A DNA stretch of 44,934 nucleotides, counting the filler, from Jimgerdemannia flammicorona (lineage: Eukaryota), in assembly GCA_003990765.1 (NCBI GenBank). It is 2 parts of 2 records of this genome, joined end to end, with 100 filler letters (N's around TTAATTAATTAA, not from the genome) between each part and the next. Parts side by side here need not be neighbours in the genome. Positions count along the whole stretch, not along the records: positions 1 to 22,424 come from RBNJ01001284.1; 1 more part is not named here. One strand, given 5' to 3'. Numbering within the stretch: the first letter of the stretch is position 1; the number at the start of each line of letters is the position of its first letter. A program made the translations under genes and the position numbers. The notes beneath the pieces are model-generated. The model had not been told where the DNA came from. It saw only the letters and a list, made by a program, of their open reading frames with translations, and made no database searches. Shown in pieces: positions 1 through 44,934 of this stretch.

Positions 1-315
1 AAAAAAAAAAAAAACTACATAAATAAATAAGAAGACATCATCCAAGAACCACTCTTTCTAGATGACTACTTTATCAGAGATGATATCATTGATGGTGATC
101 TTATTGAAGAATATTCAGACAGTATCTAAATCTATAAATAGCTTAGTAGTTATTAGTATAGTTAGATTAGCCTTATATAATATGACTGCATACTAACTCA
201 GCAGTTAGACAATCTCTTGACATATCAGTTCACACTTATACTATGTGACTATATTCCAACTCAGTAAGACACTAAGTGTTATATCCATATTTAGTATAGT
301 CTAGATAGTCCCTTA

Positions 316-1333
316 TTAATATAAATATCTACTCTTCCAGACTTCAGAAACTCAGATAAAAATACAGATAAGAATAACTCAAGAATACTTCCTCACACAC
401 AGTATCTCTTCACATACTATTTTTAATATAGTAATATCATAAATAGTGAATAAATCTATTTAATAACTTATAAACTACTCTTAAGTAAATATATACTCTA
501 TTAGATTTTACTCCTAACCAAGTCATGAAATTTCCTAATTAAGTATTGTCTGCAGCAATATGTCAATTCAACTAAGCTGGTCTTAGTTTCTTGAACTTTT
601 AAAATACAGAATCTCCTGAACATTTAGAATAAGTCTAAAAAAGAACATTGGTTGAGACATCAATTTAATCTTAAAATCAATAAGTATAGAGGATATACTC
701 TATATAAAATTGATCTTAACCTTAAGAAAATAGTCTTTCAGAATATCCAGAACTTCCAGAAAACCCTTCCAAAACTACATAATGGTACTCTAACAAAGTA
801 ATCCTCTTATACTCTAATTAGTATAAATATCTGCTCTCTCAGACCTCAGAAACTTAAATTTGAATAGATATGAATAGATAGAAATACAGATAAGAATCCA
901 GAAGAATACTTTTCCACACAAATATCTCTTCATATACTACTCCTAGTATAGTAATATTATGAATAGTAAATAAATCTATTTAATAATCTATAAACTACTC
1001 TTAAGTAAAACTGTACTCTATTAGGTCCCACTCTTAACTGAATCCTGAAATTTCCTAATTGGGTATTGTCTACAGTGATATGTCAATTCAACTAAGCTGG
1101 TCTTAGTTTCTTGAACTTTCTGAAATACAGAAAATCCTAAATATCTAGAATAAGTCTGAAAAAGAACTTTGATTGAGATGTCAACCTAATCTTGAAATCA
1201 ATAAGTATAGAGGACATACTCTATATAAAATTGATCTTGACCTTAAGAAAACAGTCTTCTAGAACATTTAGAACTTCTAGAAAACCCTTCCAGAACTATG
1301 TAACAGTACTCTAATAAAGTAACCCTTTTATAC
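316..1333. repeat. Tandem direct duplication of a ~500-bp AT-rich, CpG-depleted unit (~316-812 and ~817-1333), probably decayed transposon/LTR sequence
   Basis: Long shared blocks, e.g. TATGTCAATTCAACTAAGCTGGTCTTAGTTTCTTGAACTTT near 560 and 1080, and AAATCAATAAGTATAGAGGA near 675 and 1195. Differences are mostly transitions. Confidence 0.85.
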
Positions 1334-1557
1334 TAAGAGTCAAGAAGAGATATGAAAATTTACTGTACTTTTCAGATTATATTTCTGCTATATTATAATA
1401 GAAATAATAACTAAATATAGATTAAGTTTAATGACTTCTTTTAACTAATGTTATAGAATTTGAACTTTTAGATAAAGTTTCTTAATCTTAAATTCTGATT
1501 AATTAATAAAGTTAATAGATATATCTTTAGATAATATAGTAGCTGTCTTGAGTTTAC

Positions 1558-1878
1558 TTAACTTTTAAAATATTTAGTTATAATATATCCTATTTGATAA
1601 TAGAAGAAATAAGCTCTAGATTTTTTAAGATGTTCTTTTTCTTCAGAAGTAAGCTTGTGCTTTTTTTTATCAAGAGAGTCTAGATCCATAGAAGTAGATC
1701 CTACAGTTCTGAAGATTTCTTCACAATTGTAACAGTTCTTAAGATTTACCTTCTTGCAGTATTCAAGTTTAAAGTAATTTCTATAGATAAAAATATTAAA
1801 TCTATTGGTAATCCTCATAACCTCTTCTAAAGATTTAGATTCTTCTAACTTAATCTTGACTTGGATATTCCCTTTCAA
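1558..1878 (-). mobile_element. Hypermutated Ty3/gypsy-type gag C-terminal fragment
   Basis: GSTSMDLD...KLTSEEKEHLKKSRAYFFYYQIGYIITKYF fits the gypsy gag pattern PMDLD...LTxEE...CxxCxxxGHxxxxC, with C>Y, H>Y and P>S transition-type substitutions. Confidence 0.7.
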
Positions 1879-2074
1879 GCTTCAGATGTAATAGTCAATT
1901 TTGTATTTTCAAAGATATCAGGTAGTTTTAATAGAATTGACAGAAATTGTACATTATAACTTTGCACAGAATTGAGTTGTTTAACATTCACCAGCTTGTG
2001 GAGGGCTTCCTACAAATTGAGAGTCTGATTCCATCATGCAGCTGCACACAATGATTCATACAGTTCCGACATAC

Positions 2075-2837
2075 CTCTGAGATTTGGCGTGATTAAGGTC
2101 GTGTTCTGCTTCAGAGACTCAGTTAGGGTGCATGTCCCCTTGTGGCCGATTCTGTTGTCTGAACATGAACAGAGGATGGATGAACGAACATGCACAGATC
2201 ATGAGTTTGATTCCATCACAGTGCTTCACACAGTCCCGACATACATCCAAGGTTCAGCGTGGTCAAGGTCGTGTGCTGTTTGAGAGACTTGGGTAGGACG
2301 CGTGTCCCCTCGAGGCTGACGCTGTTCACTGAACATGAAGAGGAGATGGATGAGCGGATCGCACAGATCGAGAGCTTAATTTCATTGTGCAGCTGCCCGC
2401 AATGCTTCACATAGCTGACATACTTTCGAGATTCAGCGTGGTCAAGATCGTTTGCTGCTTCAAAGGTTCGGCTAGGGCGTGTGCCCCCTCGTAATGCTGT
2501 TGTCTGAACATGAACAGGGATGGGTGAACGAACACCCACGGATCGTGAGCTTGATTCCATCGTGTAGTTTTTCACACAGTTCGACATACCTTTGATATTC
2601 AGCGTTGTTAACGTCGTGTTCTTCAGAAACTCGGCTAGAGCGGCCACGAGCAATCTCACTACCTCGACATGCCCGCAATCCGCGGCATAGCGTAGCGGTA
2701 TCGATTCCCCGTTGTCCTTGGCGTTGGTATCCGCCCCGAACTCAGTCACGAGAAGCCTCGCAACTTCGATGTAGCCTCCCTTCGTAGCCGTGCAACGTGT
2801 CCATCCCCTGTTGTCCTTGGCGTTGATGTCTGCCCAA
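2075..2837 (-). pseudogene. Ankyrin-repeat + 28-aa LRR (RI/NLRC3-like) gene fragment; exons ~2837-2590, 2503-2424, 2328-2245, 2158-2075
   Basis: Two ankyrin repeats (GADINAKDNRG..GYIEVARLLV; GADTNAKDN..GHVEVVRLLV) run into LRRs (NSVSLEGTRVLPKSLKQHTTLTTLNLG). Two LRR exons are exactly 84 nt, flanked by GTATGT..CAG introns. One LRR exon is 80 nt, giving a frameshift. Confidence 0.8.
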
Positions 2838-3756
2838 TGATCTTCAAAAATATCTTTGCCTTTGCATTCCGTAAGTTGTTGATGAATTGGTCAACAAAGT
2901 CCATTCATTTTTTGAAGATACCCCCAAGATGACGAACCGACAATGGATGACCGCCTGAAAGGCGACTAACATTCATTGCATTGTCATCATTGATGTGATT
3001 TAAACGTTGAGATGCCCATTGCCGAAAGAGAGTGCAATTTTTAATGTTGCGAGAATTTTGATATTCTTCGATACTCGGTTGAAAATTCTGAACAAAGATT
3101 AGCACCCTTTTTTGGTCTCTGGGTCTCCCTCAGTTGTATGTTTGAGATCTTCCATATTGTCAAGATAAAACACCGCTTTCTAACTTGGCCATCACTGGAT
3201 TTTGTCGAGTCTTTGGCTCTTGATGTTGATGTCGAGAAATCCAGCAATCAGTGAGATTACTGAATCAGAGCTTGGGTTCCCAACAAGAGATATATCACCA
3301 ACACTTTGTCAGAGTGGGAGTTCTTGACCGCTTGGAATTGCCAATACCGTTTTGTACAATTATATTCTGCTTTTCAACCAACTATTTAATATGTAGTTGA
3401 TATCTTGCAGTGAACAGAATACAAAAGGCAAAACTGATGCTGAAAAAATTCAAGATGTAAAAAAAGTAAAAGAGGAAGCAGTTGTGATAAACAACATGAA
3501 CATGAAAGATAAAAATAAAATAATAAGATCACTCTAAAAGCATCCTACCATACATTTCCAAGCGAACAAGCCCACTCCACCGCTGTTTCAACGTTCAAGC
3601 AACCCTCCCAGCTCAAAAACAAAATGGACAAAAAAAAAAAAAAAAAAAAGGACAGAAGGCTTTTTACATAACGTGGTGCAAAAACAACTCACCCCATCAT
3701 AACCATGCCATCCGCCGAACCTCCCCTACAATTAATTCAATCCTTCCTGACTCACA

Positions 3757-5577
3757 TCACAGCATCTTCCTGCTCCTCCACATCTTTTTCTTAGTCGCGT
3801 ACTGTGTGATCAGTGGCTGCGTCGTCGACGACGTCGCTAGTATGTCCTCAATCCCCCCCGTCCCTTCCTCCGCCTCCAGCGCCTCTGAGAGTTCCGCCTC
3901 CTCTTTATCCTTGGATGAGGAGAGCGCAGGTGCTGGGATTGACGGCCAGAGCGTGCGTGGTTTCAGGTCCGTCAACGTGCTGGGACGTGTAGGAAGTGGG
4001 AAGAGGAAGGTTAGCACGTTGTTGTAGGGGTCAATAGGCGGATAAGCGGTCGGTATGGTTTTTGTGGAAAAAAAAAAAAAAGGATGAAAAGGGTTTACCT
4101 ATCCTGTGGGTCATTATAGAAGCTTGGACTTATGGGTACTCTCCTGTTACGACTTGATGAGAATATGATATCGTTAAAAGGCAGTCATGTATCCAGTACA
4201 AGTCCCAGAAGCAGCCATACACTCAACACGCATGCACCCTACCGCTCATAGCCAAGCAAACTCACAGTATGATTGCAAACTTTTCCTTCGCCGCGTCCCT
4301 CACCACCGCCGCCGCCTTCCTTCCTACCACCCCTTTTCCCTTCCCCGTCTCCACGAACGGGTTCCCCAGCAACTCGAGCGTCGCCTCTGGCATATTCCCT
4401 GCCGACGGCGTGGTCGCCCGACCCCTCGCGCCATACCTCGGCCCGCCCGCCGAATCCCTCGACGGCGTTCGCGGTGACTTCTGAATCCGCCTCGCCGAAG
4501 CCTTGGGAGTTTCAAACAGCCTCTCGCCTTCTACGGAGGATCCCGTATCTTCGCCGGTTTTTCGCTTGGGGGACGTGCCAACGGGTGTCGTGACGCGATC
4601 CTCGCTGAGGGACCGACAACGACGGCGCTGATTCGGGCTCGGAGAGGGCGCCGTCGCGAGCTTGCGGTGTTTTCTGCCAGCGGAGGTTGAGCCCTCAGCC
4701 TTGGCGAGCGACTCGGAGGGAGAGGGCGAGACGCAGGCGTCGTTAGGGCGCTTGCGCATGCGAGTGGCGTAACGCTGGGTCCTGGAGGTCGAGGGAGTCG
4801 TTGGCTGAGGCGGCATGGTAGGGTCCGCGTCTGGGGTCCGAGTAGACCTTCTGCAAGCGCGCGAGCGGGTGTCGGAGGTGGTGGCTGGGATGGGGTACTG
4901 GTTTTCGTCATCGTTGGAGACGGTGTGGGGCGTGTGCGGGGTCGCGTGGGCGGGTGGAGTGGGTGTGGGTGGGCCGGGCCAGAGGAGCCTGGGTTTGTAG
5001 GTTATCGCAGGTTCTCCGGGGAACTGCGGGCTATTGTGCGAGGGGATTAGAGCAAGTTAATGTTTGCATCGTCTGTAACTTGATATTGTATCCCAGGTAG
5101 AGTGAACAAGCAGGCAGGGAAAGTTACCTATCTGGAACGTTGTCAAATGCTAGCTTCCTTCCGCGTCTGAATACGCGTTCAAAATGAAGACAAAATAAAT
5201 GGCCAAAATAAACAAACAACAATCCGCACCTAAAGCCCGCCATCGTCGTAACGAAACACCTACTTCACATAGGTTGTCTTGCCGGGCGTCAGTCTTGGCT
5301 TCACTCTAGCCTTCTTCCTGGGCGCTGCCGGGCAAACGGGTTTCTGTTCGATGAAGGGATTTTCCAGGTCGGAGACTTCCTGATCGGCCGGATCACCAGC
5401 ACCACTGTTGATGCTTCTGCCGTAAATGATCTCTGGGCTGCTGTCCGGCTGCTCTCTGGAACGGTGGGAGCGCGAGCCGTAGCCGACGGGACCTGGGGCA
5501 TTAGGGACAGGCAACGGGGGCGTGCGATTCGGAGGGGTCCGCCACAGGTCGGGGTTGTCTTGGTCGGGCGTGACCAT
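3757..5577 (-). CDS. Rum1/Sic1-like CDK inhibitor with two inhibitory modules, ~464 aa; exons 5577-5264, 5166-5128, 5030-4266, 4152-4099, 3979-3757
   Basis: Four phase-2 GT-AG introns give a continuous 1395-nt frame. Motifs NPF..TTYVKRGRK..KPRLLW and NPF..IILRNRRV..KPRTLW resemble S. pombe Rum1 NPF..YYVFRGKR..KPKLLF. Many S/T-P sites. The acceptor at 4153 (AAG) could instead be 4144 (CAG), in the same frame. Confidence 0.7.
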
Positions 5578-6303
5578 TGCTCAAGGAAGGAACAACAAAG
5601 TGGTGGCGTGGGGAGGATCAATCGTCAGGAAATGAATGATGGAATTCAGGTCGCTGATCACGTAAAGCATTACCCACCCAAATTAAAGTAGCTTATAAAA
5701 TCTCATAATTAGAAATGGTATAGAAATACAGAAATTTTAGTATACCTTATTTTTGTAATAGTTTGCAGACAAACAGTTATCTCGATCACTATGCACTTGC
5801 ACATTGCACACCTTTCTCGTTCAACCTATTACGACTGCACAGTTTAGGGGTATTCTTTATAGTTCTTCGAGCTGTGTGAATCTCAGACACCGTAACCCAC
5901 AACCGCCTAGCTATTTTAAAAATATCTCATAATGGAGTCGGAGGTAATGTTAACACCCAATGTGACATTCCAATTACAAGTATCTATCCAAATGAATTGT
6001 CAGTCGAAAAGATGCTTAGCGTCATCGTCAAAGGTAAAAAAGGTATGTTTTAGAATACACCTTAGGAGGGATATAGAGAATGAGAATATGGAAACGTGGA
6101 GCGAAAATATGGAAATCATATTTCGTAATCGTTGTCAAGTATAAGCACACAATCACACAATGGAGATACAAGCGATTAAATGCAATCAACCTTAAAGTTA
6201 TTCCAATATAAACTAGTAAAGGTGGCCAGGCACAGGACCGTGACCGTTGGTCAGTTGGTACCCGCACAGATAGTAGGGCTCATTCCTCGAAACTGGGTCA
6301 TTC

Positions 6304-6945
6304 TTACAAATAGGCTAAAGATAGGCTATGAATGTTGGTTACGAATTTTGACGAAAGAACTATAAACCTACAAATTTGCATCATGCTCGGACCCTTTTCA
6401 TCGCACGAACAAATGCCGGGAAAGCAGACAGTTTCCTTTTCTGACGAAGTAATCCTATCTCGAATGTATTCGTATTGCACGTGGGCTGAATATTTTTTGG
6501 TCGCAAGACTAGTAGAATGTGCCATAGCACCTTGATCAGATATCTTCAGGAAACTTATCTTCAGGAAACTTGCCTTAAGATCTAAGAAAATTGTTTTCTC
6601 GTGTGCAATTTCATGTATTCGCCTTCTGAAAGCCTCTTCAAGTATGTAATTTGACTGTAGTACACCTGTGACGAACAGTATGTTTGTTGGTGATCCCTTC
6701 ACGTCGAACATGGATTCACAGATCGTTTTGAAGGCATTCCGTCCTTGGCATCATCTTTGAAGAGGAATTGATTAATCTTTTGTTCCCTATGGTTATGGAA
6801 GATGTCATATAAATTTTAAATGCTAGACAACCACACTACTTACCGAAGATCAAGATCCCAGGCTTGAAAATCAGCACCAATATTAATAGCATGTAGTTTG
6901 CTCATTTCCTCCTTCAAAATAGCATCAATCCTCCTCAACTCTGAA
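6304..6945 (-). pseudogene. Degraded coding remnant, possibly the C-terminal part of another HSPA12/Hsp70-like gene
   Basis: ILFVTGVLQSNYILEEAFRRRI...SDQGAMA loosely resembles the Hsp70 adenosine/connect-2 segments. There is a GTAAGT..TAG intron near 6845-6788 and frame breaks. Confidence 0.3.
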
Positions 6946-7685
6946 ATTTCATGCTCATTCACGATAAAGTTACAGTAAGTACATATTACAAACTCGTGCT
7001 TTCGAAATTCAACCTACCCCTAGTCTCTGCCTCCATTCAGTTTCATCATCTACCTCTAGTCTCTGCCTCTGTTCAGTTTCATCCTCATATTTATCGAGGA
7101 TCCATTACGCGCCTTGGCGCGGTAGTAAGAGCATTGTCTTGCTGCCGGCTCGTGAGATTCGCGAAGATAGCTTGAAAAAGTTGAATGCTGTTTTTTTTTT
7201 TTTTTTTTCTAATATACTTCAGTCTTCCGCGAAATACTTTTATCTGTTTATGTGTCGAACTTCAGCCCAAATGTTGTACCAATGCAACAGCCCCAAGACA
7301 TAAAGACATTTCAGTTGTTATTGCTTATTGCGCCAAAGAACTTTGTATACCATACGGAGTTTGGTTCGCACTGAATTCGAACCCCCACCAACCCTATTAA
7401 AACTCATAGCATGCAAACACATTAAATGTCTAACAGGTTTGCTATTAGATGAATGGCGCACAGATTGTGGCCGTTTCTGTCATCAACATATGCCGCATTG
7501 TGTTCCCAAACATTCTGCACAATAAGGTTCGCATATGAAGATCTTAACTGGCAATATGTGAATTTCGTAGATAGTGTTCAAAGATCAAGAACGGAAGTAA
7601 AATTCTCCGCCTGGGAAAATCATTTGCTCGTGTCACTTGGGCTTAAAAACACATTGTAGTCTCAGTACTTCTAATTATTGCAAAA

Positions 7686-9843
7686 ATGCCTCAAGAACAC
7701 CACCACTGGTGTTTTCCGCAATATACTCAAGCGCAAAACGTATATTTTCATCTGCACCATAGATTTTGGCACAAGTGGTACGGGGTTCTGCTATGTAGTC
7801 CTTGACAATAGTACAATAGATCTCAAGCGAGACATTATTACGAATCCTGACTGGTACGTATCTACGTATTGTTACTTGTGAACATATTCACTTTCAGATT
7901 TGCTAACAGATGTTTCCGTCTTCCTGTTAGGCCGGATAACCATGGGCGAGGCAAAACAAATACCTCCATCATTCTTGATGAGAAAACCAATGACTGTATC
8001 AGATTCGGCACTGATGCCAAAAACTCTGCCAGTGGCTTTGCTTTCCAGCAACAAGGAAGATTCTTTGAGCTGTTCAAGATGCGATTGTACAGGAACAAAC
8101 CGGACACACCATTTGTCGTCAAGGATACGGCAAACAATGAAATTGATGCTATTATCGTTTTCCAAGAGTCGTTTAGCTTCATAAAACAAGGTATATATAT
8201 CATTAATGGAAATCCACAACATACCCACGAAATGCCTGTTAACTTTGACTGGAAATTAGTATTTTTGATCATCTCAGAAAGAAAGCCATTTCCTGCTCTG
8301 AGACAGACGTCTTCTGGGTTTTGACGATTCCTGCAATTTGGGATGATGGTGCCAAACTACTAATGCGTAAGGCTGCAAGTGCTGCGGGATTGGAAAAAGA
8401 AGACGGCCAACTGGTGCTCGCATTGGAGCCAGAAGCCGCGTCTCTTTGGTGCCTTGCAAGCCGTGGAATCCCTTTGAAAAGATATTTACATGGTCGTCGA
8501 TTGTGGAGGTAGTACTGTGGATACCACAATCCATGAAGTAGAGCGAGAACACGAGCAACATACACTAGTGAAAGAAGGTATGCATAGTGCTACTCGCTTT
8601 AAAGAAAATTTTCATTTTCACACTTTGCTAATATTTTATGTATTACACAGTTGCGCCTGCCAGTGGTGGAGACTGGGGATCGAATACCATTAACCGTTTG
8701 GTGTTTAAATTGGTCGAAGAGGTTTTCGGTTCCAACCGATACCAAAATATGATGAACGATCCCCTTGGTCACACACAACTACAAGATAGTGTTGAGAGAG
8801 CCAAATGCTCGTTCAACGGCGATAACGATGGTGTCATCCAACTTCCTGATTCACTGTTGTATTCTACAAGGAGCTATTCCATTCAAGCTATCGAAAATTA
8901 CAACCGAATGAATCAGACGAAGCTTATGTTGAAAGGTAAGCCAATGCAGCATATGCATTGATCATTTACCTTTATTTTATTTTTATTTTTATAGTTCTGA
9001 CAATATGAATTCTACAGGCACAACCTTCTAATTCCGGCGGCGATATTCTCGAGATTCATCAGTTCAGCCATACTCTCGATCGTAAAGCACGTGCAAGGCC
9101 TGTTGTGGCGACATAAGAAGATCAAATATGTCGTGATGGTGGGAAACTTTTCCAACTGCGTTCCATTACAAAAGCAAATGCAGAATGTTATAGACGAATT
9201 CAAAGCCACGCTAGTTATCCCAGACCAACCGTGCGATGCAATTATGAAAGGTGCTGTAATCTACGGGTTGGATCCCTCTTCTGTTAGCTCTCGTCGTGCC
9301 AGAAAAACCTATGGTGTGAAGACGCTTACACGATTTGACGATGAGGTACACCCCATAGAGCGGCTTGTGACCAAAGATGATACGAGATATTGCTCAGATG
9401 TGTTTGAAGTGTTTGTAAAAAAGAATGAGATAATTCCTTCAGGTCACATCGTGGAACGTAGAATTTTGAAGGTCGAAAAGGAACAAACACAGATAACAAT
9501 AGAGATTCTAGTCTCTGACGAAGACGTGCCTCCACTATATACCGACCACTCCTCTGTAAAAGTTATTGGAAACCATACCGTCAACATTCCAATGAATGGA
9601 ACTGGAAGGTAAGATTATTATTAGGCTTTATTTTATTTTTCACTTGAATAACCTGATCTTATTAAAATCTCGCTTATGTCTAGAATTGCTACGGGAATGT
9701 TATTTGGTGACACAGAAAAAGTATACATGAGCTTGGCGAGGAAGTGGAAACTAATTTGGAGTTTTGAGCTTAGTGACGATGTTGTACATATAGTTTTCAA
9801 TGAGTTGTCGGCAGCCACCGCCTGTAAGTCATCGCTATTGTGA
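7686..9843 (+). pseudogene. HSPA12-type (atypical Hsp70, actin-like ATPase) gene with several frameshifts
   Basis: Motifs [77 protein letters not shown] and MLFGDTE. Introns 7854-7930, 8191-8259, 8578-8650, 8936-9017, 9609-9683. Frameshift near 8480, phase mismatch across two introns, and the ATG at 7686 is out of frame with IDFGT. Confidence 0.85.
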
Positions 9844-9879
9844 AGTGCGATCTAAAATATGGAAAGACTATCTGAAACC

Positions 9880-9926
<47 letters not shown>

Positions 9927-10399
9927 TTTTATGTGTGCTCTCTGACTTAAATATTGATGTGTATGGAAACCAAATTCGAATATCGTTTATTCCGATGCCA
10001 CAACAAAGCTGCGCCATGGAGTACCTACCCAACCCGGGAGTTGGCATAAAGATTCACCAACAGGTTTACTATCTATTCTAGACTCGCATAACCAAATAAT
10101 AGGGGTTTCACGTCAGTTCCAGTCAGCCAGTCAAATCAAATCAGCCTTCTCTCCAGCTTGGCGGTATTTTCCCATGTTTAGTCAGACTGAAGCGGAAAGG
10201 AGCTCTCCATCCGCATTGAGACCTGAAAAATTCTATGAACTGATTTACCCTAGAAAGGGGAATGTTTACAATAAATATGTCATACAAATAGTGCTCCGCA
10301 TGCACATCACCCGGTGTCGTGATCTTGCCATGATCCATGGCGACGATAGATTAATGAGCTGGGAGCTTAGCAACGAAAGGCGATGACAGGCATGATCGA

Positions 10400-10530
10400 A
10401 AAAAGAAATGCTCGGCTTATATTGAGGATCGGCCCCTTCAGCTGCACGCTGACCTCGTTAGCGAAGGCCTCGGCACTGGCGAGGCTAGATAAGTCCAATT
10501 TGTAGTAGCATGTGGTTCATGTGTACTTCT
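10400..10530 (-). pseudogene. Possible short-chain dehydrogenase/reductase fragment
   Basis: The minus strand translates YKLDLSSLASAEAFANEV, resembling the LDLssl.Sv..fa motif of retinol dehydrogenase/WWOX-like SDRs. No complete gene is visible. Confidence 0.3.
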
Positions 10531-11722
10531 GAGTCGGGTTTAAAGGGGGCCCGGCAGGACAGGCGTATTTGAGCGCATAACTTCAGCGGTGTCGCCTTCG
10601 AAGCTGCCCCGGGACGGTACAACGGCTTGGCGGAGGACAGCAAACATGAAGTACTGTTCGTGTCGTTCGATTGCTCTCAAGGCATTCAAGATTCTGCGTG
10701 GCGGACACATGAAGCTCGTCATTCACAGAATCGACATGTTTCTGGTGTATAGTGCTGACAACCTAAGTCATGAAGATTATTTAATTTAAGCTCTGGTTAT
10801 GCTCTAACAGAGCTGTAAAAGTAAAAACTTTTGTTAAGTACGTAAGATTATGCTAACAAAACAGGATAATATATCCTAATATAGTTATTAACCCTATATT
10901 ACTATATTTGGTAATAACCATGAGTTAAAAATCATGATTAACATTATATTATTGATACACCAAGCCATGTAATTATGTGACGTGGTTTTATGATGAATAT
11001 CCCTACCAGACTTCCTCCTTTGTTACATATATGTCATAACAACGAAGTATAACCTGTCGTCGTTTTGCGCCAACCCAATTGTCAATTAAGACCTGCACGT
11101 TAGCAATACGCTGAGGCCGAGCAAGTGCATCGTAGAGGTTGAAAATAAAAGCCAAATTACACATTTTGCTCTGTACACGGTGGAAATGTGCTCATGTTTT
11201 TCTACAAACAATATAATCGGAATGGAACTCACGCCAAATAGGGCCAGTTTCGAAAAACAAGCACTTGTGGTCGGCGATCTCGTCTCGCATATCGCGAGGG
11301 ACCCGTGCAACCGGGCTCCAGATACACAGGAGGAAGAACCGGTTTTGAGGGCTGGGCAGATGAGCATTCGGCATGCCTCGAACAAGAAGCCTACAACTGG
11401 TACCAATGAAAGAATTCAGGTTTCCGTAGAATTTAAAGAAATTCGATGGTACGGAAGGATCCCGTTTCCGGAAGGGGTCGGCGGCTTCTCCTAGAGGATA
11501 CCAAATGAATATATACGTTCTCAGCAAGTATCCTCCGAGGCAGTATGTAGATATTCATTGCTTACATAGTACACGCACTTCCCGAATGTCTTTCAGCTCA
11601 GGCCCCGTTTTCAGGATTGTTTTCTGTGCTCCTACATTTAACATAGAATGGCGACCTCTGCTGTAGCTCAAGACATTGAAGAAAGCTTGTAATTAGGGCA
11701 AACGTGTTTCGGATGTCCCTCA

Positions 11723-11747
11723 TGACGTCATCCAGCTACCGCACGTG
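11723..11747. promoter_or_regulatory. CRE palindrome TGACGTCA (11723-11730) and E-box CACGTG (11742-11747) upstream of the IPMK gene
   Basis: Exact motifs 70-95 bp upstream of the ATG at 11816. Function untested. Confidence 0.4.
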
Positions 11748-11815
11748 GCAACCCACATTAAAAGGAGGCACACAAGCTGCTTCCTCCACCTTCCCACGAC
11801 GCCCGGCCCGCCCAC

Positions 11816-13075
11816 ATGGACCCCCCATTATCCACCCTCAAACGCTTTGACCACCAAGTCGCCGGGCACGACTCCCTGTTGCAGCACCCGACCTCAGACC
11901 TGTTGGTCGTAAAGCCGTGCAGCGTCATCGAACGCGAGTTCTACGAGAGCGCCCGGACACGACCAGAAGTGGCTGAGTGGTTGCCCGAGTTCTTCGGGTA
12001 CCTTAGGATTGCGTCAGATGAGGAAAAGAGATTGTTGGGTAGGAAGGTGAAAGCGGAGGAGACGGAAGACGGAGTGGTTGGCAAAAAGATTGTGGGGATG
12101 TCGTTGAATCTGACGGGGCCGGATGATATCCTTTGTGTAATTCTGAACTTGCGCTCTCACCGCGCTCTTGTCATGCAACCGTCTCGTATAACATCCCTTA
12201 ACAAACCCCTGCAAACACACTATATCTGCTTAGAGAATATCGTTCACGGCTTCAAGCACCCCTGTGTGATGGACCTCAAGATTGGCACGCGCCTTTACAG
12301 TGACGACGCCTCCGATAACAAGCGCCACCGGATGCTCGACAAGGCCGCCAAAACCACCTCCGGAAGCCTGGGAATCCGGATCACAGGCATGAAGGTAACT
12401 CGCGGGATCAGGCATGCGCACGCGACACACCTCTCGTAGCTCACATACCTGTTCCCTAAATAACAGGTCTTTGAACCCACCTCCAACTCCTACACCGTCT
12501 ACACAAAACCTTTCTGTAAATCTTTCACACCAACCACCATCCTCTCGGGCTTCCTCGCCTACTTATTCCCAACCTCCGCCGCATCTGCCTCCATCCCCTC
12601 CCTCGACATCGCCGCAACATCTGTCGTTCCCGTCCCTGCCGACACAGACACACAAATAACCGCACGCGCGCCGATCCCCCCCGCCAAGAAGCGCTGGATT
12701 ATGCGCCGGTTCGTCGATGACCTAGAGGAATTGCACGAAACGGTCGAGGCAGCGCATGGGTTGCGCATGTACGGGAGCTCGTTGCTGTTTGTGTATGAGG
12801 GCGATCCGGAGGCGTTGGAGTGCGCGTGGGTCGCGGTTAAGGAGAGGCAGAGGAGGGAGGAGGAAGAGAAGAAGGAGGAGAAGGAGGAGGAGGAGAAGGA
12901 TGACGAGGAAGAGAGGGAACCGAAAATTATGGATTTGAAGATTATCGATTTTGCGCACTCGAAGTGGTTAGATGAGAGCGCCGGGCCGGACGAAGGAATT
13001 GTATTTGGGGTGGGAAACGCGATCAAGATGCTCAAAAGGTGCCTGGAAGAGCAGAAGAGGGAGAAGTATGTGTGA
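11816..13075 (+). CDS. ARG82: Inositol polyphosphate multikinase (Arg82/Ipk2/IPMK family), ~364 aa; exons 11816-12125, 12219-12394, 12467-13075
   Basis: HQVAGH, YICLENI, PCVMDLKIG (PxxxDxKxG), SSLL and IIDFAH motifs. The GT-AG intron 12395-12466 restores the frame. Intron 1 is AT-AC. Confidence 0.88.
12126..12218 (+). other. U12-type (minor spliceosome) AT-AC intron, 93 nt
   Basis: 5' site ATATCCTTT, branch site TCCCTTAAC (12194-12202) about 16 nt before the 3' CAC. Removal gives GPD-D-YICLENI in frame. Confidence 0.85.
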
Positions 13076-13861
13076 ATGAGTGGTTTGACGGAGGGGTAGA
13101 GGAGAGGGTACGGATAGAGTTGAAATCACAGTGCATGATAATCGGAACAAATATGTTCGAAACATTGATTTGTTAATTGCCCAATCTCTGGGGATATCTG
13201 ATCAAATTTGCCAGCTGGGGGATCTGATCTTGGCTTGTGATGTTGTAGAAATAAGTGGTTGCTGGTCAAAATTGGTCGTTCGCAAGGCAAATTCGACCGG
13301 CCCTATCCTCACCAGATGCTCGTGCGCTATGTTCGGAGCGCCAAGCAGTGGGTACAAAAGTGATAAAGTCCCCTCTCCCATAGGTGACACCGTTTCCGTC
13401 ACGAGATTGCACTATCGAGACAAAGAAGTAATAAACTCAATGATCTTAGTAACAAGAATCATCGAGATAAATATGTAGAACTCAAATGACCTCGGTAACG
13501 TTTATGTCAAGAGAAAGCAAGACAGCCACAAAGGGAATCGAAGTCCAGTAAACATACAAAGAATAGATGAAAGCGTGGCGACGAAAACACAAAAGCAACG
13601 TGATATAGGCCAATCCGACATAACATTCATTAGGTGAGCAAAATGGTCTTATAAGCAGAGAAAAAAATAGAAAAAACAACAAAACAAACAGTCCCTCTCT
13701 CTCAAGCCACACAACATCTCCAGCGACGACGCCGTATAGCCAATCGATATACAGCTCATCGGTACCGCACCACACAGTCTACAATCACACCTCGAAGCAC
13801 CTTTGCAAGAGCACCCCAACTCGCATAATAGCACCACCCCTCACACCCCTCTCGCCAATCT

Positions 13862-15054
13862 TTACTCCCGTCTGAGATTGTCGAGCCTCGCCTGCAGTGC
13901 GGCGTCGTCCGACATCATGCCCTCGGCCTGAGGTATGCGCTCGGCGGCTGCCGCCGAGCTTTGCTTCTGCTTGATGCCCGTGGGGGCGTCGACGAGCTGG
14001 AAGTGGGGGGGGGAAGGCAGGGACGGTGAGAAACCGACAACGCCGACAAAAACTTCGCACATACAGCACAAGAAAACCCAACACAACACAACACAGCGAC
14101 GCACCTCCTGGTTCAGGTCGATACCAATCTCGTCAAGGACTTTGTTGACGATCTCCTCGCTCTCCTCGGCGTCATCCTCTTCCTCCATCACGTCGTCAAT
14201 CACGTCGTTCATCATCTCCTCCTTCATGTCCATGATCTCAGATTCCCGCTCGAACTCCATCATGATGTTCTGAATCGCAGGGAGGTTCATCTGCCGGTTC
14301 ATCGACGACATGGCTTTCGTCGCTCCTTTCATCGCTTCCGCCATCTGCTGATTAGAGCGGAGTGTCTGGATACGGGGGAAGGGGGGTAGGGACGTGTGTA
14401 GAAAGGTGTGAAGTTATCCAAACAAACGAGGATGAAGTATCTTAAAAGGGTGTAAACCAGAATGGGACCGAGTGCTAACCTGTATGCGTAGGCCCACGGC
14501 CTGCAGTTGTGTCTTCATTTGGTAGAACTTTTGGATATATCTTCGCGTCCGAACCAGATCCTTGGCCATGACCTTGCACGCGCTCTGCAATTACGGAAGT
14601 GGGAGGGAAGATGGTGTGAGGGTGAAGCGAGCACGGATTTGGAGGTGGACGGTGAGGTCAATAGTGTCGCCATGATTGCAGACCCTGGTAATGGATTATC
14701 GCCGAGTTCGAAATGTGGGTAGTCCGTGTAGAATCCAAGACCACATCTCCAGAGTAGCTACATATACGCATACGCAGCCATCCGAAAGCCTACCTCCACA
14801 AACCGAACACCGTCAAAACATCTCCAACAGCCAGCTGTCCCACGGAAAACAACAAAAAAAAAAAAAAAAAAAAAAAAAAGACAAACCAGCTGATTCGCCT
14901 TGGCGGTCTTCTTGATGTCGGAGATCAGCTTCTTCTCTTGCGCCTCCAGCTTCACGCGCTCCCGGTCGAGCTCCCGCTGAGCCTTCTGCAGGCTCCGCTG
15001 GTGCTGACGCAACATCTCGGCGGGGGTCTTGCGGCGGCCAAAGAGGAGGTCCAT
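13862..15054 (-). CDS. DID4: ESCRT-III subunit Vps2/Did4 (CHMP2A), 222 aa; exons 15054-14887, 14584-14480, 14365-14105, 13996-13862
   Basis: MDLLFGRRKTPAEMLRQHQR, KVMAKDLVRTRRY, MAEAMKGATKAM and the C-terminal MIM-like DDAALQARLDNLRRE. Three phase-0 GT-AG introns. Confidence 0.97.
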
Positions 15055-15766
15055 TGCTTATTCGTCGTAAGTGTGGAGTATGGAGGTGAGGTTGTAGAGA
15101 TGGAGCCATGGGCTTGTTGATGACACTCGGCACGTCATGCTCATATGGCACGTGATACGTGACTACTTCATGACTTCAAAGTGGCACGTGTCGCCGATAA
15201 CAATCCCAATCGCACAAGGACCCTTCGCATACGTCTACACCAAGTTAGCAGGATTGACCCGTGTTGGTATTTTCGAACCTGTCCCATCGCATTTGGCCCG
15301 CGCGTTTATGTGTGCTGACTATACTTGGACCCTATCTCGCGCGTTCGGTGTTATTATGGATCCAGTGTCTTTGTTGTTACTCGCTACCTTTTCGGCGATA
15401 TGCTGGAGTCCACGTCATATTGGCCGAGTTTGTAGTATGAACTGTGGGAGGATGTGGACGGGCTGGGTGGTGGCTGTACGAATAAAAACAAATTTTCCTT
15501 TCCAGAAGAGCAACCTTGCCCATTATTCATCTGAACAACTTGGATCAGAGAAGACCTTTAGATATTATCTTTCTTTTTTCATGAATGGAACACAAATTGA
15601 AAAGGAAACAGGACGACCGCCTGTAAAAAGTTATTCAGTCGTTCGAGGATGGCGGTTTCCTTCTTGTGTTTTATATATCCTACTAAATATTCGCCCCCTC
15701 CGAAAAGCTCGCGAGTCGTCTAGAGCTCCGAAACCCGACTTCGAGCTCGATCCCGCAGAAAGACAC

Positions 15767-16392
15767 CTACTTCCTGATTAGGCAGTAAAGGTTCTGGCCG
15801 ACACTGATGCTTTGGAGATGTCTGAAGTCGCCCTCGAGACACATGAGGAGGCCGCCGTAGGAGATGAAGACGGCGCTGGAGGAGAAGGGTGAAATGATGG
15901 GTGAGCATGAATCGTCGGTGTTGTGGTCATGCTCATTACCTGCGACCTACCAAACCCCTCCAACCTTCTTCCCGTCCACCCATTACGCTATTACAAATTA
16001 AACCACCACACTTACACTTTCTGCCCGGCCCCCAACCCCCCACCACCGCTCCCGATCTCGTCGAACCTGTACACCTTGCCGTAGGTGACGTACTCGTACT
16101 CATCGCTCAAGTCGCGCTCGCCGGCCAGCCGCTCGCGCCAGGTCATAGGTTTGTCAGCGCCAGCGCTGGCGGTGGATCCGACGCCGTCCATGGAGAGGGT
16201 CGACGCCAACACCAGCGAGAACTTGTCGTTGATCTCCAGCGGATACAGCTCGTTGTTGTAATCTAGCGTCAGGTCCATCTCGTAGTTCTCGGAGCGGGCC
16301 TTGAGGCGTGACACGCGGTCAAACTTTTTGCCCTCGGGATCAATGTCTTTTATCTCAAAGATATCGGAGAAGAGGATATTATCTTTGGACAT
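15767..16392 (-). CDS. RPB8: RNA polymerase I/II/III common subunit Rpb8 (RPABC3), 161 aa; exons 16392-16016, 15875-15767
   Basis: LFSDIFEIKDIDPEGKKFDRVSR, LDYNNELYP, YEYVTYGKVYRF and second-exon SYGGLLM. Phase-2 GTAAGT..CAG intron. Confidence 0.97.
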
Positions 16393-16657
16393 GGTGTGAG
16401 TCAGGGCAGTCGAATTTTTGTTTACTGAGTTGTTCTCCCGCTACGCCACTCGTTGTTGTCACGTGAGACGGACACGGATGACGTAGCGCTCGTCTCACAA
16501 AACACCCAAAACACGTCCTATTTGACCTCGTTGCTCCTTTCCTGCACGACACGACCGACGACAACCCTTTCTCCCGAGCCATCCCTCGAACACAAAACAA
16601 AGAACTCACCACACACACGCACACACACGGAAACGAGCCACAATAACCCTATAAACC
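16393..16657. promoter_or_regulatory. Probable bidirectional promoter between divergent RPB8 and NUP192
   Basis: Only 265 bp separate the two start codons. Contains CACGTG at 16460-16465. Confidence 0.55.
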
Positions 16658-19600
16658 ATGGCAGAGGTCATCTGGCACCCACAGGCAGAGGCTCTGCACA
16701 ACTTCATTTGCGACGCCTACACATCAACATCGCCCTCCATGGCGAAGGAGCTGCAGCAGGAACTGGAGAGATTCAAGCCAAGATTCTTGACACTTCTGGA
16801 CGACCCGCCAAGGAACGCAGATCATAGAGCAGAATTGCAGAGAGGTATATGGAAACTACCTATGATTTCCAATCCAAATATTTTTGCCGATTTTTTTTCC
16901 AACACGTACCGAAAACTAACCACAGCCCGCAACACGCGCAAATAGGCACAGTGAAAATCAACAAAGTCCAGCACCGCGTCAACGAAGGCTTCATCCACGA
17001 GACCAAACTCCTCTCTGACAACCTCGACATTGACGAATACCTCGCCGCGACCCTCCTCCAATATGGTACCCAACAGCGTTCTCGCTTCGATCGCCCCGCC
17101 TGCGAGACCGCCATCCTCCTCTACCATAGCGAGCGCGGTTATTTCCTCAACTGCATCGACCTCATCGTCAAGGGCGCCGCGAACGATTCCGTCCGCAATG
17201 ACATCCGCAGCGTCTTCGAACGCTTTGCCTCCGATCTCGTCGAAGCCGTCGTTCCACTCGGCCGCGGCTCCGCCGTGGGAAACGGCACCTTCGCCCAGAA
17301 GATCATGAAGACCATCGAGAACCTCAAGGCGCAGATCACATCGCTGACGGAATCGGGGGCCTTGGAATCCGCCATCGCGACGGCGGCGGCGGCGGCGGCG
17401 CCAAATGCGGGGGGAAGGCCAGGCAGACTAGGGGACGACATCACGAAGGACCGCATCAGGCGACTGAAGGAAGAGCGCAAGGAGCTCGCGCACATCCTCT
17501 TCCACATCTCGTACAACCGGCAGTTGGCCGCGAACGAGATTGTTATGCTGGCCGAGATGCTTCGGCGGGCCGACCTCACCGACGTCGTTACCATCTACTA
17601 CCTCGTCGCGCTCCTCGCGTCCATCGACAGTGTTCCCGAGCACGCCCTCGCCGGCAGCGCCGCGCCCGCACGTCACGACTCACTGGCGCTGAACAAAAGC
17701 TTTCTGAACCGGTTCAACGCGCTTATCACGCAACCCGACTGGTCCGTGCCGGCACTACGCGCCGTTATCACCCTGCAATGGACAATGTTTCTGGTGTTCG
17801 CGCTCAGTAAGCGGCCCTCGCTCCAGGAGGAGCTGCACTTTAAGTACGACAGGATCGAGCAGATGGTCGAGGTCAGCGTTATGAGCGACGCGTTCCAGTT
17901 CGCCACGCATTACGTGCTCGGATTTCGGGAGACCGAGTCGGAGAGGACGCTGATCGAGTCACTCACATTCTTGACCGCCGCTCCTCCCACAACGAACGGG
18001 AACGCCCCTACAGCGAACGGCACAGCCGCCCCCTCCCCCGCGGAAATTACAAAGGTCAGGCTGGAGGTGGACCCAGATTTCCATTGGTACATCATCCATC
18101 AGTTCGAGCTGTTCGTCACGTCGTTCATCGCCAAATTTGCCGCCTACCTGAAGCGCACCAAGAATCGAGAGGAGGACGCCGTCTTCTCGCAGCACCCGTC
18201 GCGGCCCGCCCTCGCGGGCGCCGCCGCGAACACGACCCCGCGCCGGGACCTCGAAAGCTTTTTCCTTCTCATCTCGACTCTCTACCAGGACCGCCCGAAC
18301 GCTGGGCTCAGCTTCTGGGAGGACCCCGAGGGCCGCCTCTTCGGCTTTCTCAGGTGGGCGATCGACGTGCGCGTGCCGAGCATGGTCCACGCTCTCTTCG
18401 ACATGCTGGGTTCTCTCGCTACGGGGAACTTGTGTGCCCAGCACACATACGATTTTTTAAACACCAACGGTGGACAGCGCACGCTCCAACCGACAACCGG
18501 CCATCACCACGTCGTCTCGTGGACCGCACTCTTCTCCGCCCTGGATTTCTACTCCACCGGACTGAAGAACGCGCCCCCCGTCGCCCCCCCCGCAGCCCAA
18601 GCTCCTGAAATTCCGCCGGACGAGATTAAGCTCTTGAGATCCTTCCTGCGGCTGCTCCGGCAGGTCGTCAAATACTCACCTACGGCCCGCATGACCCTCT
18701 ACGAGAATCAGCAGTACCGCGTCATGTTCATGCTCTTCAACCTACTCGGGTGCGCCATCCCCGTCGACCTCAAGGCCGCCCTGTTCGACACCATCGCCGC
18801 CTTCTGCGCCCCATCGGGCATCGCCGGAAACATCGGGGCCGAGCTCGCAAAGTCTGTTTGGGTCGTCCTCGAGCAGGCTCAAGTGCTTACCACCGTCAAG
18901 GGGAGCGTGCAACAGCTGCAATATACGCAACAGACGCAGCTCGGCGGAGCACCCGTGCAACAGCAGAGGGAGGAAGCCCAGGGGATATTGTTCGAACTGC
19001 AGGAGATCGAGTCCGCGAACGAGACCTATCCGGAGACGCTGGCGTTCGTGAACCTGCTCAACACACTCGTGCACGTCCCGTCAAAGAACGCCGCCCTGCG
19101 TTCGGGGTTCGGCGTCGGATCGCCCTCCATCCCCGAGAACCTGGGTGCCGGGTATCGCCCACCCGGCGGGATCATCCCATACGTTAGCTTCGTCATTGAT
19201 CATGTGCTGCTCAAAGCCAACACGCGTGGATACCTGCACCCTGCGGAGAAGTGGCGGGTGATTGAGACCTCGCTTAAACTCGTCGAGAAGTGCCTGATCG
19301 CGTACGACCTTAGCGGCCTCACCATTGACGCCTCCGTCGCCAACATCGCCGCACCGCAACAGCCCACCGCCGCGGGCGCTGCCGCGGTAGCCTCCGTCTC
19401 TTCAGGCACGCAAAGCCTGCTCTCCTATTACGTGCACCCGGGGTTCGAGATCATGTGCCGCTTGCTGTGCGGGTCGAAGCTTCTCGATGAGGTTTTCCGC
19501 ATCATTGGACTAGGCGTCGACGCAGTCAACGAAAACTCCATGAACACGGCGTTCTTCCGAAAGGCCGTGCTAAGGTGCTTGCGCATCGTGTCGCGTGTCA

Positions 19601-22325
19601 TACACATCCAGGAGGTCTTCCTAGACATCCTTATCCCAGGTATCACCGATAACCCGGGCCTCGTTGCGCCCGCTAAGCCAAGCCTGCCCCCGTCACTTGT
19701 CCAGATTGATCAGTTACTTCTATATAGGCAGACCGTCGTCATCCAGATAGCGCTGTTCGTGAATTGCACTGATGGAGAAGAGATTTGTCTGCTGGCCGTC
19801 AAGATTCTGGCAGCGCTGGCGGAGTCGCCGTACTTCAACGGGACTGAGAGATTGGTGGGCGGAGGAAGGATCAACCGGCTCGTCGGGATGCTGGATGCGA
19901 GCGACGAGTCATTGCGCATCTCCTACGGGTTCTTCGAAAGGTTGGAGGTAGACGAACCCGAGAAAGGGACGTCGCAGTACAACGAGCAGGACACGGACAC
20001 CATCCCTTTATTGCTCGAGAACCCTGGGGCGGAAGATCTGGACGTCGGGCAGCCAGGCATGGCGAACTCGGTCCGGCTGGCCATACTGCAGATCCTGCTC
20101 GACAACGTGAGCGGAACAAAGGTACCTCCAACCATTGCGCACTTCCTGCTCGGTTACAGCCTGCGCGGCAATATCTCGCAGACGGAAATCAAGGATCCGA
20201 CCTCCACCGATGCTAATATGTCGTGTCTGCATGTGATCCTCGACCTGCTCAGGGAGGGCATCCGGAAAGATGACGACCTGGACATAGATGGCGCAAGAGT
20301 GTCGCACGGTGTCCCGCTGTTTGTCAAGCATCCGACTCTGGCCGAGCGTTGCTTCCACCTCATCTACAAGCTGTGCTCCGACGCCAATACGTCGTCTCCG
20401 ACTATGCGCTACCTGCGCAACCGCGAGGACTTCTTCCATAGGCAGTTCAAGGCAATGCCCGTGCGGCTTGATCGGCGCGATAACGGGCTCGGTGGAGAGA
20501 TTATTGGAGCTGACGGCGTGAAATCCACGGTCGACTACGCGTCGTTGCTGGCCCAGCTTCACCAGCGTGCGTGGCTCATGAAGACAGTCGCGCTCGAGCT
20601 GCACCTTACCACCAACGCCGGACAGAGATCGCATACGCAGCGGCTACTCGAGCTCATGTTCAGCACCACTGAGACCGATCAGCCCGGCGATGAGGATGAT
20701 TCGGAGATGGATGCGGGGGAAAGCGATGTGGGGAACACGTATGGGAAGTCCAAGTTCCAGCAGCCGTTGATGAAAATGCTCGAGGTGTTGAACTCGTTGA
20801 ACTTTGTGTGGAAGGACTCGTTTGGGAGAGAGGAAATAGATTTGTATTATTTTGCCGGGATCAGTCTTGAGGCTTATTTGCGAGTCAACGAGCGGCTGTG
20901 TCACGTTTATGACATTCGCGCCATCTATGCCTTCTTGTTGTCGTGGCAGAACCAGTTAGAGAAGCAAGGGGCCATCACGACCGTGGGCCATCGCAACATC
21001 ATTAAAGGCGAGATCAAACGGATCCTGCAGCACTGCATCGCCGAGAACCACACCCGCGAACTGATTCACGCGCAGATCCACTGCCTCGAAGCATGGAAGC
21101 AGGTGGTGGAGATCACATTGGCCAAGTGCTTTGACCTGCTGGCCACGGAGGTGCGCGAGTCGATCCTGTACAACCTCATCTCGGCCCTCCTGCCCAAGAT
21201 CAACGACGAGGCCGCCCACGTCGTCATGGCCGAGAGCCTCAGCAGCGTCGTTCTCTCCCTCATGACCAAGCTACGTCAGGACCGCCATCGCCAGGCCGTG
21301 CTGCAGGCTGCCGTTGTCTCAGACGACAGCGCTGCCCTACGCCTGCCCACCGACAGGTTGCATGTCATCTTCAAGGGCCTGATCGAGGGCATCCAGAGGC
21401 CCGGCACTAGCGTATCTATGCGTGGGAACCTTTACACCGTCCTCGTCAACTACCTGCAGTACACCAACAACGAGACAGATCCCGTCGCCGTCGCGCTGCG
21501 CTCCCCATTCCTTGGCAGGGGGCCCGACCGGTCCATCCTCATGGGTGTCGAGGACTCGTATTCGTTCGATCCCTCGGCCTCCTTCGTCAGTGGTAACGGG
21601 AGCGGCCAGCGCGGTACTCTCGAGGCGGGCAATATCGCCATCGTCAATGTGGCCGGCGACAAGTTCTTCGATGTACTGTGTCGGGACGCGTCAGACGGGA
21701 ACGACGTCTGGAAGACGGCGGCGTTCACGGCCCTCGACGCGCTGAGCGTGCTCATGAGGCGTGAGAAGAATAACCGAGTGCTGCAGTATATGGTCAGGCG
21801 GAACTTCTTGAGACACTTTGTCGATATGGTCAAGAAGGACGATGAAGAGTTGCAACAGGTTTTGCAGCCGGATCCGGGTGAGTGGAGGGATTATTACCGA
21901 GTCATGTTGAACATACGTTGGAGACGCGGATCAACACGCTCACTGTTTTGCATCTCTTGTAGAATCTTTGAATGCATTGTACGTCTACGAATCGAAGATG
22001 TCCCTTTTCTTGCGGATCTCACAGAGGCGGGATGGTGCCGAGAAGCTTTTGGAGAATGGCGTGATTGAGATCCTCGCGCAGAGCCAGTTCTTGGATCAGC
22101 GTCCCGAGATCGATATGAGTCTCACAGGTATGGCATTGTCATGAGCACGGCCAAATATATGGAAACAGCTTGACTGAGGAATAGTCTTTACTCAATTAAT
22201 CAGGGGTTGATACGTTCCTGCCGCCGGCAACTGAGCGGTACCATCAGTTGTTGCTGCCTGCCTTACAGTTGATCGTCGGGATCCTAGCGACTATGGGCCA
22301 TGAAAATACTTCGGTGCTCAACAGA
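16658..22325 (+). CDS. NUP192: Nucleoporin Nup192/Nup205, 3'-partial (1802 codons visible); exons 16658-16844, 16946-21877, 21963-22127, 22204-22325
   Basis: LSDNLDIDEY, ELQEIESANETYPETLAFVNLL, IPENLGAGYRPPG, PTIAHFLLG and TMRYLRNREDFF are typical of the Nup192/205 family. GT-AG introns keep the frame. A donor at 22326 runs into the assembly gap. Confidence 0.93.
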
Positions 22326-22341
22326 GTGAGGCATTAAAACG

Positions 22342-22382
<41 letters not shown>

Positions 22383-22388
22383 TCCAAT

Positions 22389-22424
<36 letters not shown>

Positions 22425-22524
22425 NNNNNNNNNNNNNNNNNNNNNNNNNNNNNNNNNNNNNNNNNNNNTTAATTAATTAANNNNNNNNNNNNNNNNNNNN
22501 NNNNNNNNNNNNNNNNNNNNNNNN
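22425..22524. other. Assembly gap: 44 N + TTAATTAATTAA six-frame stop linker + 44 N
   Basis: Directly visible; 100 bp in total. Confidence 0.97.
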
Positions 22525-24575
22525 CGCTCCAGGAGGTACGAGTTGAGGTTCTGTGGTGGCAGGTGGTTGACCGAGAGTAGTGGGGTTTGATAGATTAAGA
22601 GTAGGAGGTGGGTCGATGTTGGTCATATTAGATGTGCATATTATGATAATTATTGAACATGTTTAAGTAGGTATTGGGTGCGTAATGACATTTGTTGGTT
22701 TCATAAAGTCAGCTCACTAATATATTGGGGAGCGGACCATTAATGTAATATACAGGGCGGACGAGGTTAAAAAACGTTGGTATAATATATTTGAATAAAA
22801 ATAATAATAATTATAAACTGCAATGCTGTATCAAAATGGCATGTTTATCTTCCCTCTATTTGGGAGCGCAAAGGTTGATTCAATCCCAGGCGTGGCACCA
22901 CACTTATTGCTACAGAAAAACGATATGCCTGTGACTACCTAACATGCTTCGCCTCCTGACTCATTCACATTTTGTAACCATTGCAATGAGAATGACGTGT
23001 TCTTATGAATGGGGCGTTGAGGGTGGTTTTTTCCGAGCTATGGGCCATAATTATTATGTACCTCAGTGCACACTGGCATAGGTTCTCAAACCAGCTCACT
23101 TAGCTCCTTATCTATTACAATGACGTTTGCAATTTCATATATCGCGTTTCGAGTAAGGGATATGTTGGTACATTTTATTGTGGGTCAGAAGGGTGAGTGG
23201 AAAAGTATTCAGAGGAAAATTAGGGGGGGAGACGTAAGTCTTTTGACTTGTGGCGCTTGTGTGTGGATGTCGGGGAGAGGAGGATGTAAGTGAGAGGAGG
23301 ACAGGCGGGTCACACTGCCGGCTGAGTGAAATTGTTGGAACTAGGATGACGCGTTTTGTTAAGGAATTCGTTTATGGGTTTTCAGCTGAACTGGGTACAG
23401 GGGGATGCAGTTGCATCTATATGGATGTGTTTACTAAGGAATTCATTATGAAATACGTCTGGGAACGACTCACAGAACCTGAAAAGCGACCTGTTGTAAG
23501 GGGATTCCTGGGATATCCTTGAATGTACCTGCTTTCAAATTTCAGACTACTTCAACTCCCCTTTATTTCAATCCTAAGAATCTAGTATTTATATAAAATT
23601 TCCTTACTAAAATAATACAACTATATGGGGCTCCCACGTAAGTCTGTATATAAGCCCTTTGGCGCCCGAGATGTATTTCTGCAGGTCTCATCTTTGCGTA
23701 GAACCGTTTAAGAACCTCCTTCTCGATTCTAGACTATCGTTCCATGAGGAACGCGTCAATTTTGAGGCACTTGCTGAAAAGATTACAAGGGAATTTCACG
23801 TCTGACGACCTGTTCAATTGAGCACAAATCCAGCAAAATTGGTGCCTGGTATTTCAATCCAGAAAACTACAATTATGGCATATAATTTATTCATACAACA
23901 TATACAAATGTGAAAATGAATATAGTGAATGTGAATCTATTGTGTTTTTAATTACCCGCAACTTGATAAAATATATTCTCTTGAACTTTGTAATACTATA
24001 ATATAGAGCTTTACTTATTCTAAAACTCAATTGAGTATCTGTCTGAAATGTTCAATATATTAGTCAATCTCACCTTCATCTATATTATTCTGATTATTCC
24101 TATAAGCAATTATAATAAAATTAATAAGTAATATCAGTTTCAATAAAAGTTATTATAGCAAAGTTTAAATCATTTAAACTTTAATCTTCTTAAGCCCTAC
24201 TGAAACTATAGTTATACATCTCTCTAAACTTAACAAGACCACTTTTATCTCTCTAAGCTCTACTATTTACATTTCTTTTTTATAATCTCTCAAAAGTAAA
24301 ATTTATTTGATCAATATATTTTTAGTATGAGATATATAAGAATTATACTTCTAAAGAGAACTTGCAGCTTTTAATTAATAAAGATAAAATAAATGTTGAA
24401 AAATAAAAATTTAATAAGTTTTATGAAAAATATTCTATAGAAAATATTTTTATAATTTATCTAAAATTGAGTTTGAAAATTGATTAAATATAATTCTGAT
24501 TTAGTTTTATTAGATTAGATATAATTTTTATTTAAAACTAATTTTAAATTTGAGTTAAATAAAACTAACATATAT

Positions 24576-26953
24576 TGTGACGTACACAATTGATAATGGA
24601 GTACCAGTGACTGCTAAGATCAGATGACATAATGGCATGACAATCAAATAGACAGCCTGACCCATTAGGTGATCATCCCAAAAGAAGACAAGAGGATCCG
24701 AGCCAAAATGAAGACCACGTTATTTAAGGAACCATACTCCGCCTCAGGGATTGGCACCAAAGAACCAAGTATCTACCACACAATGCCTCCCATTCGCCGA
24801 ACCAACCAGACCTCCTGCCGCTCTACCCCTTTGCCTGGCCCAAAGACCCTGATCTTTGAAGCTATCAAGAAGGCCATCTGGCGCCTGGATACTTCTGAAC
24901 ACTTGAACTTCTACACCAAGAACCTTGGACACTTCATCAACTACTGGTATATAATGACCCAATAGCTCAAAGACACTACCGAATGAATGACCCTCTGGCA
25001 CGACTATGAAATCAGACACCGCCTTCGCAATGAGACTCTAGAAGGCAACCAGGAAGACCTCATTGCCGAAATGTTAACCACCAGCCGGCTAATCAAGAGA
25101 GCCCTCCGTGTCCACCAAATCTTCCGCCATATTCCCTGGGCTATAGCACACTTGCAAGGAGTAACAGCTGGTAGCCTCTCCTGCCTATCAACTGAAGATG
25201 CTGACTGGATAGAATCTGAAATAGCCAACTCTATTAGCAGCAACCACATCGCTGTAGGAAGCCAACAAACTGAACCCACTCAGCCAGGTTCCCACACTAC
25301 CCCACTCTGAGACAACCATCAAGGTCACCTAATGAGTCTTATGGAGATATTTGAAGGACTGCCCATCACTATAGAGGCATCTGTTGGAGCTACCCCAACC
25401 ACCCACCACCTTGTCAGCCACAATTCACATCTCATCATTTGGAAACCGAATCAAGAAGAAGCCCAAGAAGTTCCTGTCTTTGAAGAGGAGGCCCAAGAAC
25501 TCCAAGACCCTGCTCCTGAAGAAACCCCCTCTGACACTGAAACTGATGAGTCTTCAGAAGAAGAAGAGGAGCAACAGAGAGTCTACCAGTCCTCTGTCCA
25601 CATTCAAGCTGTTCAAGGGTTGAAGAATGTTGTTGAAGATGACTGGCCACTTTTCTATCCCCTCACCTCTTGGCCGGCACTTCCCCCTTTTGAGGAGAGA
25701 TATGATGAAGAAGAAATCGCAACCCAGCAAGATTTGCCCACCACGGATAAAGGGTACTATTCCCTCTAGAGTACCGCCCATCAGCCATGAGAACCCAGCT
25801 TTTAGTCAGCAAGTCCGTTTTCAGTGTTGCCACCCTCCACAACCATTTCTGGCAACAATCATCGTATCATGTCAGCTCATCCGAATCCAGCATTGCTATC
25901 CAGTGCAACCATTTTCAGCGTTTTGTCAGCAAGTCAGCAACATCTGTTTTCAGCATTGCCACTCTCTACAACCATTTCTGGCAACAATCAGCACTCCTGT
26001 CTACTCATCTGAATCCAGTGTTGCTATCCCCTACAACCTAATCCATAGTAAACAATAGCCTGCACCTTGCATTGTGCAAGCCAATAGCATAGCAAAGTTC
26101 ACCACAATGTAGTATACCTTAGCCTTAGTCGCGCCCCCCCCCCCCCCCCATAGCTAGCAAACTTGTATAAATAACTCATATCCTTAGAGTGAATAAACCT
26201 CAGTCAACTGGTTTTGAGAAAAGAAACCACTGCCTCCAAGAGACCGGATAAATTCTGAGAACAAGATAACAACCTAGAGCAACAGATCGTGCGGAAGTTT
26301 GAGTTAAAGAATTTTCTCTTGCCATAGAAAGAAAATGTTACCCGACCGCCACTATTCAACCACCATTCGAGACCCAAGACCCAGCCAAGGATTCAAGACC
26401 ATGATCGCCGCGCATTCAGACTGCCATTCAGACCACACATTCAGACTGCCATTCAAGATTCAAGACCCTGGCAATACAGCTAAAGAACCCAAGGAACCCA
26501 AGTTACCTAGCCAAAAGATATAAGACCGCTACCAAAGACCCAAATGACTACCAGGAACCTTTCAAGTTAACAAGTCAAGACGGATGAGCGAGCCATCAAC
26601 CTCCATTTTCCCGACCTACTGCGCCACAAACCATTTAAAGTCAAGACCATCGCCGAGTTTGCCGCTAAGTTAATCACCACCAGGAAACTTAGCCAGCATA
26701 ATCGCCACCCTTATCCACTAAACAATTGAGCCACCATCGTTGAACAACTGAACGACCCCACCATCGACATCCTGAGCCCTCCAACGAACAATCGAAGTCC
26801 TACTATTATCAATTACTGCATGAATCGAACGACCTGTCATGTGACCATCGACCCACGAATGTCACCAATGCCTTCAGTTATACATCGCGGGCTTCACCAA
26901 GTGGCACATTGAGCCATGCCAGAAGCAACTCGAGATACAAACCAAATACCACA
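24576..26953 (+). mobile_element. Solo LTR (2378 bp), family A, flanked by ATATAT direct repeats
   Basis: TGTGA...CCACA ends, ATATAT at 24570-24575 and 26954-26959, TATAAATA 26166, AATAAA 26192. Homologous end to end with 40710-42971. Confidence 0.88.
24708..25769 (+). pseudogene. LTR(U3)-encoded 353-codon ORF, copy 1, with three premature stops
   Basis: ORF pieces 24669, 24987 and 25332 share one frame. The stops TAG 24963, TGA 24984 and TGA 25308 are CAG, CGA and CGG in copy 2. Confidence 0.8.
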
Positions 26954-27479
26954 ATATATAGATCAGATTAGATTATAGAATACTATTTATATATTATAAA
27001 AACTGAAAGTTAAAAAGAATTTAAGTTAATATTTAATTTAATATTTTAATATATATATAAATTTATATAAAATAATATTTAGACTTTTTATTTAAGTATT
27101 CTATATAGATAGATCTTTATTTTTATATAAATTACTATCTTTTTCTTAACTTGCTTTATACTATTATATATATTAGTTAGTTCTAGAAAAGATTTATACT
27201 TTTAGAAAATTTATAGTAAACTAATTATTTTTTTAAATAGTTTATTATGAAATAAATTTAATTTAAATATTATCCAAACTAAGATAAGATATATATAAAT
27301 AAAATTATATTTAGTTTAAGATTAAATTTAATAATAGATAAAATCAATTTAGAAATAACTTTATATTATAAATAAATCTAACTTTAATTTTTGATAAATG
27401 AAATAAATAATAATTTTCAAATAATTAAATTTATTAATAAAAATTATAATCTTATATAACTAAATTAAAATATATTCAG

Positions 27480-27940
27480 ATAGTGAGATAGCTGAATAGT
27501 GAAAAGAGAAGAAGATGGGATGCTTTGAGGAAATAGTTAGTAGAATATATAAATAATAAGTAGCTTACTATTGAATAAGTATTAGTAATATAGGTAGAGT
27601 TGACTAGTACTGACTATATATATTTGAGGATAGAAGGCAGATAATTTTGAAAAAAAGAATAGTATAGTGAAAGATATTGATGGTGGATATTTTTTTCAGC
27701 TAGCAGCAGGAGTGGGTCCTTAGAGAGGCTGCCATCACTGCCTGATATTGGGGATTTATAAAAAGAGTAATAATTGAGTTAAGGTAGTTAAAGATCTGAT
27801 TATTTTTAAAAGAGAAAAAGTGAAGAAGAGATAGTGTATTAAGAGAGATAAGGTGGAGTTAGGTTGGAGCTATAATATATTATAAGAAGTATATAATTAT
27901 TATAGATTAGTTAAAAATAAAAAATAAAATAAAATAAAAT
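27480..27940 (+). mobile_element. Decayed LINE 3'-end fragment with A-rich tail
   Basis: Reverse-complement similarity to ~29980-30340, followed by an A-rich tail at 27913-27940. Confidence 0.55.
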
Positions 27941-27948
27941 ATATTTAT

Positions 27949-29063
27949 TATAATAAGTAAATAACTCAGTATAGTTAGATGATATAAATACTCAGTATAA
28001 TATAGTTATCTATATCTAGTTACTTATATATATCACTATTTATATAATTAGCCAAAGATACTAAATTAGATTTATTAATCTATATTCTAAGGATATCTAT
28101 ATCTATATCTATTAGATATATATACTTATATCTATCAAACATACCTATATCTAGTAGATAAATCTGGTCACCTCTTTCTCTAAATAGCAGTACTATGTAT
28201 TCTATAGTTAGCTAGATAGCAATCAGATAGAAACTACAATTGTATAAAATATTCCAGAGATAAGAGTAAATAAACCTCAGTCTAAAAAGTTCAAAAGTAA
28301 AAGTCGATTATCTGGTATATTTAGAAAAAATATCTATAATAAGTCTCTTAATTCAGAAAGAATTATAATACTTAGGAGATATGTCTACTAATGAGCTACT
28401 GAGCTTTACCTTATTCTTACTCTAGTCTTCTTTCTAATATAAAAAAATCTACTACTTATAGCCAGTCTAGTATAAGATACATCTTTGTAGTAAATCAATT
28501 TGTATAAATAAAGCAATCTTTGATATAACTTTGAGAAGTCTATTATAAATTAGAATACTTACTAGACTAAGTCTGAAGAACATTATTAAGTAATCTACTA
28601 CTTAAGAAAAAACTACTATTTTTAAGTAAATTACTAATTCAGAAAGAATCTAAGTAAACAAAGTTATCTGCCAAATCTGCTGCTTAAGAAAAAATTACTA
28701 TTTTTAAATAAACTGCTAATTCAGTGAGAATTTGCATTACTTACTAAATTATCAACTTACTGTTGTATATGAAAGTCTGTCAGATTACTTATATAATATC
28801 AGATTATTATATAAAAATCATATATATATATAAACTATTCTTGCTATATATATAATTTACTCAAAAAGAAACCTACTGAAATTGCTGAATTATTACTATA
28901 TCTAAGAATCTATTTTAATAAGAAAATTGTCAGAATTATCTATATTATATAAATTTATACTAATATCTATTGAACATTTTATTGTTTTTTGATAAAGTAA
29001 CTGAGGGCTTAAGTCAAACTATATAATAGCCCTTTATATCCCATTTGCATAGCCCTACTATCA
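27949..29063 (+). mobile_element. Hypermutated LTR-like element, family B (~1.1 kb)
   Basis: Aligns with the reverse complement of 39759-40709, e.g. GAACATTTTATTGTTTTTTGATAAAGTAACTGAGGGCTTAAGTCAAACTA vs GAACATTTTGTTGCTTTTTGACAAAGTAACTGGGGGCTCAAGCCAAACTA. Contains TGTATAAAAT..AATAAACCTCAGTC, like the family A TATA/polyA block. Confidence 0.65.
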
Positions 29064-29480
29064 TTAGTTATATCTGGATTTTTTTCTAATCTACTATCAC
29101 ACTACCATCAGCTATTATATATCTGTCTCTAGTAATAGTTCTGCTAGCCTCTATATCTGTCTTGCTCAGTATCAACTCTCCAGTTCTCTTACTACTAATA
29201 TGTTTCTCTCTCTAGACTTACTGCTTTAAGTATCTCTAGGTCAACTCTCTACTTTGTGAGTAAAACTCATTGGTCTCTGCTCTCTACCACTCATACCTGG
29301 CAACTGACTTCTACTATACTCTCTCTGTCCACTTATATCACCAAAAATCACATTTCTATACTATAGTTCTTTCTGACATATTATCAGTAGAAGACCCCAG
29401 TTCTATCCAATTCAGTATATCTATTAGAGCTATTATATATTATTATATTACTAATACCTATTCTTCAAAAAGTATATAAA
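29064..29480 (-). mobile_element. Decayed fragment homologous to the 5' portion of the adjacent LINE-like element
   Basis: Same-orientation similarity to ~33745-34170 (TATATCTGGATTTTTTT..ATCTACTAT; CTCCAG[T/C]TCTCTTA). Confidence 0.55.
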
Positions 29481-29867
29481 AAGAGATAAAAGATATTTAT
29501 ATTATATAAATTATTAGAGAAAGGTATTATTATTTAAACTTTACTTAATAGTAACATTATTATTTTCAATATATTTTTTTGTTTAAATTCTATATAGAAT
29601 TCTCAAATATATTAGAAAATTATATAATATAGATAAATAATTAATTAATTATAATTATAAAAAAGTATACATACTTATAGATATGAATAAAAATATTTAA
29701 CTCATATTCCATTATAATATAATTAAAATTTTATCTATATTATACTCAAGATAGATATAGATATTATAGTTTATATGTATATAATCTATTTTATAGTATT
29801 TACTACTATTCTTGACTTTATTTAATAAAATTAATTAATAATATAATTACTATATAGCTAATAGCTA

Positions 29868-29916
<49 letters not shown>

Positions 29917-32900
29917 TTAAAGCACTAGGTCTCTTTATTAATCAATATATAATTAATACATAATCCTCATACTACACCAGTAGTCTCAACTCAACCCAAC
30001 CATCTTCTACTCTAATATACTCTCTTCTCTTTACTCTTTATATCTTTAAAACTATCAGATTATTAATCACCACAACCCTCCTACTACTTCTCTCATATAT
30101 CTCTTTCATCAGCCATCTATAACAATCTCCTTGAGGGCCCTACCCCCTTCATCAGTCTGATAGAACATCTACTATCAATCTCTCTCACCTTGTCATCTTT
30201 GAATATATATTACTATTATTCAGTCAACCTCACTCATATTACCAATGTCTACTCAATAATAAGTTACTTATTACCAACATAGTTTACCAACCACTCTCTT
30301 AAGTTATCCCATCTCTCTCCTTCACCACTATCTCACTACTATATCTCTAGATAATCTCTAACTATTACTTATAGGTTACTAAGTATATTATACCCTCTCA
30401 ATCAATATTCTGGTATCTATATAATTCTTCTCTCCTATCTGATATTATAATAATTCTTGTGCTCAAAAGCCCCTCCTTCTATCAAGTATCCCAATCTAAA
30501 GTTTAATATAATATTTCTTTTTAAGATATACCACCATACTACTTAGAACCTTAGTAGAAGCCACTGCCATACCTCAGCATTTTAAGATCAGACTTTGACA
30601 CAGTCTTATACCTTACTAATATCTGTGAACTACCAGCTCATTAATAATAAATTCTGTCTTACCCCCTATTGATACTCAATGCTAGCACTAATATTAAAGT
30701 CTAATACTGATAAATTATTTAATTGAAGCCTATATTACTTCTATATCACAGGTCTCTATTATATCTCTCTCTTATTAACTCACTAATATAGATCAATACA
30801 GTGAGCCCATTCTACTATGTATCTCTTATCAAAATTCTCTATACTATAAGTGACAACTGCCTCTCAGTCTAATTATTGAAAATAAATTATCAGAAGATTC
30901 TCTAGAAGAGAACCATATCTCTTAGATCTTCTATATCAAAGACAAATACTCTCTACTCTATAATGTGACAGCTCTCTTCAACCACTAAGCTATAAGATAA
31001 TATAATCTATTTAGAAAGTCTGTATATATATCTTCTCCTTCTTCTTCAATACTCACTTCAACTTCTCAACTTCTAGCAGAACTCACCCTAGTCTCTAATT
31101 CTCTACATCCTTCTGTACCAATAACTCTGCCTACTTCAGCTATAATATCTCTATTCTATAGGAGATCCACCTTACTCACCACCTTTACTATACCCCTTTA
31201 AACTTTCTAGCCTTACTTCAATATAACTTAGCAGCTTTTTTCAACTTTATTTAGTAGACTCCAACTAGGAATCTCTTACTTTTCTAGTATTTAATCTTTG
31301 TCTCAATGTCTGCTATTTATATATTTTACAACTTCTCTCCTTTAACAATAAAGAATAGATATACTAATATCCAGGTCTATTACCACCCTCTCCAAGCTGA
31401 CCACACCCCAACAGTCTCTAATGATCAGACTAAGAGTACTATTCTATCTCCAAGGTCTCTCAAATATTCCATCCTCAGTAATTGACTTCCAGTATTAATA
31501 TATCCTTATCTCAAATTTATTTACTCAATGAGTATAAATCTTCTAGTCACTCTATACTATTCTGTTAGTATCTATAATAAACTTAGACTCTTCACTTCCT
31601 CCCAAATATCCAAACTATCACTATAGCCTACAGTACTCCTCTATCTGTCATTTCTGTCTATTAGTATATTTTACACTATGTTAAAGTCCTCTCTCAGTAT
31701 ATCTATACCAGCTTTAGCAATAGCTCTATACTCTAGAAGCTCATTCAGCTACTCTATACAATCACCTCTCACTACTGAGTAACAGCAAGAACCTACTACA
31801 ACTAGATCTCACTCTGGCCTTTGCCACTCTCCTCATACTAAGTAATATCTCTATCCCCCAATCTCACACAGTTCCCCCTTATCTTTCTACAGTAGAATCT
31901 CCACCTTATCTCTCCAAATAGTCTCACTACTCCATTTACTTATCTATATCTATATATCTAATTTCTCCTCACAGTACAAATCCTGCACCAAAATAAGATC
32001 TGCCTCAAAGCTTTAGAGCTAAGCAAAAATATTTCAATATCTTACAGAATCCCTCAGATTATTCACATTCAGTAAGAAATTGTTAGTTATACTATTTATC
32101 AGAAAATAATATTTTATAATATCTCTATTCTCTTCATAATTCTATACTTATTTCCTCTCTAGCTATATCTAGTTTATACTCTATATTAACTTCAACATTC
32201 TCAATCTTCTTAGCCTCCAAACCAGCCAGTATCTCTACTATCTCCTCATTATTCTTAGCCTTTATCAACTTCTTATACTTCTCACACACTGTCTGTCAGA
32301 TCAATAATCTATGCTACTATTTCTACCAGAAAGCAGTATACTCCTCAGTAACTACTACCAGATTAGCCTCTCTTTTCACATCTATCTCATAGCTCTCAGC
32401 CTTCAATATTACTATCAGAATCTCAGACATCAGCCTTTTCACCATATCTATACTACTCAATACTCTCACTCCAGTCTTCTTACTGATAATATATTAAAGG
32501 TCTAACTCTCTCAGCTTATCTATAGCCAACTCTCTTCACACTGAAACTATTCAGTAAGTATCTCTTAGTCTACTCTCAACTAGAGTCACCAGTCTCTCTT
32601 CTATCAATATAGTAGCTTTAGTTCCAGTACTAGCTGTCTTATCTTACTTCTCCTGTAGAATATCATATAATTTATCCTTTCTTACTCTGACCATCTGTTC
32701 TCTCTTCTATGTCTAGTACTCCAAACCTGACTCTATATATGCCCCTCATCTCTATATCCTCTATACTATACTTCTTATGAACATTGGCTCACACTAGGTG
32801 TTTTTTCTTCTCATTTCATTCTTTAAGTATATTATTATTAAAAAGCTACTAATCTCTTACCTTCTTATTCAATACTGTAGCCTCTCCCTTCTTCTCCTCT

Positions 32901-34170
32901 CAACTTATAGTCTAGTCACTCTTCTTTGCTTCTTTCATTCACTACTTCCTTACCTATCTCATTATCCTCTCCATTAAACTATCAAGTAGATCTCTCTATC
33001 TCTTTCACTTCTGAGCCTTCTACCATATTACTTTATTTATATAAATCTTCTTTTTATTCTTTACTTCTAAATATATTAATGCCAAATAAGCCCACCATAC
33101 TTCTGTACAATGCTCTATAACTCTACTGAGATCTTCCAGAGCTTTCTGCAAATTCTCTTCTCCTTTTCACTTTTTTTTTTATCTATATTATCTTATAAAC
33201 AAAGTCATCTCACTTCAATACTATAGGCCATTCAGAGCTTTCTCAGTAGTGTCCTTCCAAGCAGATCAGAGCCTAATATTCACATCTTCTATTCTGAATA
33301 TTGTTCTCTCTCATACTCTAAATCTAATATTAATCACCTTTCTATACTTCTTTATTATCTCCTCAACTCTTCTCTTTATATATCTCAAGAATTATCACTA
33401 TAGATATCTCCTTCACCAGAAGCTATATAACTCTTAGATTCTATTTCAGATATCTAGCCATTGATACTACTACTTTACCAACTGACAGTCCAGTTTTCAA
33501 GATCTTCTCCAATGGTCTCACTTTCTCAAACTCTATCTCAACTCCTTTAAGTCTATACCAGAACTTTGCTCAGATAACTTCAGCAAATTAGTTTATAAGT
33601 AGACCCAAAACTATCTTAGCAGTCATTATAATCTTTACAAAATATAAAGTAATAGCAAATTTTGAAATCAACTTCTTGAGTAATAGAGCTACTATTAACC
33701 CTATTATATATTAGCCAGATTTTCTATCCTCATGTTTGCCCTACTATTAGCTATTATATCTGGATTTTTTTTTTTCAGATCTACTATTACTCTATCATAA
33801 GAAGTTACTTTTTGGACCCCAGTAACTGTCTCTCTATCTCCTATGCCTGTCTTATCAAGCAATGTCCCTCCAGCTCTCTTAGTACTTAACTTTTTCTTCT
33901 CTCTCAGCTTGCTATTTTGAATATCTCCAGACCAACTACTATCTTTTATCTTATCTATAAAGCTTATCTGGTCTAACTTTCTATAAATCATATCTGGCCA
34001 TTAACTTTCTCCAACTCTCTTCTAGCTATCAGTATTACCAAAGAAGCCTATCTTTATATTATATTCTCTTCTGATATCTTGTCAGTCAAATACTCCAGGT
34101 CTATCTAACCCAGTATTATTGTTAGATCTCTCATTTATTGATATATTATAAATAACTTTTTTCTAAAATC
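29868..34170 (-). mobile_element. Heavily eroded non-LTR retrotransposon (LINE, APE + RT, possibly RTE-like)
   Basis: (TAA)n tail on the minus strand at 29868-29916. Residual motifs: LR*GY (for LRQGC) near 31503-31517, RLNTRK near 31285, LKKKEKIY near 31030-31050, LDYKL (SDH-like) near 32905. Purine-rich coding strand, almost no CpG. Confidence 0.55.
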
Positions 34171-34707
34171 TGTGCAAAAAGTATTGTGAGTTATTTACAT
34201 AATATAAATTATGTAAAAAAAGATATACAGCTAATAGTTACTATTTAATTTTTTTTTTTTTTTTAGATTCTGAAGTGGATTATAATAGAGTTATATAATG
34301 CTCAGAATATTTCTAATTCCGGGGTTTTCTCATCTCTCCTCAATAGAGTTACTATCTCTATCTTATAGAGTGAGATTAGTAAGAATCTTTATACTATACT
34401 CTCTAATTTCTTCTATACTTGTAAGCTCACTATAAGAGACTTAAAATTTTTCTTTTAAAAGACTATTGAGCTACATTCTATGTAATTATCTTTATCACTC
34501 TAAATATAACATACTACTATTATTATTAACTAGTTCTGAGTATATATCAAAGAGTCAGAGTTAGTCATCAATATTCTATATAATATTATTAGTATAGTTA
34601 GAAGATACTAAGATAAAATTTGATTGAAAAATAATTTACTTTTGCTAAAAATGGCATGATATATAGATCTCACTTTCTTGTATCTGCATTACTTGAAGAG
34701 CCTCATG

Positions 34708-34815
34708 GCAGTAATTAATGAGTTTGTAGAGACAGTCAATGAGCTTGCAAAGGTAGTTAATGAGTTTGTGGAGATGGTCAATATGTTTGTAGAGGTGATT
34801 GATGACTTTGCTGAG
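34708..34815 (+). repeat. About five degenerate 21-bp tandem repeats (heptad VNEFVEx if translated)
   Basis: AATGAGTTTGTAGAG / AATGAGCTTGCAAAG / AATGAGTTTGTGGAG / AATATGTTTGTAGAG at 21-nt spacing. Confidence 0.75.
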
Positions 34816-35560
34816 ACATCTCCTCACAAAATATTCTTTTGTCACCATGCATACAAAACCACCATGTGCCGAATGGGATACCCCATCTGGGTATCACAAA
34901 AGTAAGATCTTCAGTAGGACTGAACAAAAATCATTCCATACATTGTCATCTTGTAGGCATTATTATTTATGAAAATACCAAAATCAATTTGAAATATTAA
35001 AATTTTCATAACATTGATGGTGAAGGGAAAAAAACTTGCAGTCGAGATGACAGACAAAGCTGCATAGTGCTTGACAAGACTGAGAAACGTGGGTTTCACA
35101 AACAGGAATGGAAAAATGCATATGAATCTGGATGCCTATGAATGCTACTAAATCCCCCGCCCGTGCGTGTAGATGTACCACATTGTCATGCAGATGATCG
35201 GCGCACATTTCTACAGTGGCTCTGTCTAGTAGTAATTGAACTCATAGGAAATCTTTTCATATTCGGTTGTCTGGTCCCAACTCTTTCTCTCATATCGCCA
35301 TCGCGTTTATATAGCTGTTCTGCATACCTAGATTGGTTGGCAAGATGCTGAACTCAATCACAAATATTGAACTACCACCCGATTCTACTCTCCGCTAATA
35401 TTGACATCATATTGAGCATTCGTGTTGCCATACATATACCGTGTCTCATACTTATACCCCTAAAAAAAAATTAACTGGCGTGCAGCGTGAAGTCGACGCT
35501 GAGTGAGCCGTGAATAAAACACTAATTTACGTAACCCGCGAGGTATTTGTGCTGGACATT

Positions 35561-37392
35561 TTAGGGAATCCTCGATTCTCTTACAATTTTTGCCTCTTCA
35601 TCAATTGCATTAATCATTATCATCGAATGCTTTCTCCCAAACTTTAAAACCGTCTTCCAGTAAATATCGTCGCGAGCCACACACGTGATTTGGACGATTG
35701 CACTGTGCGTAAATTTACATTGGGAAAAACGGTAGAAAATATTTACAAATGCACTTGTCGACTCCACCCTTCACTCTGCTTCGATCTCTTTGAGCTTATC
35801 TATACATGAAGTATCATAAAGTTAATATTAGACGTTTCATAGTCAACTACAACCTCAAGAGCTTTCGAATAATACACGTACCTAAGGTGACATTCAGTTC
35901 AATCTTATATTCGATCCTCTTCATTCTGCGCAGATACTTCTTCTCCCCCGACATCCCAACGAGAAGGGACACTTCGAACGCCAGTGCCGCCAGCTGGCCA
36001 TTGTTACTCCAGGATTGTTCACTGCATTCGTCGTAGAATGCGAGAATATGGGTCGACGGACTGGCCGTCGCTATTTCAGAGAGTGAAAGGAAAATGAGAT
36101 CAATCCGATTAGATTTTTTAACAACGCCACATCCGTTATCGAGTAGTCCCTTTAAAGTCTCTATCTTCACCGCAATGTCCCGTCCCATTTCTAACCATAC
36201 TCCCAGTAATACCATTTACGTCTATTTAGCAGAATGCTTACTCCATTCCTTGATTAACGAGCGCTTCGCTTCGTAACGGATGGTGGGCCATATGTGCTCT
36301 AGTAGGCGAAGTAGTTTCCGATCCCAGTCGTCATTTGTTTTGCATCGGAAGGTATTGTAGAGTCTGTCGATTTGTGCCCGACATTTCACATATAATTTGC
36401 CGATAATCTTGATGCACGCTAGACCGGCCAAATCGTACAGCTAATCTTCCGAAAAAATATTTATAAGCCATACGAACAGCTCTACATTGAACCAACGTTT
36501 TCTATTATAATACCTTTCCCTTGATGGCTGTACCGTCGTATCTATATCTTCTTATCGTATTGATGTCGATTTTCTTGTGGGCTGCGGATAATACGTTATA
36601 TTTATATTTTGATTAATGTTCTGTAGTAGTCTTTACCTCGCCCGAGTTTCCAAGGAGCGGTGGTGAGATAAATTCCCATTAGCTCGGTATAGAGAGTAAT
36701 CACCTTGGTATATCTCGTACGTAAGAAAATCCAATCGGTTCATGGATTCGTCTAGGAGATCATGCTGAGTCCTTGTTGTAGTACCCCATGCTGTCGCCAC
36801 CTCAAATTCCCCACCGGCATTCGCCGCCCATCCGGCCAGACAGAAGTCCAGCCATGTCAACGCGATAAGATAGGTTGATGTGATGGGGTAGGTGTGGGCG
36901 TGTGCATGTCGTAAAGTAGTTCGAATGTCAAGCAGGTGGATTTCGACTATGAGGGAAAAAGAGGCAATCGTTATTATATGAACCATCTCAAATAGAGTTC
37001 GGAATCCTTCCTGGTTTCAATATTGGACAACAGACTGATCCATTGACTGAAGTAAAGCATATACGGACTTCTCGGTCTCAATACTAACATGTTCTCACGG
37101 CAAGTACCCGTCTAACGTCCTGTGATGCTGATAATATGGTTTTCAATACATTATTGGCTGTGCAGATGTCCCACGCGAACATACTATCGACCGTGACGCC
37201 ACCATTCAACGCTGCCGTCTGTACTCTTGAGAGATGATCGCCGCTCATATTGATAATGCATTGCGTGACTAGTCCAAGTGCTCCACGAATCATTCCCTTA
37301 GAGCCTTCGATAATCTTGTTTACGTGCGCATTTGCAAGCTTGGACTGGTTTTGATCTTGGTAGGGATGAATCGTCGTATTGCTTGTTGTCAT
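35561..37392 (-). pseudogene. Disrupted gene of unknown family (series of minus-strand coding-like segments)
   Basis: CpG-retaining stretch with consecutive protein-like ORF pieces (37084-37392, 36633-36986, 36222-36431, 35847-36215) broken by stops. No recognisable motif. Confidence 0.3.
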
Positions 37393-37404
37393 TGTGAGGT
37401 GACG

Positions 37405-37685
37405 AGAGAGTGCCAGGCTTGTAGTGTGAGGAGAGTGAACCAGGCTTGCGAGGATAGAGAACCAGGTTTGCGAGGAGAAAGAACCAGGCTTGCGAGGAGA
37501 GAGAACAAGGCTCGTGAGGAGAGAGAAGTAGGCCTCCGACGAGAGAGAGACTGCGACGAGAGATAGAACCAAGCTTGCGGTGCGACGTGAGATATATCCA
37601 AGCTTGCGACGAGAGATAGAGCTAAGCTTGCGGTGCGATATGCGACGAGAGATAAAGCCAAGCTTGCGGTGCGACGAGGGAGAGT
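37405..37685. repeat. Degenerate minisatellite, ~22-31 bp units with core CCA(G/A)GCTTGCG..GAGAGA
   Basis: About ten recurrences of CCAGGCTTGCG/CCAAGCTTGCG. Confidence 0.8.
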
Positions 37686-39758
37686 TAAATTTTTTTAATC
37701 AATGATGTAATAAATTTTGGTGATGGTTTCCGGACCAATAGACGTAGTTTGTCTTAGGCGTCAGTCGGTCTTACCCATAGTCTGTCTTAGGCGTTAGTCT
37801 GTCTTAGATGCAGCCTGACTTGTGTCGGAGGGTAGTAGGGATGGAAGAATTCTGGTATTATTGAGGGCGTACTTGCCGCACTGGTCATTCATCCATCAAC
37901 GTACCACTACACTTTCACCTCTGTTCCAGACATTGTCTCCAGTAACGAGATCGCGAAATTCACATTGCACTCTCGTCCCCGTATCGCGCATCTATGAGAT
38001 CCGGGCCCACATCATCCTTATTCATAATCCTTGTGACCTCCCAAGCATAATTATGGATACCTTCCACGACCATCTGTCGCTATCACTCATTGCTAAGGGA
38101 CATAGGCCATTTTGCAGAGATGAGTGGACGATTGGGTAGGTTGGCAACAGCCTCGGTATTCTCCAAGGTGTTAACTATTTCCAGATCGGACCGGTTTGAG
38201 GTTTGAGGGCATGTGGCAAACGCGGTTCAGGTGGACGACGATGAGGTAAGGTGGGATGGCTGTTGAGATTACATGACAGAGACCAAGGTACTGTGTGAAG
38301 GTGAGAATGGTAGATGGGGCTGGTGGCATTTTAAATGTAATTATCATGTAGAATATTGGATAATTTTAATAATGGTAATAATTATAATAGAGAGGTTGGG
38401 AAGACTTTTTGCGTCAATGAGCAATTTTGGGCTTGTCAGGTATAATATAGCAGAATATTCGATACCGCACAAATATTAATCGCATTTGTGTATATTCCGA
38501 AATCGAAATGGATTTTATTTATTGTGACACAAGCGAGCTTGATTTCGGGGCAGATAGTCATCAATCGTGCGTTTGTAGATATCAACACAAAAAACAAACC
38601 ATTTTCACCAAGACATGGCCAAAAGCGTAAAATATATAAAATAAGGACTCCCTGGCTGCAACCCCTCTGGTTGTGACAAAACCAATGTTATGGGGAAAAT
38701 ATTTCACATTAGTACCAATCGAAACTCACCTCTACAACTATTAATGTTTAATTGTTTTGAACACAATATCCCTGGCATGCCAGCCTTGGGAAAACTGAAG
38801 GGATCCGGAAGGGATAGCATGTTAAAGACATGTATTACTCTATTAGGCAATTACATACATAATTATATCATGCAATTACTATAATTACAGAATTTATTAT
38901 TTGTCCAACATCTTGTCCTCTTCCCCTTATACTCAATTATCTTCACTATCATACAGCCTTTATTACACAACCATTGTTAAATCATAGTTATCATTGCAAT
39001 CACCAATAATTGCAATAATAACATACAATAAAAAAAAAAAAAAAAAAAAAAAACTACACAAATTACATCAACTATAACATATCTCTGCAATTCTTGCTAG
39101 GTCTACTATACTGTAGGTGATGACTTCTCTGGATGATACACTATCAGCTCATATATATATCCCTTATCTCACAATATTGAGGCTATTGTGACCACAATTG
39201 CAGTATATACCAAAGGGGACTATAGCATTTTAACAACACTTCTCTAACTCTGCAATCATTGCAATATACTTTGATGTTCATCTGAACTCATTGCAAGCAT
39301 ATTCTCTATAACAGATTCCACACCCCAGCTTACTATACTATTATAGGTGAATTTTGACCAAGATGCCTACATTGCTGAGCAAGACCAACTAATTACCACT
39401 CTATACTGCCATCTCCAAAAAGCCCAAGCTCTATCTCTCCTGACCACTGTCATCAATCCAGTATCTGACCCTGATAATCTCACTAACTCCAAACCTCTGA
39501 GTACTGTGCCAGTAGTATCTGTATTACATCTGATACAAATTTTAGTTTTAGGTATAGATATACCCACAATATAAGTCTCCGGCATTCACATCTCAGATAT
39601 TTTCATACTTTGACATTAGAGTTTTTCACTTGTCAGTCTCTACCTACAATAGTTCAGTCCATTTTTTGGCCATTATTATCACCTGTTACCTTTCCACTTC
39701 TGGCATCACTAGACTCTTCTGGTGTTTAGCACTTATCTACCAATATTTTCCTAACTAT

Positions 39759-40709
39759 TGTAATGAGCCCAGCTCAATGGGGGCAAATTACAAGGTTGGG
39801 GGGTTGATGTAGTTTGGCTTGAGCCCCCAGTTACTTTGTCAAAAAGCAACAAAATGTTCTAAGATTCCTTGTTGGTGTTTAGTGGTATAATAGTCAATCT
39901 GGATACAACGGTCGATATGTGTGTCGATTTCCTTATTGGGATGGTTCTTGGGTGTAGTGGCGATTTGTGTGTGGCACGGGCGTTCTGCTAATTTAGCGGT
40001 TTCCTTCTTGGGTGGCAGTGATCTCCAAAAGTATGTGACAATCTCTTGTGTAGCGCGACGATCTATGTGAGGCGATTTCTGCATGACGATCTTGGTGGTA
40101 TTCCTTATGCGGATTGAGCTAATAACTCGATTTGGCGAATAACTCGGTGTGGCATGGATTCTCCTAAATTGGCGGCTCTCTGGGAAATAACTCGGATGAT
40201 TCGGATAACTCGGATAACTCGGATGTCGCGGATTCTTCCTAAATCGGCGGGCTTCTGGGAAATAACTCGGATGGCGCGGATAACTCGGGTGACGTGGATT
40301 CTTCCTGAATCGGCTCTTCTGGGAATATCGGATAACTTGATAACTCAGGTAGCTCGGATGGCAGATTCTTGGCAAGTTACGTCAAGACTGGCTTCGTTTG
40401 GGTGGAGTTATGTTGATGACTGGCTCTACTGTGAAGTTGCGTCAGCAGACTGGTGACAAGATTCTTATGCGGGCTCTCTGGGAATGGCGGATTCTTGAAA
40501 ACAGCAGCTTATTCCTTAAGCGGCGGATTACTCAAATGGCGGCAAAGTTCTTCACTCGAACTTTAGGCAGCAAAATACTTAGATTCTTTAGGCTTATTTG
40601 GCAAGCGCTCAAAAAATCGTGATCAATGTTGACTATCGAATTTGTTAAAATCACTTGACTAGTCTTGAATAGTCATTTTTCCATAGCGAGAATCAAAATC
40701 CACATATAT
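39759..40709 (-). mobile_element. LTR-like element, family B, 3' part; interrupted by the family A insertion
   Basis: The minus strand ends ...CATTACA. Internal tandem repeats (ATAACTCGGAT; GGATTCTTCCTAAATCGGCGG) at 40135-40370. Homologous to 28430-29063 but CpG-rich. Confidence 0.65.
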
Positions 40710-40841
40710 TGTGATGTACACAATTGACAATAGAGTACTGGTGACTGCCAAGATCAGACAACATAATGGCGTGACAATCAAATAGACAGCCTGACCCATT
40801 AGGTGATCATCCCAAAAGAAGACAAGATGATCTGAGCCAAA

Positions 40842-41903
40842 ATGAAGACCACGTTATTTAAGGAACCATACTCCGCCTCAAGGATCGGCACCAAAGAACC
40901 AAGTACCCACCACACAATGCCTCCCATTCGCCGAACCAACCAGACCTCCCGCTGCTCTACCCCTTTGCCAGGCCCAAAGACCCTGATCTTTGAAGCTATC
41001 AAGAAGGCCATCTGGCACCCAGATACTTCCGAACACTTGAACTTCTATACTGAGGACCTTGGACACTTCATCAACTACCAGTATATAATGACCCAACAGC
41101 TCAAAGACACTACTGAACGAATGACCCTCTGGTATGACTATGAAATCGGACACCGCCTTTGCAATGAGACTCAAGAAGGTGACCAGGAAGACCTCATTGC
41201 CAAAATGTTAACCACCAGCTGACTAATCAAGAGAGCCCTCTGTGTCCATTAAATCTTCCGCCATATTCCCTGGGCTATAGCACACTTGCAAGGAGTAACA
41301 GCTGGCAGCCTCTCCCACCTTTCAACTGAAGATGCTGACTGGATAGAATCTGAAGTAGCCAATGCTAATGGCAGCAACTGCATCGCCATAGGAAGCCAAC
41401 AAACCGAACCTACTCAGCCAGGTTTCCACACCACCCCACTCCGGGACAACCATCAAGGTCACCTAATGAGCCTTATGGAGATATTTGAAGGACCGCCCAT
41501 CACTATAGAGGCACCCGTTGGAGCTACCCCAACCACCCACCACCCTGTCAGCCACAATTCACACCTCATCATTTGGGAACTGAATCAAGAAGAAGCTCAA
41601 GAAGTTCCTGTCTTTGAAGAGGAGGCCCAAGAACTCCAAGACCCTGCCCCTGAAGAAACCCCCTCTGAGACTGAAACTGACGAGCCTTCAGAAGAAGAAG
41701 AGGAGCAACAGAGAGTTTACCAGTCCTCTGTCTGCATTCAAGCTATTCAAGGGTCGGAGAATGTTGTTGAAGATGACTGGCCACTTTTCTACCCCCTCAC
41801 CTCTTGGCCGGCGCTTCCCCCCTTTGAGGAGAGATATGATGAAGAAGAAATCACAACTCAGCAAGATTTGCCCACCATGGACGAAGGGTACTATTCCCTC
41901 TAG
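40842..41903 (+). pseudogene. LTR(U3)-encoded 353-codon ORF, copy 2, with two premature stops
   Basis: Same 1062-nt length as copy 1. The stops TGA 41220 and TAA 41250 are CGG and CAA in copy 1. Confidence 0.8.
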
Positions 41904-42974
41904 AAGTACCGCCCATTAGCCATGAGAACCCAGCTTTTGCCAGCAAGTCCATTTCCAGCGTTGCTACCCAGTACCACCATTTTCAACATTTTTGTCAGCA
42001 GGTCCGAATTCAGCATTGCCACCCTCCACAACCGCTTCTGGCAACAATCATCGTATCATATCAGCCCATCTGAATCCAGCATTGCTACCCAGCACAACCA
42101 TTTTCAGCATTTTGTCAGCAAGTCCAAATCCAGTGTTGCTACCCAGTACCACCATTTTCAGCAAGTCAGCAACACTCATTTTCAGCGTTGCCACCCTCTA
42201 CAACTGTTTCTGGCAACAATCAGCACTCCTGCCTGCTCATCCGAATCCAGTATTGCTATCCCCTACAACCCAATCCATAGTAAACAAATAGCCTGCACCT
42301 CGCATCATGCAAGCCAATAGCATAGCAAAGTTTGCCACAATGTAGTATACCTTAGCCTTAGTCACACCCCCCCCCCCTATAGCTAGCAAACTTGTATAAA
42401 TAACCCATATTCTTAGAGTGAATAAACCTCAGTCAGTTCTAGTTTACAAAGAAACCACTGCCTCCAAGAGACCGGATAAATTCTGAGATCAAGATAACTA
42501 GAGCAATGATCACTCGAGGTTTGAGTTAAAGAATTTTCTCTTGCCACAGAAAGAAAGAAAACATTACAAGACCACTGCCACGAAAAAGGATTCAAGACCA
42601 GACCGCCATTCGGACCGCCATTTGAGACCCAAGACCCAGCCAAGGATTCAAGACCAAACCGCCATTTGGAATGCGCATTCAGACCACCATTCGAGATTCA
42701 AGACCCCGGAAACCCAAGGATACCCAGCCAAAGGATACAAGACAGCTGCCAAAGACCTGAACAACCGCCAGAAACCTAACAAGTTAAGATGGACGAGCGA
42801 GCCGTCAACCTCCGTTTTCCCGCTATTTATTACCGCATGAATCGAATGAGCCGATCATGTGATCAACAACCTGCAAATGTCACCAACACATTCAGTTATC
42901 CATCGCGCGCTTCACCAGTGGCACACATTGAGCTGTGCAGTCGAAGTTCATTATACATAACCAACGCCACATTT

Positions 42975-42992
42975 TGGGGGCTCAACTGGGAA
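42975..42992 (+). promoter_or_regulatory. Primer-binding site, tRNA-Pro type
   Basis: TGGGGGCTCAACTGGGAA lies 3 nt after the LTR end and resembles the MLV tRNA-Pro PBS TGGGGGCTCGTCCGGGAT. Confidence 0.75.
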
Positions 42993-43865
42993 AGTTTTTA
43001 AAAGACTTGACCATTTGGCTCAAGAACCCAGCTATCTACAGTAGAGAACTTAGCAGGACCAAGTCAGCAACCAAACCAGGGGCAGCAACAGCCCTCCTCA
43101 GCAGAAAAGAAAGCCCACACCCTTGTCAGAACAGTAGTCAGGACCCTATTCAACACCAGTAGCCAGAAAACCAAATCAGAAGAAAGAAGTGACCCAGATT
43201 ATGGTTTGACTTCAAGAGAAAGGAGACGACTCAGAGGACAACCAGAACCGCCCCTTCAGATCCAAGACTTAGGCCAAGAAGAAGAAGAGGATATCTCCGA
43301 GGAGTATCAGACCCTTATCCATAGAAAGAACTCAGACAGAAGTGACTACATAACTACTGTTGTTACTCGAGTCACTCTACTAGACCGAGTATACTTTGAA
43401 ACATCAGAGGGAGAAGAGGACTACCATCCATATCAACCAGAGCAAGACGATGATTGGGGATCAGACCATCAAAGGGACGAATTCAACCTATACTATTATC
43501 CAGACAGCGACACTGACCCACAACAAGGTGAACAAGACTTCACTACTTCACAACAGCAAGGGGCAGACAAACTCACTATCAGCTATATCAGTCCACTCCC
43601 ACCATCAGTTGCTCGAACTTCAGTACCCTGGTCACTCACACCTCGTCACTATTACCAGTCTATCAGAAGATCTCCACCACTACCCAGGACTTCAACCCCA
43701 GCATTAATTAGAAGAGCCAGATTACCCTCACCCTCACCAAGACACCGCCCTCTGCCAGTACCACTAGATCATCAAGTACTAGCACCACTACCTTTCCCAT
43801 CACCCCGAGGATCCGCCAGACCCCCTACCCCTGAACAATACTCAGATAGTGAAGATGGGCCAGAC

Positions 43866-44934
43866 ATGAGCTACCTTCAGAAGTTCCATGGTGCAGACAA
43901 TGAAGATATCAAGGAATTCTTTGGAGAAATTGAAGTTCAAGCAGCTGCCAAACAATGGGATGCTGCAAGAAAACTCAGAATTGTAGAGTCACTCCTGAGA
44001 GGACCAGCCCTACAGAGGTATAATCAAGCCAAGCAAGCCGGAGGAGAAATCCATACAGAGGAACTGAATGATGGCCTTCAACCTGATAGAAACCATGTAG
44101 CAAGGTACATGATTCACAAAGCCTGGCTCTATGCTCAGTTCAATGGATTCAAGTGCCAACAAGAAGCACAAGAGGCATTGACCTATATGAGCCAAGCTGC
44201 CAATGAAACTCCCAAGAGTTTCTACTATCAGATTCAAGCTCAAATGATCAAGGCAAACCTTCAACCAGCAGTCCAACTGGCCCTAGCCTCAACTACCTTC
44301 CTCAATGGCTTATACCCAGAACTCCGAAGGCAAGTTATCAGGATGGGATATCGAAACATTGAACAGCAAGTTGCTGGAGCACAAGGATGTTGGGAAGCAG
44401 ATTATAGACCAGTACAACAAGTACAAGGCTATCCTGAGCCAATCCGAGCCAAAACCCCAAGGACCCAAGGAACAACTATGGAGCAAGAGAATGCCTTCCT
44501 CAGAGCCCAGATAGCCAACTATGAGAACAGACCAGCACCCACAAATCTGACTCCATTCAGGCAACCACAGCAGCAGCCACCATCAAGAGTTCAAGAAGAC
44601 CCTATGACAATGCTCACCAAGCTAATGAAGGACCTGGCCATCGCGGTTGCCCAGCTGAACAACCAAAGTAGAAGACAACAAGACTACCATCGTGATAACA
44701 GACCAGACTACCAGCAACAAGACAACAGAGGTCCTGCCCCTGCACTACCAGCTGCAACTACAGCCTCATCAGCGACTGGTTCCTATGGTCCCACCTGCTT
44801 CAACTGTGGAAATCAAGGCCACATCCAGAGGAATTATCCAAGGAACCAATCCACCCAGTCCAATGACAGAAATGTCAACCTCTTTCAGGTAGATGAAGAG
44901 ACTCAGGAGATGGAAGAAGAAGCAGCCTGGCTCC
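43866..44934 (+). CDS. gag: Retrotransposon Gag (3'-partial); frame open from 43011
   Basis: MSYLQKFHGADNEDIKEFF, LLRGPA, Q..NETPKSFY, FLNGLYPELR and the knuckle CFNCGNQGHIQRNY (44796-44837). No stop up to the window edge, which is why the ORF track misses it. Confidence 0.85.
   Translation, partial: MSYLQKFHGADNEDIKEFFGEIEVQAAAKQWDAARKLRIVESLLRGPALQRYNQAKQAGGEIHTEELNDGLQPDRNHVARYMIHKAWLYAQFNGFKCQQEAQEALTYMSQAANETPKSFYYQIQAQMIKANLQPAVQLALASTTFLNGLYPELRRQVIRMGYRNIEQQVAGAQGCWEADYRPVQQVQGYPEPIRAKTPRTQGTTMEQENAFLRAQIANYENRPAPTNLTPFRQPQQQPPSRVQEDPMTMLTKLMKDLAIAVAQLNNQSRRQQDYHRDNRPDYQQQDNRGPAPALPAATTASSATGSYGPTCFNCGNQGHIQRNYPRNQSTQSNDRNVNLFQVDEETQEMEEEAAWL

Follow-up and report, generated by a model that had tools for sequence, protein, structure and literature searches.

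A single minus-strand gene of Jimgerdemannia flammicorona (positions 3757-5577) encodes a 464 aa protein in which a module of about 63 residues occurs twice, and on balance the product is probably a stoichiometric CDK inhibitor of the Sic1/Rum1 type whose inhibitory unit was duplicated long ago. The gene lies in a window, meaning the whole stretch of DNA that was analysed (44 934 nt including filler; two parts of two records of GCA_003990765.1 joined end to end and not necessarily neighbours in the genome), and all positions are counted from its first letter. It consists of five exons of 314, 39, 765, 54 and 223 nt (the last including the stop codon TGA), which are separated by four GT..AG phase-2 introns of 97, 97, 113 and 119 nt, and the spliced reading frame comprises 1395 nt. 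Translation starts at an ATG at 5577, with an in-frame stop codon two codons 5' of it. The features of the gene, with the transcript contigs described below as evidence where indicated, are as follows.

5578-5645, minus strand: 5' UTR, minimum extent; record 3 of run X1 reaches 5645, and there is no ATG inside.
5264-5577, minus strand: exon 1, 314 nt, encoding the acidic leader with its S/T-P sites, then the N-half of module 1 (ENPF ... GKTTYV); joint 5264/5166 in X1 and X2.
5167-5263, minus strand: intron 1, 97 nt, GTAGGT..CAG, phase 2; sequence and transcript contigs.
5128-5166, minus strand: exon 2, a 39-nt micro-exon, (K)RGRKLAFDNVPD(S), with the RxLxF-like motif RKLAF; sequence and transcript contigs, absent from the public model.
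5031-5127, minus strand: intron 2, 97 nt, GTAACT..TAG, phase 2, splitting an AGC Ser codon; sequence and transcript contigs.
4266-5030, minus strand: exon 3, 765 nt, encoding the C-half of module 1 (YKPRLLWP), then the basic S/T-P linker of 201 aa, then the N-half of module 2 (GNPF ... KFAII).
4153-4265, minus strand: intron 3, 113 nt, GTGAGT..AAG, phase 2; its donor is read through into a stop by the public model.
4099-4152, minus strand: exon 4, a 54-nt micro-exon, (L)RNRRVPISPSFYNDPQD(S); sequence and transcript contigs.
3980-4098, minus strand: intron 4, 119 nt, GTAAAC..CAG, phase 2, splitting an AGC Ser codon; joint in X1 record 3 and X3 record 12.
3757-3979, minus strand: coding part of exon 5, with the C-half of module 2 (LKPRTLWP), an acidic tail, a basic C-terminus and the stop codon TGA at 3759-3757.
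3668-3756, minus strand: 3' UTR, minimum extent; X1 record 2 (3668-3785) and X3 record 11 (3693-3843).
4976-5370, minus strand: module 1, residues 70-136, exons 1-3, with NPF at 73-75, TYV at 102-104, RKLAF at 108-112 and YKPRLLW at 129-135.
4373-4975, minus strand: linker, residues 137-337, pI 10.8, with 16 S/T-P sites.
3940-4372, minus strand: module 2, residues 338-404, exons 3-5, with NPF at 341-343, FAIIL at 369-373, RNRRV at 374-378 and LKPRTLW at 396-402.

Expression and splicing are documented by contigs of three public runs placed on positions 3300-6100. Two of these runs (X1 and X2) are presumed to be RNA and may share their source organism with the window, while the third (X3) is a root metatranscriptome whose contigs are 95-99 % alike. 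One X1 contig (record 3; 1471 nt, depth 81.8) is composed of 5645-5264, 5166-5128, 5030-4266, 4152-4099 and 3979-3756, gapless in the record. Because this contig carries all exons contiguously, the locus is one gene, spliced as predicted, with both modules on one transcript; and because the contigs lack the four GT..AG introns, they are not genomic DNA. Three joints were tabulated for X1 (4152/4266, 5030/5128 and 5166/5264), each reading CT..AC on the plus strand and so GT..AG on the minus strand, and three of the four joints were present in X2, identical to those of X1. The fourth X1 joint (3979/4099) is visible only in the table of pieces, since a poly-A run in intron 4 was skipped in placement; the same joint is spanned by X3 record 12 with 105 and 46 letters on either side. 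Exon 4 is spliced at the acceptor at 4152; an in-frame AG lying 9 nt beyond it is not used. One X2 contig (4136-4295, depth 8.2) retains intron 3 unspliced. An initial annotation of this DNA had predicted the five exons, the 39- and 54-nt micro-exons and the phase-2 introns, and all were recovered at the positions listed above. The exons it had put forward for confirmation in RNA are borne out by the four joints in one X1 contig, which represent a single gene and not two.

The public gene model of this locus is wrong and truncated. A phmmer search with exon 3 against 1.84 billion representative proteins gave two matches, P0001 and P0002. The first is the protein itself (360 aa, 100 % identical to the window), recorded as 'hypothetical protein BC938DRAFT_472090 [Jimgerdemannia flammicorona]' with a lineage of Mucoromycota, Endogonales. 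In this record exon 1 is joined straight to exon 3, dropping the 39-nt exon, and the donor of intron 3 is read through into a stop, with the protein ending in KFAIIL and without exons 4 and 5. The missing micro-exons and last exon carry the RxL-like motif along with half of module 2, and without them protein-database searches cannot recognise the gene, which stands as a practical warning. The second match, P0002, is a 120-aa fragment from elsewhere whose 52 % identity covers the linker's end together with the N-half of module 2. Conserved in it are the last ~45 linker residues, the TP/SP sites just before module 2 (ETPK, KSPRTPS), NPFVE and GKGK. P0002 ends right at the equivalent Leu (…GVLL), which suggests that the same read-through of a conserved intron may have shaped this record too.

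The internal duplication is real. Local alignment of residues 1-250 with residues 251-464 gave a score of 102, compared with 40.7 ± 6.6 for shuffled sequences (reached by none of 1000 shuffles), and was collinear, beginning at a Gly-Tyr-Gly-x-Arg patch, passing NPF and ending at KPRxLWPxxPxP. The NPF motifs start at residues 73 and 341; intron 1 falls within codon 105 and intron 3 within codon 373, each 32 codons past the N of NPF. Introns 2 and 4 each follow GAT AG and each split an AGC Ser codon. Counted from the N of NPF up to the Trp, module 1 measures 63 residues and module 2 measures 62. Among the four introns and the paired exon parts no DNA similarity was detected beyond that of shuffles; the best DNA pair was intron 1 with intron 2, which are not homologous partners, and its score was attained in 11 of 500 shuffles. 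As no DNA similarity is left between the copies, the duplication is old and both copies have been kept. Two modules with introns at equivalent positions had been proposed in the initial annotation, which quoted them as ENPF..GKTTYVKRGRKLAF..YKPRLLWP and GNPF..KFAIILRNRRVP..LKPRTLWP; both strings are present in the protein, and the alignment score together with the matching intron positions and phases substantiates the proposal. The two copies differ in content. Where module 1 reads TTYVK, module 2 reads FAIIL and has no Tyr; where module 1 reads RKLAF, module 2 reads RNRRV, which lacks an RxL-like motif. The segment from NPF to TYV in module 1 includes six prolines, and the equivalent stretch of module 2 (residues 353-368) is free of Pro and Gly, rich in Ala and Lys and, judged from this composition, probably helix-prone.

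With a pI of 10.0 the protein is basic; several of its basic clusters are NLS-like, and its composition (63 Pro, 46 Arg, 45 Thr and 44 Ser, together 198 of 464 residues) predicts that it is intrinsically disordered. S/T-P sites are enriched, with 23 observed compared with 12.1 ± 2.9 in shuffled sequences (23 reached by 1 of 5000 shuffles). Four are located in the acidic leader (residues 1-69), 16 in the linker and three within the modules; the full S/T-P-x-K/R form is found at three sites, and the TP sites are clustered, for example at residues 14-19 and 140-151. The linker thus has the basic, S/T-P-rich character that had been attributed to it. By analogy with Sic1 and Rum1, the leader and linker are likely the phospho-regulatory parts of the protein. 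A second allele or strain was represented in X2, for which the listed coding differences comprise three synonymous changes, ten non-synonymous changes and one 3-nt deletion, with six substitutions and one insertion in intron 3. All listed coding differences fall in the leader, linker or tail and none in either module; as cover by the variant contigs is partial, this pattern gives no more than a hint that the modules are under stronger constraint.

The gene is flanked by AT-rich DNA, and its neighbours in the window are ordinary eukaryotic genes, as follows.

2216-2890, minus strand: ankyrin-repeat ORF.
11762-13075: inositol polyphosphate kinase.
13862-14413, minus strand: Snf7.
16828-22068: Nup192.

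No CDK or cyclin gene lies within the window, and no MCB, SCB or E2F promoter words were present upstream of the gene between 5578 and 7000. One ACGCGT occurs in intron 1 at 5173, and there are eight across the whole window.

The proposal of a Rum1/Sic1-like identity held in part. Module 1 has the expected motifs in Sic1 order and at Sic1 length, with four of four Sic1-type elements in order, and module 2 has two of four, by a pattern that is partly our assumption; no statistical link to Sic1 or Rum1, by sequence or by profile, was found. Sequence searches were made with single exons or with the defective public model. Searches of Pfam-A with hmmscan (E ≤ 10) gave no families for any of the three long-exon translations, and three of three PDB sequence searches had no matches. 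The ESM Atlas contained no match at or above 0.8; the best (0.77) was a cluster named for the replication regulator SLD2, at a score often reached by shuffled proteins. Word-based searches found no homologue of exon 3 among 8000 candidates when compared with longer proteins, P0001 alone among 8000 candidates of near length to it, and again P0001 alone among 13 candidates for its residues 62-128. When metagenomes were scanned with exon 3 aligned to P0002, 232 pattern matches appeared, none of which was confirmed, while the degenerate pattern KPRxLWPxxPxP was found at at least 117 loci, with no relative among the matches listed. L075, the best tblastn match among those listed (E 0.03), lies in a stop-filled frame of a bacterial contig, and upstream of L031 and L022 (KPRILWPSIPAP) neither NPF nor any other part of a module is present. 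These negative results are weak evidence, since the queries were single exons or a defective model, the modules are split and short disordered motifs are rarely significant in huge libraries. In the literature, excluding subscription journals and supplements, there was no report of a Sic1/Rum1-type inhibitor in Mucoromycota or of a CDK inhibitor with tandem or two inhibitory modules. No printed motif strings of Sic1 or Rum1 were found there, and no AlphaFold model of Sic1's inhibitory domain.

The same results bear on the most serious rival explanation, which we consider somewhat unlikely: that the protein is no CDK inhibitor and belongs instead among disordered CDK substrates or other nuclear regulators, with duplicated short linear motifs and a likeness to Sic1 and Rum1 that is convergent or due to chance. 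The failure of every search (Pfam, phmmer, word-based, Atlas and PDB) to return a family is consistent with such a protein, as is the best Atlas match, the SLD2 cluster at only 0.77. Short motifs arise easily in disordered proteins, and many CDK substrates are enriched in S/T-P sites. However, module 1 combines four motifs, the Sic1 order and the Sic1 total length, which we judge hard to obtain by chance.

If the protein is a Sic1/Rum1-type inhibitor, it would be a nuclear, disordered, stoichiometric inhibitor of cyclin-CDK in an Endogonales fungus. The old internal duplication would have copied a unit made up of S/T-P sites followed by the inhibitory module of ~63 residues, introns included. 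Module 1, in which all four Sic1-type elements are kept, would be the main CDK-blocking part, in which RKLAF is predicted to dock on the cyclin and the kinase to be the target of the TYV and KPRLLW segments. Against this reading, RKLAF also resembles the PP1-docking RVxF motif, and NPF doubles as the classic EH-domain ligand. NPF and KPRTLW are retained in module 2, as are the putatively helix-prone Ala/Lys stretch, a hydrophobic strand and a basic patch; the Tyr and the RxL-like motif have been lost. This module may provide a second, non-equivalent contact or a cyclin-specific variant, either of which appears likelier than an equal second inhibitor. The 20 S/T-P sites of the leader and linker could, by analogy with Sic1 and Rum1, allow CDK phosphorylation to switch the protein off or to mark it for SCF-type degradation.

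Alternatively, both modules could be active inhibitory domains, such that one molecule clamps two, or two different, cyclin-CDK complexes at once; this is possible and is not favoured, and we consider it quite unlikely. NPF, the basic patch, the hydrophobic strand and KPRxLWP are kept in both modules at like spacing (63 and 62 residues), and both have been retained since a duplication old enough to erase DNA similarity. The conservation of the N-half of module 2 in P0002, and the listed allelic differences, which spare both modules, also agree with two active domains. Nevertheless, the loss from module 2 of the Tyr (FAIIL) and of the RxL-like motif (RNRRV for RKLAF) argues against equal function. 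An endocytic or trafficking adaptor-like protein, with two NPF motifs that bind EH-domain proteins, is very improbable: NPF is the canonical EH-domain ligand and two such tripeptides stand here in a disordered context, but there are only two, each is inside a conserved module of ~63 residues with other conserved parts, the pI of 10.0, NLS-like clusters and 23 S/T-P sites fit a nuclear cell-cycle protein better, and no endocytic domains were found by Pfam in the three long-exon translations.

Sic1/Rum1-type fungal CDK inhibitors are short, disordered and notoriously hard to detect by sequence, and to our knowledge they have been characterised almost only in ascomycete yeasts. If the kinship is true, this gene anchors the Sic1/Rum1 family deep in the fungal tree, offers a motif set (NPF, TYV, RxLxF and KPRxLW within ~63 residues) for finding more members and provides a natural two-module form with which to probe how valency shapes stoichiometric, switch-like CDK inhibition. 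A broader proposal, which is tentative and as a whole rather unlikely, is that the Sic1/Rum1 inhibitory domain predates Dikarya and occurs as an old tandem pair in one polypeptide of this early-diverging, root-associated fungus. The first copy would be a full inhibitor, and the second, with the helix kept and the Tyr and RxL lost, would make a non-equivalent contact, so that one molecule might grip cyclin-CDK at two sites or bridge two complexes, gated by multisite phosphorylation.

Comparison with known inhibitors was made by short motifs, with the Sic1 positions taken in part from the domain description cited below and in part assumed, and with the Rum1 motifs all assumed. The Cip/Kip proteins (p21, p27 and p57; Pfam CDI) are disordered stoichiometric cyclin-CDK inhibitors with RxL cyclin docking and a Tyr that enters the kinase, traits that the J. 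flammicorona protein would share. The order of elements in the J. flammicorona protein is different from that of p27, in which the RxL motif presumably comes first, and hmmscan of the three long-exon translations against Pfam-A gave no match to the CDI model PF02234 at E ≤ 10. For Rum1 of Schizosaccharomyces pombe, which inhibits Cdc13/Cig2-Cdc2 and has one module and 230 aa, we take the motifs to be NPF, YVFRGKR and KPKLLF. Module 1 (NPF, YVKRGRK, KPRLLW) is very close to these strings, closer than Sic1 is, whereas the presence of two modules sets the J. flammicorona protein apart from Rum1, with its presumably single one. For Sic1 of Saccharomyces cerevisiae, which inhibits Clb-Cdk1, we assume NPF at 217-219, V251, L263 and K272-P273-K274. 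With these positions, module 1 shares with Sic1 the order NPF, TY(V), a basic Arg-Arg/Lys-Leu element and aromatic-KP-basic-x-L-aromatic, and its span from NPF to the last aromatic residue is 63 residues compared with 61 in Sic1 (from the assumed N217 to F277).

Published accounts place these likenesses in context. According to PMC3504315, the Sic1 inhibitory domain comprises residues 215-284, with 32 residues named, and contains a helix (L224-R239) followed by I244 to T249, Y250, K260-R261-R262, K268-R269-R270-F271 and F277. According to PMC7399826, the minimal inhibitory fragment is the last 70 residues of Sic1 and the inhibitory domain is regarded as related to the p27 domain, both in function and in structure. 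Rum1 is controlled via the CDK sites T58 and T62, which lie outside the inhibitory region (PMC7195536), and the destruction of Sic1 is triggered by CDK sites and docking motifs within its residues 1-215 (bioRxiv 10.1101/2020.03.02.973354). Rum1 would resemble the J. flammicorona protein as a small disordered CDK inhibitor with control through CDK sites outside its inhibitory region, and Sic1 would resemble it as a fully disordered protein in which numerous S/T-P sites precede a short inhibitory part. The differences from Sic1 are that two modules are present in place of one, that these lie in the first and last thirds of the protein whereas the Sic1 domain is C-terminal only, that module 1 is Pro-rich where Sic1 has the helix L224-R239, that the last aromatic residue is Trp, followed by Pro, and that an acidic tail of 60 aa follows module 2.

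Comparison of the gene at 3757-5577 (minus strand; a putative Sic1/Rum1-like CDK inhibitor) with its public model, P0001, and with contigs from two public runs presumed to be RNA, X1 and X2, showed that the 360-aa model omits the 39-nt exon and that its translation runs past the intron 3 donor to a stop. P0001 therefore lacks 13 internal and 104 C-terminal residues. Intron 3 was also retained in some X2 contigs (positions 4136-4295; depth 8.2, plus a variant at 4.6), while their spliced counterpart had a depth of 22.2. A protein translated from the retaining transcript would stop at KFAIIL and so would be missing the second half of module 2, the C-terminal of the two putative inhibitory modules. 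The retaining contigs could represent pre-mRNA, they could be DNA carry-over, or they could derive from a real isoform with one and a half modules.

Two further splice features were considered:

3612-3755, minus strand, candidate 3' UTR intron of 144 nt (GTGAGT..AG, one X1 contig)
4143-4152, second in-frame acceptor AG, 9 nt into exon 4

The candidate intron begins one base past the stop codon. It was found in X1 record 1 only, at a depth of 12.9 and with one flank of just 30 letters, which makes it a weakly supported candidate. The unspliced form was far deeper (80.7). Splicing at the inner exon 4 acceptor would delete Arg-Asn-Arg from module 2; however, the acceptor used in the contigs was the upstream one, at 4152.

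X2 also contained a second allele or strain (positions 3814-5462) with 13 exon differences, three synonymous and ten non-synonymous, and an in-frame 3-nt deletion close to codon 61, none of which fell inside either module. Its intron 3 carried six substitutions and one insertion.

Long A runs are present on the plus strand at 3620-3659 and 4056-4093, the latter corresponding to a tract of T in intron 4 when the coding strand is read, and both were skipped as repeats when contigs were aligned. The regions 1-2000, 27001-30000 and 30001-34000 comprise very AT-rich blocks (GC 0.19-0.27, against 50-62 % for genes in the window) and a 4-kb stretch with a strong bias of C over G (GC skew about -0.5). 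Neighbouring open frames gave these matches:

2216-2890, ankyrin repeats
11762-13075, inositol polyphosphate kinase
13862-14413, Snf7
16828-22068, nucleoporin Nup192 at E 1e-270, in a frame open for 1746 aa

The 120-aa fragmentary relative P0002 ends at a Leu matching the final residue of P0001. This equivalent end point suggests that the phase-2 intron, with a donor of the GTGAGT type, is also present in another organism.

Follow-up and report, generated by a model that had tools for sequence, protein, structure and literature searches.

The inositol polyphosphate multikinase gene (Ipk2/IPMK) of Jimgerdemannia flammicorona is interrupted by an AT-AC intron that is missing from the public gene model. 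The gene lies on the + strand of a 44,934-nucleotide stretch of DNA, filler included, referred to throughout as the window. Assembled contigs show that the intron (intron 1; 12126-12218, +) is excised at exactly 12125^12219, giving a 364-aa kinase. We put at roughly 85% the probability that intron 1 is a genuine and old U12-type AT-AC intron of Endogonales Ipk2/IPMK, and that the reading frame open across it is accidental.

Gene structure and sequence of the intron

The coding part of exon 1 (11816-12125, +) comprises 103 codons and one further nucleotide; it was delimited by its open reading frame and translation, with RNA contigs starting at about 11811. Intron 1, as read from the sequence, is 93 nt long and in phase 1, splitting codon 104 as G|AC, the codon 14 before the proline of PxxxDxKxG, and its excision yields GPD-DYICLENI. 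Exon 2 (12219-12394, +; 176 nt) encodes the hinge strand (YICLEN) and PxxxDxKxG, and its span of 59 codons is also found in IP6K1-like and other fungal proteins. A 72-nt GT-AG intron follows (intron 2; 12395-12466, +), which contains an in-frame stop and served as an internal control, and the coding part of exon 3 (12467-13078, +), likewise assigned by reading frame and translation, carries the SSLL and IDF motifs up to the stop. Were intron 1 kept, the product would have 395 aa.

Both halves of the gene match PF03770. PxxxDxKxG, SSLL and IDF are all present and the gene groups with IPMK, apart from IP6K: in a 51-row tree the spliced protein fell with Mucorales orthologues (100/99), and the IPMK clade was separate from IP6K/Kcs1 (100/100). 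The best solved relatives, by sequence and by fold, were yeast Ipk2/Arg82 and human IPMK (PDB 2iew, 2if8, 5w2h; sequence E 1.8e-26, fold E 5.9e-18), while kinase activity in the present protein is predicted. By domain, motifs, tree and fold match the gene is an Ipk2/IPMK, and the name given to it in a previous reading of the sequence alone (the sequence-only reading) is upheld by PF03770, the tree and the best matches. That reading had also forecast that gene predictors would read through the intron, and a public 395-aa protein labelled Jimgerdemannia flammicorona (P0005) is identical to the retained reading, 31-aa insert included; a second public model of this species skips the region in another way. 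Further along the window, at about 13862-15057 (-), lies a multi-exon gene convergent with the kinase, which we take from its looks to be ESCRT-III Vps2/Did4. At 22425-22524 two 44-N runs end contig C1284, and what lies beyond is other DNA.

Intron 1 opens with a 5' splice site of the U12 type, ATATCCTTT (12126-12134, +), which matches RTATCCTT, as expected of this class, and is complementary both to the 5' end of U11 and to the AAGGAGA box of U6atac, each taken from this genome. A search of both window strands found no other copy of this 9-mer. The branch site TCCCTTAAC (12194-12202, +), of which the + strand holds one copy, was predicted from its motif and pairs with GUAAGGA of the genome's own U12. 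It differs from UCCUURAC by one mismatch, C replacing the first U, and the same variant is listed for the minor intron of mouse Ip6k2 (PMC6717393). By motif position the distance from its candidate branch adenosines to the 3' end is 17-18 nt, within the range of about 10-20 nt looked for with sequences near TCCTTRAC. The intron ends in CAC, lacks any AG dinucleotide and is free of stops in frame.

Donor, branch site, terminal CAC, absence of AG and open frame had all been reported by the sequence-only reading and were confirmed, though they are not equally special. Simulating 300 contigs of 22.4 kb under a first-order Markov model, with both strands searched, never gave the joint signature of donor, branch and AC. 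Among 20,000 shuffles with motifs and base composition fixed, however, AG was absent in 3.5% and the frame was stop-free in 38%, so that these two traits are less special; at a chance of 0.38 given a length divisible by three (3n), the open frame is not remarkable.

None of the seven further RTATCCTT words in the window has a branch site at the usual distance, apart from one with such a site 312 nt away. An acceptor 2 nt downstream (12220) was considered and rejected: it shifts the frame and is absent from the RNA contigs. A genome-wide search with the AT-AC pattern gave 91 matches, against 39 with a reversed control, but duplicates and repeats are among them and the 91 are therefore unusable as an intron count. 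Exon-joining at 28 distinct loci (30 fetched) was discarded as an unsound baseline for stop-free introns. Contigs C1090, C2039 and C6601 each hold two AT-AC minor-intron-like matches a few kb apart, which points to a possible clustering of minor introns.

Splicing in RNA and the minor spliceosome

Splicing was assessed in four runs (X1-X4) of the seven listed, all in the form of assembled contigs; X1 and X2 were only guessed to be RNA, and both are without intron 2. The junction predicted from the sequence, 12125^12219, was present with AT..AC ends in spliced contigs from three of the four runs (depth 641 in X1, 238 in X2 and 6 in X4), and the contigs of X3 leave it uncovered. From X2 came, in addition, a further haplotype with the same joint (depth 172), diverging by 5-11% over two pieces. 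This haplotype, seen at window 11815-12126, represents another species, genotype or paralogue in the sample. Intron 2 was spliced in all four runs, with a depth of 0 inside it and no retained contig, and the signal is therefore not genomic DNA.

One X1 contig crosses unspliced intron 1 at a depth of 234, compared with 641 for the joint, which corresponds to ~27% retention, a coarse measure taken from contig depths only. Retained intron 1 was found in none of the X2 and X4 contigs, a weak observation since contigs drop rare forms. X1 departs from the window by one base inside intron 1 (12165), with the frame still open, and by a 12-nt deletion at 13100 in the 3' UTR; it is therefore probably another isolate or allele.

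The genome was searched for components of the minor spliceosome. U11 scored 65.4 bits, above its Rfam cut-off, and 13 of 14 U6atac matches were above theirs. U12 was recovered at full length with 46.3 bits (E 5.6e-6), below the 53-bit cut-off, with its branch-pairing GUAAGGA intact. Rfam gave no U4atac match in the genome at E 0.001, but a candidate found at a looser threshold (L084; G000:C5115:12259-12383) scored 39.3 bits, below the Rfam cut-off, contains an Sm site, and would pair with the genome's own U6atac over 16 bp in stem II and 7 bp in stem I. The binding energy of this pair was -23.4 kcal/mol; 200 shuffles gave -9.1 +/- 3.4, and none reached so low a value. The label given by cmscan is U4, a member of the same clan (31.4 bits), yet the candidate's 5' arm pairs with U6atac. 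Another candidate, L007, the best of 5 + 2 hits from two U6atac-derived patterns, was rejected because it lacks an Sm site and is not matched by Rfam at E 5. Among proteins, an SNRNP25-type domain was detected at 41 bits, and a match to CENATAC was marginal (26.7 bits over 31 of 330 positions, at the start of the protein).

Thus the four snRNAs that the sequence-only reading had expected, U11, U12, U4atac and U6atac, each have a gene in this genome, two of them (U12 and U4atac) below cut-off yet full length and with their pairing elements. U6atac is present in 13 copies above cut-off, as against one each of the other three. In one of these copies, L003, the AAGGAGA box is damaged and pairing with U4atac is poor (-10.4); many of the U6atac copies are therefore probably pseudogenes or retrocopies. 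For the related Bifiguratus, the listing in PMC11347168 gives only U11, U12 and U6atac. Since Rfam misses L084 at its cut-off, U4atac may have escaped detection where it has been reported absent in this group.

The AT..AC joint in RNA, the motifs and the four snRNA genes bear out the assignment of intron 1 to the U12 type, and from the motifs, the snRNA genes and the established mechanism we infer that the minor spliceosome cuts it. U11 and U12 would recognise ATATCCTTT and the CCTTAAC branch, U6atac would replace U11 at the donor, and the first suitably spaced AC would be the acceptor. Splicing would be somewhat leaky, as is usual among minor introns. The 3n, stop-free state would be an accident of length drift without conserved design, and any longer protein would be a by-product, tolerated since its insert lies in a loop with a more than tenfold range of lengths across the family. 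The position of the intron would be ancestral at least to Mucoromycota.

Competing readings and the longer protein

Type II AT-AC introns, which are cut by the major spliceosome, are known (PMC1557818), and ten other loci, described below, seemingly carry one at this very site. Removal of intron 1 by that machinery, or by both, is nevertheless very improbable: ATATCCTTT has C at +5 and lacks the G found there in type II introns (PMC2831892), the U12 branch is at its usual distance, and the genome holds the four minor snRNAs. We give still less credence to the 93 nt being coding, as in the public 395-aa model, with the motifs present by chance. P0005 does include the 31 residues and X1 does contain the retained RNA; P0005 is itself a prediction, however, the spliced form dominates wherever 12125^12219 is covered, and the spliced contigs already refute a coding reading. 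The intron signature, moreover, was never obtained in simulation, and a 22-row alignment contains no homologue with a segment resembling the 31 residues, in keeping with the expectation of the sequence-only reading that orthologues would lack the insert.

A more substantial rival holds that retention is a regulated switch producing a 395-aa IPMK that differs in activity, location or partners. In X1 the retained contig stands beside the spliced one while intron 2 is fully spliced, the X1 allele stays stop-free in spite of its difference at 12165, and the lack of a retained contig in X2 or X4 may mean that the level varies by sample. A model of the retained form (pTM 0.85; pLDDT above 90 for residues 141 to 230) keeps the kinase core and places the insert, as a hairpin of medium-to-low confidence, five residues before the hinge. 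The loop that holds it ranges from 24 to 401 residues (median 68; 140 of 153 proteins measured) and would have 61 residues here when spliced and 92 when retained; given this variable loop and the kept core of the model, a 395-aa protein might work. Against a switch, the open frame is kept in only one of 31 orthologous read-through frames, the other 30 stopping or shifting, the orthologous U12 intron of locus L044 is 86 nt and so not 3n, and a stop-free frame has the appreciable chance already given. Unspliced U12 transcripts of mammals are usually held in the nucleus and degraded (PMC4615840), and minor splicing in Rhizophagus is unlinked to proliferation according to Larue and Roy (PMC10639083). 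U12 introns in general show raised retention, those of mammals being retained about twice as much as their neighbours (PMC4615840); the level in X1, against none in the neighbouring intron, exceeds this roughly twofold excess, as far as contig depths alone allow the comparison. On balance we regard a regulated switch as unlikely. A 395-aa protein is possible, and that it is made or selected is unsupported, as is the control point proposed in the sequence-only reading, with retained RNA in one of three junction-covering runs and the open frame kept in one of 31 orthologous frames.

The intron site in other fungi and in IP6K

Of 35 homologous exon-1 frames, 31 run into [DNH]-I-L-[FLSP] at the end of exon 1. 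This motif is the read-through of a phase-1 ATATCCTT donor and has a background of 13 in 57,414 residues. Of the 31 frames, 29 terminate within a further 4-35 residues, another passes into exon 2 with a frame shift, and a single one remains open in frame; some exon-1 frames may end at a contig edge, and the ratio is a guide only, because the search, restricted to frames of 56-282 aa and using a profile partly built from such short frames, favours truncated ones. Frames with the read-through include models named Umbelopsis nana and Phycomyces blakesleeanus and a member of the Pilaira cluster. At L044, which is sister to Funneliformis in the tree, the 86-nt U12 AT-AC intron is predicted at the same base. 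As read from these sequences, the donor signature is met repeatedly at this codon in the Mucoromycota.

Six models (Dentiscutata, Entrophospora, Apophysomyces ossiformis, Pilobolus, Pilaira and Syncephalis) are without the conserved strand after the site, an indirect sign, as if the predictor had jumped to the next AG. No intron was found at the site in the Mortierella-like loci L043 and L046, in the Conidiobolus frame P0131, or in frames P0168 and P0169. A Mucorales-like exon-1 frame, P0183, ends in E-D-Q-V-H-T, which fits a GT donor 2 nt past the usual site and is perhaps a second, independent shift to GT-AG.

Minor introns are established in non-Dikarya fungi, and Jimgerdemannia flammicorona is among the species surveyed (PMC10639083). 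Reported numbers of U12-type introns are 205 in Rhizophagus irregularis and 249 in Basidiobolus meristosporus, about 4 in Rhizopus and 20 in Phycomyces (PMC10639083; PMC2846911). A minor intron in an Endogonales fungus is thus by itself expected, and intron 1 has its donor, branch, phase-1 position and snRNA set in common with the others. Unlike those of the survey, it is missing from the public model and is 3n and stop-free; a survey based on annotated introns would miss it for want of the intron in that model.

At the orthologous site, 36 metagenome loci were examined. Ten of them (L053, L055, L058, L060-L066) appear to contain an intron of 49-67 nt at the identical base, starting AG|ATAAGT and ending in TAC, whose removal restores K-D-(S/L)-x-VLEN. 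In all ten the donor follows the U1 consensus apart from +1, with A+4, G+5 and T+6, and seven of the ten introns are not 3n. At L060 and L066 the frame cannot be restored with VLEN intact by any GT/GC-AG pair; such pairs exist at the other eight loci, but they are poor sites that differ between loci. Mean identity of the AT-AC intron was 0.78 across the ten loci, compared with 0.59 for the next intron in the eight loci where that intron could be delimited. The 3' half of the AT-AC intron contains, ahead of its 3' end, a conserved element, about TCG-Y-CCG-Y-GTA-Y-T-Y-AT, and has a branch-like word that does not conform to CTRAC; the element may help recognition by the major spliceosome.

Six of the ten loci were placed in the tree, where they are IPMK orthologues forming one clade (100/99), and a gene neighbouring these loci matches DUF6535. 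The DUF6535 family and the proteins of these loci are, we presume, basidiomycete and probably Agaricomycete, so that by tree and neighbour the ten loci look basidiomycete-like. Because they are close kin they count as one event. In the relatives L067, L071-L074 and L076 a GT-AG intron lies 2 nt further on, and a protein matching its spliced product exists; an AG acceptor likewise stands at +2 in L056 and L057.

Basidiomycota are reported to be without minor introns and minor snRNAs (PMC10639083; PMC11347168). Lin et al. (2010) hypothesised that U2 AT-AC introns descend from U12 AT-AC introns in which positions +5, +4 and +6 have changed, and that they are trapped thereafter; in their study, 87 of 87 converted U2 introns ended as GT-AG (PMC2831892). 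The ten loci resemble known type II AT-AC introns such as those of SCN4A/SCN5A (PMC1557818), whereas intron 1 is of the U12 type, and they fit a conversion from U12 AT-AC to U2 AT-AC in which the pair is probable and the splicing predicted. The study of Lin et al., all of whose conversions ended as GT-AG, showed no orthologous AT-AC/AT-AC pair (PMC2831892), which this site would supply. The direction of conversion is assumed from outgroups, and the rival explanation is an independent gain of an intron at the same base. The literature consulted, mostly without subscription papers, mentioned no minor intron in a fungal IPMK and no fungal orthologous U12/U2 AT-AC pair.

Human and mouse IP6K1, IP6K2 and IP6K3, which belong to the same PF03770 family as the window gene, are minor-intron genes of the GT-AG subtype (PMC6717393); human IPMK does not appear in the minor-intron gene list in the supplement of that paper. 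IPMK was not found in the supplement of PMC7507305 either, but as this lacks the control gene PROX1 as well, it says nothing on IPMK. The exon ends listed for the IP6K1-3 minor introns (ACA; ATC or ACC) are compatible with the same codon being split in phase 1 (PMC6717393). In an IP6K1-like/IP6K3-like alignment three of 702 position-phase pairs were compatible, the window site being one of the three, and the span to the next conserved boundary, GMxV, is 59 codons in IP6K-like proteins, as here. Placed in this way, from triplets and non-mammalian stand-in proteins and not from mammalian DNA, the minor intron of mammalian IP6K1-3 probably lies at the same codon. Unlike intron 1, those introns are GT-AG, 1.1-5.1 kb long and in the IP6K paralogue (PMC6717393). 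The Kcs1/IP6K paralogue of this genome has no intron at the site, and a shared origin therefore needs reciprocal losses.

To a wider reading of these comparisons we give slightly less than even odds: that the position predates the split of IPMK and IP6K and has been kept in two U12 forms, GT-AG in mammalian IP6K1-3 and AT-AC in the IPMK of Mucoromycota, and that in Basidiomycota, after loss of the minor spliceosome, it became a major-spliceosome AT-AC intron and a GT-AG intron shifted by 2 nt. Were this so, U2-type AT-AC introns of mushrooms would become testable as relics of minor introns.

At this site the public models of many early-diverging fungi are wrong, reading through the intron here, lacking the hinge strand in six species and being truncated in two, and minor-intron counts and IPMK sequences of these fungi are therefore affected. 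The ten loci, if they are what they seem, would provide a direct orthologous pair for a conversion treated in the literature as hypothetical and rare. A position shared with the IP6K minor intron, if true, would date the intron before the duplication of the two kinase families.

What the first reader, a model, noticed from the sequence alone, without database searches (positions are those of the whole stretch)
40842..41903. A 353-codon protein-coding gene inside the LTR (U3) of a fungal retrotransposon, present in both LTR copies
Seen: both family A LTRs (24576-26953, 40710-42971) carry a 1062-nt frame upstream of the TATA box. It has the same length in both copies, while the non-coding LTR parts have indels. 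The five premature stops lie at different codons in the two copies and all derive from CAG/CAA/CGA/CGG, so the consensus is open. The product has a helical-looking N-terminal domain (HFINYxYIMTQQL..WHDYEIGHRLRN..IKRALRVHQIFRHIPWAIAHLQGVTAGSLSxLSTEDADWI) and an acidic tail. Established: LTR-overlapping genes are known in vertebrate retroviruses (MMTV sag, HIV nef) but are unusual in fungal LTR elements. Inference: an accessory factor such as a transactivator or anti-silencing protein that solo LTRs could also spread. The RAxxVxxIF...SLSxL segment recalls, from memory and unverified, an uncharacterised family expanded in Glomeromycotina proteomes.
Basis: partly seen in the sequence, partly recalled or inferred. 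Interest (0 to 1): 0.85.

Follow-up and report, generated by a model that had tools for sequence, protein, structure and literature searches.

The report
Protein gene inside a retrotransposon's LTR
A retrotransposon in what is probably a fungal genome carries a real, conserved but unnamed protein gene inside its long terminal repeat, a layout otherwise known mainly from a few retroviruses.

Summary
Two copies of a 2.3-kb LTR (24576-26953, a solo LTR; 40710-42971, a 5' LTR followed by a primer-binding-like site and a gag frame) each carry the same 1062-nt frame without any indel. Five stops lie at different codons in the two copies. The frame is a real gene. An intact 325-aa homologue at 77% identity and intact relatives at about 30% identity exist in protein databases. 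One of them lies on a metagenome contig (L001) with an open 291-codon frame. All homologues that reach the N-terminus start at the window's Met26, so the gene is probably 40917-41903 (328 codons). The family is tiny: 14 clusters among 5.8 billion, all unnamed. It has no Pfam, PDB or fold match. The predicted protein is an acidic all-helical domain with a disordered acidic, aromatic tail. An LTR boundary upstream of the gene is seen with three different flanks, one of them purine-rich as before a 3' LTR. Function is untested. I favour a trans-acting accessory factor with its own promoter in the LTR. The Glomeromycotina recollection found no support. It is a new variant of a known kind; interest is moderate to high.

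The parts
40710..42971 (+). LTR copy B (2262 nt), the 5' LTR of an element that runs off the window; begins TGTG, ends CACA
   Evidence: Homology to copy A starts and ends here. A metagenome contig joins unrelated purine-rich sequence exactly at 40710, and another leaves the stretch at about 42965. A PBS-like site and gag follow.
24576..26953 (+). LTR copy A (2378 nt), a solo LTR in AT-rich DNA; ATATAT on both flanks (24570-24575 and 26954-26959)
   Evidence: sequence. No gag-like sequence elsewhere in window 1-40500 by blastn or by a purine/pyrimidine-collapsed 28-mer search.
40842..41903 (+). The 353-codon frame as reported, copy B; stops at codons 127 and 137
40917..41903 (+). Probable true coding sequence of copy B (328 codons from Met26, MPPIRR...)
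   Evidence: P0003, P0005, P0006, P0013, P0015 and the L001 ORF all start at this column.
24708..25769 (+). Same frame in copy A (probable CDS 24783-25769); stops at codons 86, 93 and 201
40854..40863 (+). TATA-like TTATTTAAGG, 54-63 nt upstream of ATG 40917; candidate promoter of the gene (inferred)
   Evidence: Read; identical in copy A. L001 has TATAAAAG about 72 nt upstream of its ATG. No transcript data.
41935..42163 (+). Four imperfect ~54-nt direct repeats between the gene and the LTR TATA box; enhancer-like (inferred); site of indels between copies
   Evidence: 67-91% identity to the reference copy; indels.
42395..42402 (+). TATAAATA, the presumed promoter of the genomic RNA, which places the gene in U3
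   Evidence: Sequence; conserved in copy A. Function inferred.
42421..42426 (+). AATAAA, the presumed poly(A) signal of the LTR
   Evidence: Sequence; conserved in copy A. Function inferred.
42975..42992 (+). Primer-binding-site-like TGGGGGCTCAACTGGGAA, 3 nt after the LTR end
   Evidence: Sequence. From memory only, it resembles PBSs complementary to tRNA-Pro. No tRNA gene in the window to compare with.
43206..44933 (+). gag frame, open to the window end (576 codons from the first start codon; frame open from 43011), with a CCHC knuckle near its end
   Evidence: Pfam zf-CCHC at E 0.0028, 18.1 bits, below the 20.8 cut-off. Atlas feature hits at 0.92-0.94 to CCHC, Retrotrans_gag and Ty3_capsid clusters.

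Best explanation
The frame is a genuine accessory protein gene of an LTR retrotransposon. It sits in sense orientation inside the U3 part of an unusually long (2.3 kb) LTR, so every LTR of the family carries a copy, whether 5', 3' or solo. Shown: the gene lies within the repeated unit; the unit ends as an LTR should; the protein family is conserved and kept open over large divergence; both window copies are dead, decayed by CpG-biased C>T and G>A changes. Inferred, at about 0.4: the gene is its own transcription unit. It would start behind a TATA-like box about 55 nt upstream of ATG 40917 and end at the LTR's AATAAA, giving an mRNA of roughly 1.5 kb, so even a solo LTR could express it. Inferred, at about 0.25: the product acts in trans in the nucleus as an adaptor or co-activator that raises transcription from the element's own LTR. 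The product has a short basic N-terminus, an acidic all-helical domain of about 150 residues, a small beta piece, and a disordered tail rich in acidic and aromatic residues. This would be a positive feedback of the kind foamy-virus Tas or HTLV Tax provide. The 0.75 below is for the structural claim only, a real, conserved gene embedded in the LTR.
For: LTR identity. Copies A and B share exactly 24576-26953 and 40710-42971 with TGTG...CACA ends. A has no gag after it, while B is followed by a PBS-like site and a CCHC gag frame. Three different sequences abut position 40710/24576: the two window flanks, and a contig of run X2 whose 24 unmatched letters end in a purine run as a polypurine tract before a 3' LTR would. 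Coding. There is no indel in 1194 nt against 13 gap events in the rest of the LTR. 0 of the 12 indels listed for four metagenome runs fall in the gene; the first is at 41905 (18 more not shown). Codon-position GC is 0.58/0.40/0.52. Conservation. P0003 (325 aa, intact, 77% identity, only in-frame length differences) and P0004; 9 representatives at E<=0.001 among 1.84 billion; 14 clusters among 5.8 billion. There are three subfamilies at about 30% mutual identity with shared motifs. L001 carries an open 291-codon frame on DNA. Own promoter. TATA-like boxes lie 55-72 nt upstream of the conserved ATG in both the window and L001. Protein. Two independent AlphaFold models give the same helix order, with pLDDT 70-97 over residues ~20-160 of the L001 protein. 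Net charge is +4 for residues 1-25, -11 for 26-165 and -27 for the last 98.
Against: No full-length element is in the window, so the gene was not seen in both LTRs of one element, and pol was not seen at all. gag is recognised only weakly: Pfam is below cut-off and the Atlas features are only a lead. There are no transcript data of any kind, so promoter, poly(A) use and translation are inferred from short motifs. One X4 contig skips 98 nt inside the gene (41592-41691, depth 3.3), so deleted variants exist. The two window copies give no evidence of selection by themselves. It is not shown that the distant subfamilies are also LTR-borne. In L001 a purine run follows the stop codon directly, which could mean the gene lies just outside the LTR there. 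The helical domain is acidic, which does not favour direct DNA binding. No fold or family match supports any function.
Confidence: 0.75

Rival explanations
1. Same gene in the LTR, but expressed the retroviral way. It would be the 3'-terminal ORF of the genomic RNA (U3 of the 3' LTR) and be translated from a spliced subgenomic mRNA, as env, nef and sag are. Solo and 5' LTR copies would then be silent.
For: In the genomic RNA the gene would lie at the 3' end, downstream of the purine-rich junction seen. A branch-point-like CTGAC followed by TAG lies at about 40795-40806, upstream of both ATGs and identical in both copies. By established knowledge, retroviral accessory genes in this position are spliced.
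Against: No donor with the usual fungal GTRNGT form is evident in the leader 42972-43205 (my reading). TATA-like boxes precede the ATG in two lineages. No RNA data either way.
Confidence: 0.3
2. The gene is a passenger: a host gene captured into the LTR by transduction and carried along without any role in the element's life cycle.
For: No similarity to gag (hhalign probability 1%) or to any retroelement family. The plant literature describes transduced ORFs in LTR retrotransposons (PMC7264820, abstract read).
Against: That abstract says transduced ORFs occur in one or a few copies. Here the gene is in both window LTRs, and contigs of 4 of 4 laid metagenome runs cover it. Three subfamilies at about 30% identity all keep it open. 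No longer or host-like form was found (0 of 7999 'longer' candidates; weak evidence). All 14 clusters sit on contigs of 567-4848 nt, as repeats do in assemblies. Its A- and C-rich strand composition equals that of the rest of the element.
Confidence: 0.1
3. The protein serves the particle or integration rather than transcription. It would be a Gag- or integrase-binding cofactor, or an acidic decoy that binds histones or silencing proteins (anti-silencing).
For: The protein is extremely acidic with an aromatic-acidic tail, which suits binding to basic partners such as nucleocapsid, integrase or histones. The element shows strong CpG depletion (observed/expected 0.22-0.31 against 1.16 in the host gene), so it lives under methylation-type silencing that an accessory factor could counter.
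Against: No direct evidence and no fold match to chaperones or known inhibitors.
Confidence: 0.25
4. The true LTR is short and the frame lies in internal sequence. The two window copies would be equally truncated 3' ends of elements.
For: Only one LTR of a gag-bearing element is in the window. In L001 a purine run follows the gene's stop. A 35-nt stretch after it resembles the window LTR's first 45 nt, with score 26 against a null maximum of 25 in 100 shuffles.
Against: Copy B's repeat unit, gene included, lies upstream of the PBS-like site and gag, where only a 5' LTR can be. Copy A, copy B and the X2 contig all begin at the same base with three different upstream sequences; independent truncations at the same base are very unlikely. 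The TATA box and AATAAA lie downstream of the gene within the same unit.
Confidence: 0.04
5. It is not a gene: a chance open frame in repeat DNA.
For: Both window copies carry stops, and there is no Pfam or fold match.
Against: Intact homologues of 214-342 aa exist at 29-77% identity with shared motifs. There is an open 291-codon frame on independent DNA. Length differences are in-frame only. The helical domain is predicted confidently.
Confidence: 0.01

Closest known systems
MMTV sag, the superantigen ORF in U3 of the mouse mammary tumor virus LTR (recalled from general knowledge; no paper read)
   Same: A complete protein gene of about 320 codons lies in sense orientation inside U3 of an unusually long LTR, so every LTR carries it.
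   Different: By recall, Sag is a type II membrane glycoprotein of a vertebrate retrovirus. This protein has no hydrophobic segment, is very acidic, and shows no sequence or fold similarity to any viral protein in BFVD (0 matches at E<=0.001). The host here is probably a fungus, and the element has no env in view.
Primate lentivirus nef and foamy-virus tas/bet, 3' accessory genes that overlap U3 (recalled)
   Same: Accessory genes at the 3' end that reach into the LTR. By recall, Tas is a roughly 300-aa transactivator with an acidic activation domain, expressed from its own internal promoter. This is the functional model I favour here.
   Different: Those genes only overlap the LTR, whereas here the whole gene is inside it. 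No homology was detected. Activity is untested.
Additional ORFs (aORFs) of plant LTR retrotransposons (Vicient and Casacuberta 2020, PMC7264820; abstract and section list read, text searched for LTR-internal ORFs)
   Same: Conserved extra ORFs of unknown function present in most copies of a family, in addition to gag-pol.
   Different: According to the abstract, these lie between pol and the 3' LTR, sense or antisense. The phrases 'in the LTR', 'within the LTR' and 'inside the LTR' occur 0 times in that text. Here the ORF is inside the LTR.
brtn, the additional ORF of Botrytis Boty/BcGypsy1 elements (mentioned in PMC8365987; passages read. Its antisense orientation and place near the 3' LTR are recalled.)
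   Same: A fungal Ty3/gypsy-type element with an extra, family-specific ORF of unknown function.
   Different: By recall it is not inside the LTR and is antisense.

Membership tests
LTR retrotransposon (Ty3/gypsy-like) | Long direct terminal repeats ending TG...CA | tested here: met
   Two copies of the 2.3-kb unit with TGTG...CACA ends. Only one LTR of the gag-bearing element lies in the window.
LTR retrotransposon (Ty3/gypsy-like) | Target-site duplication flanking an insertion | tested here: inconclusive
   ATATAT on both sides of solo copy A, but the surroundings are AT-rich and copy B has the same ACATATAT on its left, so information content is low.
LTR retrotransposon (Ty3/gypsy-like) | tRNA primer-binding site next to the 5' LTR | tested here: inconclusive
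   An 18-nt TGG-initiated site lies 3 nt after the LTR. The likeness to tRNA-Pro-type sites is recalled only. No tRNA gene in the window.
LTR retrotransposon (Ty3/gypsy-like) | Polypurine tract before the 3' LTR | tested here: inconclusive
   One contig of run X2 has a purine-rich end directly before 40710. It is a single contig from another sample, not this genome.
LTR retrotransposon (Ty3/gypsy-like) | gag with capsid domain and CCHC knuckle | tested here: inconclusive
   zf-CCHC at E 0.0028, below the Pfam cut-off. Retrotrans_gag not detected even at E<=10. Atlas feature hits at 0.92-0.94 to Retrotrans_gag, Ty3_capsid and CCHC clusters.
LTR retrotransposon (Ty3/gypsy-like) | pol with protease, RT, RNase H and integrase in the Ty3 order | not testable with these tools
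   The window ends inside gag at 44934, and no genome is held.
Retroviral LTR-borne accessory genes (sag/nef type) | Gene located in or overlapping U3, upstream of the LTR TATA box | tested here: met
   The stop at 41903 is 492 nt upstream of TATAAATA at 42395, and the gene starts 132-207 nt inside the LTR.
Retroviral LTR-borne accessory genes (sag/nef type) | Sequence or fold homology to Sag, Nef, Tas or Bet | tested here: inconclusive
   No hit in Pfam, in PDB sequences (best E 0.07, to an unrelated GTPase), in BFVD (0 at E<=0.001) or in PDB folds.
Plant-type aORF (between pol and 3' LTR) | ORF lies in the internal region, outside the LTR | tested here: not met
   The ORF lies within the repeated unit in both copies.
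Repeat-induced point mutation (classical, CpA-targeted) | C>T changes mainly at CpA | tested here: not met
   Of 69 transitions in the CDS, 41 are at CpG and 28 elsewhere, although copy B has only 36 CpG C/G sites against 453 others. CpG observed/expected is 0.22-0.31 in the element and 1.16 in Nup192.
Any named protein family | Significant match to a curated profile | tested here: not met
   0 Pfam families for P0001, P0002, P0005, P0013 and the L001 ORF. 0 PHROGs families for P0003, P0013 and the L001 ORF. The Atlas gave no usable hit.

The most novel reading that the evidence does not exclude
The LTR is a self-contained gene cassette. Each LTR, including the many solo LTRs left by recombination, would express a trans-acting factor of a new fold from its own promoter. 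The family's dead remnants would then keep supplying a protein that activates, or shields from CpG-methylation silencing, the few intact elements. This would be a 'public good' encoded in the part of a retrotransposon that survives deletion. The gene may also have moved between a position just upstream of the LTR (the L001 lineage) and inside it (the window lineage).
Probability: 0.25. Interest if true: 0.85.

Novelty: new variant of a known kind. Interest (0 to 1): 0.65.

Why it matters
LTRs of retrotransposons are treated as non-coding control regions, and annotation pipelines mask them. A conserved gene inside U3 means that solo LTRs can be coding, although they far outnumber full elements and are usually dismissed. 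It also means a retrotransposon outside the vertebrate retroviruses has evolved a retrovirus-like accessory gene. The protein belongs to a family with no name and no recognisable fold, so it is a fresh entry point into how such elements deal with host transcription or silencing. My six literature searches found no report of a gene inside the LTR of a fungal retrotransposon. The library holds open-access papers only, and I read passages, not whole papers.

Tried and rejected
- No whole genome is held for this window, so copies could not be collected.
- Metagenome scan with A2: 589 pattern matches, 0 confirmed. With A3, no usable conserved stretch (an error). With P0005: 85 matches, 1 locus, L001.
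- Viral contigs with P0003, P0013 and P0005: 0 relatives in 3 scans.
- 'Longer' protein search: 0 of 7999 candidates (weak evidence that no fused form exists).
- Pfam, PHROGs, PDB sequences and the Atlas gave nothing for the protein.
- Fold searches. VIA-align wide: best Z 5.1 (3o2q_A, 64 aligned residues, rmsd 3.0) for the P0003 model and Z 3.8 for the L001 model. Foldseek PDB: best E 0.47 and 0.73. BFVD: best E 0.1. All are in the range of chance helical matches.
- No RNA holder is listed among 11 runs, so expression could not be examined.
- Contigs of four runs were laid. The two stop-codon places of copy B are not among the 40 'other letters' rows shown (250 more not shown), so I could not see whether other copies are open there.
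The second gave 'no answer', score 0.00. This is no evidence either way.
- hhalign of the family against gag: probability 1%.
- TRF found no tandem repeats in 40500-43300; the repeat finder found the imperfect 54-nt repeats.
- No tRNA genes in the window.
- Pfam on 8 frames between 22100 and 40700 gave nothing, so the AT-rich block after copy A stays unidentified.
- In-window dN/dS cannot be told apart from neutral decay.
- Similarity of the L001 flanks to the window LTR is marginal at best.

Full report
WHAT IS THERE

The window holds two copies of a 2.3-kb repeat in the same orientation, A at 24576-26953 and B at 40710-42971. blastn of copy B against the rest of the window finds only copy A. 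Both begin TGTG and end CACA.

Copy B is followed, 3 nt after its end, by an 18-nt TGG-initiated site (42975-42992). A frame open to the window end follows (43206-44933; open from 43011) and ends in a CCHC knuckle. Pfam sees only that knuckle, below its cut-off (E 0.0028). It does not see Retrotrans_gag even at E<=10. The Atlas places the frame by features next to CCHC, Retrotrans_gag and Ty3_capsid clusters at scores of 0.92-0.94, which is a lead only.

Copy A has no gag-like sequence after it. blastn and a purine/pyrimidine-collapsed 28-mer search over window 1-40500 found 0 hits. It is flanked by ATATAT on both sides. It is therefore a solo LTR.

TATAAATA (42395-42402) and AATAAA (42421-42426) lie downstream of the frame in question, inside the same unit. 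That places the frame in U3.

THE FRAME

The frame is 353 codons in both copies, 24708-25769 and 40842-41903. Copy A has stops at codons 86, 93 and 201, and copy B at codons 127 and 137. At each of these codons the other copy has CAG, CGA, CGG or CAA.

The copies differ at 79 of 1062 positions, and 73 of the differences are transitions. There is no gap event from the LTR start to the stop codon (1194 nt). There are 13 in the next ~920 aligned nt.

The other five frames carry 8-24 stops. GC by codon position is 0.58/0.40/0.52, the coding pattern also seen in gag and in the host Nup192 gene.

IS IT A GENE?

Yes. A word-indexed search of 5.8 billion clusters found P0003. It is 325 aa, intact, 77% identical over 88% of the query, with E 4e-159. 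It is labelled only 'hypothetical protein' and sits on an 1116-nt contig. The search also found P0004. P0003 differs in length only by in-frame steps, and it has Q, R, R, Q, R at the five stop columns (codons 86, 93, 127, 137, 201).

An exhaustive profile search of 1.84 billion representatives found 9 proteins at E<=0.001. A profile search of the 5.8-billion set found 14. They form three subfamilies at about 30% mutual identity plus two outliers. They share motifs such as LGHF, W.(D/E)YEIGH.L, HQ(I/V)FRH.P and F.GP.I.

One relative could be fetched as DNA. L001 is a 1535-nt metagenome contig with an open 291-codon frame. Frames cannot stay open at 30% identity without selection on the protein.

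Every member that reaches the N-terminus starts MP(P/A) at the window's Met26. The real start is therefore probably 40917, giving 328 codons. The 25 upstream codons are probably 5' leader.

WHAT THE TWO WINDOW COPIES SAY ABOUT SELECTION

They say nothing. NG86 gives dN/dS 0.37. However, 1000 neutral simulations with the observed CpG-biased transition spectrum give a median of 0.42 (5-95%: 0.30-0.60), and 28% of them are at or below the observed value. The number of stops is also what neutral decay predicts. Both copies are dead, and their differences are mostly decay after insertion.

The decay is not classical RIP. 41 of 69 transitions in the CDS are at CpG, although copy B has only 36 CpG C/G sites against 453 others. 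CpG observed/expected is 0.22-0.31 in the element and 1.16 in Nup192. That is the signature of methylated-CpG deamination.

IS THE GENE REALLY INSIDE THE LTR?

The repeat unit shared by a solo copy and by a copy lying directly upstream of the PBS-like site and gag includes the gene.

The left boundary is seen three times at the same base with three different neighbours. Two are the window flanks. The third is a 330-nt contig of run X2, which matches 40710-41015 and whose preceding 24 letters end in a purine run, as a polypurine tract before a 3' LTR would (tables 7 and 8). A contig of run X3 leaves the stretch at about 42965 for AT-rich sequence, which fits the right boundary.

In the four laid runs, 0 of the 12 listed indels fall in the gene (first at 41905; 18 more not shown). 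One X4 contig skips 98 nt within the gene (41592-41691, depth 3.3). The window copy has A or T where the contigs have G or C about twice as often as the reverse (X1: 104 against 56 places), so copy B is the more decayed.

What is missing is a full-length element showing the gene in both of its LTRs, and pol. No genome is held.

THE PROTEIN

There is no Pfam, PHROGs, PDB-sequence or Atlas match, and no fused longer form among 7999 candidates (weak evidence).

Two AlphaFold models built on different subfamily members give the same order of helices:
- P0003: mean pLDDT 59.
- L001 ORF: mean pLDDT 66, with 70-97 over residues ~20-160.

In the L001 model the helices are about 21-34, 50-86, 92-99, 103-116, 120-125, 131-135, 139-153 and 176-188. 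A small beta piece follows, then a disordered tail.

No fold search gives more than chance-level helical matches. VIA-align wide gave Z 5.1 and 3.8. Foldseek PDB gave E>=0.47. BFVD gave E>=0.1.

The window protein has net charge +4 in residues 1-25, -11 in 26-165 and -27 in the last 98. The tails of all subfamilies carry short hydrophobic-acidic motifs. By recall, such motifs look like acidic activation domains. The family is unrelated to gag (hhalign probability 1%).

HOW IT MOST LIKELY WORKS (INFERENCE)

A TATA-like TTATTTAAGG lies 54-63 nt upstream of ATG 40917 and is identical in both copies. L001 has TATAAAAG about 72 nt upstream of its ATG.

I therefore favour an own transcription unit that starts in the first 200 nt of the LTR and ends at the LTR's AATAAA. 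This would let every LTR, solo ones included, express the protein.

Four imperfect 54-nt repeats lie between the gene and the LTR TATA box. They look like enhancer repeats and are the natural target for a feedback activator.

The rival expression mode is retrovirus-like splicing of the genomic RNA onto an acceptor near 40806. It cannot be excluded without RNA, and no RNA run was listed.

The functional rivals are a Gag or integrase cofactor and an anti-silencing decoy. A complex prediction with gag gave no verdict.

HOST

The window also holds Nup192/205, Snf7/CHMP2, an inositol polyphosphate kinase split by a putative 72-nt intron (12395-12466, GTAACT...CAG) and an ankyrin protein.

The Nup192 homologue matches vertebrate Nup205 better (E 3e-84) than Chaetomium (3e-44) or yeast Nup192 (2e-22) in the PDB. 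Host genes have GC3 of 0.76.

This fits a fungus outside the Ascomycota but does not prove it. From my own knowledge, it does not look like Glomeromycotina.

COMPARISON WITH WHAT IS KNOWN

By position, the closest analogue is MMTV sag (a whole gene in U3), then nef and the foamy-virus 3' genes. All of these are recalled, and no homology to them was found.

Plant aORFs lie between pol and the 3' LTR (PMC7264820, abstract read), and that text never mentions ORFs in the LTR.

The fungal survey PMC3248453, the Botrytis paper PMC8365987, the Podospora crapaud paper PMC10787394 and the Candida review PMC4139406 were read as passages only. None describes a separate gene inside an LTR. Tca5's main ORF may start within its LTR, which is a different situation. 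Six searches found no precedent in fungi. Subscription papers are not covered.

VERDICT

The finding is real. It is a conserved, unnamed accessory gene of new fold embedded in the U3 of a retrotransposon LTR. The function is open, and the Glomeromycotina link is unsupported.

Noticed in passing
L001:1249-1317 and window 40719-40752: In the metagenome relative L001, the gene's stop codon is followed at once by a purine run (AAGGAGGGAGGA). About 30 nt later comes a 35-nt stretch resembling the first 45 nt of the window LTR, including a shared GTGACTGCCAAG. The local alignment scores 26 against a null maximum of 25 in 100 shuffles. It hints that in that lineage the gene sits just upstream of the LTR rather than inside it.
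   Followed up: partly
window 40710-44933 versus 16828-22068: The element is strongly CpG-depleted (observed/expected 0.22-0.31) while the host Nup192 gene is not (1.16). Differences between the LTR copies are CpG-biased transitions. This is methylation-type decay, not classical CpA RIP.
   Followed up: yes
window 16828-22068 (+): An uninterrupted 1746-codon Nup192/Nup205 gene. In the PDB it matches vertebrate Nup205 (E 3e-84) better than Chaetomium (3e-44) or yeast Nup192 (2e-22). This suggests a host outside the Ascomycota.
   Followed up: partly
window 27001-34000: A very AT-rich block (GC 0.19-0.35) directly after solo LTR A, with GC skew down to -0.57 between 30000 and 34000. No Pfam match in its three frames of 90 aa or more. 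Its origin is unknown; it may be a heavily decayed older element.
   Followed up: partly
window 403-1334: Two adjacent pairs of direct repeats (197 and 217 nt, 85-86% identity) spaced 520-521 nt apart. Together they amount to a tandem duplication of about 520 nt in AT-rich DNA.
   Followed up: no
window 39839-40381 (-): A 178-180-codon frame just upstream of LTR B, full of repeated RHPSYP/NPRHPSY units and with no Pfam match. It is probably a translated tandem repeat rather than a gene.
   Followed up: no
P0008, P0013, P0014, P0016, P0005 and the L001 ORF (C-terminal tails): The two distant subfamilies share tail motifs that the window subfamily lacks: D-L-I-x-F-(E/S) and a near-C-terminal (I/V)LNF(L/T), set among acidic runs with serines. 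By recall these resemble short linear interaction or activation motifs.
   Followed up: no
window 40600-44934 in runs X1-X4: Contigs of three soil-metagenome runs and one run labelled 'organism A' cover the LTR, the gene and gag at 80-99% likeness (698, 47, 43 and 38 contigs laid). The family therefore exists as many diverged copies in other samples.
   Followed up: partly
window 12395-12466: A putative 72-nt intron (GTAACT...CTAAAT...CAG) joins the two in-frame halves of an inositol polyphosphate kinase gene (11762-13075). The short intron is of fungal type.
   Followed up: partly
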